Part shown: positions 1 through 64,000 of the stretch, piece by piece
Layout of the letters: every line of letters begins with the position of its first letter
Position numbering within the stretch: position 1 is the stretch's first letter
Assembly: GCA_024679065.1 (NCBI GenBank)
Contig: JAGIQG010000043.1
Location: 620,001 to 684,000, forward strand
DNA: 64,000 bases
From: Sphyrna mokarran
Lineage: Eukaryota
Reading direction: 5' to 3'
Notes under the pieces: generated by a model
The model's input: only the letters and a program-made list of their open reading frames with translations
What the model was told of the DNA's origin: nothing
The model's database searches: none
Made by a program: the position numbers and the translations under genes

Positions 1-229
1 GAAGAAGAATGTTTCTACCACACTAGACATCCAAGAAGCACACGGCGAGTTTTCTTGCTCTCTCTCTCTCTTTTCTCTCGAGTTAGAGTTCTGGGTCCTC
101 GTTAACGGCCAGGCCTGTCTCAAAACGTCTGTGGATGAAAAGGGATCTGTTCGTGTAATCCACACCATTACTATAACGATAGATGAGGCTATTAAACCCT
201 TCTACTCTATTTAATCGGTTCATGGCTGT

Positions 230-380
230 NNNNNNNNNNNNNNNNNNNNNNNNNNNNNNNNNNNNNNNNNNNNNNNNNNNNNNNNNNNNNNNNNNNNNNN
301 NNNNNNNNNNNNNNNNNNNNNNNNNNNNNNNNNNNNNNNNNNNNNNNNNNNNNNNNNNNNNNNNNNNNNNNNNNNNNNNN
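230..380. other. Assembly gap (run of N)
   Basis: Contiguous N run; ORFs spanning it are artefacts. Confidence 0.99.
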
Positions 381-489
381 TTCCGTAACATAAATTCGTT
401 CTTCTCAGTTTTAGAGTTACAATTACACAATGCTCTGTATAACTTTTTAGTGACCAGAATTCAACCCAGAACTGTAAGAAATTTTCCGA

Positions 490-735
490 TTTGATTTGAT
501 TTGATTTTTATTGTCACATATATTAGTATGCATTAAAAAGTATTGATTTTTTTGCCCAGCGTACAGATAAAGCATACCGTGCATGGAGAATGAAAGGAGA
601 GAGTACAAATGATAATGTTACTGTCATAGCTAGGGGGCTGAGAAAGATCAATTTAATATGAGGCAGCTCAATTGCAATGTCTGATGGTAGCAGGAAAGAA
701 GCTGCTTTTAGGCTGGTTAGTGCATGACTTTATGT
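490..735 (-). mobile_element. Rex1/Babar-like LINE 3' end fragment
   Basis: (TTTGA)n tail followed by tattgtcaca...gcataccgt...agaaagatca; reverse complement of the 1850-2120 Rex1 3' UTR. Confidence 0.65.
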
Positions 736-737
736 AA

Positions 738-1320
738 AAAGAACAAAGAAGAACAACACAGCACGGGAAACAGGCCCTTCGACCCAACGAGCCCGCGCCG
801 CCATTTTAACATCCCACTTCCACACATGACCCTTGTCTATGTTTATGGAAATCCACCTTAGAAACCAGATTGAGGAGACAATTTAAGGACAATTTGTTAC
901 ATCAATCAGCCTAAGAGGATATCTTTGGGGTGTGGGAGGAAACCGGAATACCTGGAGAAAACCCACGCAAGCACGGGGAGAATGCGCAAACTCGCACAGA
1001 TACTGGGCCAAATCCATGTATCTGCACAGCAAACAATGATAGTCACTGAGTTGTCCATCAACTGATCCAGTTTAAACATACTGTACAGACGTGAAGCACT
1101 AGGGTACTCTCGAAAAATCTAAGAGCAGCCTGCGCACAACCCATCATGTGTATGCCCCTTATTAGACAATAAGGGGGACCGAAGCACCTGTGGAATAAAA
1201 GGGAAAAACACCAAAAACATACACATCTTATGCAATTCCCAGGAACGTCCCAAGGCTCCTGATCCTTATTTAAAACAGCCTTCTATATCTATCTACGTCT
1301 ATTCCGCTCATGTCTACTCA
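738..1320 (-). mobile_element. 3' UTR of a CR1 subfamily ('CR1-C') containing a V-SINE-like core
   Basis: Same ~450-nt block (acagcacgggaaacaggcccttc...gtgggaggaaaccgga...ccaagagcag) recurs at 6980, 47309, 49620 and 58580. Confidence 0.65.
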
Positions 1321-1589
1321 CCTCCGCCCTAAATGTTCTACCCGAATCCTCAGAGTGTGACCCCTGGTTCTGAACTCCCCCCACCGTCGGGAACATCCTC
1401 CCTGTATCTATCCTGTTTAGTCCTGTTAGAATTTTAAGTCCCTGTGAAATCCACCCTCATTCGTCAGAACTCCAGTGAAAACAATCCTATCTTGGTCATT
1501 CTCTCCTCATACATCAGCCCCGCTATTTCTCGAATCAGCCTGGTAAACTTACGCTGCACTCCCTCCAAAGCAAGGGCATCTTTCCGAAG

Positions 1590-2120
1590 TCAGTGCACTT
1601 TATATGGCTCTTGCTCTGTCCAAGACCACCAGAACTGGTCTAGTCCCATTACTAAAACCAGCCTCTCATCCATTGAATCTGTCTGCACTTCCCACTACCT
1701 CGGAAAAACAATCATTGTAATTAAGGATGGCACGCATTCTGGACTCACTCTTTTCCAACTTCTTCCGTCGGGAAAAAGATACAAAAGTCTGAAGTCACCT
1801 ACCAATCGACTCAAGAATAGTTTCTTCCCTGTTGCCATCAGACTTTAAAATGGATCTACCTCGCACTAGGTTGCTCTTTCTCTACACCCTAGTTATGACT
1901 GTAACATTTGATTCTCCACTCTCTCATGTCATTTTCTATGAACGGTATGTCTTGTCTGTACAGAGCACAAGAAACAAAACTTTTCATTCTATTCCAATAC
2001 ATGCGACAATAATAAATCAAATCTATGTACTCTATGAATGGTATGCTTTGTATAGCGCGCAATAAACAATACTCTCCACTGTATACTTATGCACGTGACA
2101 ATGATAATTAAACTCAAATG
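1590..2120 (+). mobile_element. Rex1/Babar-like LINE, RT C-terminus and 3' UTR
   Basis: Translation IKDGTHSGLTLFQLLPSGKRYKSLKSPTNRLKNSFFPVAIRL matches the Rex1 ORF end; duplicated 3' UTR. Confidence 0.8.
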
Positions 2121-2327
2121 AAATGTCCCACGACTGAATTGAACCACAAAAAAACTAACTTTGGACAAGTGTCTTTTGGCCTTGAACCTGTCTATATCCA
2201 TGGAAGCCACCAGGCTTGTTAAGGTTTCCAGAATTTTCTGTGTTGGTTACGAATTCTAAGCAGCGGATTAATAATTAATGAAAAGTATCTGTATGGTTTA
2301 GCAACAAAAATTCCATACATTCATTTC

Positions 2328-2333
2328 TTTATT
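2328..2333 (-). promoter_or_regulatory. Putative polyadenylation signal (AATAAA) of the VJ-C1 receptor gene
   Basis: tttatt on the + strand, about 170 nt downstream of the TAG at 2504-2506. Confidence 0.5.
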
Positions 2334-2503
2334 CTGTTTGTGTTCTCTGGATTCTGTCAGTTCCACATCACTATTCGCGGAGGAATTTAAATGAAATTTA
2401 AAATGGCTACATTTCACACCGAACCTGCTCAAAAGTGTCATTAACTCTTTGATAAATATGTGGATTGAGGGCGCCGCGGAATAACATATTCCCACAACAA
2501 TCG

Positions 2504-2628
2504 CTAAGTCTCTACCCGGTTCCTGCAGATCCATCTTCCGGCCACAAACACCAATCCCAGAAGGAGAAGCACCACGGCCAACAAACGCACAAAAAACAAT
2601 GAATGGCAAGTGGTCGAGAATGGAGAAT
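2504..2628 (-). CDS. Exon 4: connecting peptide, TM and short cytoplasmic tail, (D)SPFSTTCHSLFFVRLLAVVLLLLGLVFVAGRWICRNRVET*
   Basis: Acceptor tttttacag, phase 1; hydrophobic helix with an internal Arg and a preceding Cys; too short for the ORF track. Confidence 0.8.
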
Positions 2629-5600
2629 CTGTAAAAAGAAATAAACTTTCACTGAACGAAAATCAACTGTGGAAATAATTAAACAAGTGAAGGATTTTTG
2701 TCTAATCTAATTGACCAGTTTGACCAGAAAATGGCAAAAAGTTTTGAACACGTTCTAATCATATAAAAGAGTAACACTTTTACAATACAACACAAGGTGA
2801 TGTAGAGAGCGATAGTGACAGAAAGACTGAACTCTTTTTTGAACAGGGGACACATAGAGATGGGGGAGAGAATGCAAGATTCACGAATAGAGTAACCTTA
2901 TAATCTCACAATGCAGAAGAAAACTAATCGGGTCATCGAGTCTGCATCACCCAATCCCCATCACCTCACGTATTTAACCTGCTAATCCCCCGACACTCGC
3001 GTTAATTTAGCACGGCCAGTCAACTTAACCCGCACATCTTTGGACTGTGGAAGGAAACAGGAGCAGCCGGAGGAAACCCACACAGACATGGGGAGTATGT
3101 GCAGAGTCCACACAGACAACTCCCGAGGCAGAAATTGAACCCAGGGCAATTGGCGATATGAGGCATCAGCGCGAATAATTATGGTACTGTGTTGTCCAAT
3201 CGAGAGGTTAAAAAAAACACTTCCAACAGGACACAGGGAGAGGCAGTGAGGGACCGTGGCAGAGGGACTGAGCACTTTTTGAACAGGGACATATAGAGAA
3301 AGGGGCGAGAGTGTGAACGATTCCGGGAGGAGAAAGAACCAAGATTTTACAAAGCTCAGTTTAAACAACAAATAAATAAAGCACGAAGTAAAGTCATGGA
3401 TTGACTGAGCCTTACAGTCATGGAAACAAGCACTCCGGATCCACTTGTGCATTCCAGCCCTTTTTGTTTAACCAATAAGCTCGTCATATTTGTCAGTGTT
3501 TGGCCCATATCCCTCCAAAGCCATCTCACTTACGTAACTGCCTGAACGTTTTTGAAAAGGCAGAATTATGCCCGCTTTTACGACTATTTCTGGCAGTCGT
3601 TCCAGGCAGTCAATTCGCTGTGTGTGAAACATGCCCTAGATATATTGACAGAATAAATAATTCAAAGTTGCAGCAGCAATCTGGGAGAACACTGTTCAAT
3701 AATAGAAAACTAGGCAGAGCAGAAAACTTGTACAGAAGTACTTAGTTAGATTTCCAATAGGAAAACAAAGAGGTTTTGAGAAAGAGCGAAAGGGAAAGAA
3801 CAATATGTTCTTGGAGAGCGATAGGTGGACAGTTAGATGGAGCACCATCTAACTAGCACAAGAATTCTTATGTGACTAGCACAAGAATTGTAAACATAGA
3901 ACGCTGGAGAATAGTAGATAAACGAAGAAATAAACACATATCATACAATATAGAATACTACAGCACAAACAGGTCCTTCGGCCAAAAGCTGAGCTCGTCA
4001 TATCCATACCTACCAGGCCTATCTATAACTCTCAATTCCATGAAATCCCATGCACTCATCCAGAAGTATCTTAAAAGACCCAAGCGAGTTCGCCTCTCCG
4101 ACAACCGACGGCAGCCCATTCCACTCATTCTCCACCCTCTGATGTAGAAAATACTTACCCTTGATATCTCCTCTGTACCTGCTCCCCAGCATCTTAAACC
4201 TGTGTCTTTTCATAGCCACCATTTCAGCCCTGGGAAATAGCCTCCGAGAATCCACTCTGTCTATACTTCTTAACATTTTATTAGCCTCTATCAGGTTGTT
4301 CTCAATGTTCGTCTCTCCAGGGAGAAGAGACCTCCCTCAATCGATCTTCATGAGGCATGCCTCCCAATCCAGGTAACATGCTTATTAATCTCCTCTGCAC
4401 CCTCTCAATAGCTTCCACAAGCTTCTTGCGACCAGAACTGGGCACAGTCCTCCACGTGAGGCCTGACAAATGTCTTATAAAGTTGCAGCACTACCTCCTG
4501 ACACCTAAACTCAATTCATCGATAAATGAAGGCTAGCACACCATACGCCTTCTTGACCACACCGTCCACCTGAGAGGCTGATTTAAGAGTCCTTTCTCCC
4601 AAGGGGGAGAAAGAGAGAGAGGGAGAGAGAGAATCGAGGGCTCAAGGTAGAGGGAGAGTGAAAGAAATGCAAACAATGTGTCAGGAGAGGCTGACCGAGA
4701 AAGCTAGGCCAGGATAAAACTTGAGGATCGATAGAGAGAAAGTGGGCGTGGGTGGGAGGTTGGGGGCGGGGTGGTGTGGAGGAGGAGGGAAGGTGGATTA
4801 GTGGATGGGGATGTGGGGTTGGTAGGGAGAGAGATAGTAAACAGGGGTCAATAAACAACTGGACAGATTGGAGTATGTGTGTAGTACAGAACAAGGCCTA
4901 TCGACCCATCCAGCCTGTTCGACAATAGTCCCACCCAGTTCCTAATCATTTAAACCCACATATTTATCCTGACACTAAGGGACAACCTCTCATTGTCAAT
5001 CCCCACTAAGAGATAATTTAGCATGGCCAATCCACTTGATTTACACTTGGACACCTCGTGTCCAAAAACTTTAAGATTCCGAGGAGTATGCGGTGCAGAA
5101 CTGATTTTACCATTAGGACATAAAAACTTGGAGCAGGAGTAGGACCTCACGCCCCTCAAGCCTGCTCCGTGATTCAATAATATCATGGCTAATTGCTTTG
5201 TGGACTCAGCTCCACTTACCAGTTCGTTCACCGTAACACTTAATTCATTTACTGCTCAAAAATGTCTCTATCCATTAGAAACATTTAGAACATTCTTGAG
5301 GTAGTCTCAACTGCTCCACTCGCAGGGAGTTCCACAGATTCACAACCTTTGTATGCAGAAGATCCTCCTCAACTCAATGCCAAATCTGATTTCCTTTCTT
5401 TTTAATGTTATGACTCTAATTCTAGTTTCATCCGCCCCTGGAAACAACTTCCCCGCTTCTATCTTTTGTATTCCCTTCACAATCTTATATATCTCTTCTG
5501 AATTCCAATGCGTATAGCCCCGGTCCACTCAGTCTCTCTTCATAAGCCAACCCTGTCAACTCCAAAATCATCCTAGTGAATCTCCTCTGCACCTCTTTCA

Positions 5601-8600
5601 GTGCCAATATACCCCTTCTCAAGTAAGGAGACCAAAACATGTACACAGTACTCCAGATTTGGTCTCACCAGCATCTTATACATATGTAACATAATCTCGC
5701 AGTTTTTAACTCCACCTATCTAGAATGAAGGACAAAATTCAATTTGCCTCTTAATGACCTGCTGCACTCATAAACCAACTCCTCAGATCCCTGCACAAGG
5801 ATACCCAGGTCCCGCTGCACAGCAGCATACTGTATTGATTTTATTTGTGATTTAAATAGTAGCCCATTTTCTTGTTATTCCTACCAAAATGGATGACCTC
5901 ATATTTACCAATACTGTACTCCATCTGCCAGACCCTCACCCATTCACTTAGATTATTTATATTCCTTCTGTAAAATTTCAGCGTTCTCTGCACACTCTGC
6001 TCTTCCACTCATCTTAGTGTCATCTGCGAACATTGACACACCACACTTGGTCCCCAACTCCAAATCATCTATGTAAATCATAATCAATTGTAGTCCCAAC
6101 ACTGATCCATGATGTACACCACTAGCCACTGATCGCCAAGCAGAAAACAAGAAAAAAGCCATTTACCCCCACTGTTTGCTTTCTGTTAGTTAACCAATCC
6201 TCTATCCATGCTAATACGTTACCTGTAACACTGGGCAAATTATATTATGTAATAGTCTTTTGTGCAGCAATTTGTCAAATGTCTTCTGGAAATTCACATA
6301 CACCATATTCACAGGTTCCAGATTGTCCACTGCACACCTAATGTTCTCAAAGGATACCAACAAATTAGACACATATGACCTGCCCTTCATGAACTTACGC
6401 TGTATCTAACCAATGGGACAATTTTACCTCCGGATGTTTCGCTATTTCTTTCTTGATGAGAGATTCAAGCATTTTCTCTACTACAAAGGTTAAGATAACC
6501 ATCCTTTAGTTACCCGCATTTTTGACTAGGTTTTTAAGAAAAAATGCATCACATTTGCTGTTTTCGAATCTGTGGAAAACACCCCAGAGTCCACCGAATT
6601 TCTGTATATTACCACTAATGAATTGCTATTTCTCCCGCCATCTCTTTCAATACTCTGGAATGCATTTCGACAGGACCAGGAGACTTGTCTACCTTTAGAT
6701 CCTTTAACTTGCGCAACACTACCTCTTTCGTGATAATGATAGTTTCTAGGTTTTCACCTGCCATAGCCTTCATGTCACCAGTTTTTGGCATGTTATTTGT
6801 GTCTTCAAATGTGAAAACCAATACAAAATACCTGTCCAATGCCTCATTCCCAGTTGTTAGATCCCCTTTTTCGTCCTCTGAAGGACAAATGTTTACATTC
6901 AACACTCTTTTTCGTGTCATATATTTGTAGGAACTTTTGATATCTTGTTTTATATTCTGAGCTAGTTTTTTTTTAGAGCAAGACAGCACGGGAAACAGGC
7001 CCTTCGGCCCAACGAGCCCCCGCCGCCGTCATAAATATATAGTAACAATTCCATTATCCTATCCTAATTTTAGGTTATTCCTAATATGGAAGAGTCTCAA
7101 TGTAGGGACAATTTGTTTCCCAATCAGCCTAAGAGCGAATTTTTGGGATGTGGGAGGAAACCGGAGCGCCTGGAGAAAACCCACGCAACCACGGGGAGAA
7201 CGCACAAACTCCCGCAGACACCGGCCCAATTCCAAGTGTCTGCACAGCTACAGCGATGGTCACTGAGCTGTCATGGTGCCCTTCAGATGGTCCAGATAAA
7301 GCACTCATTTACGACATGAAGCACCAGGCAACCCATGAGTCGACATCCAAGAGCTGTCCTCGCACCACCTGCCGAATGCATGCTCCTTGTTGGTCAAGTA
7401 TGGACCGAATTACCTGTGGAAAAAAAGCCATAGTTAAACAGTCCTACTATATCCCTCTATTTGCATAACGCTCATGTGGCTGTCCAAGAGATGCTTAAAC
7501 AGCCCTAGCGTGCCTGCTCCCACCACCTTACTCGGCAGTACATTCCACACCCCCCACTACCCTTTGTGTGAAAAACTGCCCTCTAATATTCGTCTTATAC
7601 CTATCCCCCCTCACCCTAAGGCCGTGACCCCTCGTCCTATCCATTTCTGAAGGTGGAAAAAGTTTACCACCATTTACTCTATCTATACCCCTTATAATCT
7701 TATACACCTCTATTAGATCCCCTGTAAGCCGACGTCTTTCAAGGGAAAACAACCCCAGTCTATTTAATCGTTCCTCATAAGACAGTCCTTCCATACCAGG
7801 CAGCATCCTGGTAAACCTCCTCTGCACTCTCTCCAAGGACTCCACATCCTTCTGATAGTATGGTGACCAGAACTGGACGCAGTATTCCAACTGAGGCCTA
7901 ACCAACGTTCTATACAATTACAACATCAAACTCCTACTCTTGTATTCTATACCCTTTTCAATGAAAGCTAACATTCTATACGCTTTCTTTATCACCTTCT
8001 CCACCTGTGAAGACACCATCAGAGACTTGTGAACTTGCACCCCCAAGTCTCTCTGCGTCTCTATACTTCGAATAGTTTTACCTTTTATCCTATAACTCTC
8101 TTCTACATTTTTCCGGCCAAAATGCATCACCTCGCATTTATCCGGATTAAATTCCATTTGCCATCTATCTGCCCAGTCTACCAACCTATCTATGTCCAGG
8201 CATAGCAATAATGTCCAGGCATAACAATACAACAGTCTACCAACCTATCTATGTCCAGGCAATACAACAGGACATAGATAGGTTGGTAGACTGGGCAGAT
8301 AGATGGCAAATGGGATTTAATCCGGTAAAATGCGAGGTGATGCATTTTGGCCGGAAAAATGTAGAAGAAAGGGCTTAGTGTGAGGTGGGGTAAGGTATAA
8401 TTTGGATACCATTCAAGGAAGCTACTGGGGATACATTCTATGAACTTCTCCTCAAGGCTGTCTTGACCGAATTGGTTGGGCCAATTGATTTGTAGATTAA
8501 CTTCCCTTGTGATAATTGTTGTACCATTTTTTTAAGTGTCTCAGTTATTTCTTTGTTTATTTTTCGCCCCACCATGATGTCATTATTTGATGGCCTATGG

Positions 8601-9990
8601 ATGACGCATATCAGAGACTTTTTCTCCTTCTTATTTTTGATTTTCACCCAAATGGATGCAATTTTTCCCATAGAACTTATATATAATTTCTCACGGCTGC
8701 CATAATATCATCCTTAAATATCAGAGCTACACGACCTCCCTTAACTTTCTGTCAGTCCCTCCGAGTAGCTTCATACCCCGGATATCCAACTCCCGTCGTG
8801 ACCATCTTGCAACCGTGTCTCTGCAATTGCCACCAAATAATAATTGTTTGCAATGACATATTCTGACAACTCATTTACCTTGTTTGAAATGCTACGAGCA
8901 TTTGAATAAACCACCCTTATGCTAGTTTTTGTACTTCTTTTTGAATTGTAATGCTTCCATTCATGGTATCTCCTGAATTCTTCTTCCTCTTAAATTTTTC
9001 TTGATTTTTGATGTATCTGGAACCTTCGCCCACCATTTTGCCCTTTCTGTCTTATTCTCGGATTCTTTACATAATTTCCCATCCCCTGGCATATTGGTTT
9101 AGACCCTCCTCAACCTCTCTAGAATGCACTCTCCCTCGGGCATCAGTCCCAGTCCTGCCCAGTTATAGCTCGAGCAATTTTTACAGGCCCCAGAACCGGT
9201 CCCAATCCTTCAGGAATATGAAACCATTCCCCTGACACCATTTCTCAGCCAGATATGTATCCGATATATTATTTCATTTCTATTCTGACCAGCGCGGGGC
9301 ACAGGTAGAAATCCTACATCACTATCTTTCAGGCCGGATTTCTTACCTTCCTTCCTAGCTCTCTGTATTCTGCATTTAGAACCTCATTTGTTTTCTTATC
9401 TATGTCGCTTGTACCAACGTCTGCTACGATCACTGGCTGTTCGCCCTCCCCCCTTCAAAATGTCCTGCAGCTGCTCCGAGACAGCTTTGATCCCAGCACC
9501 AAGGAGGGAACATACCATAAGATGGACAGTGAGGGCCTTTTTCCTCGGATGATGATGGCTAACACGAGGGGACATAGATTTACGTTGAGGGGTGATAATT
9601 ATCGGACGAATATCAGGCGTAGGTTCTTTAATCAGAGGGTAGCAGGGGCGTAGAATGCCCTGCCTGCAGCAGTCGTGGACTCGCCAACTTTAAGGGCGTC
9701 TAAATGGTCAATGTATAGGCATATGGATAACACTGGAATAGTTTAGGTTAGAGGGTCATTAGATTGGTTCCACTGGTCGGCGCAACATCGAGGGCCGAAG
9801 GGCTTGTACTGTGTTGTAATGTTCTATGTTCTATGTTCTTTTTTGTTGCATATTTCAAATAATTGTACATTGTTCAAAAACACAAAGCGAAAAAGAATGG
9901 GCCAAACACGAATGTATTCTGAGACAGATGCTATTCGAATGGAGACTGACAAATATTAACAATTGAATATACACTCACGCTCAGATAAAC

Positions 9991-10050
<60 letters not shown>

Positions 10051-11283
10051 CGACATATATTGATTCATACACACTCAGATATTTATCATGAACTCACATA
10101 GATATACACACGCTCAGATTTTTATGCATACATGCACATCCACATACGCTCAGACATTTTTTTTTCTAAACACAAACATACCCAGTTTCACATTTATTTA
10201 TCCATGCACACGGGCTCACACACGCTCAGGTATTTACCTGTTCACACATATGCACAGGCACACACACTCAGATATTTGCCTACATTTGCACATTAAAACA
10301 CGCTCAATTATTTATCAATAAATACACATATTCACACACATGCTCAGAAATGTATCTCTACACGCATATAGACAAATACAGGCACATATATTTGCTTACA
10401 CATACAGAGACACAGACAGTCAAATATTTATCAGTACACACATATTCACACATATGCTTAGTTATTTATCTGAACACATGTTCAGAATAGACATGCACGA
10501 ACTCACACATTTACCTGTACATACATATAGACACACAGGCACTCAGATATCTATCTGTGCACGGCATAAAATATACGTGTTCAGGTACTTACCTGTACAT
10601 GTATATAGAAAGAAATGGGCTCAGGTATTAATCTATTCACAGACGTATGCACACACACACACTCTGATATTTACTTCTATACACATAGACACATGCGCTC
10701 AGATATTAATGTATACACATACGTAAACACATACTCAGAAATTTATCTATATACATACATGTAAGCAGACACTCAGATATTTACCGATACACATGCATAG
10801 ACACAAACACGCTCAGGTATTTACCTCTGCGTGCACATCGAAACACAAGTGCTCAGATACTTATTTACATCTGCACACAAGGTCAGCTATATCTTTATTC
10901 ATATATTCTCACACCCATAACTATTTAAACAAACGCTCAGATATTTATCTATATACAAACACTCAGATATATAACTACATATATACGTTCAGATATATAT
11001 CTATATACCCATATCTAAGTCTGAGATCATGTATCAACTGATTGACGAATAGATTCTTCTCCTTTGTCATTGGCTTTTGAAATGACCATCCTCATATTAA
11101 GGTAATCTTTCTTTACACTCTTCAACCCTGCATCTGCGTTCTCTCCAGTCCTTCTCCCATGTACTCTATGAATGGTATACTTTATCTGTGTAATGCGCAA
11201 GTAACAATACTTTCACTCTATACTAATATATGTGACAATAGTAAATAAAATGGTATCAAGCACATATATGCTCAAAGATATAC

Positions 11284-11360
<77 letters not shown>

Positions 11361-12792
11361 CTCAGACGCCTAGGATCAATCTGTTAATGACTTAATCTAA
11401 ATGTCTATAAAGTTGAATATAAACTTTCAACATACAGAGTAACATCTCACCTTTCTGTTTTTCAGTTCCTTTTGGATTCGACACACTCTTCGTCCAATAT
11501 TCCCCTGGAGTCCTCAGTTGAACAATACAAGTGCAGACAGCGCCGCTTCTCCAGGTTACCCCCGACACCATGACATGACTTCTGATGCTGTAGGTCCCGT
11601 CTTCCTCAATTGTCCCGGGATCACTCGATCCTTCAGTGATCAGACCGGAAATATTCCAGAAAACAACAATCTGGTTCGAAGAAATTCCACTGACCAAACA
11701 CACTAAAGGCACGGCATCAGTCACATCCAGCTCAGCAGGCGGGACAAATACCAGCAACGCTGTCCCTTTGGTAGAACTGTCTGAATAGGAATCGGGGCAC
11801 AGTTAAGGATTAATTACACCAAATGGTTTTGCTGTGCATAATCTGAATTCATTTCACTTGCTCTCTTACCTCCAACAAGTAGTGTGGGTCCATTCTGGAA
11901 CGGTGCATAGCCAACCTTATCAGCACAGTAGTAGGAACCCGAATCACTAACCTGGACATTGCGAATTTCCAGTATCAATTCATATTTGTCGTTGCCTTTT
12001 TTGGAAATAAACTTACAATCGCCCCCATCACAGGGTGGGCTATCGATTACTTTCGGGATTTCACCAACGCGTTGTTTATACCAGAAGTAGCTAGTCGCCA
12101 TTTCCACCTCATCTCCTTGGTGACAGGTTAAATTGACCGTCTGGCCGACTTTAGCTGTCACTGTGAAGGGTCTCTGAGGTAGAGAGGGCTCAGAATCTGT
12201 AATAGAGAGATTATTGACACATTACCACAGATTATTTCGACATAGAAAGCAGCCGTCTGAAAAAAAAATAGATTGCCTATAAATTAAGAACAATCTTCAA
12301 TTATTCTTGCTTAGATGCATATATACCAATTTGTGTTTCTTCTCTTGAAAGCAGAAAAAAGGAAAGAAACAAAATCCTTCCCCCAATCATTGGCTCACAT
12401 TTTCATTGTTGTAGCAGGGGAGCATGGTGGTTGCAACCAATGCCTTCAGCACTGGCATCGGGCTTCAATCCCTGGCTTGGATAATTTTCGGTGCACATTC
12501 TCGCCCTGTCTGCGTGAGTTTCCTCAGGGTCCCACAGTCCCAAAGCTGTGCTGGTTTGGTGGATTCGCCATGATAAATTATATCTCCATGACCCCTAACA
12601 GGCGCCGGAGTGTGGCGACCAGGACATTTTCACGGCAACTTCATTGCAATGTAAATGTAAACCCACATGTGACACTCATGCTTAAAAACAATATTTGGCT
12701 GATGCCAATTTAAATATCTCACCTGACACACACTCACTATAAGCCCACAGCAGTTGGAGAAAAATAATCAGGGATAAAGATCGCTGGGGCAT
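2504..12792 (-). CDS. Non-rearranging antigen-receptor-like IgSF gene (leader-VJ-C1-TM), 283 aa; join(12792..12723, 12196..11870, 11780..11451, 2628..2504)
   Basis: Four exons with canonical GT-AG phase-1 junctions (70+327+330+125 = 852 nt, open throughout); signal peptide, V-set, C1-set and TM motifs. The link to the TM exon across an 8.8-kb intron is inferred from phase, content and conservation in the paralogue. Confidence 0.85.
2900..3200 (-). mobile_element. HE1/V-SINE-like tRNA-derived SINE
   Basis: Core ctttggactgtggaaggaaacaggagcagccggaggaaacccacacagacatgggga. Confidence 0.75.
3945..4590 (-). mobile_element. CR1 LINE 3' fragment
   Basis: ORF2 C-terminal motifs (DRVDSRRLFPRAEM, QRVENEWNGLP) and a tagaa tail. 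Confidence 0.85.
5115..6975 (-). mobile_element. Old degenerate CR1 LINE (RT region)
   Basis: Broken frames with GSVLG, FADDTK and DKSPGP motifs. Confidence 0.85.
6978..8368 (-). mobile_element. CR1-C LINE, 5'-truncated, with long 3' UTR and fold-back 5' junction
   Basis: ORFs 7528-7917 and 7918-8232 ([15 protein letters not shown]; WQMEFNPDKCEVMHFG); the ORF end runs into the V-SINE-containing UTR; 8270-8368 is an inverted copy of 8099-8197. Confidence 0.85.
8400..9520 (-). mobile_element. Old CR1 remnants (endonuclease and ORF1 regions)
   Basis: SIWVKIKNKKEKKSLICVIHRP resembles the CR1 APE domain. Confidence 0.6.
9517..9838 (+). mobile_element. CR1 3' end
   Basis: MDSEGLFPRM...NTRGHRF; (gttctat)n tail. 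Confidence 0.8.
9968..11030. repeat. (CA)n microsatellite plus ~1-kb degenerate CA/TA-rich minisatellite (recurring ctcagatattta)
   Basis: Pure (CA)n at ~9995-10047, then irregular units containing ctcagatatt. Confidence 0.85.
11286..11357. repeat. (CA)n microsatellite
   Basis: Perfect dinucleotide run about 95 nt past the C1 exon donor. Confidence 0.95.
11451..11780 (-). CDS. Exon 3: C1-set Ig constant domain
   Basis: LVFVPP...VPLVCLVSG...VVFWNISG...DGTYSIRSHVMV...W.SGAVCTCIVQ; acceptor ctattcag, donor aag/gtgaga. Confidence 0.92.
11870..12196 (-). CDS. Exon 2: V-set domain with germline-joined J-like G strand
   Basis: GQTVNLTC...FWYKQRVGEIPK...LEIRNVQVSDSGSYYCA...FQNGPTLLVG; acceptor tattacag, donor gag/gtaaga; no RSS. 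Confidence 0.93.
12415..12680 (+). mobile_element. HE1-like SINE in intron 1
   Basis: agcatggtggttgc...cattctcgccctgtctgcgtgagtttcctc...cccacagtccc. Confidence 0.65.
12723..12792 (-). CDS. Exon 1: signal peptide MPQRSLSLIIFLQLLWAYSECVS
   Basis: ATG, hydrophobic core, phase-1 donor cag/gtgaga; length and sequence conserved in the paralogue at 62779-62848. Confidence 0.85.
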
Positions 12793-15700
12793 TTTGTGGA
12801 GGTGAGCAATATCACCCAGCTTCCACTCCTAACAGTTTGCTTTTGGTGAGCATTCGCCGACAGACCTGGGTTCAGTCCCAGTTGATTGATGCACTTTAAG
12901 ATGCGATGGATACTATGACAAGGGGCGCAATGGAAAGTGTGATACAATACTGGGGAAAGTGACCTGCTGAATGCCACATGCATCTGACGCACTGTGGTCA
13001 CCACATACGTGTCAAGGGGTCAAGACATAAAATATCCATACAGTACTTGATTGGCGTGTCTTTCCGAGGGGATCACAATTTAATCAATGTGCGGATATGT
13101 GCTGAATATGTAAGTAAAAGTTTAATTTATTCTCAGGGTGTGAGTTATGGGACTCAGTTCAGAAGGATGGCCAAGGATCTCATTGAAACGTACAGTATAG
13201 TGAAAAGCCTAGGGAAGATGTTCAGAATTGAACAGAATAGAATAGAATCCCTATGGTGCTGAACGGGGTCCATTCAGCTCATTGAACTTGCACTGACAAC
13301 AATCCCACCCAAGCCATATTCCTGCATTGCCATCTTACACTGTAGCCGCCTGGGAAAATCCCACAGCACCAGTTTAAAGTCCAATTTGTGGGCTTTATTT
13401 CTGTTTTACTTCAGTCCAATGCCAGCAACTCCACATCAAGTTAGTATGGACAACTGATATAACGCATACATCTTTGGAGCGTGGGAGGAAACCGGAGCAC
13501 CCGGAGGAATCCCTTGCATACCCAGCGAGAATGTACAAAATCCACCCAGTCACCAAAGGCCAGAATAGAACTCGAGTTCATGGTGCTGTGAGGCAGCAGT
13601 ACTAATGAATGTGCCACTGTCCATTAATAGGAAGGACTAGGCTACTGGGACATAGACTTGGAGTAAAGTGTTGATCCTTTAGAACCGAGATGACAGAGAT
13701 TTTCTTCAGCTAGAGAGTGATGAATCTGTGGAATTCGTTCTCACAGAAGGCTGTGGAGGCCAAGTCATTGAGTGCATTTAGGACAGAAATAGATAGATTT
13801 TTGATAGGTAACGTGCTAAAAGGTTATAGTGTAAAGGCGGGAGAATGGGGCTGAGAAATATATCAGTCATGGATTGCAGAGCAAACTCAATAGATCGAAT
13901 GGCCTAATTCTGGTCATTTGGTTGGAGCCACATATATTAATTATTTCAATGGGGTGGTTGATCAGTGTTGGTGAGTTGCCTTCATAGAACAAAGAGCACA
14001 GAGCATTGAACAATACTGCATTGGAACAGGCCCTACGGTCCTTCATATATTACTGAAAACGACACCTAAAGAAACGAATCCTTTCTGCCTGGTGTGGGCC
14101 ATATCCCTCTACTCTTGCATATGCATGTCTTAACTGAAAAAACAACTATACATCCATATCTTATCGGCCTCCACCACCATCCCCGACAGGACGGTCCAAA
14201 CACCTACCGCTCTCTTTGCAAAACATTCATCCCTCACATCTTCGAACTTCTCCCTATCACCTTAAATGCATGCCCCTTGATATTTGCCAGTTCAAGTCTG
14301 GGAAAAGAAATATTTTGACTGTCAACCCTGTCGAGGATTATAATAAATTTATAGGCTTTTATCAGATCTCCCCTCAGCGTCCACAGCTCCAAAGAAAACA
14401 ACTTCTGCAGTTTCTCTGGCGCAGTTTATTTGCTAACCAATAACACTAAATAAGACGCGAGATCCAACATTTTGACTCACCGCCGTGAAGGAATAGCAAT
14501 AGATTTCCAATAGATTGTCTCTTACTGGGAGGAGAGTGATATAGCGATGGTGTCCCCATGAGTCTACTGCCTTTGTCCTGGACGATTAAGATATGGGATT
14601 TGCAAAGTGAATGACAGGAAAATAGATTGAATGTAATGATACACCCTGTGAGACATTCGGAAACGAATGTGTTTTTTTTAACAATTATTAACATGCAAAC
14701 ATAGATAACATTAGTAGGAAGAGGCCAGCCGGCCCTTTAGAACTGTTCCACCAATAATTTTAATCATGTCTGATCATTAAATTCAATACCCTGTTTCCGC
14801 CCCCTCCCCCTTCTCCCCATATCCCCCGATCTCTTTAGTTCCAAGAGCTATATTTAAATTCTTCTTGAAATCACACAAAGTTTTGGCCTCAATTACGTTC
14901 AGTGAGAATTAATTTCACATATTCACCACCCTCTGGATGAAGAAATTTCTCCACGCCTCAGCCCTAAGAAGTTTTATCCCTTATCTTCAGATTATGACCC
15001 CGAGTTCCGGACTACTCCCATCATTGGGAACATTCTTTCTGCATCGATCCCGTCTAATCCTATTAGAATTTTATACGAGATTCCCTCTCTCTTGTAAACT
15101 CCAAAGAATACAATCCTAACCAGCTAAGTGTCTCCTCATACGGCAGGCCTTTCATCCCGAGAATCAGCCCAGTAAACCTTCGCTGTGGTCCCTCTATAGC
15201 AAGGACATCCTTCCTGAGATAAGAACACCACAGCTGTACACAATAGCCCAGGTTTACTTTTGCTATCACATAACATTATGGGTACAATTACTTTCTGTGG
15301 TAGTGGATTCCACACATTCCACACTCTCTGGCTGAAGAAACTTCATCTCAGTTCAGTCCGAACAGATTTATCCCATATCCTCAATCTAGTTGGTGACACA
15401 GCTTCCGTGCACGGAAACTGGGAAATATTGGATGGGCTGTGGGTGGATACATTTGAAATGCACAATGACAACCCAGTGTTTCAATGTTCCCTCCACGTAG
15501 AGACTGTATACTGCTGCTGATTTATGGAACGCATTGTTTGTGATTAATGCTGGGTAGCTGCAACTTTTCTTCCAAACTGGGCGTTAACAAATGCATGGAC
15601 CTGGTGTCGCAATTATGAAGTCAACAGTCTGGTCTTGTTCATTGCATGACAACTGGGCGGCAGATAATTATAGCTTGCGATTTCAAGCTTAGCGGCAAGG

Positions 15701-16119
15701 TTTGACCTCGGTAGGCATCTCTGCGTGCAGCGTCTCAACTATGAAAACAAAAAAACCATTGAGAGCTTCTGGCTCGAATAATTTTCCAACAGCGGCGTAA
15801 AGTGCATAGAATCGTGGCTAGAGACTTCCGACCCTCGGTCCTTTGCACACCGCAGAACATGTGAAGCGTCCATTTGTGGGTAAAAGCCCTCAGCCCTGGC
15901 CAGAGCTAGTGCGCGTCTTTACTGTCACGTTAAGCCCTCTGTTGCTGGTTCGACTGGCTATTCATTTTCATTCCAGGTCATGCACTTTTGCAGAACAGTT
16001 CAAGTGCTCAGTTCCCGGTGATGTTAGAACCTATTCTATCAATATTTCATTCTACAAATGTATTTGCACCATAGAGGGTGAGGCAAAACCTCGTGGTTTT
16101 ATCGTTAGATTATTAGAAT

Positions 16120-16440
16120 AGAATATAATCCCTATAGTGCAGAAGGAGGTCATTCGACCCATCGAGTCTGCACCAAAACCATCCTATCCAGGCCCTCAAG
16201 TTCTGTACACAGCTAATCCCTCAAACCTATGTATCCGGGGACGCCAAGGGCCAAATTAGCATGGTCAGTCAATCTAACCCGCACATGTTTGGACTGTTGG
16301 AGGAAACCAGAATATCTGGAGGAAACCCATGCAAACATGGGGAGAATATGCAAACTCCACACAGTCAGTGATTCAAGCCTGGAATCGAACCCATGTTCCG
16401 GGAGCTGTGAGGCAGCAGTGCTAGACACAGCGCTCCCGTG
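16120..16440 (-). mobile_element. HE1/V-SINE-like SINE
   Basis: Core ggaggaaaccagaatatctggaggaaacccatgcaaacatggggag; tRNA-like head ctgtgaggcagcagtgcta. Confidence 0.75.
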
Positions 16441-16775
16441 ATCTAAGCACTCAGCTATTGTTCTGGAGACTCTGGTTCGAATACCTCCAAGGCAGTTGGC
16501 AGAACCTGAATTCAATTAAAATACCTGGATTCAGAATCCACTGATGACCTTGAATCCATCGTCCGGGAAAAACAAACACATCTAGTTCGCAATATCATTT
16601 GGCAAGGGAAATCTATCATCCTTACCTGGTCTGGCTTATATGTAACTTCAGACTCTTGTCAATGTAGTTGACTTTCAATTCGTTTTTATGACACTCTACT
16701 GCCCTCGGGCAACCACTAATGGGTAATAAGTTCTGGACAGTGAGTGATGCCCATGTCCGATAAATGTATGTTCCG

Positions 16776-18290
16776 TTTTGTGGCAACATGCATTCCCCAT
16801 ATAATACTGAAGATTGTTTGACATGTTTCCCTGAGGGGTTTTACAGAGAATTTGCAAATGTTTCAGTGAAATTACTTCAGAAATAGGCCGTGCTTCCAAT
16901 GAGAGAATCCGATAAGCAGAAACATCTGTCTCATTAACAGTTCTGTGAGTTTTGTCTGTTAGGATGACCATTTGCAAACACTGCCGCGTTGATCGGGATT
17001 CTATTCTTTATCATCGTTGGGATTTAAAATTATTAAAACAGCTGATTTCTGAGGCCTGATATTCCACAGGCACTTCTTTGAAAACATATGTTATTTTCAA
17101 TGTGTCTTGGTTTTAAATACTACTTCTCTTTCATTTATTCACCCACCTCCCCACCCACACAGAGTCTTTGACTCCGAGAAAGTTGAGTGAATATCTCCGT
17201 CAAGAAAGGGAAACTGAGGAATCGATCCATTTCATAATCTTTTGTCCAGTTCTCAATCTCCAGATCACCAATGATCTGTCCTGTTCCCTCCACGGTAATG
17301 TTCCTGTTAAGAAAACCCAACAACGCCTCAGGGTTCACGGTGGCTCAGTGATTGGCATTGCCACCTTAAACACCAGGGCTTGCATGACTATCGCTGTGGA
17401 GTTTGCACATTTTCCCCGTGAGTGCGTTTACTGCAGGCGTTCCGGTTTCCCCTAACACTCCAAAGATGTGCAGGTTAGGTGAATTGGCCTTGTCAAATTC
17501 TCACTCAGTGTCCCTCGACAGGAGCCAGAGGCCAGAGTGTGCGAAATAGGGGTTCCTCATACTCAGTTTAGTGTGAATGTAAGCTGACTTGTGATAAATA
17601 GATAAACTTTAACTTTCTCAAGATCCTAAATGCATCTTTTTGTGGTAGCATGTCTTCCCTGTCATTGTATGAACATTGTTTGACATTTTTCCTGAGACGT
17701 TTTGCAGAGAATTCTCACATGTTTCGCTGAATTTCCTTCAGAAATAGGGCATGTTTCCAATGAGGGAATCCAATAAGAGAAACATTCAAACTGTATACTT
17801 TGAATACAGTTCAAAGTATTTTGTCTGTTAGAATGATACATATTGACTCATTGATCGGGTTGATATGTATCATTTGCCACTTTGATCGGGATTCGACTCT
17901 TGATTCTTTTTGAGATTTAATGTTATAGAAACAGTTGTTCTGTTGAGGGCTGATGTTTCAGAAGCACTTTTTAAAACCTGATTGTTTAATGTGCCTGTGT
18001 TGTAAATGCTACTGTAGTGCGTTTATTTACCAACCTCCGCCCCCAGAAAGCTGAGTAAATATCTCCCTCAAGAAAGGAAAAGTGAGCAACGGAACCTTTT
18101 CATAATGTTTACAGGTAACATTGTCACACTTCTGGTGAGAACTTAAACCATCTCTGAGTCCAGGCCACCAATGGTTTGTCCTTGTCCCTCCACGCCTATT
18201 TTCTTGTTACGAAAATCCACCAAAGCCTCGGGGGTCACGATTCAATTGTTACCACCTTAAAGGCCAAGGTCTCGGGCTCGAATGCCGGAT
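16776..18290 (+). repeat. Old tandem duplication (units start at ~16776 and ~17637)
   Basis: gattgtttgacatgtttccctgag...cttcagaaatagg...tccaatgag is repeated about 860 nt apart, and each unit ends in a SINE head. Confidence 0.75.
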
Positions 18291-18431
18291 TGGTTAATTG
18301 CTAATTGTTAATTATTAACTTCTTATCAGCCTTTTTTCAATGTACAGAGATGTTTTAAGGCTCTGGGTGTTCATCTCAGCTGAACCAGGGAATTGGATTA
18401 AATAATGTTAATTAAATAATTGTTAATTGCT

Positions 18432-18605
18432 CCCTTTTCCCCTCCCTCTCTCCTCTCCCCCTCTCTTGCCCTCCTCCAGTCCGTCGCCTTCCCCCTCTCC
18501 CTCTCCCACCCCCTTGCCTTACTCCTCCCCTTCCCTTTCGCCTTCCCCCACCCCCTTCCCCTCCCTGCCACCCTCCCTCCCTCCCTCTCTCCTTCCCTCC
18601 CCCAG
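18432..18605. repeat. Polypyrimidine (C/T-rich) low-complexity tract
   Basis: Irregular (ccctc/cccttc)n. Confidence 0.85.
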
Positions 18606-19059
18606 CCAGGGCGGCCAGCAGTGGCGCTACCGAGCTGTGAAGCAGCAGTGCTAACCACTGTGTTATCGTGCCGCTATAATACTATTGCGTCACCTCAGGG
18701 ATGGTGATGGATGTGCCTGGGATCTCCTCTGCCTGATATCATTTCTTGAGGATGATCACATCAGGTTTTTGCTTTCCTACTCGGGGTTGGGGGAATGCAT
18801 TTCTTCTACCTTTGAAAGGGGCCCCCAGATATTACAAGTGACTGATTTGATGAATCAATAGCGTTGAGTTTGCATTTTCTTTGCTGCTGCTTTGGTGTCT
18901 CTGTCAATGCTGGGCCATTCTTCCTGCTGTATTCCTATTGTACGTTTTTTTTTACAATGGGGTATCATAAAAGCTATCTCAGAAGACCAGAATCATGTGA
19001 AGGCAAGGTCAGATTACGAATAGACTGACCGTTTTGTTCCCTAAATGAAAATAATGTAT

Positions 19060-19300
19060 GCAGTGTAGGACAGATGTCAGAGGTAGTTTCTTTACCCAGA
19101 GGGTGGTAAGGGTATGGAATGCCTTGCCTGCCTCAGTTGTAGATGCGCCAAGTTTGGTGGCGTTTAAGAGGTTAGTAGATAAGTTTATGGATGAAAGGTG
19201 AATGGTTTAGGTTAGAGGGTCGCTGTTTGTTCCTAATTGGTCGGCGCAACATCGAAGGCCGAAGGGCCTGTTCTGCGCTGTAATGTTCTATGTTCTATAT
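19060..19300 (+). mobile_element. CR1-A 3' end
   Basis: tttacccagagggtggtaagggtatggaatgccttgcc...(gttctat)n. Confidence 0.8.
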
Positions 19301-20179
19301 TCCTACTCTCTGAAAGGACACCTTAACCAAAATTTGTTTTCAGATCTTTTATTCATTTTTTGAACCAAGGCTGGAAAAAAGTAGTTATCTGTGGAACTCT
19401 ATGCCGCAGAAGGCTGTGGATGACACGTCATTGAGTGTCTTTAAGACAGACGTGGATAGATTATTGATTAATATGAAAATTGGATGTTACGGGGAAAAGA
19501 CAGGTGAATGGGGATGAGGAAAATATCAGCCATGATTGAATGACAGGTCAGATTCCATGGGCAAGTGGCCTAATTCTGCTCACTTGTCTAATGGTTTTAT
19601 GGTCTTATGATTGCACTGTTTTAATGCATACATTCTAATGGCAGAAACCAACTCAATTCTCCCGTAAATATGATATAAATACCAGAGTGGGGGACGTTCT
19701 ATTTTATTTTATTATTATTCATTCATGGGACATGGGAGTTGCTGGCAGATTAGCATTTATTGCCCATCCCTATTTGCCCTTGGAACATTCTGGAGTCACA
19801 TTTAGGCCAGGCCAGATAAGGAATGGCAGATATCCTTTGCTAAAGGACATCTGTGGACCACATGTTTTTTTTTCCACCAGCAATTCAGAATGATATCCGA
19901 GTCATGAATATATTCTTAATCCAGGTATTTGTGCATTGAATAAATTAAAGAATTTCGACACAGCAACATTTTTTTCAGAGACTATATTCTGCCAACTATA
20001 CTTATCTCTTATTTTTCGCTATCTTTGGTCACATCTTTTATCAACAGTTGGTGCTTGGTGTAAAATTCTGATTAAAATACCCTCTTCTCCAAAAGTGCCC
20101 ATATTGTTAATGTAGTAAACTCACATCTTTTATTCTGGGGCAAGGGAATTAGAACCCGAATCATGTGTTCAATTCTAAC

Positions 20180-20790
20180 CTTTGAGCGACTGTCTGTGGG
20201 GAGTTTGAACGTTCTACCCGTTTCTGTGTTGGTTTTCTCAGGGTGCATCCGCTCACTTCCACACTCCAAAGATATGCAGGTGAGGTGAATTGGTCATGCC
20301 AAATTGTTCCCTCATGTTCCAGAATGTGTAGGCTATGTGGATGGCCGTGCTAAATTGTCCCTTGTAGGCCAAATATGCATAAGTTAGTTATTGGCCGTGC
20401 TAAATTGTCCCTTACCATCTAAAAAGGCGTGGGATACCTGAACTGGCTATTATTCATTCTCCCCTTAGTATCCAAAGATAAGTAGGTTAGGTGGAATGGT
20501 CATACTAAATTGGCCTTTCGTGTCTGAAAATGTGCAGTTTCGGTGGACTGGCCATGCTAATTTTCCCCTTAATGTTCAAAGGTGTGCAGGTTAGGTGGAT
20601 TGGTCATACTACATTGCCGTTTTGTTTCCAAAGATATGCAGGTTATGTGGATTGGACATGCTCAACTGCTGTCAGTGTCATGGAGATTACTGGAGTAAAT
20701 GCAAAAGGTTAAGTATATATGGCCTGTTTGAGATTATTGACAGTGATTTTTTTTGATTGGCTGAATATCCTATTTCTATGCTGGGGACAT
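20180..20790 (+). mobile_element. HE1-like SINE with a tandemly expanded ~53-bp internal unit
   Basis: About 8 degenerate copies of aaagatgtgcaggttaggtggattggccatgctaaattgtcccttag. Confidence 0.75.
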
Positions 20791-21791
20791 ATGATTATTA
20801 TAATTCGGTTTATGTCCTTTTTCCTTAATTGTTTTTGATGAATACACCACATTTTCCCTTCGTTAATATTTGTTTTGATTTGAATTAAAAATGCATGCTA
20901 AACTACGTATCAGATCACCACACAGCACAGTTGGAGACCATTCCATCATTCATTCCTCTGCTCGACCTTTGCAGATTTAGCTAACTAGTCCCCGCCCTCT
21001 TTTTTCTTGTATTCCCCATATCACTGCCACTTTTGTCCCCATCTCATTTTTAAGCATATCCCCATTTTGAAATTTCTTTTTGCGCTGTAATGTTCTATGT
21101 TCTATGGCGCAACATAGAGGGCCGAAGGGCCTGTACTGCACTATAATGTTCTAATTGCATCTGCTTACACACCCTTTCGGGCAGTGTCTTCCATTTGGCA
21201 ATAAAATGTTTAGAATAATTCTTCCCTTTTCCGGACGTGAAGTAATTGCCTTCAATCTCTCTGGTCACTGACCATCGGTGGAAATAGTATTTTTATTTAC
21301 TCTCCAGAAATCCTTATGTTATCCATCAGAATTTGCCAAGAATATCTCATCCTGGAAGAGATGGAACACAAACGCAGAGCAAGCGTCTTGCTCATGATCC
21401 AGTCGGTGGGATTCTGAATACCAACCTGAATCTCACTGCAGAACTCTGTGAAGGAGGCGTGAATGTGCAGAGTGGACGCTGTGTTTATTAATAAATACAT
21501 GATTGGTGTTAGAAAATAAAGTTGAGGCACAAACATCCCTGTGGTTTTCCTGTTTACTACAGGCCCAAGTGTAGCAACACACCGAGCACATTTGGCAAAA
21601 TACCTCACGTATCAATTCATATCAGGTGGACCAGCCTTAGAGAACAGAGCACGGCCGTTCCTAATATGACAAGGATACAGAGCTAAGGGAACAGTTGTTC
21701 GAAATACTCACAAGTTGACAGTAGAATTGGTAGTTTTTAATTATCATTGCACATTGAATAGCCTGGAGATCTCTCTAAAACCAGTGACGAC

Positions 21792-22897
21792 TGAGGATTG
21801 ACAGGAAAGAGACGATTACAAATATGAAATTGTTGAAAATACAGACGTAGGATTTCTAATGGATTGGTCACCAGGTTAAACTAGTAACCAGTAAATGCAA
21901 TAAGAAATACAAGAAATCGAGTGGGTGGAATGGGATTTGATTTAATTCGAACCGAATTGATTTATTGTTGTCACAGTGAATATTTATTATCTGTTTACAG
22001 TGAAAATTATTGTTTCTTACTCTATGCAGACAAACAATACCGTTCATAGTGTGCAAAGATTTAATTTAATATTGCCAAATGCACAGACATACAGTTAAAA
22101 GTATTATTACTTGCACACTATAATGACAAAGCATATTGTACATAGACCACATGAGAAGCAGGAAAAGAGAGGGTGCAGAATATAATGTTGCACTCACAAC
22201 TAGGTTGTCAAGAAAGATCATCTTAACATAAGGTTGGTCCATTCAAAAGTCTGATGGCAGCGAGGAAAAAGCTCTTCTTCTGACTCTTGCTCCCTGGTCT
22301 CAGAATTTTCTATATTTCTTTTTCGATGGAAGAAAGTGAGCAAAAAGTGTAAGAATGTGGAACACGCTATCACAGGGAATGATTGAGATGAATGGCAGAA
22401 ATGAATGTAATGGTAAAGTTGGAGAGAGGGAGCAGAGAAAAATAAATGGAAGGAGATGTTGATGGTGTGATTATGAAAAATAAACATTAGGATGAGGCAC
22501 GCGTGGGGCATTAACAACAGCAACAAATTATTAAATCTACCTATCTATGTAGAGTATGCTTTGTCATTATAGTGTGCAACTGATAATACTTTTAACTGAG
22601 TGTCAGTGCATATGGCAATATTACATTAAATCTTTGCACACTATGAATGGTATGATTTGGCTGCATAGAGCAAGAAACAATACTTTTTACTGTATACAGA
22701 TAATAAATATTCGCTTGACAACAATAAATCAAATCAGTTCGAATTAAATCAAATCCGATCCCCCCACCTCAATTTCTTGTATTTCTAATTGCATTCACTG
22801 GTGAATAACTTAACCTAGTGACCAATCCATTAGAAATCGTGCGTCTGTACTTTCAACAAATTCATATTTGTAATCGTCCCTTTCCTTTCAATCCTCA
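21792..22897. repeat. Local inverted duplication (arms ~21792-22147 and ~22544-22897)
   Basis: gacgattacaaatatgaaattgttgaaa is mirrored by tttcaacaaattcatatttgtaatcgtc; arms include Rex1 tail sequence and unique flank. Confidence 0.85.
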
Positions 22898-22899
22898 TT

Positions 22900-23352
22900 G
22901 TTGGGCACTAAAAGGCATTTTAGCGTGGCCAGTCCACCTAACTTACGCACCTTGGGACACTAAGTAGCAATTCTACATTGCAGGGGTTCTATGATCCTAT
23001 CCTATGAGTTTAGCATTACCAATCTATCTATCCAGCACATAGTTGGACACCAGAGGGCACTTTGTCATGGTTAGTCCACCTAACCTGCACATGTTTGGAT
23101 ACTGAGAGAAAGTTTAGCATGGCTAATCTGGCTCATCCATGCATTTTGGGGCACAAAGAGGCACCTTAGCTGAGCCAATCCACCCAAGCTGTATATTTTT
23201 AGACTGTGGAAGGAAAACGGAGCACCCAGAGGGAACCTGCGCAGGCATGAGGAGAGCGTGCAAATTCCACGCAGACAGACATCTAAGGCAGGGATTGAAG
23301 CCAGGCCCCAGATGCTGTGAGGCAGCACCGTTAACAGCTGTGCCAGCGTGCT
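22900..23352 (-). mobile_element. HE1-like SINE with tandem internal units
   Basis: V-SINE core and ctgtgaggcagca head. Confidence 0.7.
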
Positions 23353-26300
23353 GTAATGTAATTCTGTTCAACCTAATTCATTCTGTAAAGAGGTTGCACA
23401 CGATTGCTGATGCAAGCTGCCTCATACAGAGAAGTGAAAATATTGTATGATTTATATGTGACTTGATTGAAATTGTGCTCGGACTCTCAGTGATTTGCTG
23501 CTTCAATGTAGAATGTACAGACTGCAGTTCCTCTGATCTGCAGATGAAATGAGTGCGCTTGGCGTGACTCAGAGTGGGGTTTCTGCGAAACTTCCTCAAT
23601 CCTTGTAATGCTTCAAAATGGTCAGTAATTGTCTTTTGAATAGGATCCTGTAGTATGGCTTAAATGTAAATTAGTAGGTCCTCTGTTCAGCTAAATCTAT
23701 TTTGGTTGCCCAAGTGTCTTCTCTCTGTGGTTTAACATTGTGTCTCAGCTTCTGATCTCTGGAGGCAGTTGGGTAGGTGTAGCACTTCAACTATAAAAGT
23801 AAACGAAACACCACCTTGAGCTGTAGTCTCGGACAACTTTCTGTCTCAAGCAATTTCTGCTTTGATGTATTTTCCACAATCCCTGAAAGGACTGTGAGCG
23901 AGACATCTTTCTTAAGGTCATAGCATGCAAGCGTGGCCAGAGCAGGCGACAGAATGTGGTAATGAGACTTCATTATAGTGCAATGTGAGTCTGCTTGAGG
24001 CACGAATAAATAAACATAAAACGTTTCTTTCCGTCTTCCCTATCTGTGCCCCACATAATTCTATACATCTCAATTAAGCCCTCCATCCCGCCCCCATCGC
24101 CTCAGTCTCCATCGCCTCCCCATTCTAATCTATTCCGACACAAGATTCTAGATTTGCATGAGTCTAACTTTGTGCGTGGTCTCAGTAAGGAACATGAATT
24201 TGGGGAGAGCCAGAGCAATCAGCTCCAAATCGATTCTCACATGTTTTGAATGAACTGATATGAGGAATAGAATGGAGTCCATCCTCTTTGCACCTGCTCT
24301 TGTCGCTGGAGAAGGAAGGCGGGATTCTGACCCTGGTTAATCAGGAATGTCAACTGACCACCATACAGTCACAGCAAGTGCCACTACTGAGCATGTGTCG
24401 ATGGTAGAGAACAAGTAACCAGACAACTTCTTTTTAAATAGTTTTGTTTGTCAGTGTAAAGGAGGTTTTTCACCCAATAAAGGGTGTGCTGGCTTTCTAG
24501 AAGCACAATGATAAATAAATACTCTTACTCTCCCTAGATTAAGATAGTCTTGTTTGTTTCTGTGTTCTGTCACCATTTATCATTTCTGTAAAAAAAATAC
24601 GAATACATAATTGTAGAAAAGGGCAAAATGTCGAGAGTTACATTGAATTGGTTGAAGAGAATTTGTCAAAAGAAGCAACAGGAATTAATAAAAATGGCGA
24701 TCGAGGTGTCTGGGACAGTATCTGTAAATTAGAACACTGTAAGTTTAAATGCAAATGCCCAACACTGTCATGGTTATGTAGATTAACTATGCTTAATTGT
24801 CCCGTAATGTCTAAAGTGGTGCAGGTATTCCAGATACCTTATTGGCCAATTATAGGCCGTTTTTTTTTTGATTGGCCACGCTGCGTTGTCCTTAGTGTCC
24901 AAAGGTGTGCAGCTTATGTGGGTGGGCCACGCTAAATTGTCCCCAACTATACAAAGAAGTGCGAGTTGCCGGATTGACCGTGCTAAATTGCACCTTAATG
25001 GGTAAAGATGTGCAGATTACATAGACTAGCCTTGCTAAATTGCCTCCAAGTGTCGGGGGAATCAACAGGCTAAATATGTGGGGTCACGGCGATAACGCCT
25101 GGGTGTGTTTGGTGATAGTGCAGGCTCAATGGGCTGTATGGTCCTCCTTCTGCACTGCAGGAGTTTTATGGTTCTATAAGTTAACTTATCAAGGCTTTAT
25201 CAATTGTCAGTTTTCAACATCCCGTTTTGCGAGAATCTGGCTGAATCTCCCACATTTCAAAAGTAAGTGCACTTCTAAAGATATATCACTGACCATGCTC
25301 TTTTGCAACCCATGCAATGCATGGAGACAGCACTAACTGCTCAGCTATCAGGGTATCGAAGGATGGCTTTGATGTCATGTTTTTTTTTTCTAATATGATT
25401 ACATAAAGAAACAGATTTGTACCATTTGGCCTATCAGCTTCTGTCAATGTTACAGAGGTACCCCATTCCTTCTTTCTATCACGTCATCAACATATCTTTC
25501 TACTCCTTTCTCCCCTTCATGTCTATCCAGCTGCTCAGTTAAAATACATTTATCTCGAGTGGACGTGAGGAGGACAATGGGAAACTGAACTCCATATTCA
25601 GAACGATGCTTTTTTTTCAAAAAATACACGTTTTAACCTGATTTGGTTTGATGTATTATTGTCCAATATATTAATATACATTGAAAAATGGAGCCACCTT
25701 GCATTAAGTTGAACTTTCTCTACATTCTGGCTATGATTGTGGCACTACATTCTGTACTTTCTCCTTTCCTTCTCGTTGAACGGTATGCTTTGTATAGAGC
25801 ACTAGAAATAATACTTTTCACGGTATCACAATACATGTGACAGTAATAAATCAAATCTCTTTACTCTATGAACGGTATGCTTTTTTCTGTATAGCACGCA
25901 AGAAACAATACTTTACACTGTATCCCAATACATGCGACAGAAACAAATCAATTCAAATCAAAAACATTCCCTATGCAACCGAGTTCCATATCCCCCCCAA
26001 TCTTCCAAGATACACTTTTCTCCTCAATTTCTGCTTGGCGACAAATTCATCCTGCAATATTTTGAAATCCTCCTTCTGCCTTGTTGAACCATTTCATAAC
26101 TTCAAACGTTTTGGTGGATCAGCCCTCAATTTTCATTTTTTCTCCGAAAACAAAGAGCTCCAACCTCCTCAAGACCCATTGACAACTGCACGCTCTCATT
26201 GCTGTTATCATTCGTTGTGAAATGTTAACTGCACTTTTTCCATTATCTGGGAATCCTTACCAGATTTGGAAGAGCCGTGCCTTGCACTCCATGTCTGGTG

Positions 26301-28174
26301 CAGCTGATGTGAGTGAGATATTTGAGGCATTTTGTAGAACATGCCGAATGCTCGCTAGTACCTGGACCTGTAGTAAACAGGAAAACCGCAGACAGCTCTC
26401 TACCTCGGTTCTATTTTCAAACCCCTGTCCTGTTTTCATTCATGTCCTCAGTGCGCGTATTTCACTACTCCCTCGCACAGAGAGAACAAGAATGTGTTCT
26501 CAGTGAAATTCGGACCCCGGGTTCAGATTCTCACAGTTTCACTCAAGAACAATAATTTTCATCAGTATCTGTGCATTGCTCCCTCTTTTTCAGGGTGAGA
26601 TATCCTCATTATATTCAGATAGAGCGGAGAAGGATTTGGACAGAGTGAAGAGGCAGAAACTGATTCCATTCACAGGAGTTTCTCAAACCAAATGAACATG
26701 AATTCGGTAAAAGTAACAGAGAGGGGAATGAGGGGATTGTTTTTAACCTATTTGAATTGCTGTGAGCTGGAAGGGTCTGCTTGAAAGGGCGGAGGAAGCA
26801 GATTCAATAGGAACTTTCAAAAGCGGGAATTGGAACTTTCAAAATGGTGAAAATAGATACATATTTAAGGGGAGAAAATTCAGTAAGATTAGCGAAATTT
26901 TTCAAAGATTCATACTCGAAGGGCCGAACGGTCTCCCATCCCAGCCCACTTCGCCTCCTTACCCAACAAACACCTCCTCCCCTCCCCGCGCCGCCCCCGT
27001 CTTCTGCGGTACGAAAAGGTGTGTGACTCGGCGTTCACGTTTAACTTAACAAATGAAATAAATTTTGCTGACAAAATGCAACGCCGATTAATAACAATGA
27101 TTAGAAAAGATATACTCTGATTTGTCATTTCTCCCGAGGTATGCTGTGTGAATAGGCTCCGTGAACAACATTGGCGACTTTGGGGAGAAAACTTGTCAAG
27201 TAGAACTTCAGGGTCAGTTATAAACTTTTGAACTAACTTTAGCGCCCGAAAAAGAAACGAAGCAATGATAGAACGTGCTGGAACATCTCAGCGGCACAGT
27301 GATTAACCCTGCTGCACAACAACGCCAGGAACCTGCCTTGCATTCCCAGCTTGGGTTTCTGTCTATAGAACATACACATTCTCCTCGTGTTTGCGTGGGT
27401 TTCCTCCAGGTGCTCATCTTTCCTCCCAATGTCTAAAGATGTGCGGGATTGTTTGCTAAATTGCCCATTCATGTACAGGGGATTAGCAATGTAAATGTGT
27501 GGGTTTGCAGGGGTAGGGCCTGGGAGGGATTGTGATCCGTGCAGACTCGATGGATAAATAACTCCTTTCTGCACTGTCGGGATTCTATGATCCTGGGATT
27601 CTGAGAACATCAGATGTTTTCGGAACAAGAATCATAGAGTCAGTTTGTTCAGTGCTCAAGGAGGTTACTTGGCTCAATGAGCCGGCACTGATCACTATTC
27701 CCTTAACCCCACAGAGGTTTTCCAGCATTTTCTGTTTTCTTTTTGATCAGTTTCAGGCATGCGATTGTGTGATTAACATCACCCAGTTCCCATGTATCTC
27801 ATCCCCAGTGTTTAAACCCGATTTACTGGTGCATAGACTGGTATTATATCTTTCGAAAGGGAAGAGGAAAATAGGAAAACTAACACCATAATCAGAGCAA
27901 TTACAACTTAGAACATAGAACACTGCAACACAAACAGGCCCTTCGGCCCACAGTTGCGCCGATCACATCTATACCTACCAAGCCACAGAACTATCTACAA
28001 CCCCCTATCCCATTAGTTCCCATAAACTCATCCCTTCATCTCTGTCTCTCTCCTTCAATCCCGCTCTGTTAGACAATTTGTCCCGCGAGTGCTCCTGTTT
28101 CCTCCCAAACTCTCAAGATAAAGTTAGCTGGATTGGTCATACTAAATTGCCCCATAGTGTCCAAAGCTGTTCAG

Positions 28175-28862
28175 ATATCGTGAAAGGGAGATGGTGTGTC
28201 ACGAGTTTTTTTTTCGAGGAAGTAATAAAGGTGATTGATGAGGGAAAGGCAGTGGATGCCGTGTACATGAACTTCAGCAAGGCCGTTGACAAGGAGCCTC
28301 ATGGCAACCTGGTGCAGAAGGTGAAGTCGCATGGGATCAGAGGTGAGTTGGCAAGGTGGATACAGGACTGGTTCAGTCAAAGAAGACAGAGGGTAGCAGT
28401 GGAAGGACACATTTCTGAATGGAGGACTGTGACAAGTGGTGTTCCTTAGGGATCTGTACTAAGAGCTTTGCTGTTTTATATATGATTTGAAGGAAAATAT
28501 TACGGGATTAGTTAATAAGTTTGCAGACGGCACAAAGGTTTTTGGATTTGCCAATAACGATGAGGATCATCAGAGGATATAAGAGGATATAGATCAGTTG
28601 GAGGCTTGGGCGGAGAGATTGCAGATGTAGCTTAATCTGGACAAATGTGAGGTGATACATTTTGGAAGGTCGAATACAGATAGGAAATATACAGTAAACG
28701 GCAAGGCCCTTAAGAGTATTGGCAGGCAAAGGAATCTGGGTATACAGGTACACAGATCACAGAAAGTGGCAATGCAGGTGGAGAAGGTAGTCAAGAAGGC
28801 ATACGGCATGCTTGCTTTCATCAGCCGGGGCATTGAGTTTAAAATTGGCAAGTCACGTTGCA
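28175..28862 (+). mobile_element. CR1 RT fragment
   Basis: VIDEGKAVDAVYMNFSKA...VTSGVP; VVKKAYGMLAFISRGIEFK. Confidence 0.85.
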
Positions 28863-28863
28863 G

Positions 28864-29760
28864 TTCAAAAAGTGCTCAGTCCCTCTTTCACTGTATCTCT
28901 CTCTCTCTGCCTCTCCCTGTGTCATATTGGAAAAGTGTTAAAAAAAAATCTCGATTGAGCAGCATGGTGGCACGATTGTTAGCACTGATGTCTCACAGCG
29001 CCAAGAGCCCGAGCTTCAATTCCGGCCTCGGGCATTGTTTGTGCGGACTTTGCGCATTCTCTCCGTCATTGCGTGGGTTTCCGCGGATGTTCCGGTTTCC
29101 TCCCACAATCCAAAGATCCAATTAGATTGATTGTCCATGCTAAACCTGAGTGTCATGGGGATTAGCACAGTAAATATATGAGGTGACGGGGATAGGGCGG
29201 GATTGATAGAAGTCTAGACTCGATGGCCCGGATGGTCTTCTTTGCACCGTGGGATTCCATGGTTATGTTCTCCATGAAGCATTCACTCTCTCCTTCCATC
29301 TCTATGTGTTTCCTGTTCAAAAAGTACTCAGTCTCTCTGCCACTATCTCTTTCTACCTTGCCTTGTTGTCTGCTGTAAATGTGCTACTCTATTGCATGAT
29401 GGGAAAGTGTGCCAAAAACTCTTTTTGTCATTTTCCGGTCAAATTTGACAGTTAAATTGGACACAATCCTCCGCTCGTTTAATTATTTCCACATGTGATT
29501 TTCATTGAGTGAAAAATTACATCTTGTTGCAGACTTTGCCTTCTCGACCAGCTGTCATGTACTGTTTTCAGGGGTTTGTCGGCCGCGACGCTTCTCCGTC
29601 TGGGATTGGTCCTTGAGACCGGAAGAAGGACCTGCAGGAACCGGCAGAGAGGTAGCAGTTGTTGAGGGAACCTGTTAATCCATGGCGTCTCAATCTACTC
29701 ATTTATCACTGAGTTACTGACACTTTTGAGAGGATTCGTTGTGAAATGTAGCCATTTAAC
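28864..29760 (+). pseudogene. Remnant of a paralogous VJ-C1 receptor gene: last intron, frameshifted TM exon (29533-29655) and 3' UTR
   Basis: Reverse-complement homology to 2397-3290, including the shared SINE. The exon reads (D)FAFSTSCHVLFS, then a 1-nt deletion; polar substitutions in the former TM. Confidence 0.8.
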
Positions 29761-30935
29761 GTTTCGGTTGAAAAGTTGGATCTCTGGTGTTGTATTATCA
29801 AAATTACTCCGCCTGCAACGTGCCAGTGAGAGTAAAGATTGGAAGATTGCACAGCTCAACACATTGCTAACCATTTGGCGTAGGGAAGAAGTATTCAGAT
29901 ATTTGGACCTTTGGGAACTCTTCCAGCGCAATTGGGACCTGTACCCAGCACCCTAGCGCTGTGAAGCAGCAGTGCTAACCACTGTGCTACCGTGCTGCCC
30001 ATAGTCTGAGGGAGCTGGGTTTCTTCTCTTTGGAGCAGAGGAGGATGAGAGACGAATGAAAGATTTATATGATGATGAGAGAATTGATAGAATGGACATG
30101 CAGGACTATTTTCTCGGGTGGGTGTAGCGCTTACTAGCGGGCATAAGTATAAATTTCACGGTGGGAGTTACAGGAGGAATGCCAGAGGTAAATTTTTTAG
30201 TGAGAGAGTGTTTGGGATGTGGAATAGGCAGCCTACTGCGATCGTGGAGTCGGTCACTTTGGGAACTATTGAATGGGCACGTGGAACACTCCAGAATTAT
30301 AGCGAGGGGATAGCTTGATCGTGTGATTTGACATAGCTGGGCACAACCCTGAGGACTGAACGGCCTGTATTGTGTTGTAATGCTCTATGTAGGTGTAACA
30401 GGTAAGGCGGATCATCTTGGCGCTTGGATTAGCACTTGGAATTATGATCTTGACGCCACTACAGAGACTTGGTTAAGCATAGGAGGTGGTTGTTGGTCGC
30501 TTAATTTTCCAGGATACAGATGTTTCAGGCAGATTAGAAAAGAATTAAAAAAGTGGGGTGAGAGTGTTCCACTACTGGTTAACCAGAATATCGCAGCTAA
30601 AATTCGAGAGGAAACCTCGGAGTGCTCATAATACCAGGCAATCTGGATAGCATTCAGGAATAGGGAAGGTACATTCACAATGATGGGGCTTAAACTACAG
30701 ACCTCCCAACAGAGAGATCAATATTCTTTCTCACGATGTGTGCCACAGGTCTGAAATTCCCATTGTTGATTGGCATTATGCTGACTCCACGGCATGTTGT
30801 CATGCTGGCAATTATTATATTTTCAATGCAATGTTTAAAAATAGAATTATTTGGAATTCTCTACGAGAGTGAGAATAACATTGAACCTCATTCCACATTC
30901 TCTACCTTTTCCCTCTTTTTTCTTTCTTTTTACAG

Positions 30936-31852
30936 TTAACTTCATTGCGATTGTGACACTGACTCGAGAAAAGTGTGGTCTATCCAAATGTATCACGAGC
31001 TACATGCTGGCAATGGTCGTGACCGATCTGCTGGTTATTCTCACAGAGGTCATTCTATTTCGGACAGGTTATCAATTTAACCCTGGATCTTTTCTCTCCC
31101 TTACTCCTGTGTGCAGTGTTATTGCTGTTTTGACTCGTGCCTCTAGAGACAGCTCCGTTTGGTTAACAGTCTGTTTCTCGTTTGATCGCTTCATCGCTAT
31201 TTGTTGCCACAAGCAGAAAACAAAATATTGCACAAAGAGAACTGCGTCTCTTGTCATAGCAACGACATGCGTTCTGCTGAGTTTGAAAAGCATTGTTTGG
31301 TATTTTATATATGAACCTTATGAGATAATTGAAAATAAGCCGTGGTTTTGTGCTGTTAAGCAAAGTTATTTTGTTGAGCCAGGATGGATAGCCTTTGATT
31401 GGTTTGACACAGTTTTAACCCCAATACTCCCATTCTTTTTAATATTACTGCTCAATACTTTGACAGTCAGACACATATTATTGGCCAGCAAAATCCGCAG
31501 TACCCTGAGAGGACAGAAGAATAGAGGCAACCACAGTGATCCAGAGATAGAGAGCAGGAAGAAGTCTGCTGTGCTACTTTTTGCAATTTCAGGCAGTTTT
31601 ATCCTTCTGTGGATGGTATATTTTGTGGAATTCCTGTATTATAGCTTTGCAGGAACAACAGTTCTAGATTACACCGACTCATTAAACACATTTGCCCGGG
31701 TTGGAGTTATGCTGCAGAATTTAAGTTCCTGCACAAACACATTTATTTATGGGGTGACTCAGAGAAGATTCAGAGAGCAGTTCAAAAGTGTGTTGAAATA
31801 CCCGATTATTGCAATTGTCAAATTTATTTACAATAAAACAACTGATTTGTGA
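30936..31852 (+). CDS. GPR139/GPR142-like class A GPCR, main coding exon of copy A (no cognate exon 1 found; possibly 5'-truncated)
   Basis: Acceptor tttttacag/TTAAC; 917-nt open exon with 7TM motifs (TDLL, FDRFIAICC, TPILPF, LSSCTNTFIY). Confidence 0.85.
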
Positions 31853-32169
31853 GCAGAAGAAAATCGATCGTTCCCAGATCATAGGAACATATAAACATAG
31901 AAAATCATTCTATGAAGGGTTTGAATGGCTCTTTGGTCATTCAAGCCTGCTGCACCATTTATTCCATTTGTGGCTGATCGTCCAACTGAACATCTTAATT
32001 CAGCTTTTTCCCCATAATCTTTGACTCCATTCACCACAAGTGCTATATCTTGCCGCCTCTTGACTGAGTTCAATCTTTTGCCATCAACTACTTCCTGTGG
32101 TAATGAATTCCAAAAGCTCACTATTGTTTGCCTGAAGAAATGCCTCCTCGCGTCTGTCCTAATTGGTCA

Positions 32170-34035
32170 CACACCATAGAACCATAGAACAATGCAGCAC
32201 AAACAGGCTCTTTGGCCCACGAGTTGTGCCAATCACATCTACCAATCCACAGACCTATCTATAACCCCCTATCCCATTCTTTTCCATGTACTCATCCAGA
32301 ATCTTTTAAAAGACCCCAGAGAGTTTGCCTCAACAATCTCCGACGGCAGCCGATTCCATTCACTCACCACCCTCTGAGTGAGAAACCTGCCCCTAACATC
32401 CTCTCTATACTTACTTCCCTGCACCTTAAGTCTGTGTCCTCTTGTAGTGACTATTTCAGCTCAGGGAAATATTCTCTGAGAGAATATTTCCTGTCTATTC
32501 CTCTGATCATTTTATAAACCTCTATCAGGTCGCCTCTCAACCTATGTCTCTCCAGTGAGAAGGGTCCCAGATCCCTCAACCTATCTTGGTAAGTCCTGCC
32601 TCCCAATTCAGGCAGCATCCTTGTAAATCTGCTCTGAACTCTCTCAATCGCCTCTACATCCTTCCGATAGTGAGGCGACCAGAACTGCGCACAATACTCC
32701 AAGTGGGGTCTGACAAGGGTCTTATAGAGCTGCATCATTACCTCCTGACTCCTAAACTCTATTCCTCGATTAAAGAAGGCCAGTACACCATACACCTTCT
32801 TGACCACTTCCTCCACCTGCGAGGCCGATTTAAGAGTTCTATGGACCCGGACCCTGAGTTCCTCCTGCTCTACAACACAGCTAAGACTCCTACATTGTAC
32901 TCCTTCATCCCATTATTCCTGCCAAAATGGACCACTACACATTTATCTGCGTTGAAGTCCATCTGCCACTTCTCCGCCCAGTCTTGCATCCTGTCTATAT
33001 CCCGCTGCAACTTTTGGCATCCCTCAAGACCATCCACAACACTACCGACCTTTGTATCATCGGAGAACTTACTAATTCATTCCTCCACTTCCTCATCCAG
33101 GTCATTTATGAAAATGACAAACAGCAGGGAACCCAGAACAGATCCCTGGGGCACTCCACTGGTTACCAACCGCCATGCAGAACAAGACCTGTCTACTACC
33201 ACTTTCTGCCTTTTGCCAGCAAGCCAGTTCTGGATCCACGAGGCCAAAGCCCCTTGTATCCCATGCCCTCTCACCTTCTCAGAAGCCTTGCATGTGGGAC
33301 CTTATCAAACGTCTTGCTAAAGTACATGTACACTACGTCCACCGCTCTTCCTTCGTCAATGTGTTCAGTCACATTTTCGAAGAAGTCAACTAGTCTCGTA
33401 AGGCATGACATGCGCTTCACAAACCCATGCTGACTATTTCTAATCAGTCTAAACTTCTTCAAATGTTCATAAATCTTATCCCTCAGAAGCTTCTTCATCA
33501 GCTTACCAACCACTGAAGTCAGACTCACCGTTCGGTAATTTCCTGGACTATCCCTGCTCCCTTTCTTAGAGGTAGGAACCACATCCGCAATCCTCCAATC
33601 CTCTGGAACCCCTCCCGTTTCCATGGACGATGCAAATATCATCACCAAGGGCTCTGCAACCACTTCCCTCACCTCCCACAATAACCTGGGGTACATCCCA
33701 TCCGGTCCCGGCGACTTGTCTATATTGATAGAATTTAACAGGTGTAACACATCCTCTTTCCTAACATGCATATACTCAATCTTTTCCATTTGCCTCAAAC
33801 CTGCAGTAGAACCTCCCAGTTCACTTTCCACCGTGAATACCGAGGCAAATTACTCGTTAAGTACCTCTGCCATTTCTTCCGGATTCACACAGATTTTTCC
33901 CCCTTCACCTTTTATAGGTCCTATCCCTTCTCTTCTCATCCTTTTACTTTTCACATATTTGGAGAAGGCCTTGGGATTCTCCTTAATCTTTCCTGCCAAA
34001 ACGTTCTCATGACCCCTTCTGGCTCTCCTAATTTT
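32170..34035 (-). mobile_element. CR1-B LINE, 5'-truncated (absent from the right arm)
   Basis: RT motifs in ORFs 33271-33831, 33077-33274 and 32451-32816; empty site at ~53350. Confidence 0.92.
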
Positions 34036-34629
34036 TAATCCTTTATCTCCCAGCTGTGAACCCTGGGTCTCGGCTCGCCAACCATCAGAAATATGTTCTC
34101 AGTTCTATCCTCGGTAGTCCTATTTGATCTTTTCAAGTTTCTATGAGATTGCCCTCATTCGTCTGAACTCCACCGGTAACAGTGCTAACCTCATCAATCT
34201 ATCCTCATACATCAGTCCTGTCATCCCCAGAATCAGCCAGAGTACCTTGACTGCATTCCATTGAGAACAAGAACATCTTTCCTCAGACAAGGAGACCAAA
34301 AGAAGAACACAATACTCTTGGCGTGGCCTCATGAACTCTCTATTTAATTGCAACAACACATCCCTGCTCCTGTATTCAAAATCTCTCAAATAAAGGCCAA
34401 CATGAAATTTGCTTTTGTCATCGCCTGCTACACCTCCATGTCTATCTTTAGTGACTGGAGCACAAGGGCACCCAGATCCCGCTGCAAACTCTCCTCTCCC
34501 AATTCAGGTTGTGAAGTTCCTTCCTGTTTTTGCTTCCAAAGTGAATAATCTCACATTGGTCCACATGGTACTAGGTTTACCATTGATTTGCGCACTCGCC
34601 CCAACTGTGCAAATCGTTCTAAAAGATTC

Positions 34630-35881
34630 ATAGAACATAGAACAATACAGCACAGAACAGGCCCTTCGGCCCTCGATGTTGTGCCGACCAAAATAAAAAG
34701 CAATGCCCCTCCTAACTAAACCATTCCCTTCTCATCCATATACCTATCAACTAACCTCTTAAACGCCACCAAACTTGGCGCATCCACAACAGCTGCAGGC
34801 AGGGCATTCCACTCCCTAATCACTCTTTGAGTAAAGAACCTACCTCTGATATCCGTCCTATAACTCATACCCCTTAATTTAAAGTTGTGTCCCCTCGTGC
34901 TAGCTTTTTCCATCCTAGGAAAAAGTCTATCACTGTCCACCCTATCCAAACCTCTAATTATCTTATATGTTTCAATAAGATCCCCCCTTAGCCGCCTCCT
35001 TTCTAACGAAAACAGCCTCAAATCCTTCCACCTCTCTTCATAGGACCTGCCCTCCATACCAGGCAACATCCTAGTAAACCTCCTCTGTACCCTCTCCAAT
35101 GCCTCCACATCTTTCTTATATGTGGCGACCAGAACTGCACACAATACTCCAAGTGCGGCCGCACTAGAGTTTTGTACAGCTGCAACATGATGCTGCGGCT
35201 CCTAAATTCAATCCCCCTACCAATACAAGCTAAGACTCCATAAGCCTTCTTAACAACTTTATCCACTTGACTGCCTACTTTCAGGGATCTATTGACACAT
35301 ACACCAAGATCCTTCTGTTCCTCAACACTATTAAGAGCCTACCATTAGCCCTATACTCTACACATTTATTGTTCCTGCCAAAGTGCATTACCTCACACTT
35401 TTCCACATTAAACTCCATTTGCCACCTCTCGTCCCAGCTCTGCAACTTGTCCAAGTCACTCTGTAAACTAAAACCCCCCTCTTCACTATCTACCCCACCA
35501 CCAACTTTAGTATCATCTGCAAATTTACTGATCCATCCCTCAATACCCTCATCCAGATCATTTATAAAAATTACAAACAGCAGGGGCCCCAAAACCGACC
35601 CCTGAGGCCCACCACTCGTCACCGAACTCCACGAAGAAAATCTCCCATCAACCACCACCCTCTGTCTTCTATCTGCCAGCCAATTTCTAATCCAATTAGC
35701 TTAATCACCCTCTATTCCACACATCTGCATTTTCTGTAGAAGTCTTCCATGGGCCACCTTATCAAAAGCCTTACTAAAGTCCAGATATACTACATCAACC
35801 GCCTTACCCCCATCCACCTCTCTGGTCACTTTCTCAAAAAACTCAATGAGGTTAGTAAGGCATGACCTACCCTTCACGAAA
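34630..35881 (-). mobile_element. Young CR1-A LINE, 5'-truncated (absent from the right arm)
   Basis: PQGSVLGPLLF, FADDTK; (catagaa)n tail; empty site aaaagat|acctcaatg at ~52760. Confidence 0.93.
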
Positions 35882-37554
35882 CCTCAATGCTCGTCACAAT
35901 TCTGCCCTCCCCATATTGTTATCTTCTGCAAACTTTGAGTTGTTACATGTTGTTCTCTCATGCCAATAATTATATATAGTGAATGGTTCAGCACCGATTG
36001 TTTCGGCACTAGCATTTGGTGGAAAATCAACTATTCATTCCTGCACTTTGTTTCCTAACTGCCAACCAGTTTTCTATCTATTCTAATATTCTTGCCCCAA
36101 TCCCCTCTGCTTTAATATTCCACGATAATCTCTTCGGCGGGGCTTTGCCAGGTGTTTTCTTGAAGTTCAAACATACCACGGTACACTTGATCACTTCAGG
36201 CAGTTCAACAGAATTTCAATAAAAACCCAAAATATCTCCTGAAGCTTGTCAGTCGTTTGCTTGGATATTTCTGTTTTTGATGCAGGTGCGGTAAAATAAT
36301 TTGGCTCCCAAGCTGCTCAGGTCCTTAGTTTTGGTAACAAACAACAAATTAGGTGCCCCTTTCACAGTGATGCCCCATTACAACAGGAGAATAAAGCTCC
36401 GATGTAATTTGCAGCCCTTGTAGAGCGGTTCCCTGACAGCTGTACGAACCATAATAACCGTTAATAGAGCAGAATTTCGTTAGCATATTTGCACTAATTT
36501 CAATGGTAAACTGAATGAACCTCTCAATTTTAAAGCAAGAAAGCTTTCTTTTAAAAAAAATTCAAAACATTGCGATCATTGTTCTTACGGTATTCCAGTC
36601 TTTTATTAATGTCCAATCCATGCATTTTATTGCATTTGGAAAACATTTAGGAAAATGACTTCTTTTGATTGCCAACCATGATCATCAGGATTGGCAAAGC
36701 AGGTTCGAAGAGCAGAAAGACAGTCTTCCATTTCTATTTTCTACATATGCTTCTAATATCTCAAGTAGAACCTCAATGAAACAGGCACATATCAACGTGT
36801 TACGTTGATGGAACGTTGTCTCTGGCAGTGATTTGTCCAAGTCAATAAGAAAAAATGAAAAAAGTTTTGTAAAGATTACAAAGTTACGACAATATCATGA
36901 AGTTCGTAAAGTGCATCAATGATTGAAAATGTTTGGTTTGCTAAATATTAAAAAAAACGTATTCATCTAACACACATTAAGAAAAATACAGGACCAGAGT
37001 TGATAGAATTAATTACGAGAAAGTAATTAAGAACGCACAAAACCAAATTTACTTCCGAACTGTGAATACAAAAAGCACTTTCTTTAATCATCACAAAATA
37101 AGCTGCGCTAGTTTGAAGAGTAGTGTTGACCGTTTTAACACTTAGCTTTTCTTTGCATAATGAAAATTTGTATTTAAAGAATGGAACTGATAATTTAAAT
37201 TTCCAGAGAAGGGAACTTGTCCACACCAATAATTGATCCAATTTGTCATCTTGCATCACTGGATTAGAAAGAGCACCTGGGAAATCTGCAGCTGGCATGG
37301 ACAGGATGATTCCAATGAGCTACTTCGGTGCTGTAACTTTTCACTTGTTCTACGACTGGAGTTGGATACGTTTTTCTCTCTCTCTTATTTGTCTAATTTC
37401 ACTGCAGTTTTAGGATAGTTGTAGTGCTGGAGGCGGGTCTGTCTTTATATGATCAGTTTACTTCAAATTATAAGCATAATCCAGTTTTATTATAAGGAAT
37501 ATGGTAACGAAACACTGAAAAATGTCAACAGAATGAGACAAAGTCAATATATAT

Positions 37555-37900
37555 TGGCGGTAAGGTAGCACAGTGGTTAGCACTGCTACTTCACAGCTCA
37601 AGTGTCCTGGGTTCGATTCTCAGCTCGGGTCACTCTCTGTATAGAGTTTGCACATTACCTTCTTGTCTGTGTATGTTTCCTCTGGGTACTCCAGTTTCCT
37701 TCCACAGTCCAAAGATGTGCGGGTTAGGTTGATTGGCCATGATAAGAAATCACCCCTTGGTATCGAGGGATGCATAGGTTAGAGGGATTAGTGGGTTTAA
37801 TAGGTAGGTTTATGATGGTAAGGCCTGAGTGGGATTGTGTTCAGTGCAGACTCGATATGCCAAAGGGCCGATTTCCGCACTGTAGGGTTGTAAGATTCTA
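37555..37900 (+). mobile_element. HE1/V-SINE-like SINE
   Basis: gtagcacagtggttagcactgctacttcacagc head and V core. Confidence 0.8.
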
Positions 37901-37999
37901 CATATTGATGACAAGGCAATTGTGTTTGACACACCTGAAGGAAGGAGAGATCCACATGATGGGATTATACTACATTCCCCTATAATGTCGGTGAGCAAT

Positions 38000-40890
38000 T
38001 GGGCAACAAATATGTAAGGAGATAAGAGACATCTGCAAGAAAAACAAAGCAGGGTGGTAAAAGTAGGGGGCTTTAACTTTCCAAACATTCTCTGGAACAG
38101 CCATATCAATAGGGGATTGGACAGAGAAACATTTGTTGAGTGTATTCATGAGAAATTTCTCATTCAGTATATGGATGACCCGATTCGAGAAGGGGCAAAA
38201 TTTGACCTCCTCTTGGGAAATAAGAAGAGCGGGTGACAGAAGTGTTCGTGAGGTATCACATCGGGACGAGTGACCAGCATTCCATTAATTTTAAGATAGC
38301 TATGGAGAGTGATAGACTTAGCCCGAAAGTTAGAATACTAAATTGTGGCAAATCCAATGTAGATGTTGGACAGCAAGTTTCAAGTTTGGGACAGGTAAAG
38401 GGGCTGATAGTCAGTGGGATGCTTTCAAATGTGTTTTAACCAGAGTTCAGGGTAAGCACGTTGTTTTGAGAAGGCGGGGCAAGGCTGGTAGTATTACAGA
38501 ACTCTGTATGACTCGGGGTATTAAGATCCTAGTCAAAGAGAAGAAGGAGGTATATAGGAATAATAATAGAATTAAAGAAGATAGGAGCAGGAGGAGGCCG
38601 TTTGGCCTTCTGAGCCTGCCTCACAATTCATTATATTCACGGTTGATCATCTAAATAAGTCTCCGAATCCTGTTTTAACCCCATCATCTTTGTGCCCATT
38701 ATTTTCAAGTACGAGATCTTGCCTCCTCTTGAATATATTAGCTGCTTCTTCAGTACTTATGGTATGCCTTGGCAGCTGGGATCAAGTGGATCTCTGAAGA
38801 AGTATATAACACGTCAGAATAAAGACAGAAACCAGGAGGGCCAAAGGGAGACATGAGATTGCATTGACAGAGAAAGCAAAGGATTTTTTTTAAAAAAAAC
38901 AAGTTCTACTTCAGATAGAGAAAAGGCAAAATACTAACCAGAGAAAGGGTAGCGGCTTCTAAGAATCAAGGATGTCATCTATGCGCTCATCTACAAGAGA
39001 GGATTGAATATTTCCCATCGTTTTTCACTTTTGAGAAAGACACGGACGTTTGGGACATGGAGAAATAAATAGTGATGATTTGAGGAGTGTTCATGTATCA
39101 GAGAAGGAGGCACTGCAAGTCTTACAACAAGTTAGGTAGATAACTCCCTGTGACCAAATGAAATAATCACAGGGCGTTGTGGGGGGCTGTGTCGGAAATG
39201 GACGAATCTCTAGCAGATATGTTCCAATCAGGGACAGCCACAGATGGGGTGACTGAAGATTGGAATTTGTAAGATCACAAGAACTAGGAGCAAGAGTAGG
39301 CCATCTCGCCCTCGAGCCTGAACCGCCATTCAATAAGTTTATGGCTGACATTTTGCAGATTAAAGTCCACTTATCTTCCTGGTCACCATAATACTTAATT
39401 CCGTTATTGTTCAAAAATGTATCTACCCTTGCTTAAAAACATTCAATGAGCTAAACTCAACTGCTTCACTAGAATTCCACAGATTCACAACTCATTGTGT
39501 GAAGAAGATCTTCCTCAACTTAGTCCTAAATCTTCTTGCCTTAACTTTGAGGTTATGTTCCCTAGTTCTAGCTCACCCATCAGTGGAAACAACTTCCTTG
39601 TGTATATCTTATTTATTCTCTTCATAATCTAATATGTTTCTATAAAATCTCCCCTCGCTTTTCTGAATTCCAATGAATATAACTCCAGACCATTCAGTTT
39701 CTCTTCCTAAGCTAAACCTCTCAACCCTGAAATCAACCTGGTGAATCTCCACTGCATCCCTTCCAGAGCCAGTATGTCATTTCTTAAGTAAGGAGACCAA
39801 AACTGGATACAGTACTCCAGGTGCAGACGCCTTATACAGTTGCAACATAACCTCGCTGTACTTAAACCCCATCCCCCTAGCAGTAAAAGACAAAATTCAA
39901 TTTGCCTTCTTAATCTACTGAACTTGAAAGCCAACTCCTTGAGATTCCTGAACAAGAACACCCGGGTCCCTCTGCACAGCAGTATGCTGCATTTTTGTAA
40001 CCATTTAAATAATAGTCCATTTTCTATGTTATTACTACTAAAATGGATGACCTCACATTTACCGACATTGCATTCCATCTGCCAGACCCTCGCCCGCTCA
40101 CTTAGACATTCCGTATCCTTTCCAGACTTCCAGCGTCCTCTGCACACTTTGCTCTACCGCTCATCTTGGTGCCATCTATGAATTTTCACAAACTACACTT
40201 GGTTCCCAACTCCAAATATTCGAGGTAAATTATGAACAATTGTGGTCTCAACACTGATTCCTGAGGCACATCACTAGTCACGGATCGCCAGCCAAAAAAA
40301 AACAATTACCACCACTCTGTAGCACTGTGCACCTTTATCTTATGGAGCAGTTTTTGGTGTGGCACCGTGTCAAACGCTTTCCAAATATGCAGATGCACCA
40401 CATCCACACATTCCTGCTTGTCCAATGTTCTCAAAGAATTCCACCAAATCAGTCAGACATGGTTTTCCCTTCATGAATCAATGCTATGTCTTACCAATGA
40501 AACAATTTATATCCAGATGTCTTGCTATTTATTATTTGATGATACATTCAAGCATTTCCTTTACTACAGAAGTCAAGCTAACCAGCCAATTGTTACCTGA
40601 CTGCTGTCTACCTCTTAAAATACATGGTGGCACCACATTTGCTGCTTCCAATCTGCAGGATCAATCCCAGAGTCCACTAGCGAATTTGCTACTTCTCCCA
40701 CCATCTCTTTAGTATCCAAGTTTGCATTCCATCAGAACTTGGACACTTGTCTACCTTTAACCCCATTAACTTGCCCAACATTACCTTTTTCGTGATAACG
40801 ATAGATTCCCTTTCTCACCTGCCATATCCTTCCTGTCATTAATTTGTGACATGTTATTTGTGACTTTCACTGTGAAGACCGACATTTAGC
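38000..40890. mobile_element. Cluster of old CR1 fragments in both orientations
   Basis: GFNFPNI.W, DLLLGN (+); WQMECNVGKCEVIHF, HLEYCIQFWSP (-). Confidence 0.8.
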
Positions 40891-40937
40891 AAACGTTGTG
40901 TGTTTGTTTAAAAAAGGCTGCACGGAAAAGCCTGAGG

Positions 40938-43660
40938 TGCAGATAGGGAAGCAGATGTAGAAATAACAGTATTGTCGTGATGGGAGATTTCAATTTCCCA
41001 AACATCGACTGGAATATCCCAAGGGTAAGGGGTTTGGATGGTGTGGAGTTTGTTAGATGTGTTCAGGAAGGTTTCCTGACACAGCACGTGGAAAAGCCCA
41101 CGAGAGGAGAGGCTGTACTTGACCTGATGCTTGCTAATGAGCCAGGGCAGGTGTCAGATCTCACGGTAGGTGAGCATCTTGAGAATGGACATCATAATTC
41201 TATCTCTTTCACGGTAGCGATGGAAAGAGATAGGATCAGGCAGGCTAGGAAGGTGTATGTCTGGAGTAAGGGGAAATATGAAAACATTAGGCAGGTAACT
41301 GGACGTATGAACTGGAAGGAGGTGTTCTTGGGGAGGAGTACAGAAGGAAAGTGCCAGTTTTTCAAGGAATGTTTGCCTGGGGCACTGCAAGACAACGTTC
41401 CGAGGAGTCAAGGAGGTTCTGGTAGAACGTGGGAACCGTGGTGCACGAAGGTAGCGGTGAACCTAGTTGGGAAGAAAAAAAAAGTATATAAAAGGTTCAG
41501 AGAGCTAGAGGGTGTTAGAAATCTAGAGGAGAATAAGGTGTGTAGAAGGGAACTTAAGAGGGAAATTAGGAGAGCCAGAAGAGGTCATGAGAAAGCCTTG
41601 GCAGGTAAGATTAAGGAGAATCCCAAGGCCTTCGACAAATATGTGAAAGTAAAAGGATGAGAAGGGAAGGGATAAGGCCTATAAAAGGTGAAGTGGGAAA
41701 AGTCTGTGTGAATCCGGAAGAAATGGCAGACGTGCTTAACGAGTACTTTGCCTCGGTATTCATAGTGGAAAGTGAACTGGGAGATTGCACTGCAGGTTTG
41801 AGGCACACGGAAAAGATTGAGTATGTGGATGTTGGGAAAGAGGATGTGTTAATAGAACATAGAACATAGAACATTACAGCGCAGAACAGGGCCTTCGGAC
41901 TTCGATGTTGCGCCGACCAATTCTGAAAAAAAAAGCAATGACCCTCCAAACTAAACCATTCCCTTCTCTTCCATAAACTTATCAACTAACCTCTTAAACG
42001 CCACCAAACTTGGCGCATCTACAACTGTCGCAGGCAGGGCATTCCACTCCCTAACCACCCTCTGGGTAAAGGTTAGAATTTAACAGGTCATGTTAGACCT
42101 GTTAAATTCTATCAAGATAGACAAGTTGCCGGGACCGGATGGGATGTACCCCAGGTTATTGTGGGAGGTGAGGGAAGTGGCTGCAGAGCCCCTGGCGATG
42201 ATCTTTGCATCGTCAATGTAAATGGGAGAGGTTCCAGAGGATTGGAGGATTGCGGATATGGTTCCTATCTTTAATAAAGGGAACAGGGATAGTCCAGGAA
42301 ATTACTGACCGGAGAGTTTGACTTCCGTGGTTGGTAATCTGATGGAGAGGCTTCTGAGGGATAAGATATATAAACATTTGAAGAAGTTTGGACTGATTAG
42401 AAATAGTCAGCATGGTTTTGTCAAGGGCAGGTCATGCCTGACGAGCCTAGTTGACTTCTTCGAAAAAGTGACTGAACACATTGACGAAGGAAGAGCGGTG
42501 GACGTAGTGTACATGGACTTTAGTAAGACGTTTGATACGGTCCCCCATGCAAGGCTTCTGGAGAAGGTGAGAGGGCATGGGATCCAACGGGCTTTGGCCT
42601 CGTGGATCCAGAACTGGCTTGCCGGCAGAAGGCAGAGAGTGGTTGTGGATGGGTCTTCTTCTGCATGGAGGCCGGTAACCAGTGGAGTGCCCCAAGGAAC
42701 TGTTCTGGGACCCCTGCTGTTTGTCATTTTCATAAATGACCTGGATGAGGAAGCGGAGGGATGGGTTAGCAAGTTCGCCGACGATGCAAAGGTCGGTGGT
42801 GTTGTGGATGGTCTGGAGGGATGCCAAAAGTTGCAGCGGGACATAGACAGGATGCAAGAGTGGGCGGAGAAGTGGCAAATGGACTTCAATGCACATAAAT
42901 GTGCAGTGTCCATTTTGGCAGGAATAATGGAATGAAGGAGTACAATATAAGGGGTAGGAGTCTTAGCTGTGTTGTAGAGCAGAAGGATCTCGAGGTCCGG
43001 GTCCATAGGACTCTTCAATCGGCCTCGCAGGTGGAGGAAGTGGTCAAGAAGGCGTACGGTGTACTGGCCTTCATTAATCGTGGAATAGATTTTCAGAGTC
43101 AGGAGGTAATGATGCAGCTCTATAAGACTCTTGTCAGACCCCAGTTGGAGTATTGTGCGCTGTTCTGGTCGCCTAATTATAGGAAGGATGTAGAGGCTAT
43201 TGAGAGATTTCAGAGGAGATTTACAAGGATGCTGCCTGGATTGGGAGGCAGGCCTTATGAAGATAGGTTGAGGGAGCTGGGACTCTTCTCACTGGAGAGA
43301 CGTAGGTTGAGAGGCGACCTGATAGAGGTTTATAAAATGTTGAGAGGAATAGATAGGGTGGACTCTCAGAGACTATTTCCCCGAGCTGAAATGGTCACTA
43401 CGAGAGGACACAGATTTAAGGTGCAGGGAAGCAAATACAAAGGAGATGTCAGGGGTAGGTTTTCCACTCAGAGGGTGGTGAGTGAATGGAACCGACTGCC
43501 GTCGGAGGTTGTTGAGGCAAACTCACTGGGGTCTTTTAAGAGACTTCTGGATGAGTATATGGAAACAAATAGGATAGGAGATTATAGATAGGTCTGTGGA
43601 TTGGTAGATGTGGTTGGCGCAACTCGTGGGCCGAAGGGGTGTTTGTGCTGTATTGTTCTA
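40938..43660 (+). mobile_element. CR1-B LINE ORF2 (endonuclease C-terminus and RT), with a nested CR1-A 3' end at ~41850-42070
   Basis: [37 protein letters not shown]; frameshifted; absent from the right arm. Confidence 0.93.
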
Positions 43661-46002
43661 TAGAACATAGAACATAGAACAATACAGCACAGAACAGGCC
43701 CTTCGGCCTTCGATGTTGTGCCGACCAAAATAAAAAGCAATGCCCTCCAAACTAAACCATTCCCTTCTCTTCCATATACTTATCAATTAACCTCTTAAAC
43801 GCCACCAAACTTGGCGCATCTACAACAGCTGCAGGCAGGGCATTCCCATCCCTAATCACTCTTTGAGTAAAGAACCTACCTCTGATATCCGTCCTATAAC
43901 TCATACCCCTTAATTTAAAGTTGTGTCCCCTCGTGCTAGCTTTTTCCATCCTAGGAAAAAGGCTATCACTGTCCACCCTATCCAAACCTCTAATTATCTT
44001 ATATGTTTCAATAAGATCCCCCTTAGCCGCCTCCTTTCTAACGAAAACAACCTCAAATCCTTCAACCTCTCTTCATAGGACCTGCCCTCCATACCAGGCA
44101 ACATCCTGGTAAACCTCCTCTGTACCTCTCCAATGCCTCCACATCTTTCTTATAATGTGGCGACCAGAACTGCACACAATACTCCAAGTGCGGCCGCACT
44201 AGAGTTTTGTACAGCTGCAACATGATGCTGCGGCTCCTAAATTCAATCCCCTACCAATAAAAGCTAAGACTCCATATGCCTTCTTAACAACTTTATCCAC
44301 TTGACTGCCTACTTTCAGGATCTATTGACACATACACCAAGATCCTTCTGTTCCTCAACACTATTAAGAGCCCTACCATTAGCCCTATACTCTACACATT
44401 TATTTTTCCTGCCAAAGTGCATTACCTCACACTTTTCCACATTAAACTCCATTTGCCACCTCTCGGCCCAGCTCTGCAACTTGTCCAAGTCACTCTGTAA
44501 ACTAAAACACCCCTCTCCACTATCTACCACACCACCAACTTTAGTATCATCTGCAAATTTACTGATCCATCCCTCAATACCCTCATCCAGATCATTTATA
44601 AAAATTACAAACAGCAGGGGCCCCAAAACAGACCCCTGAGGCACACCACTCGTCACCGAACTCCACGATTAATATCTCCCATCAACCACCACCCTCTGTC
44701 TTCTATCTGCCAGCCAATTTCTAATCCAATTAGCTAAATCACCCTCTATTCCACACATCTGCATTTTCTGTAGAAGTCTTCCATGGGCCACCTTATCAAA
44801 AGCCTTACTAAAGTCCATATATACTACATCAACCGCCTTACCCCCATCCACCTCTCTGGTCACTTTCTCAAAAAACTCAATGAGGTTAGTAAGGCATGAC
44901 CTACCCTTCACGAAACCATGCTGACTATCCCCAATCAATTCATTTCTCTCTAAATAACTATAAATCCTATCCCTAATAATTCTCTCCAATACCTTGCCCA
45001 CCACAGAAGTAAGACTCACTGGCCTATAATTCCCAGGAAGGTCTCTCTTCCCCTTCTTAAACAATGGGACCACATTCGCCATCCTCCAGTCCTCCGGAAC
45101 CACACCCGTAACCAACGAGGACCTGAAGATCAGAGCCAGAGGCTCTGCAATCTCCTCTCTTGCCTCCCAGAGAATCCTAGGGTAAATCCCGTCCGGCCCA
45201 GGGGACTTATCCAACTTCAAACCCTCGAGAATTTCTAACACATCCTCCCTATCTACTACAATACTCCCCAATTTGCAACCCTGTACCTCAGTGCTCTCCA
45301 CAGCTACATTTCCAGCACTCTGCGTGAATACCGAAGAGAAATATTTATTCAGTGCCTCGCCAATCTCTTCAGGCTCCACGCACAACTTCCCACTGCTATC
45401 TATGACTGGCCCTAATCTTGCCCTAACCAATCTTCTATTCTTAACATATCGAAAGAAAGCTTTAGGATTCTCCTTAATCCTATCAGCCAACATCTTCTCG
45501 TGTCCCCTCTTAGCTCTCCTCAATTCACTTTTTACCTCCTTCCTAGCTAATCTATAGCTATCCATTGCACTACCTGAGCCTTCAAGCCTCATCCTGACAT
45601 AAGCCTCCTTTTTCTTCTTAACCAGCAAATCAACTCTTTTCGTACACCAAGGCTCTCTTACTCGTCCATTTCCTCCCTGCCTGACAGGGACATACTTATC
45701 AAGGACTCTCAGCAGCTGCTCCTTGAATAAGCACCACATTCCAGATGTTCCCAGTCCCTGTAGTTCCCTAGTCCAATCTACGCACCCTAATTCTCTCCTG
45801 ATGGCCTCATAATTACCCTTCCCCCAGCTATAACTACAGCCCCCAGCTTCATGCCTATCCCTGTCCATCACTAAGGTGAACGTAACCGAATTGTGGTCAC
45901 TATCACCAAAATGTTCACTAACTTCCAAGCCTAACACCTGGTCTGGCTCATTGCCCAGCACCAAATCCAATGTAGCCTCACCTCTAGTTGGCCTATCTAC
46001 AT
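43661..46002 (-). mobile_element. Young CR1-A LINE inserted into the tail of the preceding element
   Basis: Long ORF2 segment (most of ORF 44669-46126) with DKSPGPDG, NYRPVSLTS, DFSKAFD; a few stops and frameshifts. Confidence 0.95.
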
Positions 46003-46370
46003 ATTTAATCCGGAAAAATGCGAGGTGATGCATTTTGGCCGGAAAAATGTAGAAGAGAATTATAGGATAAAAGGTAAAACTATACGGAGCATAGAGACGC
46101 AGAGAGACTTGGGGGTGCAGGTTCACAAGTCTCTGAAGGTGTCCTCATTGGAAAAAGTTTACCTCCATTTACTCCATCTACACCCCTTACAATCTTACAC
46201 ACCTCCATGAGATCCCCTCCAAGCCGACGTCCCCCAAGGGAAAAGAACCCCAGTCCACCCAACCGTTCCCCACAGGACAGTCCCTCCACACCAGGCAGCA
46301 TCCCGGCAAACCTCCTCCGCACTCTCTCCAAGGACCCCACATCCCTCCGATAGCACGGAGACCAGAACTG
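46003..46370. mobile_element. Chimeric CR1-C fragments at the 5' junction (46003-46147 +; 46150-46370 -, A-to-G hypermutated)
   Basis: Homologous to 8008-8152 and 7655-7875 respectively. Confidence 0.85.
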
Positions 46371-47308
46371 TTCTATGTAACTTCATACTGATAAAACTAA
46401 CGCATGTGATGGATAAGTAGTTACGAGATATTCTGAGGAGCAGGATCTACTGGCATTTGGAGACGCCAGAATTAATTAGAAACAGTCAGCATGTGTTTCA
46501 GGGAACAAAGAATAAAGAACCAAACAGCACGGCAAACAGGTCCTTCGGCCCCAATAGCCTGTGCCGCCACCTCGATGTTCCCACTTCCACCCATGATCCC
46601 TGTTTATGTTTATAAAAATCTGCATTAGAACCAAATTTGCGAGACAATTTAGGGGAATTTATTTTGCCACTCAGCCTAAGAGCACATCTTTGGGATGTGG
46701 GAGGAAACCAGAACACACGGAGAGAACTTACGTAAGCACAGGGAGAATGTGAAAACTCTCACAGACATAGACCCAAATCCATGTATCTGCACAGCACAGC
46801 GATAGTCATTGAGCTGTCGTGTTTCAGAGTGGAATTTCTCATGAATTGGAATGAAATTTTTGAAGATGTTACCAGGAAAGTAGATGAAGTCAGCGCAGTC
46901 ACAGATGTCGACATGGACAAGCGCACAGCCTTACAAGGTACCACATGGTAGGTTTTTACATAAGATTAAATATCATGCAATCCAGGATGAGGTAGCCAAT
47001 TGGATGCAAAGTTTGCTTCACGGCAGAAGACAATCAGTGGTTGCAGATGTTTTTATTATATCTCAAACTGGAGGTCAGTGACCAGTGATAAGCTGGGCAA
47101 GAGCTGGATCTGCTGATTTTTTAATCTAACAATCATTTGAATGAGAAGTCTGTGTGATGATAGAACGATGGAACAGCTTTGAACATAACTGCATATTCAT
47201 TGTGTTGTGCAAACCTGCATGTTTTGACCTCTGTACATAAAAAAGACACAGTGTCGACCTTAAATGCAATTTCCTTTATTCTAAAGCTGCATAAACAACA
47301 TTAAATAC

Positions 47309-47750
47309 AAAGAACAAAACAGCACGGGAAACAGGCCCTACGGCCCAACGAGCCCGCGCCATCACCCCGATGTTCCCACCTCTACCCGGGATCCCTGTCC
47401 ATGTTTATAGATCTATGGATTAAAAACCAAATTTGAGACAATTTAGGGAGAATTTGTTTTGCCAATTAGCCTAACAGCACATCTTTGGGATGTGGGAGGA
47501 AACCGGAGCTCCAGGGGAAAACCCACGCAAGTACGTGGAGAATGCGCAAACTCCCACAGGCACAGGCCCAAATCCATGTATCTGCACACCGCAGCGATAG
47601 TCACTGAGCTATCGTGTTGCCCATCAGATGGTCCAGGTCAAGCATACACTAACGACGTGAAGCAGTAGGATACTCTCGAGAAAGATCCAAGAGCAGTCCT
47701 CTCACGACCCATCGCGTGTATGCCCCTCGTTAGACAACAAGGTGGACCAA
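47309..47750 (-). mobile_element. CR1-C 3' UTR insertion (left arm only)
   Basis: Empty site at ~48485; possible target duplication aaatac/aaatgc. Confidence 0.75.
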
Positions 47751-49619
47751 ATGCTTGCAATGCATCAATAAAATACTCACTGTTTTTTACCTGAAGGTAA
47801 GATTCCCACTTGCAATTAAAATATATCCAACTGTTTGTTGTCTCATTCAATGAGCCTTTTGGTCTCCTCTTTTTCCAGGTTGTTGTCTCCCTTTGTGTTT
47901 TTGGTCCCAGAGTTCTTCACTCTGCCCTCTGAACCAGTGTTAGTGTGATTAAAACTTTAAATTTTTCCTTGTAACCATAGAACATTACAGCACAGTGCAG
48001 GCCCTTCGGCCCTCGATGCTGTGCCCAATCGCAAGATCAAGCTATCACCTTAACTTGGTGTTGTGAGAATACTTGCTCTCCTTAGCAGGGAGGAGTATTT
48101 TGCATGCTTTCGGAGCCTGTGTTCCTTATCTGCACTTATATCCTTATGCACTTAAGGAGCTGATACAATAAGTCCTGGGGTGACGAATACAAACACTGTG
48201 GCTCTAGTTGATTGGTCGAATTGATGGATGCATTCGTGATTTTTGGTCAATGCAATAGTTGGTTACAATGGAAAAAATGAAAGTTTGCACTACACTAACA
48301 CTGGTTCAGAGGGCAGCGTGAAGAAGCCGTGGACCAAGCACACAAAGGGAGAAAACAACCTGGAAAAAGAGGATACCAAATGGCTAATTGAATGCGACAA
48401 CAAACAACTGGGTATATTTTAATTGCAAGTGGAAATCTTACTTTCAGCTAAATAACAGTGAGTATTTTATAGAGACATTGCAAGTATTTACTGTTGTTTA
48501 TGCAGCTTTAGAATAAAGGAAATTGCATTTAAAGTCGACACTGTGTCTTTTTTGTACAAAGGTCAAAACATGCAGGTTTGCACAACACAATGAATATGCA
48601 GTTATGTTCAAAGCTGTTCCATCTTTCTATCAGCACACAGACTTTTCATTCAAATGATTGATAGATTAAGAAAAAAACAGCAGATCCAGCTCTTGTCCAG
48701 CTCATCACTGGTCACTGGCCTCCAGTTTGAGATATAATAAAAACCTCTGCCACCCCTGATTGTCTTCTGTGGTGAAGCAAACTTTGCATCCAATTGGCTA
48801 CCTCATCGTGGATTGCATGATATTTAACCTTATGCAAAAACCTACCATGTGGTACCTTGTCAAGGCCGTGCGCATGTCCATGTCGACATCTGTCAACTGC
48901 GCTGCCCTCATCTACCTTCCTGGTTACATCTTCAAAAATTTCATTCCAACTCATGAGAAATTCCACTCTGAATCAGGACAGCTCAGTGACTATCACCGTA
49001 CTGTGCAGATACATGGATGTGGGTCTGTGTCTGTGGGAGTTTTCACATTCTCCCCGTGTTTGCGTGGGTTTTCTGCGGGTGCTCCGGTTTCCTCCCACAA
49101 CCCTTAGATGTGCTCTTAGGCTGAGTGGCAAAATAAATTCCCCCTAAATTGTCTCGCAAATTTGGTTCCAATGCAGATTTCTATAAACATAGATAGGGAT
49201 CATGGGTGGAAGTGGGAACATCGAGGTGGCGGCGTGGGCTGGTGGAGCCGAAGGACCTGTTTCCCGTGCTGTTTTGTTCTTTATTATTTGTTCTTCGAAC
49301 CCCATGGTGACTGTTTCTAATCAATTCTGGCGTCGCCAAATGCCAGTAGATCCAATTGCTCAGAATATCTTCTAACTACTCATCAATCACATGTGATAGA
49401 TTTATCAGTCTGAAGTTCCTAGGCTTTTCCCTGCAACCTTTTTTAAACAAACACACAGCGTTTGTGAAATGTCGGTCTTCACAGTGGAAGGCACAAATAA
49501 CATGTCACAAATTAAGGTCAGGAAGGATATAGCAGGTGAGAAGGTGAAACTATCGTTATCACGAAGAAGGTAATGTTGGGCAAGTTAATGGGCTTAAAGA
49601 TAGACAAGTGTCCAAGTTC

Positions 49620-50930
49620 AAAGAACAAAGAACAAAGCAGCACTGCAAACGAGCCCACGCCGCAACCACCTCTACCTGTGATCCCTGTCTATGTTTATAG
49701 ATCTATGGATTAAAAACCAAATTTGAGACACTTTAGGGAGAATTTGTTTTGCCAATTAGCCTAAGAGCACATCTTTGGGATGTGGGAGGAAACTGGAGCA
49801 CCCAGAGAAAACCCACGCAAGCACGGGCAAAATGCGCAAACTCCCACAGACACAGGCCCAAATCCACAGCAATAGTCACTGAGCTGTCATGTTGCCCATC
49901 AAATGATCCAGCTCAAGCGTACACTAACGACGTGAAGCACTAAGATAATCTCGAAGAAATCCAAGAGCAGCCCTCTCACGACCCATCTCCTGTACGCCCC
50001 TTGTTAGACAACAAGGTGGACCAAAGCACCTGTAGGACAAAAACAAGTACATCAATAACATCATCTATTCTTCACAGGGAGTCCCATGGCTCATGATCTC
50101 TATTTTAAATCAGATTTCCATACCCTTCCATTCCCATTCTCTTCATATGCCCATCTAGCTATTTCTTAAATGACTCCAGAGGGCCTGCTTCCACACTTCA
50201 CTTGGCAGCGCATTCCATACCCCCACCACCCTCTGTGTGAAAAATCTCCCTCTAACATCCAAATTATACCTTAGACCCCTCACCCTAAGCTTGTAACCCG
50301 TCGTGCCATTTGAGACAATCCTAGGAAAAATCTTAACCCTGTTTACTCTATCTGTACCTCTCATAATCTTGTACACTTCTATTAGATCTTCTCTAAGTCT
50401 ACGTCTTTCTAAGGAAAACAGTCCCAATTTGCCTAACCTCTTCTCGTAACTCAGAACTTCCATAGCAGGCAGCATCCTGGTAAACCTCCTCTGCACGCTC
50501 TCCAGAGTCTCCACGTCCTTCCGGCAGTAAGACGATCAAAACTGAACGCAGTATTCCAAATGAGGTGTGACCAACATTTTATACAACTGCAACATTGAAG
50601 GCCAGCTCTTGTACTCTATACCCCTTCCTATAAAGGCTAGCATGCCATATTCTTTCTTCACAACCTTCTCAACCTGCTTTGCCACCTTCAGAGACTTGTG
50701 CATCAGCACCCGCAGGCCCTCTGCGTTTCTATACTCTTAAAAGGTCGACCTTTATCATATTCCTCCCCCCTATATTCTTTCTCCCAAAATGCATCACCTC
50801 GTATTTATCAGGATTGAATTCCATCTGCCATTTATCTGTCCAAGCTACCCGCCTATCTATGTCCTGCTGCATCGCCTGACAATGCTCCTCACTATCCGCA
50901 AGTCCAGCCATCTTTGTATCATCTGCAATC
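49620..50930 (-). mobile_element. CR1-C-like LINE with long 3' UTR (right arm only)
   Basis: ORF 50155-50514 ([13 protein letters not shown]) is continuous with the V-SINE-containing UTR; empty site at ~40735. Confidence 0.85.
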
Positions 50931-53668
50931 TTGTTCTGTTGGAATGCAACCAAGGGTACTGAAGGAGATGGTGGTAGAAATAACATATTCAGTAGTGTAC
51001 TCTGGGTTTTACCCTGCAGATTGGAAACACGCAGACATGAAGAGAATGTGCAAATTCCATTCAGACAGTGATCCGAGCTGAGAATCCAACCCAGGTCACT
51101 GGAGCAGTGAAGTAGCAGGGCTAACAACTGTGCTGCCGTACTGCCAATGTATGTGACTTTGTCTCATTCCGATGACATTTTTCACTGTTTCGTTACCATA
51201 TTATTTATAATAAAATTGGATCATGCTTATGATTTGAAGTAAACTGACGATATAAAGATAGACCCACCTTCAGCACTCTACCTACCCTAAAAACGCAGTG
51301 AAATTAGGCGAGAGAGAGAGAGAGAAACACATAGATCTTCAGTCATAGAACAAGTGAAAACTTGCAGCACCGAAGTTGCTCATTGGAATCATCCTGTCCA
51401 CGCCAGCTGGAGATTTACCAGGTGCCCTTTTCCAATCCAGTGATACAAGATGACAAATTGGATCAATTATTGATGTGGAAATGTTCACTTTTCTGGAAAC
51501 TTAAATTACAAGTTCCATTCTCTAAATACAAATTTTCATTATACAAAGAAAAAAATAAGTGTTAAAACAGTCAACTCTACCCTTCAAATTAGCGCAGGTT
51601 ATTTTGTGTTGATGTAAGTAAATTCGATTTTGTGAGTTTGTAATTACTTTCTCGTAATTAATTCTGGCGACACTGGTCCTGTATCTTAATGTGTGTTAGA
51701 GGAATAAGTTTTATAATATTTAGCAAACCAAGTATTTTCAATCATTGATGTAGGATGCACTTTATGGACTTCATGATATTGTCGTAACTTTGTAATCTTC
51801 ACGAATCTTTTTCAGGTTTCCTTATTGACCTGGAGAAATGACTGCCAGAGACAACGAAGATATACTCTGCCAAAAGAGTTCCCTCAACGTAACACGTTGA
51901 TAAGAACCTGTCTCATTGAAAATCTACTTGAGATATTAGAGCACATGTAGAAAATAGAAGTGGAAGACTGTCTTTCTGCCCTTTGAACCTGCTTTGCCAA
52001 TCCTGATGATCATGGTTAGCAATCAAAAGGAATTATTTTCCGAAATGTTTTCCAAATGCAATAAAATGCATGGATTGGATTATAAAATTAATAAAAGTCT
52101 AGAGTACAGTAAGAACAATGATCGCAATGGTATGGATTTATTTTTAAAAGAAAGAGCTTTCTTGCATTAAAATTGAGAGGCTAATTCAGTTTACCATTTT
52201 GATTCGTGTAAATATGCCAGGTGGAATTCTGCTCTGTTAACGGTTATTACTCTCTTGTTGTAATGGGACAACACTGTGAAAGGGACAGCAAATTTGTGGT
52301 TTGTTACCAAGTCTAAGGACGTGAGCAGCATGGGACCCAAATTATTTTACCGCACCTGCATCAAAAACAGAAATATCCAAGCAAACGAATGAAAGCTTCA
52401 GGAGATATTTTGGGGTTTTATTGAAATTCTGTTGAACTGCATGAAGTGATCAAGTGCACGTGGTATGTTTGAACTTCAAGAAAACGCCTGACAAAGCCCC
52501 ACCGAAGAGATTATCATAGAAAATTAAAGCAGACGGGATTGGCACAAGAGTATTATCATGGATAGAAAACTGGTCGGCAGTTAGGAAACAAAGTGCAGGA
52601 ATTAATAGGTGATTTTCCACTAAATGGTTAGTGCCAAAAGAATCGGTGCTAAACTATTCACCATATATAATTATTGGCATGAGAGAACAACATATAAGAA
52701 CTCAAAGTTTGCAGAAGATAACAATAGGGGGAGGGGAGAATTGTGACGAGCATTGAGGTATCTTTTAGAACGATTTGCACAGTTGGGGCGAGTGCGCAAA
52801 TCAATGGCAAACCCAGTACCATGTGGGCCAATGTGAGATTATTCACTTTGGAAGCAAAAACAGGAAGGAACTTCACAACTTGAATTGTGAGAGAAGAGTT
52901 TGTAGCGGGATCTGGGTGCCCTTGTGCTCCAGTCACTAAAGATAGACATGGAGGTGTAGCAGGCGATGACAAAAGCAAATCGCATGTTGGCCTTTATTTG
53001 AGAGATTTTGAATACAGGAGCAGGGATGTGTTGTTGCAATTAAATAGAGAGTTCATGAGGCCACACCAAGAGTATTGAGTGCTTCTGTTGGTCTCCTTGT
53101 CTGGGGAAAGATGTTCTTGTTCTTAATGGAATGCAGTAAAGGTACTTTGGCTGATTCTGGGGATCACAGGATTGATGTATGAGGATAGATTGACGAGGTT
53201 AGCTCTTTTTCCGGGAGAGTACAGACGAATGAGGGGAAACTCATAGAAACTTGTGAAGATCAAATAGGACTACAGATGATAGATACTGAGAACATATTTC
53301 TGATGATAGGCGAGCCTAAACACAGAGCTCACAGTCTGGAGATAAAGGGTAGACCAATTAGGACAGACACGAGGAGACATTTCTTCAGCCAAAGGGTAGT
53401 GAACTTTTGGAATTCATTACCACAGAAGGTAGCTGATGGCAAAAGATTGAACTCAGTCAAGAGACAGTAAGACATAGCACTTGAGGTGAATGGAGTCAAA
53501 GGTTATGGGGAAAAAAGCAGGATTAAGTTGTTCAGTTGGATGATCAGCCATAATTGCAATAAATAGTGCAGCAGGCTTGAAGGGCCAAAGAGCCGTTCAA
53601 ACCCTTCATAGAATGGTTTTCTATGTTTATATGTTGCTATGATCTGGGAACGATCGATTTTCTTCTGC

Positions 53669-56600
53669 TCAGAAATCAGTTGTTTTATTGTAAATAAATT
53701 TTGCAATTGCAATAATCGGATATTTCAACACAATTTTGAACTGCTCCCTGAATCTTCTCTGAGTCACCCCATAAATAAATGTGTTTGTGCAGGAACTTAA
53801 ATTCTGCAGCATAAATCCAACCCGGGAAAGTATGTTGAATGAGTCGGTGTAATCTAGAAGTGTTGTTTCAGCAAAGGTATAATATAGGAATTCCACAAAA
53901 TATACCATCCACAGAAGGATAAAACTGCCTGAAATTGCAAAAAGTAGCACAGCAGACTTCTTCCTGTTCTCTATCTCTGGATCATTGTGGTTCTCTCCAT
54001 TCTTCTGTCCTCTCAGGGTACTGCGGATTTTGCTGGTCAGTAATATGTGTCTGACTGTCAAAGTATTGAGCAGTAATATTAAAAAGAATGGGAGTATTGG
54101 GGTTAAAACTGTGTCAAACCAATCAAAGGCTATCCATCCTGGCTCAACAACATAACTTCGTTTAACAGCACAAAACCATGGCTTATTGTCAATTATGTCA
54201 TAAGGTTCATATACAAAATACCAAACAGTGCTTTTCGAACTCAGCAGAGCGCATGTCGTTGCTATGACAAGAGACGCAGTTCTCTTTGTGCAATATTTTG
54301 TTTTCTGCTTGTGGCAACAAATAGCAATGAAGCGATCAAACGTGAAACAAACTGTTAACCAAACGGAGCTGTCTCTGGAGGCACGTGCCAAAACAACAAC
54401 AACTCTGCACACAGGAGTAAGGGAGAGTAAAGATCCAGGGTTAAATTGATAACCTATCCGAAATAGTATGATCTCTGTGATAATAATCAGCAGATCGGTC
54501 ACGACCATTGCCAGCATGTAGGTCGTGATACATTTGGATAGACCACACTTTTCTCGAGTCAGCGTCACAATCGCAATCAAGTTAACTGTAAAAAGAAAGA
54601 AAAAAAGGAAAAAGGTAGAGAATGTGGAATGAGGTTCAAAGTTATTCTCACTCTCGTATACAATTCTAAACAATTCTATCTGTAAGCATTGCATTGGAAA
54701 TATAATAAGTTCCAGCACGACAGCATGCAGTGGTGTCAGCGTAATGCCAATCGACAATGGGAATTTCAGACCTGTGGCACACACCGTGAGAAAAAAGCAT
54801 TGTTCTCTCTGTTGGGAGGTCTGTAGTTAATCCCCATCATTGTGAATGTACCCTCCCTATTCCTGAATGCTATCCAGATTGCCTCGTATTATGAGCACTC
54901 CGAGGTTTCCTCTCGAAGTATAGCTATGATATTCTGGTTAACCAGTAGTGGAACATTCTCCCCCCTCTTTTTAAAATTTTGTCCTAATCTGCCTGATACA
55001 TCTGTACCCTGGAAAAGTAAGCTACCAATCATCTCCTTTGCTTAACCAAATCTCTGTAGTGGCGTCAAGATCATAATTCCAAGTGCTAATCCAAGCGCCA
55101 AGATGATCTGCTTTACATAGAACATAGAACATAGAACATAGAACAATACAGCACAGAACAGGCCCTTCGGCCTTCGATGTTGTGCCGACCAAAATAAAAA
55201 GCAATGCCCCTCCTAACTAAACCATTCCCTTCTCATCCATATACTTATCAACTAACCTCTTAAACGCCACCAAACTTGGCGCATCTACAACAGCTGCAGG
55301 CAGGGCATTCCACTCCCTAATCACTCTTTGAGTAAAGAACCTACCTCTGATATCCGTCCTATAACTCATACCCCTTAATTTAAAGCTGTGTCCCCTCGTG
55401 CTAGCTTTCTCCATCCTAGGAAAAAGGCTATCACTGTCCACCCTATCTAAACCTCTAATCATCTTATATGCTTCAATAAGATCCCCTCTTAGCCGCCTCC
55501 TTTCTAACGAAAACAACCTCAATCCTTCAACCTCTCTTCATAGGACCTGCCCTCCATACCAGGCAACATCCTGGTAAACCTCCTCTGTACCCTCTCCAAT
55601 GCCTCCACATCTTTCTTATAATGTGGCGACCAGAACTGCACACAATACTCCAAGTGCGGCCGCACTAGAGTTTTGTACAGTTGCAACATGATGCTGCGGC
55701 TCCTAAATTCAATCCCCCTACCAATAAAAGCTAAGACTCCATATGCCTTCTTAACAACTTTATCCACTTGACTGCCTACTTTCAGGGATCTATTGACACA
55801 TACACCAAGATCCTTCTGTTCCTCAACACTATTAAGAGCCCTACCATTAGCCCTATACTCTACACATTTATTGTTCCTGCCAAAGTGCATTACCTCACAC
55901 TTTTCCACATTAAACTCCATTTGCCACCTCTCGGCCCAGCTCTGCAACTTGTCCAAGTCACTCTGTAAACTAAAACACCCCTCTTCACTATCTACCACTC
56001 CACCAACTTTAGTATCATCTGCAAATTTACTGATCCATCCCTCAATACCCTCATCCAGATCATTTATAAAAATTACAAACAGCAGGGGCCCCAAAACAGA
56101 CCCCTGAGGCACACCACTCGTCACCGAACTCCACGATGAATATCTCCCATCAACCACCACCCTCTGTCTTCTATCTGCCAGCCAATTCCTAATCCAATTA
56201 GCTAAATCACCCTCTATTCCACACATCTGCATTTTCTGTAGAAGTCTTCCATGGGCCACCTTATCAAACGCCTTACTAAAGTCCATATATACTACATCAA
56301 CCGCCTTACCCCCATCCACCTCTCTGGTCACTTTCTCAAAAAACTCAATGAGGTTAGTAAGGCATGACCTACCCTTCACGAAACCATGCTGACTATCCCC
56401 AATCAATTCATTTCTCTCTAAATAACTATAAATCCTATCCCTAATAATTCTCTCCAATACCTTGCCCACCACAGAAGTAAGACTCACTGGCCTATAATTC
56501 CCAGGAAGGTCTCTCTTCCCCTTCTTAAACAATGGGACCACATTCGCTATCCTCCAGTCCTCCTGAACCACACCCGTAACCAACGAGGACCTGAAGATCA

Positions 56601-59600
56601 GAGCCTGATCTTGTTACAGTTGTATCTGTTACAGTTACATAGAACATTACAGCACAGTACAGGACGTTCAGCCCAGGTGTGTCAAATCACAAGATCAAGT
56701 TATCCCCTCCCTATAACTCTGGAGTGCTCTATGTGCCTATCCAATAACCGCTTGAAAGTTTCCAAAGTGACCCATACCTCTACCTAAGACGGCTATTTAT
56801 TCCACATCCCAAACACTCTCTGAGTAAAGAATCTACTTCTGGCATTCCTCCTATAACTCCCACCGAGAAATTTATAGTTATGCCCCCTAGTAATAGCCGC
56901 ACACACCCGAGGAAATAGTCTCTACGTGTCCATTCTATCAAACCTCTCATCATCATATAAACCTCTATTAGTTCGTTTCTCATCCTCCTCTGCTCCAAAG
57001 AGAAAAACCTCAGCTCGCTCAGATTATGGGCAGCACGGTAGCACAGTGGTCAGCACTGCTGCTTCACAGCGCTAGGGTGCTCGGTTCGATTCCCGGCTTG
57101 GGTGACTGTCTGTGTGGAGTTTGCACATTCTCCATGTCTCTGGTTGGGTTTCCTCCGGATGATCCAGTTTCTTTTCAAAGATATGCGAGTTAGGTTCATT
57201 GGATGTGCTAAAATTGCCCCGTAGTGTCTTGAGATGTGTAGGTTAGAGGGATTAGAGGGTAATTGTATGGGAATAGGGCCTGAGTGGGATTGTAGTTGAT
57301 GCAGACTCGATGGACCGAAGGGCCTGCTTCTGCATTGTAGTTTTCTATGTTCTTTCCTCATATGACCTGTCCTCCAAATCATGCAGTATCCTGATCGATC
57401 GCCAATGCTTCCATTTTATATATATATAATGAGACCAGAACTAAACACAATACTCCAAATGTGGTCTCACCAACGTCCTGTATAGTTGCAGTTTAACCTC
57501 ACGGCTCTTAAACTCAAACCCGCTGTTAGTAAAGGCTAACACACACTATAAGCTTTTTCACGGCTCTGTCGACGTGAGTGGCAACTTCAGAGATTTGTGG
57601 GTATGAAACCCAAGATCTCTCTGTTCCTCCACATTCCTTAGAACCCTGACGTTAACCCTGTAATCTGCATCCAAATCTGTCCTACCAAAATCAATCACCC
57701 CACACTTATCTGACGTTATACTCCATCTGCCACTTTTAACCCCAGCTCTGCATCCTATCAATGTCTCTTTGCAGCCTGCAAGAGCCCTCCACTTCATTCA
57801 CTACTCCCCCAATCTTGGTGTCATCAGAAAATTTACTAACCCACCCTTCAGCCCCTTCTTTCAAGTCATTGATAAAAATCACAAAAAAACAGAAGACCCA
57901 GCACTGACCCCTGTGGTACACCGCTGGTAACTAATTTGAAAAGAATATGCACTTCAGCCAACCAAACTCTCTTTGGTCAGTAATCGCATCCTGGTTGGTC
58001 TTCCTTTGAGTGCTACTGGCCCTAATATCTATTTCCCCTTTAGTTATCCATTGCATTGCTTTTCACCTCATTGCCAAATTAGTTTAAATCCTCCCTTGTG
58101 ATACTAGCAAACCACACGGCCAGAATATTTATGCCCCTCTAGTTTAGACGCAACCCATATTCTTGTACAGGTCCCAACTGTGCCGGAAGAGTTCCCAATG
58201 GTCCAAATGTCTGAATACTTCCTCCCTACGTCAACTGTTTGGCAATGTGTTGAACTGTGAAATCTTCCTATCTTTACTCTCACTGGCACGTTGCAGTCGG
58301 AGTAATTTTGATAATACAACACCAGAGTTCCGACTTTTTTCAATTTCCACCTAACTCTCTAAACTGCTGCTGCAGTGGCTCATCACTGTTCTACCTATGT
58401 TTTTAATAGCAATATGTACCACGACATCTGGTTGCTCATTTTCTTCCTTCAGAATGTTTTCAGCACGTTTACAAGTATCCTGGACCCTACCACCAGCGAG
58501 ACAACATAATATCCTGGAGTCTCTTTCATGTCCATAGAAGCACCGACCTGTACTCCTAATTGTCGTGCTTTCCAAAGAACAACAAAGAACAAAGAGCAAC
58601 ACAGCACGGGAAACAGGCCCTTCGGCCCAACGAGCCCGCGCCGCTATCCTAACGTCTTAATGACATATCCATGACTTTAGGCTTTGCCTATTGTGGAAGA
58701 TTCCCATATAGGGACCAATATAGGGACAATTTGTTACCCAATCAGCCTAAGAGCACATTTCTGGGATGTGGGAGGAAAACGGAGCACCCGGAGAAAACCC
58801 ACGCAACCATGGGGAGAACGCGCAAACTCCCGCAGACACAGGCCCAAATCTTTGTGTCTGCACAGCAACAGCGATAGTCTCTGAGCTGTCATGTTGCCCA
58901 TCAGATGGTCCAGTTTAAGCATACACTAACGACTTGAAACACTAGGCCACTCCTGAAGCAACATCCAAGAGCAGCCCTCGCACGACCTGCCGAATGCACG
59001 CACCTTGTTGGTCAACAAGGTGGACCGAATTGCCTGTGGAAACAAATAATTGCCTGTGGAAACATATATATATATTGCGCTAGTATCTATTATTTTCCCC
59101 AATTGTCATAAAAATACCAGCGCATTGAAAAGATTTTTGATGCCAAAGAGGATTTGATGTCAGCCAAAGAGGAAACAACTGTACCGATAAAACTGTAGAA
59201 AGTTTATTAGTACAAGATCGTGTGTGAACATAAACTACAGGTGTAGCTGCGTTTCAAATTAGCGATAGTACAAACGCTAATTAGTGAACTAGATATAGGA
59301 ACAAACATCAGGAGAGGACAAACAGGTGCAGGAGAAATATGGAGGGTAGAAACGCCTGGTGGTATATGGGAAAAGACTTTGCTAGAAATATACACAGATA
59401 ACCTCACACAGGAAACGATAAAATAATCAGATTAATTAGAGAATGTTGATATTGGAAAGGTATGGGAGAAGATATAGCGGACTTCTATGCTACGAGACTA
59501 CAAAGTGATACAGATATTGGAAGTCAATGGGAAAAAAATTGGCAAATTGACAGTCATGAGGAAATTGTGAAATTGCTCTTCTGTAGGAAGACAAAAAAAA

Positions 59601-60465
59601 AGCATTTTATCCACATAATGCGTCATTTCAGAGCTCAGAGATGCGGCAGGATGTACTAGTTCATGAACACAAATTTGTAGTTTGCAGGTATAAAAAGTGC
59701 TTAGGAAAGTTAATGCAATGCCACCGTTTAGCGTGAGGGGAATTGAGCATTACCATCGGGGTGTGATTTTCCAATGGCACAGGACATCTGTGAGCCAAAA
59801 TCTAGAGTGCTGCGTGTGGAAGTCATTTTCTTATAAAACGGTGGATGTGAATGTGCAGGAGGAAATTTAAAGTTTAATCAATTAAATCCTGGAATGGTTG
59901 TCTTTGACTGAGTTTTAGACAATCTCGCCCTGTATCCACTGGAACTTAGGAATAATTAGAGATGTCGTGAATGAAGCATTTATGAGTCCCGGGAATCTTA
60001 ACAATTTTCATTTGGAAATGATGGTTCCTCTTGAGCGAGAACCTCTAGTTATTTGTCATTGTTTACTCGGAAATGGTAGGACATTTATGATCGAGTTCAG
60101 GAAATACTTCATTCATTAAACATTGTTCTATGTCTCTGAGGCAATAGTATTTCAAACTCATAACCGTCTTTCCCAATTCATTTCCAACTGTGTCTAAACT
60201 TGGAATTTTGTTAACAGCTAAAATTTCATCGTAAATGGAAAGATTAAAACAGCAAAGTAAACAAAAACCGAGGTTTAAGAAAGTACATACTTCAGCTGGT
60301 AGGTCAGTATAGGAATTCTAGTGAAAAGTAAGTGATAGATGGACCACAATGATAGAGCACATTTGTATATAATTAGTAAATGATTAAATACTCACCAGGA
60401 ACTCCAACTGCTGCGAGTGTAGGATAGTAAAAATACTCTATTGGAAGAATGAATAAATATTCCAT
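53669..60465 (-). CDS. GPR139/GPR142-like class A GPCR, copy B, 328 aa; join(60465..60396, 54585..53669)
   Basis: Exon 1 MEYLFILPIEYFYYPTLAAVGVP with donor ctg/gtgagt (phase 1) splices in frame to (V)NLIAIVTLTREKCGLSKCIT...; typical two-exon layout of the expanded elasmobranch GPR139-like family. Confidence 0.88.
55116..56606 (-). mobile_element. Young CR1-A LINE in the GPCR-B intron (absent from the left arm)
   Basis: 354-aa RT ORF plus 101-aa C-terminal ORF separated by one frameshift; near-identical to 43661-45140. Confidence 0.95.
57027..57352 (+). mobile_element. HE1/V-SINE-like SINE inserted in an older CR1
   Basis: gggcagcacggtagcacagtggtcagcactgctgcttcacagc head; CR1 sequence on both sides. 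Confidence 0.85.
58580..59060 (-). mobile_element. CR1-C 3' UTR copy
   Basis: (aaagaac)n tail; same block as 6980-7425. Confidence 0.75.
59200..59495 (+). mobile_element. Possible degenerate LTR-retrotransposon integrase fragment
   Basis: From 59402: PHTGNDKIIRLIREC*YWKGMGEDIADF, which resembles the integrase zinc-binding HxG...YWxxMxxDI segment. Confidence 0.45.
60396..60465 (-). CDS. GPCR copy B coding exon 1
   Basis: 70 nt, YYPxLAAVGVP motif, consensus GTGAGT donor. Confidence 0.85.
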
Positions 60466-62778
60466 GACTGAGAAATAGTGTCATGTATCCACCTGAAACG
60501 ACAGCTCCAGTCAACACTCAATGTTTTTGTTGGAAGGAAGGCTGAATTTAGTAGATTCATGTCACTACTGAGAATATTATACCCCAGATGATTATTGTTG
60601 CAATCAGTCATGCGAACAAACATGTTACACCTGCGCAGTTGACTCCGAAAAAAGAAGTGATCTATAAAATGACCTTCAAAAATAAGGTGTCAGTATTCAA
60701 TCATTTAGCTAGAATCTTGTCAAAATCAGAATCAAGAATTCATCCAACAATTATCAGAAAATAATTTTAAGTTTCCCTTGAGAAAACCTCTTCAAAACTC
60801 CCCTTTTATTTCCATATACCGTTACTTGAGTCAGCAAATATGTGTTGTACCAAAAGCACAGACAGCTCTATTTCACAGTTCACGAGTCACTTTATTTTTC
60901 ATATGTTTATTCGAGAATCATTACAGATCACAATCATGAATGCAGTGCGGACTTTTGTTGAAGTGATGTGCGGCACTGTGCATTGTGATAACTCCTTCTG
61001 TAGCATAGCATAAGGGACCAGTTTTAAATTTACGGCTTGGGTCACTTTCTTTCTGGTGTATGCACGTTCATCGCGAATTCTTAATTCTGGATTTATTTCA
61101 ACTTGATTCACATTTAACTATCTGCCGTGGTGGGATACGTTCCCTGCTCTCCATTAGCTGACTCGCTGAAGGACGAGTCTAGCTGTAATTCCACTAAGCG
61201 TCGGAATCAAGGTGCGAACATTTACTCGGATTTTATTTTTTAAAAAAAAACAGCATTAAAAGTGCTCTGTGGTGAAAGAAAATAATTCTCAAGGGCATTG
61301 AGAGAAAGCCGAGAGTTTCGACTAAATTGCAGTTTCATACAAACGGCACTGCTTGACGGGCAGAATGGCCTCTTTATGCGCTGGAAATTGCCACACTTCT
61401 GAGCTTCGTGTCTGTAAAATCCATTTACCCGTCTGTAAAATCAGACGGCTCGCTCTTCATCCACTGATTTCGTCACCTCCTCAAAAAACTCTACCAGATT
61501 TGTACGGCACGACCTCCCCTTAACAAATCCATGCTGCGTATCCCTAATCAGATGGCAACGCTGTAAGTGCCTATACATCCTATCCCTAAGAATCCCCTCC
61601 AACATCAGATTGGATTGCAGATAATGTTATTTTCAGGATTAAATATACGCGTGTGCAATAGCAGGGTACAACCAATTAAGGCTCTGGACACATTTAATCG
61701 TATAGATTTCATTTTCATAAAGCCGACATTCCCAGCCAGTTGGTAACATCCCTTGTTAGTCGTTAAGCATGGAGAATGAAAGGAGAGGGTGCATATTGTA
61801 GTGTTATATTGATAGCTAAGGGGCAGAGAAAAATCACCTTAATATAAATCAGGTCAATTCTAATGTCTGAGTTTAGTAGGAAGAAGCTTTCCTTGCGTGG
61901 GTTAGCGCATGACTTCAGAATTCTGAATCTTTTTTTCCCGAAGGAAGAAAGTGGAAAATCACACATCCAGGAGTTCTTGATTATGCCAGCTCGTTTTACA
62001 TAGAGATATAGAAGATCGCAGCAGGAGGAGGTAATTTGGCACTTCGAATCTGCTCCACCATTTAAAATTAAATGGACATGACTGATCGTCGAGCCCAATC
62101 GCCTAATCCTGCTTTCTCTCCATAACCTTCGGCCCCAAGTGGCATATCTGGCCGCCTGTTGAATGCATTCAGTGTTTTGGCATCAACTACTTGCTGTGGT
62201 AATGAAATCCAATGGTTCACCACACTTTGGATGCAGAAATGTCTACTCACCTCTGCGCTAAATGGTCCACCCAGGAACCACAAACTCCACCCCTGGTTCT
62301 GCACTCCCCCACTATTTGAAACATCCTGTCTGCATCTACCCTGTTTATTCTTATTAGGGTTCTATAAGTCTCTATGAAATGCCCGTCATTCGTCTGAATT
62401 CGAATGAAAAATACCCGAAACTATTCAATCGCTCCTCACACATCAATCCCGCATTCCCGAAATACGCCTGATAAACTTTTGCTGCACTCCCTCAAGAGCA
62501 AGTACAATTTGCCAAAGTGGAATGTCTCCTGCTCTATCCAGGACCAAAAGAACAGCTCGAGTCCCATCCCTCAAACCAGCCTTCCATCCATTGAATCCGT
62601 CTGCACTTTCCATTGTCTTCGAAAAACAGCCAGCATAATTAAGGACCCCACACGTCGCGGACACAAGTAAGGCTTAGATTAACACTTTAATGAAGTTACT
62701 GTGAAATTCCCCTGGAAAGCGACTTGTGCCACTAATGCTTAAACATTAACTTGGCTGTTGCGATTTTCATTGTCTCAC

Positions 62779-62848
62779 CTGTCAAATACTCACCATGAGC
62801 CAACAACACATGGAAAATGAATATCAGGGATACCGATTGCTGGGACAT
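62779..62848 (-). pseudogene. Orphan leader exon of a paralogous VJ-C1 receptor gene (MSQQSVSLIFIFHVLLAHGEYLT)
   Basis: Homologous to 12723-12792: same 70-nt length, ATG and cag/gtgaga donor. Flanks are also homologous (62722-63036 vs 12662-12985). No V or C exon found downstream. Confidence 0.8.
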
Positions 62849-63037
62849 TTTTCAGAGGTGAGCAATATTTCCCTGTTTCCACCCACCAAAGTTTATTGAT
62901 TGGGCGGTCAAGGACTAATCTGGATCTCAGTCCCAGTAAATTGTTGCACACTAAGACTGAACGAAAACTATGACAAGAGAAAATGGAAAATATGACACAG
63001 TGATGGTAACATTGCGCTGCCGAATGGCACATGCCAT

Positions 63038-64000
63038 TGGGGGAAGGGTAATTATGAGGCCATCAGGAGAGAATTAGGGTGCATAGATTGGACTAGGGAA
63101 CTACAGGGACTGGGAACATCTGGAATGTGGTGCTTATTCAAGGAGCAGCTGCTGCGAGTCCTTGATAAGTATGTCCCTGTCAGGCAGGGAGGAAATGGAC
63201 GAGTAAGAGAGCCTTGGTGTACGAAAAGAGTTGATTTGCTGGTTAAGAAGAAAAAGGAGGCTTATGTCATGATGAGGCTTGAAGGCTCAGGTAGTGCAAT
63301 GGATAGCTATAGATTAGCTAGGAAGGAGGTAAAAAGTGAATTGAGGAGAGCTAAGAGGGGACACGAGAAGATGTTGGCTGATAGGATTAAGGAGAATCCT
63401 AAATCTTTCTTTCGATATGTTAAGAATAGAAGATTGGTTAGGGCAAGATTAGGGCCAGTCATAGACAGCAGTGGGAAGTTGTGCGTGGAGCCTGAAGAGA
63501 TTGGTGAGGCACTGAATAAATATTTCTCTTCGGTATTCACGCAGAGTGCTGGAAATGTAGCTATGGAGAACACTGAGGTACAGGGTTGCAAATTGGGAAG
63601 TATTGTAGTAGATAGGAAGGATGTGTTAGAAATTCTCGAGGGTTTGAAGTTGGATAAGTCCCCTGGGCCGGACGGGATTTACCCTAGGATTCTCTGGGAG
63701 GCAAGAGAGGAGATTGCAGAGCCTCTGGCTCTGATCTTCAGGTCCTCGTTGGTTACGGGTGTGGTTCCGGAGGACTGGAGGATGGCTAATGTGGTCCCAT
63801 TGTTTAAGAAGGGGAAGAGAGACCTTCCTGGGAATTATAGGCCAGTGAGTCTTACTTCTGTGGTGGACAAGGTATTGGAGAGAATTATTAGGGATAGGAT
63901 TTATAGTTATTTAGAGAGAAATGAATTGATTGGGGATAGTCAGCATGGTTTCGTGAAGTGTAGGTCATGCCTTACTAACCTCATTGAGTTTTTTGAGAAA
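63038..64000 (+). mobile_element. Young CR1-A LINE ORF2 segment (runs off the window)
   Basis: Near-identical reverse complement of ~44865-45828. Confidence 0.95.

Follow-up and report, generated by a model that had tools for sequence, protein, structure and literature searches.

The analysed DNA, referred to below as the window, comprised 64,000 nt of the genome of Sphyrna mokarran (GCA_024679065.1, JAGIQG010000043.1, positions 620,001-684,000). Its minus strand carries a leader exon, a V exon and a C1 exon, and further downstream a short segment encoding a putative hinge and transmembrane (TM) region, separated from C1 by a putative intron of 8.8 kb (Table 1).

Table 1. Positions of the gene parts and of the duplicated block in the window
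Feature	Position	Strand	Details
Leader exon	12738..12792	-	ATG at 12792; phase-1 donor; matches family leaders; loose contig end of relatives at 12202 resembles leader by eye
V domain, single exon	11870..12196	-	Joined degenerate J-like G strand (FQNG); extra Cys pair; Pfam V-set E 1.7e-12
C1-set Ig exon	11451..11780	-	Phase 1 at both ends; AG/GT ends; Pfam C1-set E 5e-9
Polypyrimidine tract and AG acceptor	2629..2648	-	Top of 765 AGs 3' of C1 (ad hoc score)
Putative terminal hinge-TM exon, coding part	2504..2628	-	41 residues and stop (2506-2504); Cys8, Arg15; hydrophobic run 11-29; basic stop-transfer; tail of ~10 residues
AATAAA, first poly(A) hexamer past the stop	2328..2333	-	171 nt past the stop; background 0.8 per kb, weak by itself
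Assembly gap	230..380		151 N, 3' of the putative exon
Block of ~900 bp enclosing the putative exon	2393..3284	-	Inverted duplicate at 28863-29765; 74% over 917 columns
Decayed orphan copy of the exon	29533..29655	+	1-nt deletion; Cys codon kept; Arg codon GGT; charged/polar changes in core

A joined VJ-C1 gene and the putative terminal exon

The V and C1 exons lie on the same strand with 89 nt between them. The V exon contains a J-like G strand of its own and is thus germline-joined; in the 13000-11400 region, a search with exact motifs found no RSS nonamer. The leader, V, C1 and the segment joined together form an open frame of 278 residues, in which the hinge Cys is Cys245. Reading through the C1 donor also leaves the frame open, for 20 additional residues before a stop.

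Contigs of relatives from four public runs (two studies; run shares 0.05-0.06; RNA status of the runs a guess), mostly less than 95% alike, were mapped on the region 11362-12650 only. They covered V and C1 and omitted the 89-nt intron, with V joined to C1 across the intron in contigs from three runs of one study, which shows that V-C1 splicing occurs in relatives. One contig ended exactly at 11451, the 3' end of C1. No loose contig end naming the exon after C1 was detected in the four runs mapped on this region, and the contigs say nothing on the TM exon.

The V exons of relatives seem to begin 6 nt more upstream, with contigs reaching 12202, and no AG is present there in the hammerhead sequence. 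For the leader, position 12721 offers an additional candidate phase-1 donor (the sites concerned are 12197-12203 and 12721-12737, minus strand). The extra Cys pair of the V domain (chain residues 74 and 79; 11960-11980, minus strand) and a Cys-x-Cys in the F strand of C1 (residues 210 and 212; 11529-11535, minus strand) are nearly invariant or invariant in the family alignment. The structure prediction from this alignment had a mean pLDDT of 39.9, and the best 60 of 6629 rows of the solved-structure search were all antibody chains.

The earlier note had described the segment as a TM exon hidden from the open reading frame list, with a membrane-proximal Cys, an Arg near the N-terminal end of the TM and a tail of about 10 residues without a Tyr motif. 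The sequence bears this description out. Translation of the minus strand from 2629 to 2501 gave the 41 quoted residues with the stop at 2506-2504; the Cys is residue 8 and the Arg, residue 15, is the fifth of the 19-residue hydrophobic window, no Tyr is present, and the position five residues past the Arg, where TCR-alpha has a Lys, is occupied by Val. As only 15 uncharged residues and a Gly (16 in all) come after Arg15, the Arg would lie about one turn inside the outer membrane face. The segment opens with a split Asp codon in phase 1, which matches the C1 donor at 11451.

When microsatellites are left aside, no 19-mer in any of the window's six frames is more hydrophobic than that of the segment, with a KD value of 2.98 (runner-up 2.59). 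The scan of the whole window returned 26 stretches at KD >=2.2, six of them in GT-repeat frames. The acceptor of the segment scored 17.3, in comparison with 14.1 and 14.5 for the genuine V and C1 acceptors, and ranked first among 765 AGs located between 11450 and 381 (ad hoc pyrimidine score); 11 of 8305 AGs in the entire window match its score. The combination of acceptor, phase 1 and TM occurred once in the 11 kb 3' of C1 and did not recur in the remaining 98 kb, counted over both strands of the window with the GPCR coding sequence masked. In order-4 Markov simulations it was observed in 0/300, 5/300 and 29/300 runs at KD 2.9, 2.5 and 2.0, respectively, the cut at 2.9 having been chosen after the value of the segment was seen. 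A chance hydrophobic stretch was rejected on these counts, as no simulation reached the segment's own score and five did so at the laxer one. Whether still used or a fossil, the segment 2504..2628 is thus very likely a TM exon. The splice from C1 (11451) to the segment (2628), judged from the DNA, is reasonably probable.

Searches with the 41-residue exon were a weak test, the query being short and hydrophobic: there were no relatives among 371 candidates at E up to 10, no matches when 1.84 billion representatives were searched at E up to 0.001, and no usable match in the Atlas. An alternative frame on the same acceptor (2298-2648, minus strand) is open for 116 codons, and protein P0009 of Cetorhinus reads most of its homologue of the exon in this way. 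This frame was rejected as coding since it has stops in the second copy of the exon in the window and its sole support is the P0009 model. The segment was also considered as a first exon of a GPCR gene and rejected, the GPCR first exon being located at 60465-60397 and unrelated. The start of the exon (2615-2628, minus strand) is a near-perfect 7-nt tandem repeat.

Outside the VJ-C1 gene, the window contains two rhodopsin-type GPCR frames (Pfam 7tm_1; 30845-31852 on the plus strand and 53669-54826 on the minus strand) within an inverted duplication of 91% identity (30340-32168 versus 55186-53352). The first exon was found only for the second frame, and the frame at 30845-31852 may be an incomplete duplicate. 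Many fragments, some open for 360-490 codons, lie at 33271-36000, 42309-46144 and 55519-56613; these resemble LINE reverse-transcriptase frames. GT microsatellites were noticed near 9990-10050 and 11285-11357.

Homologous copies of the segment

The block enclosing the segment is present twice in the window, and the copies of the exon are no more alike than their surroundings (78% identity for the exon, 78% upstream and 79% downstream). The second copy has lost the frame and the hydrophobicity, its acceptor strength is down to 13.1, and no V or C1 exon accompanies it in the window. Between the two exon copies pN was 0.21 and pS 0.22, a test of low power since the second copy is dead; the ratio was lowest in a non-TM frame (0.17/0.34, 22 differences). 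A genome-wide repeat, still conceivable as the nature of the block, was set aside: only two copies were found in 64 kb, with a SINE-like insertion common to both by eye. At 29765-29771 a duplication breakpoint is marked, where the end of the decayed block copy lies only a few bases from the start of the GPCR duplication.

A homologue of the exon was identified in one of 95 family proteins, Cetorhinus P0009, where it is read mostly in the other frame and sits behind a normal TM and the first tail exon. Its start seems to be shifted by 7 nt, and another 7 nt seem to be inserted past the Cys codon, so that the offsets cancel; its Cys codon is probably present in the DNA but in a different frame from the core. 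Where the segment has CGT for the Arg, the second copy has GGT, and the copy of Cetorhinus AGT or AAT.

The elasmobranch VJ-C1 family

The V exon search returned 24 shark proteins with 59-77% identity among 27 matches, and the profile search 61 proteins from sharks, rays, skates, one sturgeon and one teleost. The family is defined here as P0001-P0062, and 95 family proteins were used in the checks for exon use. Its members, mostly of 250-350 residues, bear automatic names such as 'immunoglobulin kappa light chain-like'. In the literature searched, no description of this VJ-C1 family was found; Fu 2019 and Ohta 2019 may already list the genes. The V and C1 of the window gene are homologous to the family and nested in the shark clade, sister to Mustelus P0013 (SH-aLRT 97, 78% identity over 207 columns), which has an unusual C1 end in common with the window gene and carries a neutral TM and a YASL tail (inhibitory type).

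A TM follows the last C1 in 47/61 family proteins; the remaining 14 were dropped. All 47 TM exons, the inhibitory ones included, have a hinge Cys. The TM is neutral in 39, of which 32 end with YASL/YTSL; in rays this is a canonical ITIM, and in most sharks it is ITIM-like, with Pro at -2. The other eight carry an Arg at Cys+6 to Cys+9 and none of them has YASL/YTSL (0/8 versus 32/39; Fisher p 2e-5, with rows that are isoforms, paralogues and automatic models and not independent events). Short tails may be model truncations, and seven neutral entries are also without the motif. A first, wider window for basic residues had given the motif in 6/14 versus 26/33 (p 0.037), and it was narrowed after this count took in the boundary Arg of ray genes. 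In two ray genes the Arg was gained and the motif decayed: P0042 ends ILYA and P0048 has ILHASF. These two are harder to explain as model truncation because the Arg coincides with a motif cut short or mutated. The motif is also absent in all five members of the Arg-type cluster of catshark.

On the V+C1 tree (55 rows; P0006 left out, without an anchor) the Arg label required 10 changes for 12 rows, and 119/500 shuffles were as low. Since the Arg types are scattered over the tree, the nearest ectodomain does not fix the type of TM. A species may have an Arg gene and a neutral gene that are sisters on the tree and hardly differ in the ectodomain, and the pattern fits the homogenisation of paired-receptor ectodomains described in PMC3210942. 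A precedent for a second class of TM exon is provided by one 90% sturgeon cluster, in which P0064 and P0075 have a neutral TM with VQYASL, while P0078, P0080 and P0081 end in an Arg-TM exon of another kind, whose tail has about 7 residues. In Scyliorhinus canicula, P0068, one isoform from an Arg-type gene, continues from C1 into a further terminal stretch that is short, hydrophobic and contains an Arg. In one Heterodontus cluster the TM exon is missing in all three isoforms (P0006, P0091 and P0092), two of which keep the YASL tail; these are possibly soluble forms. The Arg/ITIM split is the pattern of paired receptors, which makes an activating family member plausible, and this family-wide pattern is a stronger result than the single uncertain exon.

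The segment is not recognisably the TM exon of this family. A TM exon of the family type has the Cys at about residue 3 and an RS end before the tail exons, whereas the Cys of the segment is residue 8 and the exon is terminal. On family TM profiles, built without the tested lineage, the segment scored 2.2-7.0 bits versus 20-57 bits for most held-out shark TMs; divergent TMs of ray, skate and sturgeon scored 16, 5 and 2.5 bits, respectively. The profile of Arg-type exons gave 6.9 bits, equalled by 48/500 shuffles that kept the Cys, the Arg and the composition. The Arg spacing of the segment, Cys+7, is inside the family range, and the NV-x-R context common to the Arg-type exon of Heterodontus, Hemiscyllium, Chiloscyllium and Scyliorhinus is missing. 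The best pairwise result, with catshark neutral TMs (z 3.8 among 47 comparisons), was largely due to a Trp that is absent from both homologous copies of the segment. None of the 95 family proteins uses the segment as its TM. Profile and motif searches revealed no TM or cytoplasmic exon of the family type between C1 and the window end; the visible sequence 3' of the segment is 2.5 kb only and includes the gap 230-380, which could conceal more exons.

Possible mode of action and known receptor systems

In the best explanation of these data, given an even chance here, the segment would supply the last exon, for hinge and TM, to a germline-joined VJ-C1 receptor gene (leader, V, C1 and TM; 278 residues), and the window copy would be an activating-type member of the elasmobranch paired-receptor family. 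If expressed, the V domain would bind a ligand shared with the inhibitory siblings, the chain would probably be disulphide-linked via the hinge Cys like these siblings, and the Arg near the outer face would find its partner in the two aspartates of a dimeric ITAM adaptor, of which zeta or FcR-gamma is the most likely. This pairing is proposed because the chain has no signalling tail. Provided that the splice is used, the chain shows the marks of an activating type: an Arg located in the outer TM half, a TM centre without Lys, a short tail without a Tyr motif and inhibitory siblings that share the ectodomain. The free membrane-proximal Cys suits a dimer. According to passages of PMC13107469, an Arg near the top of the TM contacts zeta or FcR-gamma dimers in TCR-alpha and CD89, the same contact is assumed for NKp30 and NKp46, the Arg of NKG2D serves DAP10, and simpler receptors need no more for assembly than a basic residue in the right place, even if their TM is featureless. 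By this analogy, use of an adaptor would be quite likely once the splice is granted. The view that the segment truly serves an activating-type receptor as its terminal TM exon is slightly favoured.

The activating-receptor reading of the earlier note is supported by the TM exon being very likely, by the Arg placed as in the zeta/FcR-gamma docking signature and by the Arg-TM members without tyrosine in the family; the dissimilarity of the segment to the family TM exon, the neutral TM and YASL tail of P0013 and the Arg codon not kept in the copies speak against it. The hinge Cys, from which together with the Arg a disulphide-linked activating receptor had been deduced, is present but has no bearing on activation, being found in inhibitory TM exons as well. 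A lone TCR-like invariant receptor was the wrong frame, as a diversified paired-receptor family fits instead. The whole earlier proposal, including the dimer and a particular adaptor, is doubtful.

The segment could instead be a fossil TM exon in an old duplicated block within a long intron, with the real TM and YASL tail exons beyond the window start or in the gap and an inhibitory product like that of Mustelus P0013, and such an outcome, although less than likely, has to be taken seriously. It would account for the close sister relationship with P0013 and the unusual C1 end in common, the difference from the family TM exon, the decayed copy 27 kb away with an exon conserved no better than its flanks, the Cetorhinus homologue behind a normal TM exon and the short visible sequence, with its gap, 3' of the segment. 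In a fossil one would not expect to find the top-ranked acceptor of 765, a hydrophobic core still intact and the correct phase, whereas the second copy has lost acceptor strength, frame and hydrophobicity; moreover, ectodomains do not predict the TM type in this family.

It is improbable that the exon is used with the Arg as a recent interface substitution, the product being a tail-less decoy or a partner chain without its own adaptor, possibly in a heterodimer with ITIM-bearing siblings. The three different codons at the Arg site in the three homologous copies and the missing NV-x-R context would agree with such a role, but the 16 uncharged residues past the Arg are too few to span the bilayer without it, and passages of PMC13107469 hold a correctly placed basic residue to be enough for assembly of simpler receptors. 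Least credible is a gene with no working TM exon, that is, a secreted V-C1 form arising by read-through of the C1 donor or a truncated duplicate. The 14/61 family proteins without a TM past the last C1, the three TM-less isoforms of the Heterodontus cluster, the open read-through frame and the patchwork of segmental duplications in the region are in line with this option; many of the TM-less entries are, however, exon-skip isoforms or automatic models running into an intron, and the C1 donor is intact with a strong in-phase acceptor downstream.

PRARP has an ITIM/ITSM-like tail and forms disulphide-linked dimers, SIRP-beta has a TM Lys and a V-C1-C1 layout, and NKp30 is not known to have a C1 domain. 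The present family differs from PRARP and VJC1 in its degenerate J motif (FQNG/LQNG; FGNG in sturgeon relatives), its expansion and its Arg-TM partners, and the window gene differs from SIRP in the single C1 and the N-terminal TM Arg. PRARP and VJC1, mentioned as non-rearranging VJ-C1 genes in passages of PMC10751288, which cites Fu et al. 2019 and Ohta et al. 2019 for them, resemble the window gene in the single-exon VJ, the C1 and the lack of rearrangement. SIRPs are likewise paired receptors with homologous ectodomains, SIRP-beta signalling with DAP12 (PMC12975943), and in the ranking of proteins that look like P0004, SIRP clusters take places 6-7 (0.95-0.96). NITRs of ray-finned fish are multigene receptors with germline VJ exons and inhibitory (ITIM/itim), activating (charged TM residue) and secreted forms, for which bioRxiv 10.1101/2021.06.11.448072 describes evidence of homologues in cartilaginous fishes as lacking. 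The likeness to the present family is in the multigene organisation and the kinds of forms; the second NITR domain is I-type with a J motif, whereas that of the window gene matches C1-set only, which sets it outside the NITRs.

The Arg near the outer TM end with zeta/FcR-gamma docking is a likeness to NKp30 (NCR3), CD89 and TCR-alpha (passages of PMC13107469), NCR3 also being a single-exon VJ gene (passages of PMC12227049). TCR-alpha, in contrast, rearranges and has a central Lys for CD3-delta/epsilon. With the V and J-like strand in one exon, 89 nt from C1, and no TM Lys, the window gene is not a TCR chain. The UrIg genes, as far as described in passages of PMC12227049, are secreted with three C1 domains, and nurse shark UrIg2 has nine and a TM; they share with the window gene the non-rearranging shark VJ exon, the C1-type domains and the automatic annotation as an Ig light chain. 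The window gene has one C1, where a UrIg would have three or more, and its family has paired TM/tail types. By analogy, the window gene would work like NITR/SIRP paired receptors and be built like the non-rearranging VJ-C1 genes PRARP and VJC1.

A broader and tentative proposal is that sharks and rays carry an undescribed cluster of germline-joined VJ-C1 paired receptors with ectodomains homogenised within species and TM/tail modules swapped, in which the window gene became activating by recruiting a terminal TM exon, not related to the usual one of the family, that docks zeta/FcR-gamma by a TCR-alpha-like Arg without CD3. If true, nothing would come closer than such a cluster to an antigen-receptor chain that does not rearrange and is wired in the manner of an NK receptor. 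Passages of PMC12227049 and PMC10751288 present non-rearranging VJ-C1 genes as sought-after relics of the gene into which the RAG transposon moved. Little is known of multigene NK-type paired receptors in cartilaginous fish, and a VJ-C1 family with inhibitory and Arg-bearing activating forms in sharks, rays and probably sturgeon would constitute a testable candidate system. Should the proposal hold, a chain of antigen-receptor shape could signal through zeta or FcR-gamma without CD3.

What the first reader, a model, noticed from the sequence alone, without database searches (positions are those of the whole stretch)
46150..46370. A-to-G hypermutated CR1 fragment: a probable genomic fossil of ADAR hyper-editing
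Seen: ungapped 221-nt alignment to the sister copy at 7655-7875 gives 32 differences; 26 are T-to-C on + (A-to-G on the element's sense strand) and none are C-to-T. Conserved [23 protein letters not shown] becomes ERVRRRFAGMLPGVEGLSCGERL, so this copy is the derived one. About 22 of the 26 sites have a non-G 5' neighbour on the sense strand, while GA runs such as GGAGAGAG are spared. The adjacent fragment 46003-46147 is not hypermutated. Known: ADAR hyper-edits dsRNA, disfavours a 5' G, and inosine is copied as G; APOBEC and CpG decay give the opposite change. Inference: an edited LINE RNA was captured by an RT and fixed in the germline, recording ADAR action on retroelements.
Basis: partly seen in the sequence, partly recalled or inferred. 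Interest (0 to 1): 0.8.

Follow-up and report, generated by a model that had tools for sequence, protein, structure and literature searches.

The report
ADAR-edited LINE RNA fixed in genome
A piece of a jumping gene carries a one-stranded burst of A-to-G changes, as do at least 23 other copies in this genome, most likely because the RNA-editing enzyme ADAR edited the RNA before it was reverse-transcribed into the genome, which would make RNA edits heritable.

Summary
Observation confirmed. Against 30 family copies the fragment differs at 24 of 222 sites, 23 of them A>G on the element's sense strand; the adjacent same-family piece is unmutated. A DNA-run contig carries the alleles. It is not unique: motif searches gave 20 sense- and 4 antisense-edited CR1-like loci beside 83,224 unedited motif matches. 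Pooled sense tracts: 1,312 A>G versus 199 other changes; edited share by 5' neighbour U 0.80, A 0.71, C 0.41, G 0.20; 3' G favoured: the ADAR pattern. Two edited insertions have unedited parent loci; in one, edits sit in the two pairing arms (64/172 A) and spare unpaired parts (3/269). The fragment itself looks like a template jump at the 5' end of one young LINE insertion, but the other 19 sense copies are ordinary tail-bearing insertions, so edits do not concentrate at 5' junctions. Precedent exists in cultured human cells (PMC11702581); I found no paper on germline-fixed cases. This scan noted similar cases before in other genomes (unchecked notes).

The parts
46149..46370 (-). Hyper-edited piece of the ORF2 C-terminal region of a young CR1-like family (here family B); 23 A>G on the sense (-) strand, first at 46354, last at 46175; 19 of 73 codons altered relative to copy L010
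46003..46147 (+). Unedited piece of the same family B, in the opposite orientation; in intact copies it lies 133 nt upstream of the edited piece. The junction with the edited piece occurs once in the genome
43662..46002 (-). Young 5'-truncated CR1-like LINE (family Y) with RT domain and (GTTCTAT)n tail at the low end; not edited (21 mixed differences in 2,159 scored positions, 6 of them T>C)
43654..43661 (+). Left copy of TGTTCTAT: tail of an older + strand element, split by the cassette (target-site duplication of 4-8 nt, or insertion between two tail units)
46369..46376 (+). Right copy of TGTTCTAT; its first 2 nt are shared with the end of the edited piece (microhomology)
42114..43661 (+). 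Older CR1-like element into whose tail the cassette 43662-46368 inserted (left limit approximate)
7654..7875 (-).

Best explanation
The fragment is a strand-specific A-to-G hypermutated piece of CR1-like LINE sequence that was most likely edited as double-stranded RNA by an ADAR and then copied into genomic DNA by the LINE reverse transcriptase. Shown: 23 private A>G and 1 other change; unedited neighbours of the same age; alleles present in a DNA-run contig; 23 further loci with the same signature; two with unedited parent loci. Inferred steps: (1) LINE-containing RNA pairs with an inverted copy, in cis or with an antisense read-through transcript (the genome has >83,000 near-identical copies in both orientations); (2) ADAR converts about 40% of A to I; (3) during target-primed reverse transcription of a family-Y RNA the RT stops at 46002, jumps to other templates (first the unedited antisense piece, then the edited sense RNA), puts C opposite I, and the cassette is sealed at the split tail; (4) this happened in the germ line or early embryo and was inherited. 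Most other cases are simpler: the edited LINE RNA was itself the template from its tail onward.
For: Purity: 1,312 A>G vs 199 other substitutions (A>T 11, A>C 9) in 10,265 nt of tract at 20 sense loci, motif positions excluded. Context: 5' U 527/660, A 448/627, C 150/367, G 185/909 (p=2e-123); 3' G 619/1,072 highest (p=2e-8); UAG 230/261; same order in 4 antisense loci; G depleted upstream and enriched downstream is the ADAR motif (PMC4365171 passages). dsRNA dependence: L109 4785-6326 is a 1,542-nt copy of parent L126, which holds two inverted CR1 copies; A>G 34/81 and 30/91 in the pairing arms, 3/233 and 0/36 outside them. Second pair: L106 vs parent on C927, 73/148 A edited in the repeat vs 8/385 in the co-copied flanks. 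Editing precedes insertion: parents are unedited; in L115 an edited copy (44 changes) sits inside an opposite-strand young copy whose two halves show 0; here the 2.3-kb Y part is unedited. Controls: G>A motif 1 hit, not clustered; 0 of 30 motif-unedited copies exceed 4 A>G in 300 flanking nt. DNA support: X1 contig 46200-46530, 1 other letter, depth 10.5. ADAR-family deaminase exons on 7 contigs. Precedent: PMC11702581.
Against: No enzyme, RNA or inosine was observed; ADAR is inferred from the signature. X1 is contigs, is only guessed to be DNA and may be the assembly's own sample; raw reads were not available. A second locus, L069, was not confirmed by X1: only 44-46 nt pieces, and no contig across its junctions. 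No parent or pairing partner was found for the finding itself (junction unique), and the origin of the inverted unedited piece is unexplained. For most sense-edited copies the partner strand is unknown. In the finding alone the 3' G preference is not significant (p=0.60). L033 is weak (10 A>G vs 9 other in the flank) and L079 failed the threshold. In HeLa cells L1 RNA showed no editing (PMC5224506). Loci were found with motifs that require edits in U/C contexts, so those motif positions were left out of the context counts, but the set is not a random sample.
Confidence: 0.88

Rival explanations
1. An error-prone DNA synthesis step (a mutator state of the element's RT under dNTP imbalance, or a Y-family polymerase such as Pol eta or iota in second-strand synthesis) put G opposite T during insertion.
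For: Edits are tied to retro-insertions; 5' U/A sites are hit most, which resembles the WA preference of Pol eta (recalled).
Against: In both parent-daughter pairs the edits stop at repeat-arm boundaries inside one continuous cDNA; almost no A>T or A>C (11 and 9 vs 1,312); 5' C sites are edited twice as often as 5' G sites (p=2e-13); tracts reach 1.9 kb with 63% of A changed.
Confidence: 0.04
2. Adenine was deaminated on DNA (the cDNA strand of the RNA:DNA hybrid, or an R-loop), or edited RNA converted an existing locus after insertion.
For: 4 loci are edited on the antisense strand; ADAR action on DNA in hybrids is reported (recalled).
Against: cDNA deamination predicts T>C on the element's sense strand; 20 of 24 loci show the opposite. 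Three of the 4 antisense cases are compound or read-through insertions in which the antisense copy lies on the template strand; L103 is unresolved. Post-insertion conversion should hit neighbouring young copies and parents, which are unedited.
Confidence: 0.04
3. Assembly or polishing artefact (edited RNA reads or sequencing error written into the assembly).
For: L069 was not confirmed in X1; only contigs, not raw reads, could be laid.
Against: X1 contig joins the edited piece to unique flank with 1 other letter in 331; edited daughters lie at other loci than their parents with novel junctions and ordinary later divergence; PMC2873906 names G-to-A, not A-to-G, as the common trace error.
Confidence: 0.02
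4. A GC-rich or CpG-rich subfamily, CpG decay in the sister, APOBEC on the sister, or TpA-specific two-strand DNA hypermutation.
For: One candidate (L102) did prove to be a CA>CG subfamily effect; 15 of 19 antisense-motif loci were background.
Against: The G alleles are private; only 4 of 26 sites are CpG; each tract is one-stranded and includes AA, CA and GA sites.
Confidence: 0.02

Closest known systems
ADAR-edited mRNA copied into DNA by L1 in cultured human cells (PMC11702581, preprint; passages read)
   Same: Clustered T>C/A>G in a retro-inserted sequence, restricted to inverted repeats of the template RNA, attributed to ADAR; same logic as the L126/L109 pair.
   Different: There: 3 of 235 induced pseudogene insertions, somatic, inverted Alu in host 3' UTRs. 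Here: natural, inherited copies; the LINE's own coding RNA is the main target; tracts up to 1.9 kb; dozens of loci.
APOBEC DNA editing of LTR retrotransposons fixed in vertebrate genomes (PMC4866542; passages read)
   Same: Strand-biased, clustered, single-type hypermutation of retroelements preserved in reference genomes with an enzyme-specific context.
   Different: G>A on ssDNA in LTR elements; that screen covered LTR elements and reports mismatch clusters other than G>A and C>T as very rare. Here A>G, non-LTR, dsRNA-limited.
ADAR hyper-edited RNA (PMC4365171; passages read)
   Same: Dense A>G clusters, G depleted 5' and enriched 3', in repeat-derived dsRNA.
   Different: Seen in RNA against an unedited genome; here the edits are in the genome.
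A-to-G hypermutation of avian retroviruses recorded in proviral DNA (Hajjar and Linial; RAV-1 LTR variant). Recalled, and named in scan notes e1-7810917 and e1-8036428; not read
   Same: Edited RNA fixed in DNA by an RT.
   Different: Exogenous retrovirus in culture, single clones; not a LINE, not inherited.

Membership tests
ADAR hyper-editing signature | Nearly pure, clustered A>G on one strand | tested here: met
   23 of 24 here; 1,312 of 1,511 in 20 loci
ADAR hyper-editing signature | 5' G depleted (U>A>C>G) | tested here: met
   5/25 vs 17/32 here; 0.80/0.71/0.41/0.20 pooled
ADAR hyper-editing signature | 3' G enriched | tested here: met
   pooled 619/1,072, p=2e-8; not significant in the finding alone
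ADAR hyper-editing signature | Confined to double-stranded RNA | tested here: met
   met at L109/L126 (64/172 paired vs 3/269 unpaired); repeat-limited at L106; no partner identified for the finding itself
ADAR hyper-editing signature | Dependence on ADAR catalysis; inosine in RNA | not testable with these tools
   only presence of A_deamin exons shown
Non-LTR (TPRT) insertion | RT domain, 5' truncation, 3' tail, short target-site duplication | tested here: met
   RVT_1 E 8.5e-18 and 2.2e-14; tail and split 8-mer; 19 of 19 other sense loci end within 22 nt of the family-Y 3' end; clear duplications were not found at most of those loci
CR1 clade | RT phylogeny with named CR1 elements | not tested
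   no named reference elements held; the label CR1-like rests on recalled ORF2 motifs and the short microsatellite tail
APOBEC DNA editing | G>A on the element's sense strand | tested here: not met
   change is A>G; G>A control motif gave 1 unclustered hit
TpA-specific two-strand DNA hypermutation | TA>TG and TA>CA in one tract | tested here: not met
   T>C 28 vs A>G 1,312; AA, CA, GA sites also edited

The most novel reading that the evidence does not exclude
ADAR hyper-editing of LINE RNA in the germ line is a routine, heritable mutagen of non-LTR retrotransposons: roughly 1 in 2,000 insertions of the active family carries RNA edits, so the genome holds a datable fossil record of which RNAs were double-stranded and edited in germ cells, the RNA-level twin of APOBEC footprints, and catalytic ADAR activity disables LINE progeny in vivo.
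Probability: 0.6. Interest if true: 0.87.

Novelty: new variant of a known kind. Interest (0 to 1): 0.78.

Why it matters
Whether RNA edits are ever written back into the heritable genome, and whether ADAR acts catalytically on LINE RNA in vivo, are open; a HeLa study found L1 RNA unedited (PMC5224506) and genome screens concentrated on APOBEC G>A in LTR elements (PMC4866542). Here both become directly countable from genome sequence alone, with parent-daughter pairs as built-in controls. Such copies also give ADAR site preferences and germline dsRNA maps for species with no RNA data, and they can confound RNA-editing calls because edited reads map to pre-edited genomic copies.

Tried and rejected
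DNA search for family Y 5' region in the genome returned nothing (common words skipped), so no count came from it. L102 (45 antisense A>G) rejected: changes are at 5' C (32/93 and 31/123; 5' G 0), a CpG subfamily effect. 15 of 19 distinct antisense-motif loci and L079 fell under the threshold of 8 A>G in 300 flanking nt. No source locus for the finding's A/B junction. X1 did not confirm L069. X2 (RNA is only a guess) has 45-52 nt contigs matching L069 stretches with 4-8 edited sites at 0-1 other letters: a weak hint that this family's RNA is edited, not used as evidence. Classic twin priming does not fit the finding (pieces are joined 3' end to 3' end). For L106 twin priming and a jump onto a fresh tail both fit; the edited strand is the template strand in both. 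Automated target-site search gave mostly chance matches. Carmi et al. 2011 was not held. Ten paper searches found no report of germline-fixed ADAR-edited LINE copies; the library lacks most subscription papers, and no supplement was read (Fig. S8 of PMC11702581 not seen).

Full report
1. Observation. The ungapped 221-nt comparison of 46150-46370 with 7655-7875 gives 32 differences, 26 T>C and no C>T on +. A genome search with the fragment scored 40 of 2,268 candidates; the best other copy is 91% identical, so the edited form is single-copy among them. The family is young: the other 29 copies differ from the column letters at 1-4 of 222 sites, the sister at 8. Against one natural copy, 22 of 58 sense-strand A are G; with the background rate of 118/9,033 this has a binomial tail of 1.3e-26. 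By 5' neighbour the edited share is U 11/17, A 4/11, C 2/4, G 5/25 (p=0.014), and 19 of 73 codons are changed.

2. Is it in DNA? One run (X1, guessed DNA, contigs only) holds a 331-nt contig over 46200-46530 with 1 other letter at depth 10.5; it covers 19 of the 23 edited sites and runs into unique flank. This argues against an RNA-polishing artefact, but X1 may be the assembly's own sample. I laid 4 of 23 listed runs. A second test on locus L069 was negative or uninformative: only short pieces, no bridging contig.

3. Anatomy. A young 5'-truncated LINE (family Y, minus strand, 43662-46002; RVT_1 hits; 97-99% to other window copies) is followed by an unedited family-B piece in sense orientation on + (46003-46147, identical to L010 and L017) and then by the edited family-B piece in antisense orientation on +. 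The whole cassette splits the tail of an older element: TGTTCTAT stands at 43654-43661 and 46369-46376. The Y part has 21 mixed differences in 2,159 scored positions, so all three parts are of similar, young age, and only one is edited. The simplest reading (inferred) is one TPRT event with two template jumps at the 5' end; the edited piece has the same polarity as the Y RNA. The A/B junction is unique in the genome, so no parent could be compared. Why the middle piece is inverted is not explained.

4. Genome-wide. A motif that needs three edits gave 7 loci; the unedited motif gave 83,224. A second motif (at least 3 of 5 edits) gave 16. Antisense versions gave 1 and 19; a G>A control gave 1. 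With a threshold of 8 A>G in the 300 nt beside the motif, 20 of 21 distinct sense loci, 4 of 19 distinct antisense loci, 0 of 1 G>A locus and 0 of 30 motif-unedited copies pass (three duplicates dropped). The 30 copies are a background measure only, as they were picked for an unedited motif. In the 20 sense tracts (10,265 nt, motif positions left out) there are 1,312 A>G and 199 other substitutions; edited shares by 5' neighbour are U 527/660, A 448/627, C 150/367, G 185/909, and by 3' neighbour G 619/1,072 is highest; leaving out the finding changes nothing. This is the ADAR motif as described in PMC4365171 (passages) and PMC2873906 (passages). Capture-recapture on the two motifs (6 and 15 family-Y loci, 2 shared) suggests 36-45 edited copies over this region, about 1 in 2,000 copies; this is rough and probably low, and covers one region of one family group.

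5. Tests of mechanism. (a) A junction search found the parent of an edited compound insertion: L109 4785-6326 copies L126 406-1947, which holds two inverted LINE copies; folding the parent gives 282 long-range pairs; A>G stands at 34/81 and 30/91 in the pairing arms and at 3/233 and 0/36 outside them. (b) A flank search found the parent of L106: 73/148 A edited inside the antisense LINE copy, 8/385 in the co-copied flanks, with 7-9 other substitutions per segment; its partner strand is not identified. (c) In L115 an edited copy with 44 changes lies inside an opposite-strand young copy whose halves have none. So edits follow RNA pairing, not position in the cDNA, and were made before insertion. 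Ordinary later divergence in many edited copies indicates inheritance over many generations (inferred). ADAR-family deaminase exons are present on 7 contigs.

6. Rivals. Polymerase or RT error does not explain arm-limited tracts or the near absence of A>T and A>C. Deamination of the cDNA predicts the other strand; 3 of the 4 antisense cases are read-through or compound insertions with the edited strand as template, 1 is unresolved. Conversion after insertion should touch parents and neighbours. Subfamily variation explained one candidate, L102, not the finding.

7. What is known. PMC11702581 reports 3 of 235 L1-mediated pseudogene insertions in cultured human cells with clustered T>C limited to inverted Alu (passages): the route is shown, somatically. 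PMC4866542 documents APOBEC G>A footprints in LTR elements and calls other mismatch clusters very rare (passages). PMC5224506 found no editing in over 2.5 kb of L1 RNA in HeLa cells (passages). PMC2873906 saw no A>G excess in high-quality DNA traces of human and Xenopus (passages). PMC5974252 and PMC3747384 (passages) added nothing on fixed edits. Ten searches found no paper on inherited ADAR-edited LINE copies; Carmi 2011 was not held, subscription papers are mostly missing and no supplements were read. The scan's own unchecked notes list like cases in other genomes; I saw them after forming and testing my reading, and they are not independent proof. The names CR1-like and the retroviral precedent are recalled.

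8. Verdict. Real, not chance, not a subfamily. Best explanation: ADAR-hyper-edited LINE RNA captured by a LINE RT and inherited (0.88). A new variant of a known kind: the route is known from cell culture and retroviruses, the natural, repeated, heritable form in a non-LTR family with parent-daughter proof of dsRNA dependence was not found in print. Interest 0.78.

Noticed in passing
window 46379-47308 vs 48484-49417, and 47749-47977 vs 48260-48489: Large inverted duplication (90% and 87% identity) directly beside the insertion; any transcript across it could form a long hairpin.
   Followed up: no
window 8110-8370: The sister copy has a fold-back (inverted repeat of its own 5' end) with a short tandem duplication in the loop.
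   Followed up: no
L109 4378-6330 (G000 C1548) and L126 406-1947 (G000 C771): Edited 1.5-kb retrocopy of a locus with two inverted LINE copies, followed by an unedited piece that starts at a fresh LINE tail: a likely template jump onto an RNA 3' end.
   Followed up: yes
L106 4235-6317 (G000 C335) and G000 C927 77,693-79,817: 1.8-kb retrocopy of unique flanking DNA with an edited antisense LINE copy inside; shows 5' read-through transduction by these elements.
   Followed up: yes
L111 2474-4409 (G000 C1326): Most heavily edited copy: 317 of 504 scored A changed over 1.9 kb.
   Followed up: partly
L112 3495-3647 (G000 C1215): Short older antisense fragment with 11 A>G in 140 scored nt, about 1 kb from an edited copy; possibly another edited piece.
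   Followed up: partly
L010, 3' of the matched piece; window 7300-7450: Family B does not end in the family-Y microsatellite tail but runs on into sequence related to a short repeat found many times in the window, so it may be a composite element.
   Followed up: no
genome-wide: One 27-nt LINE motif occurs unchanged 83,224 times, about once per 33 kb: a very large recent burst.
   Followed up: no
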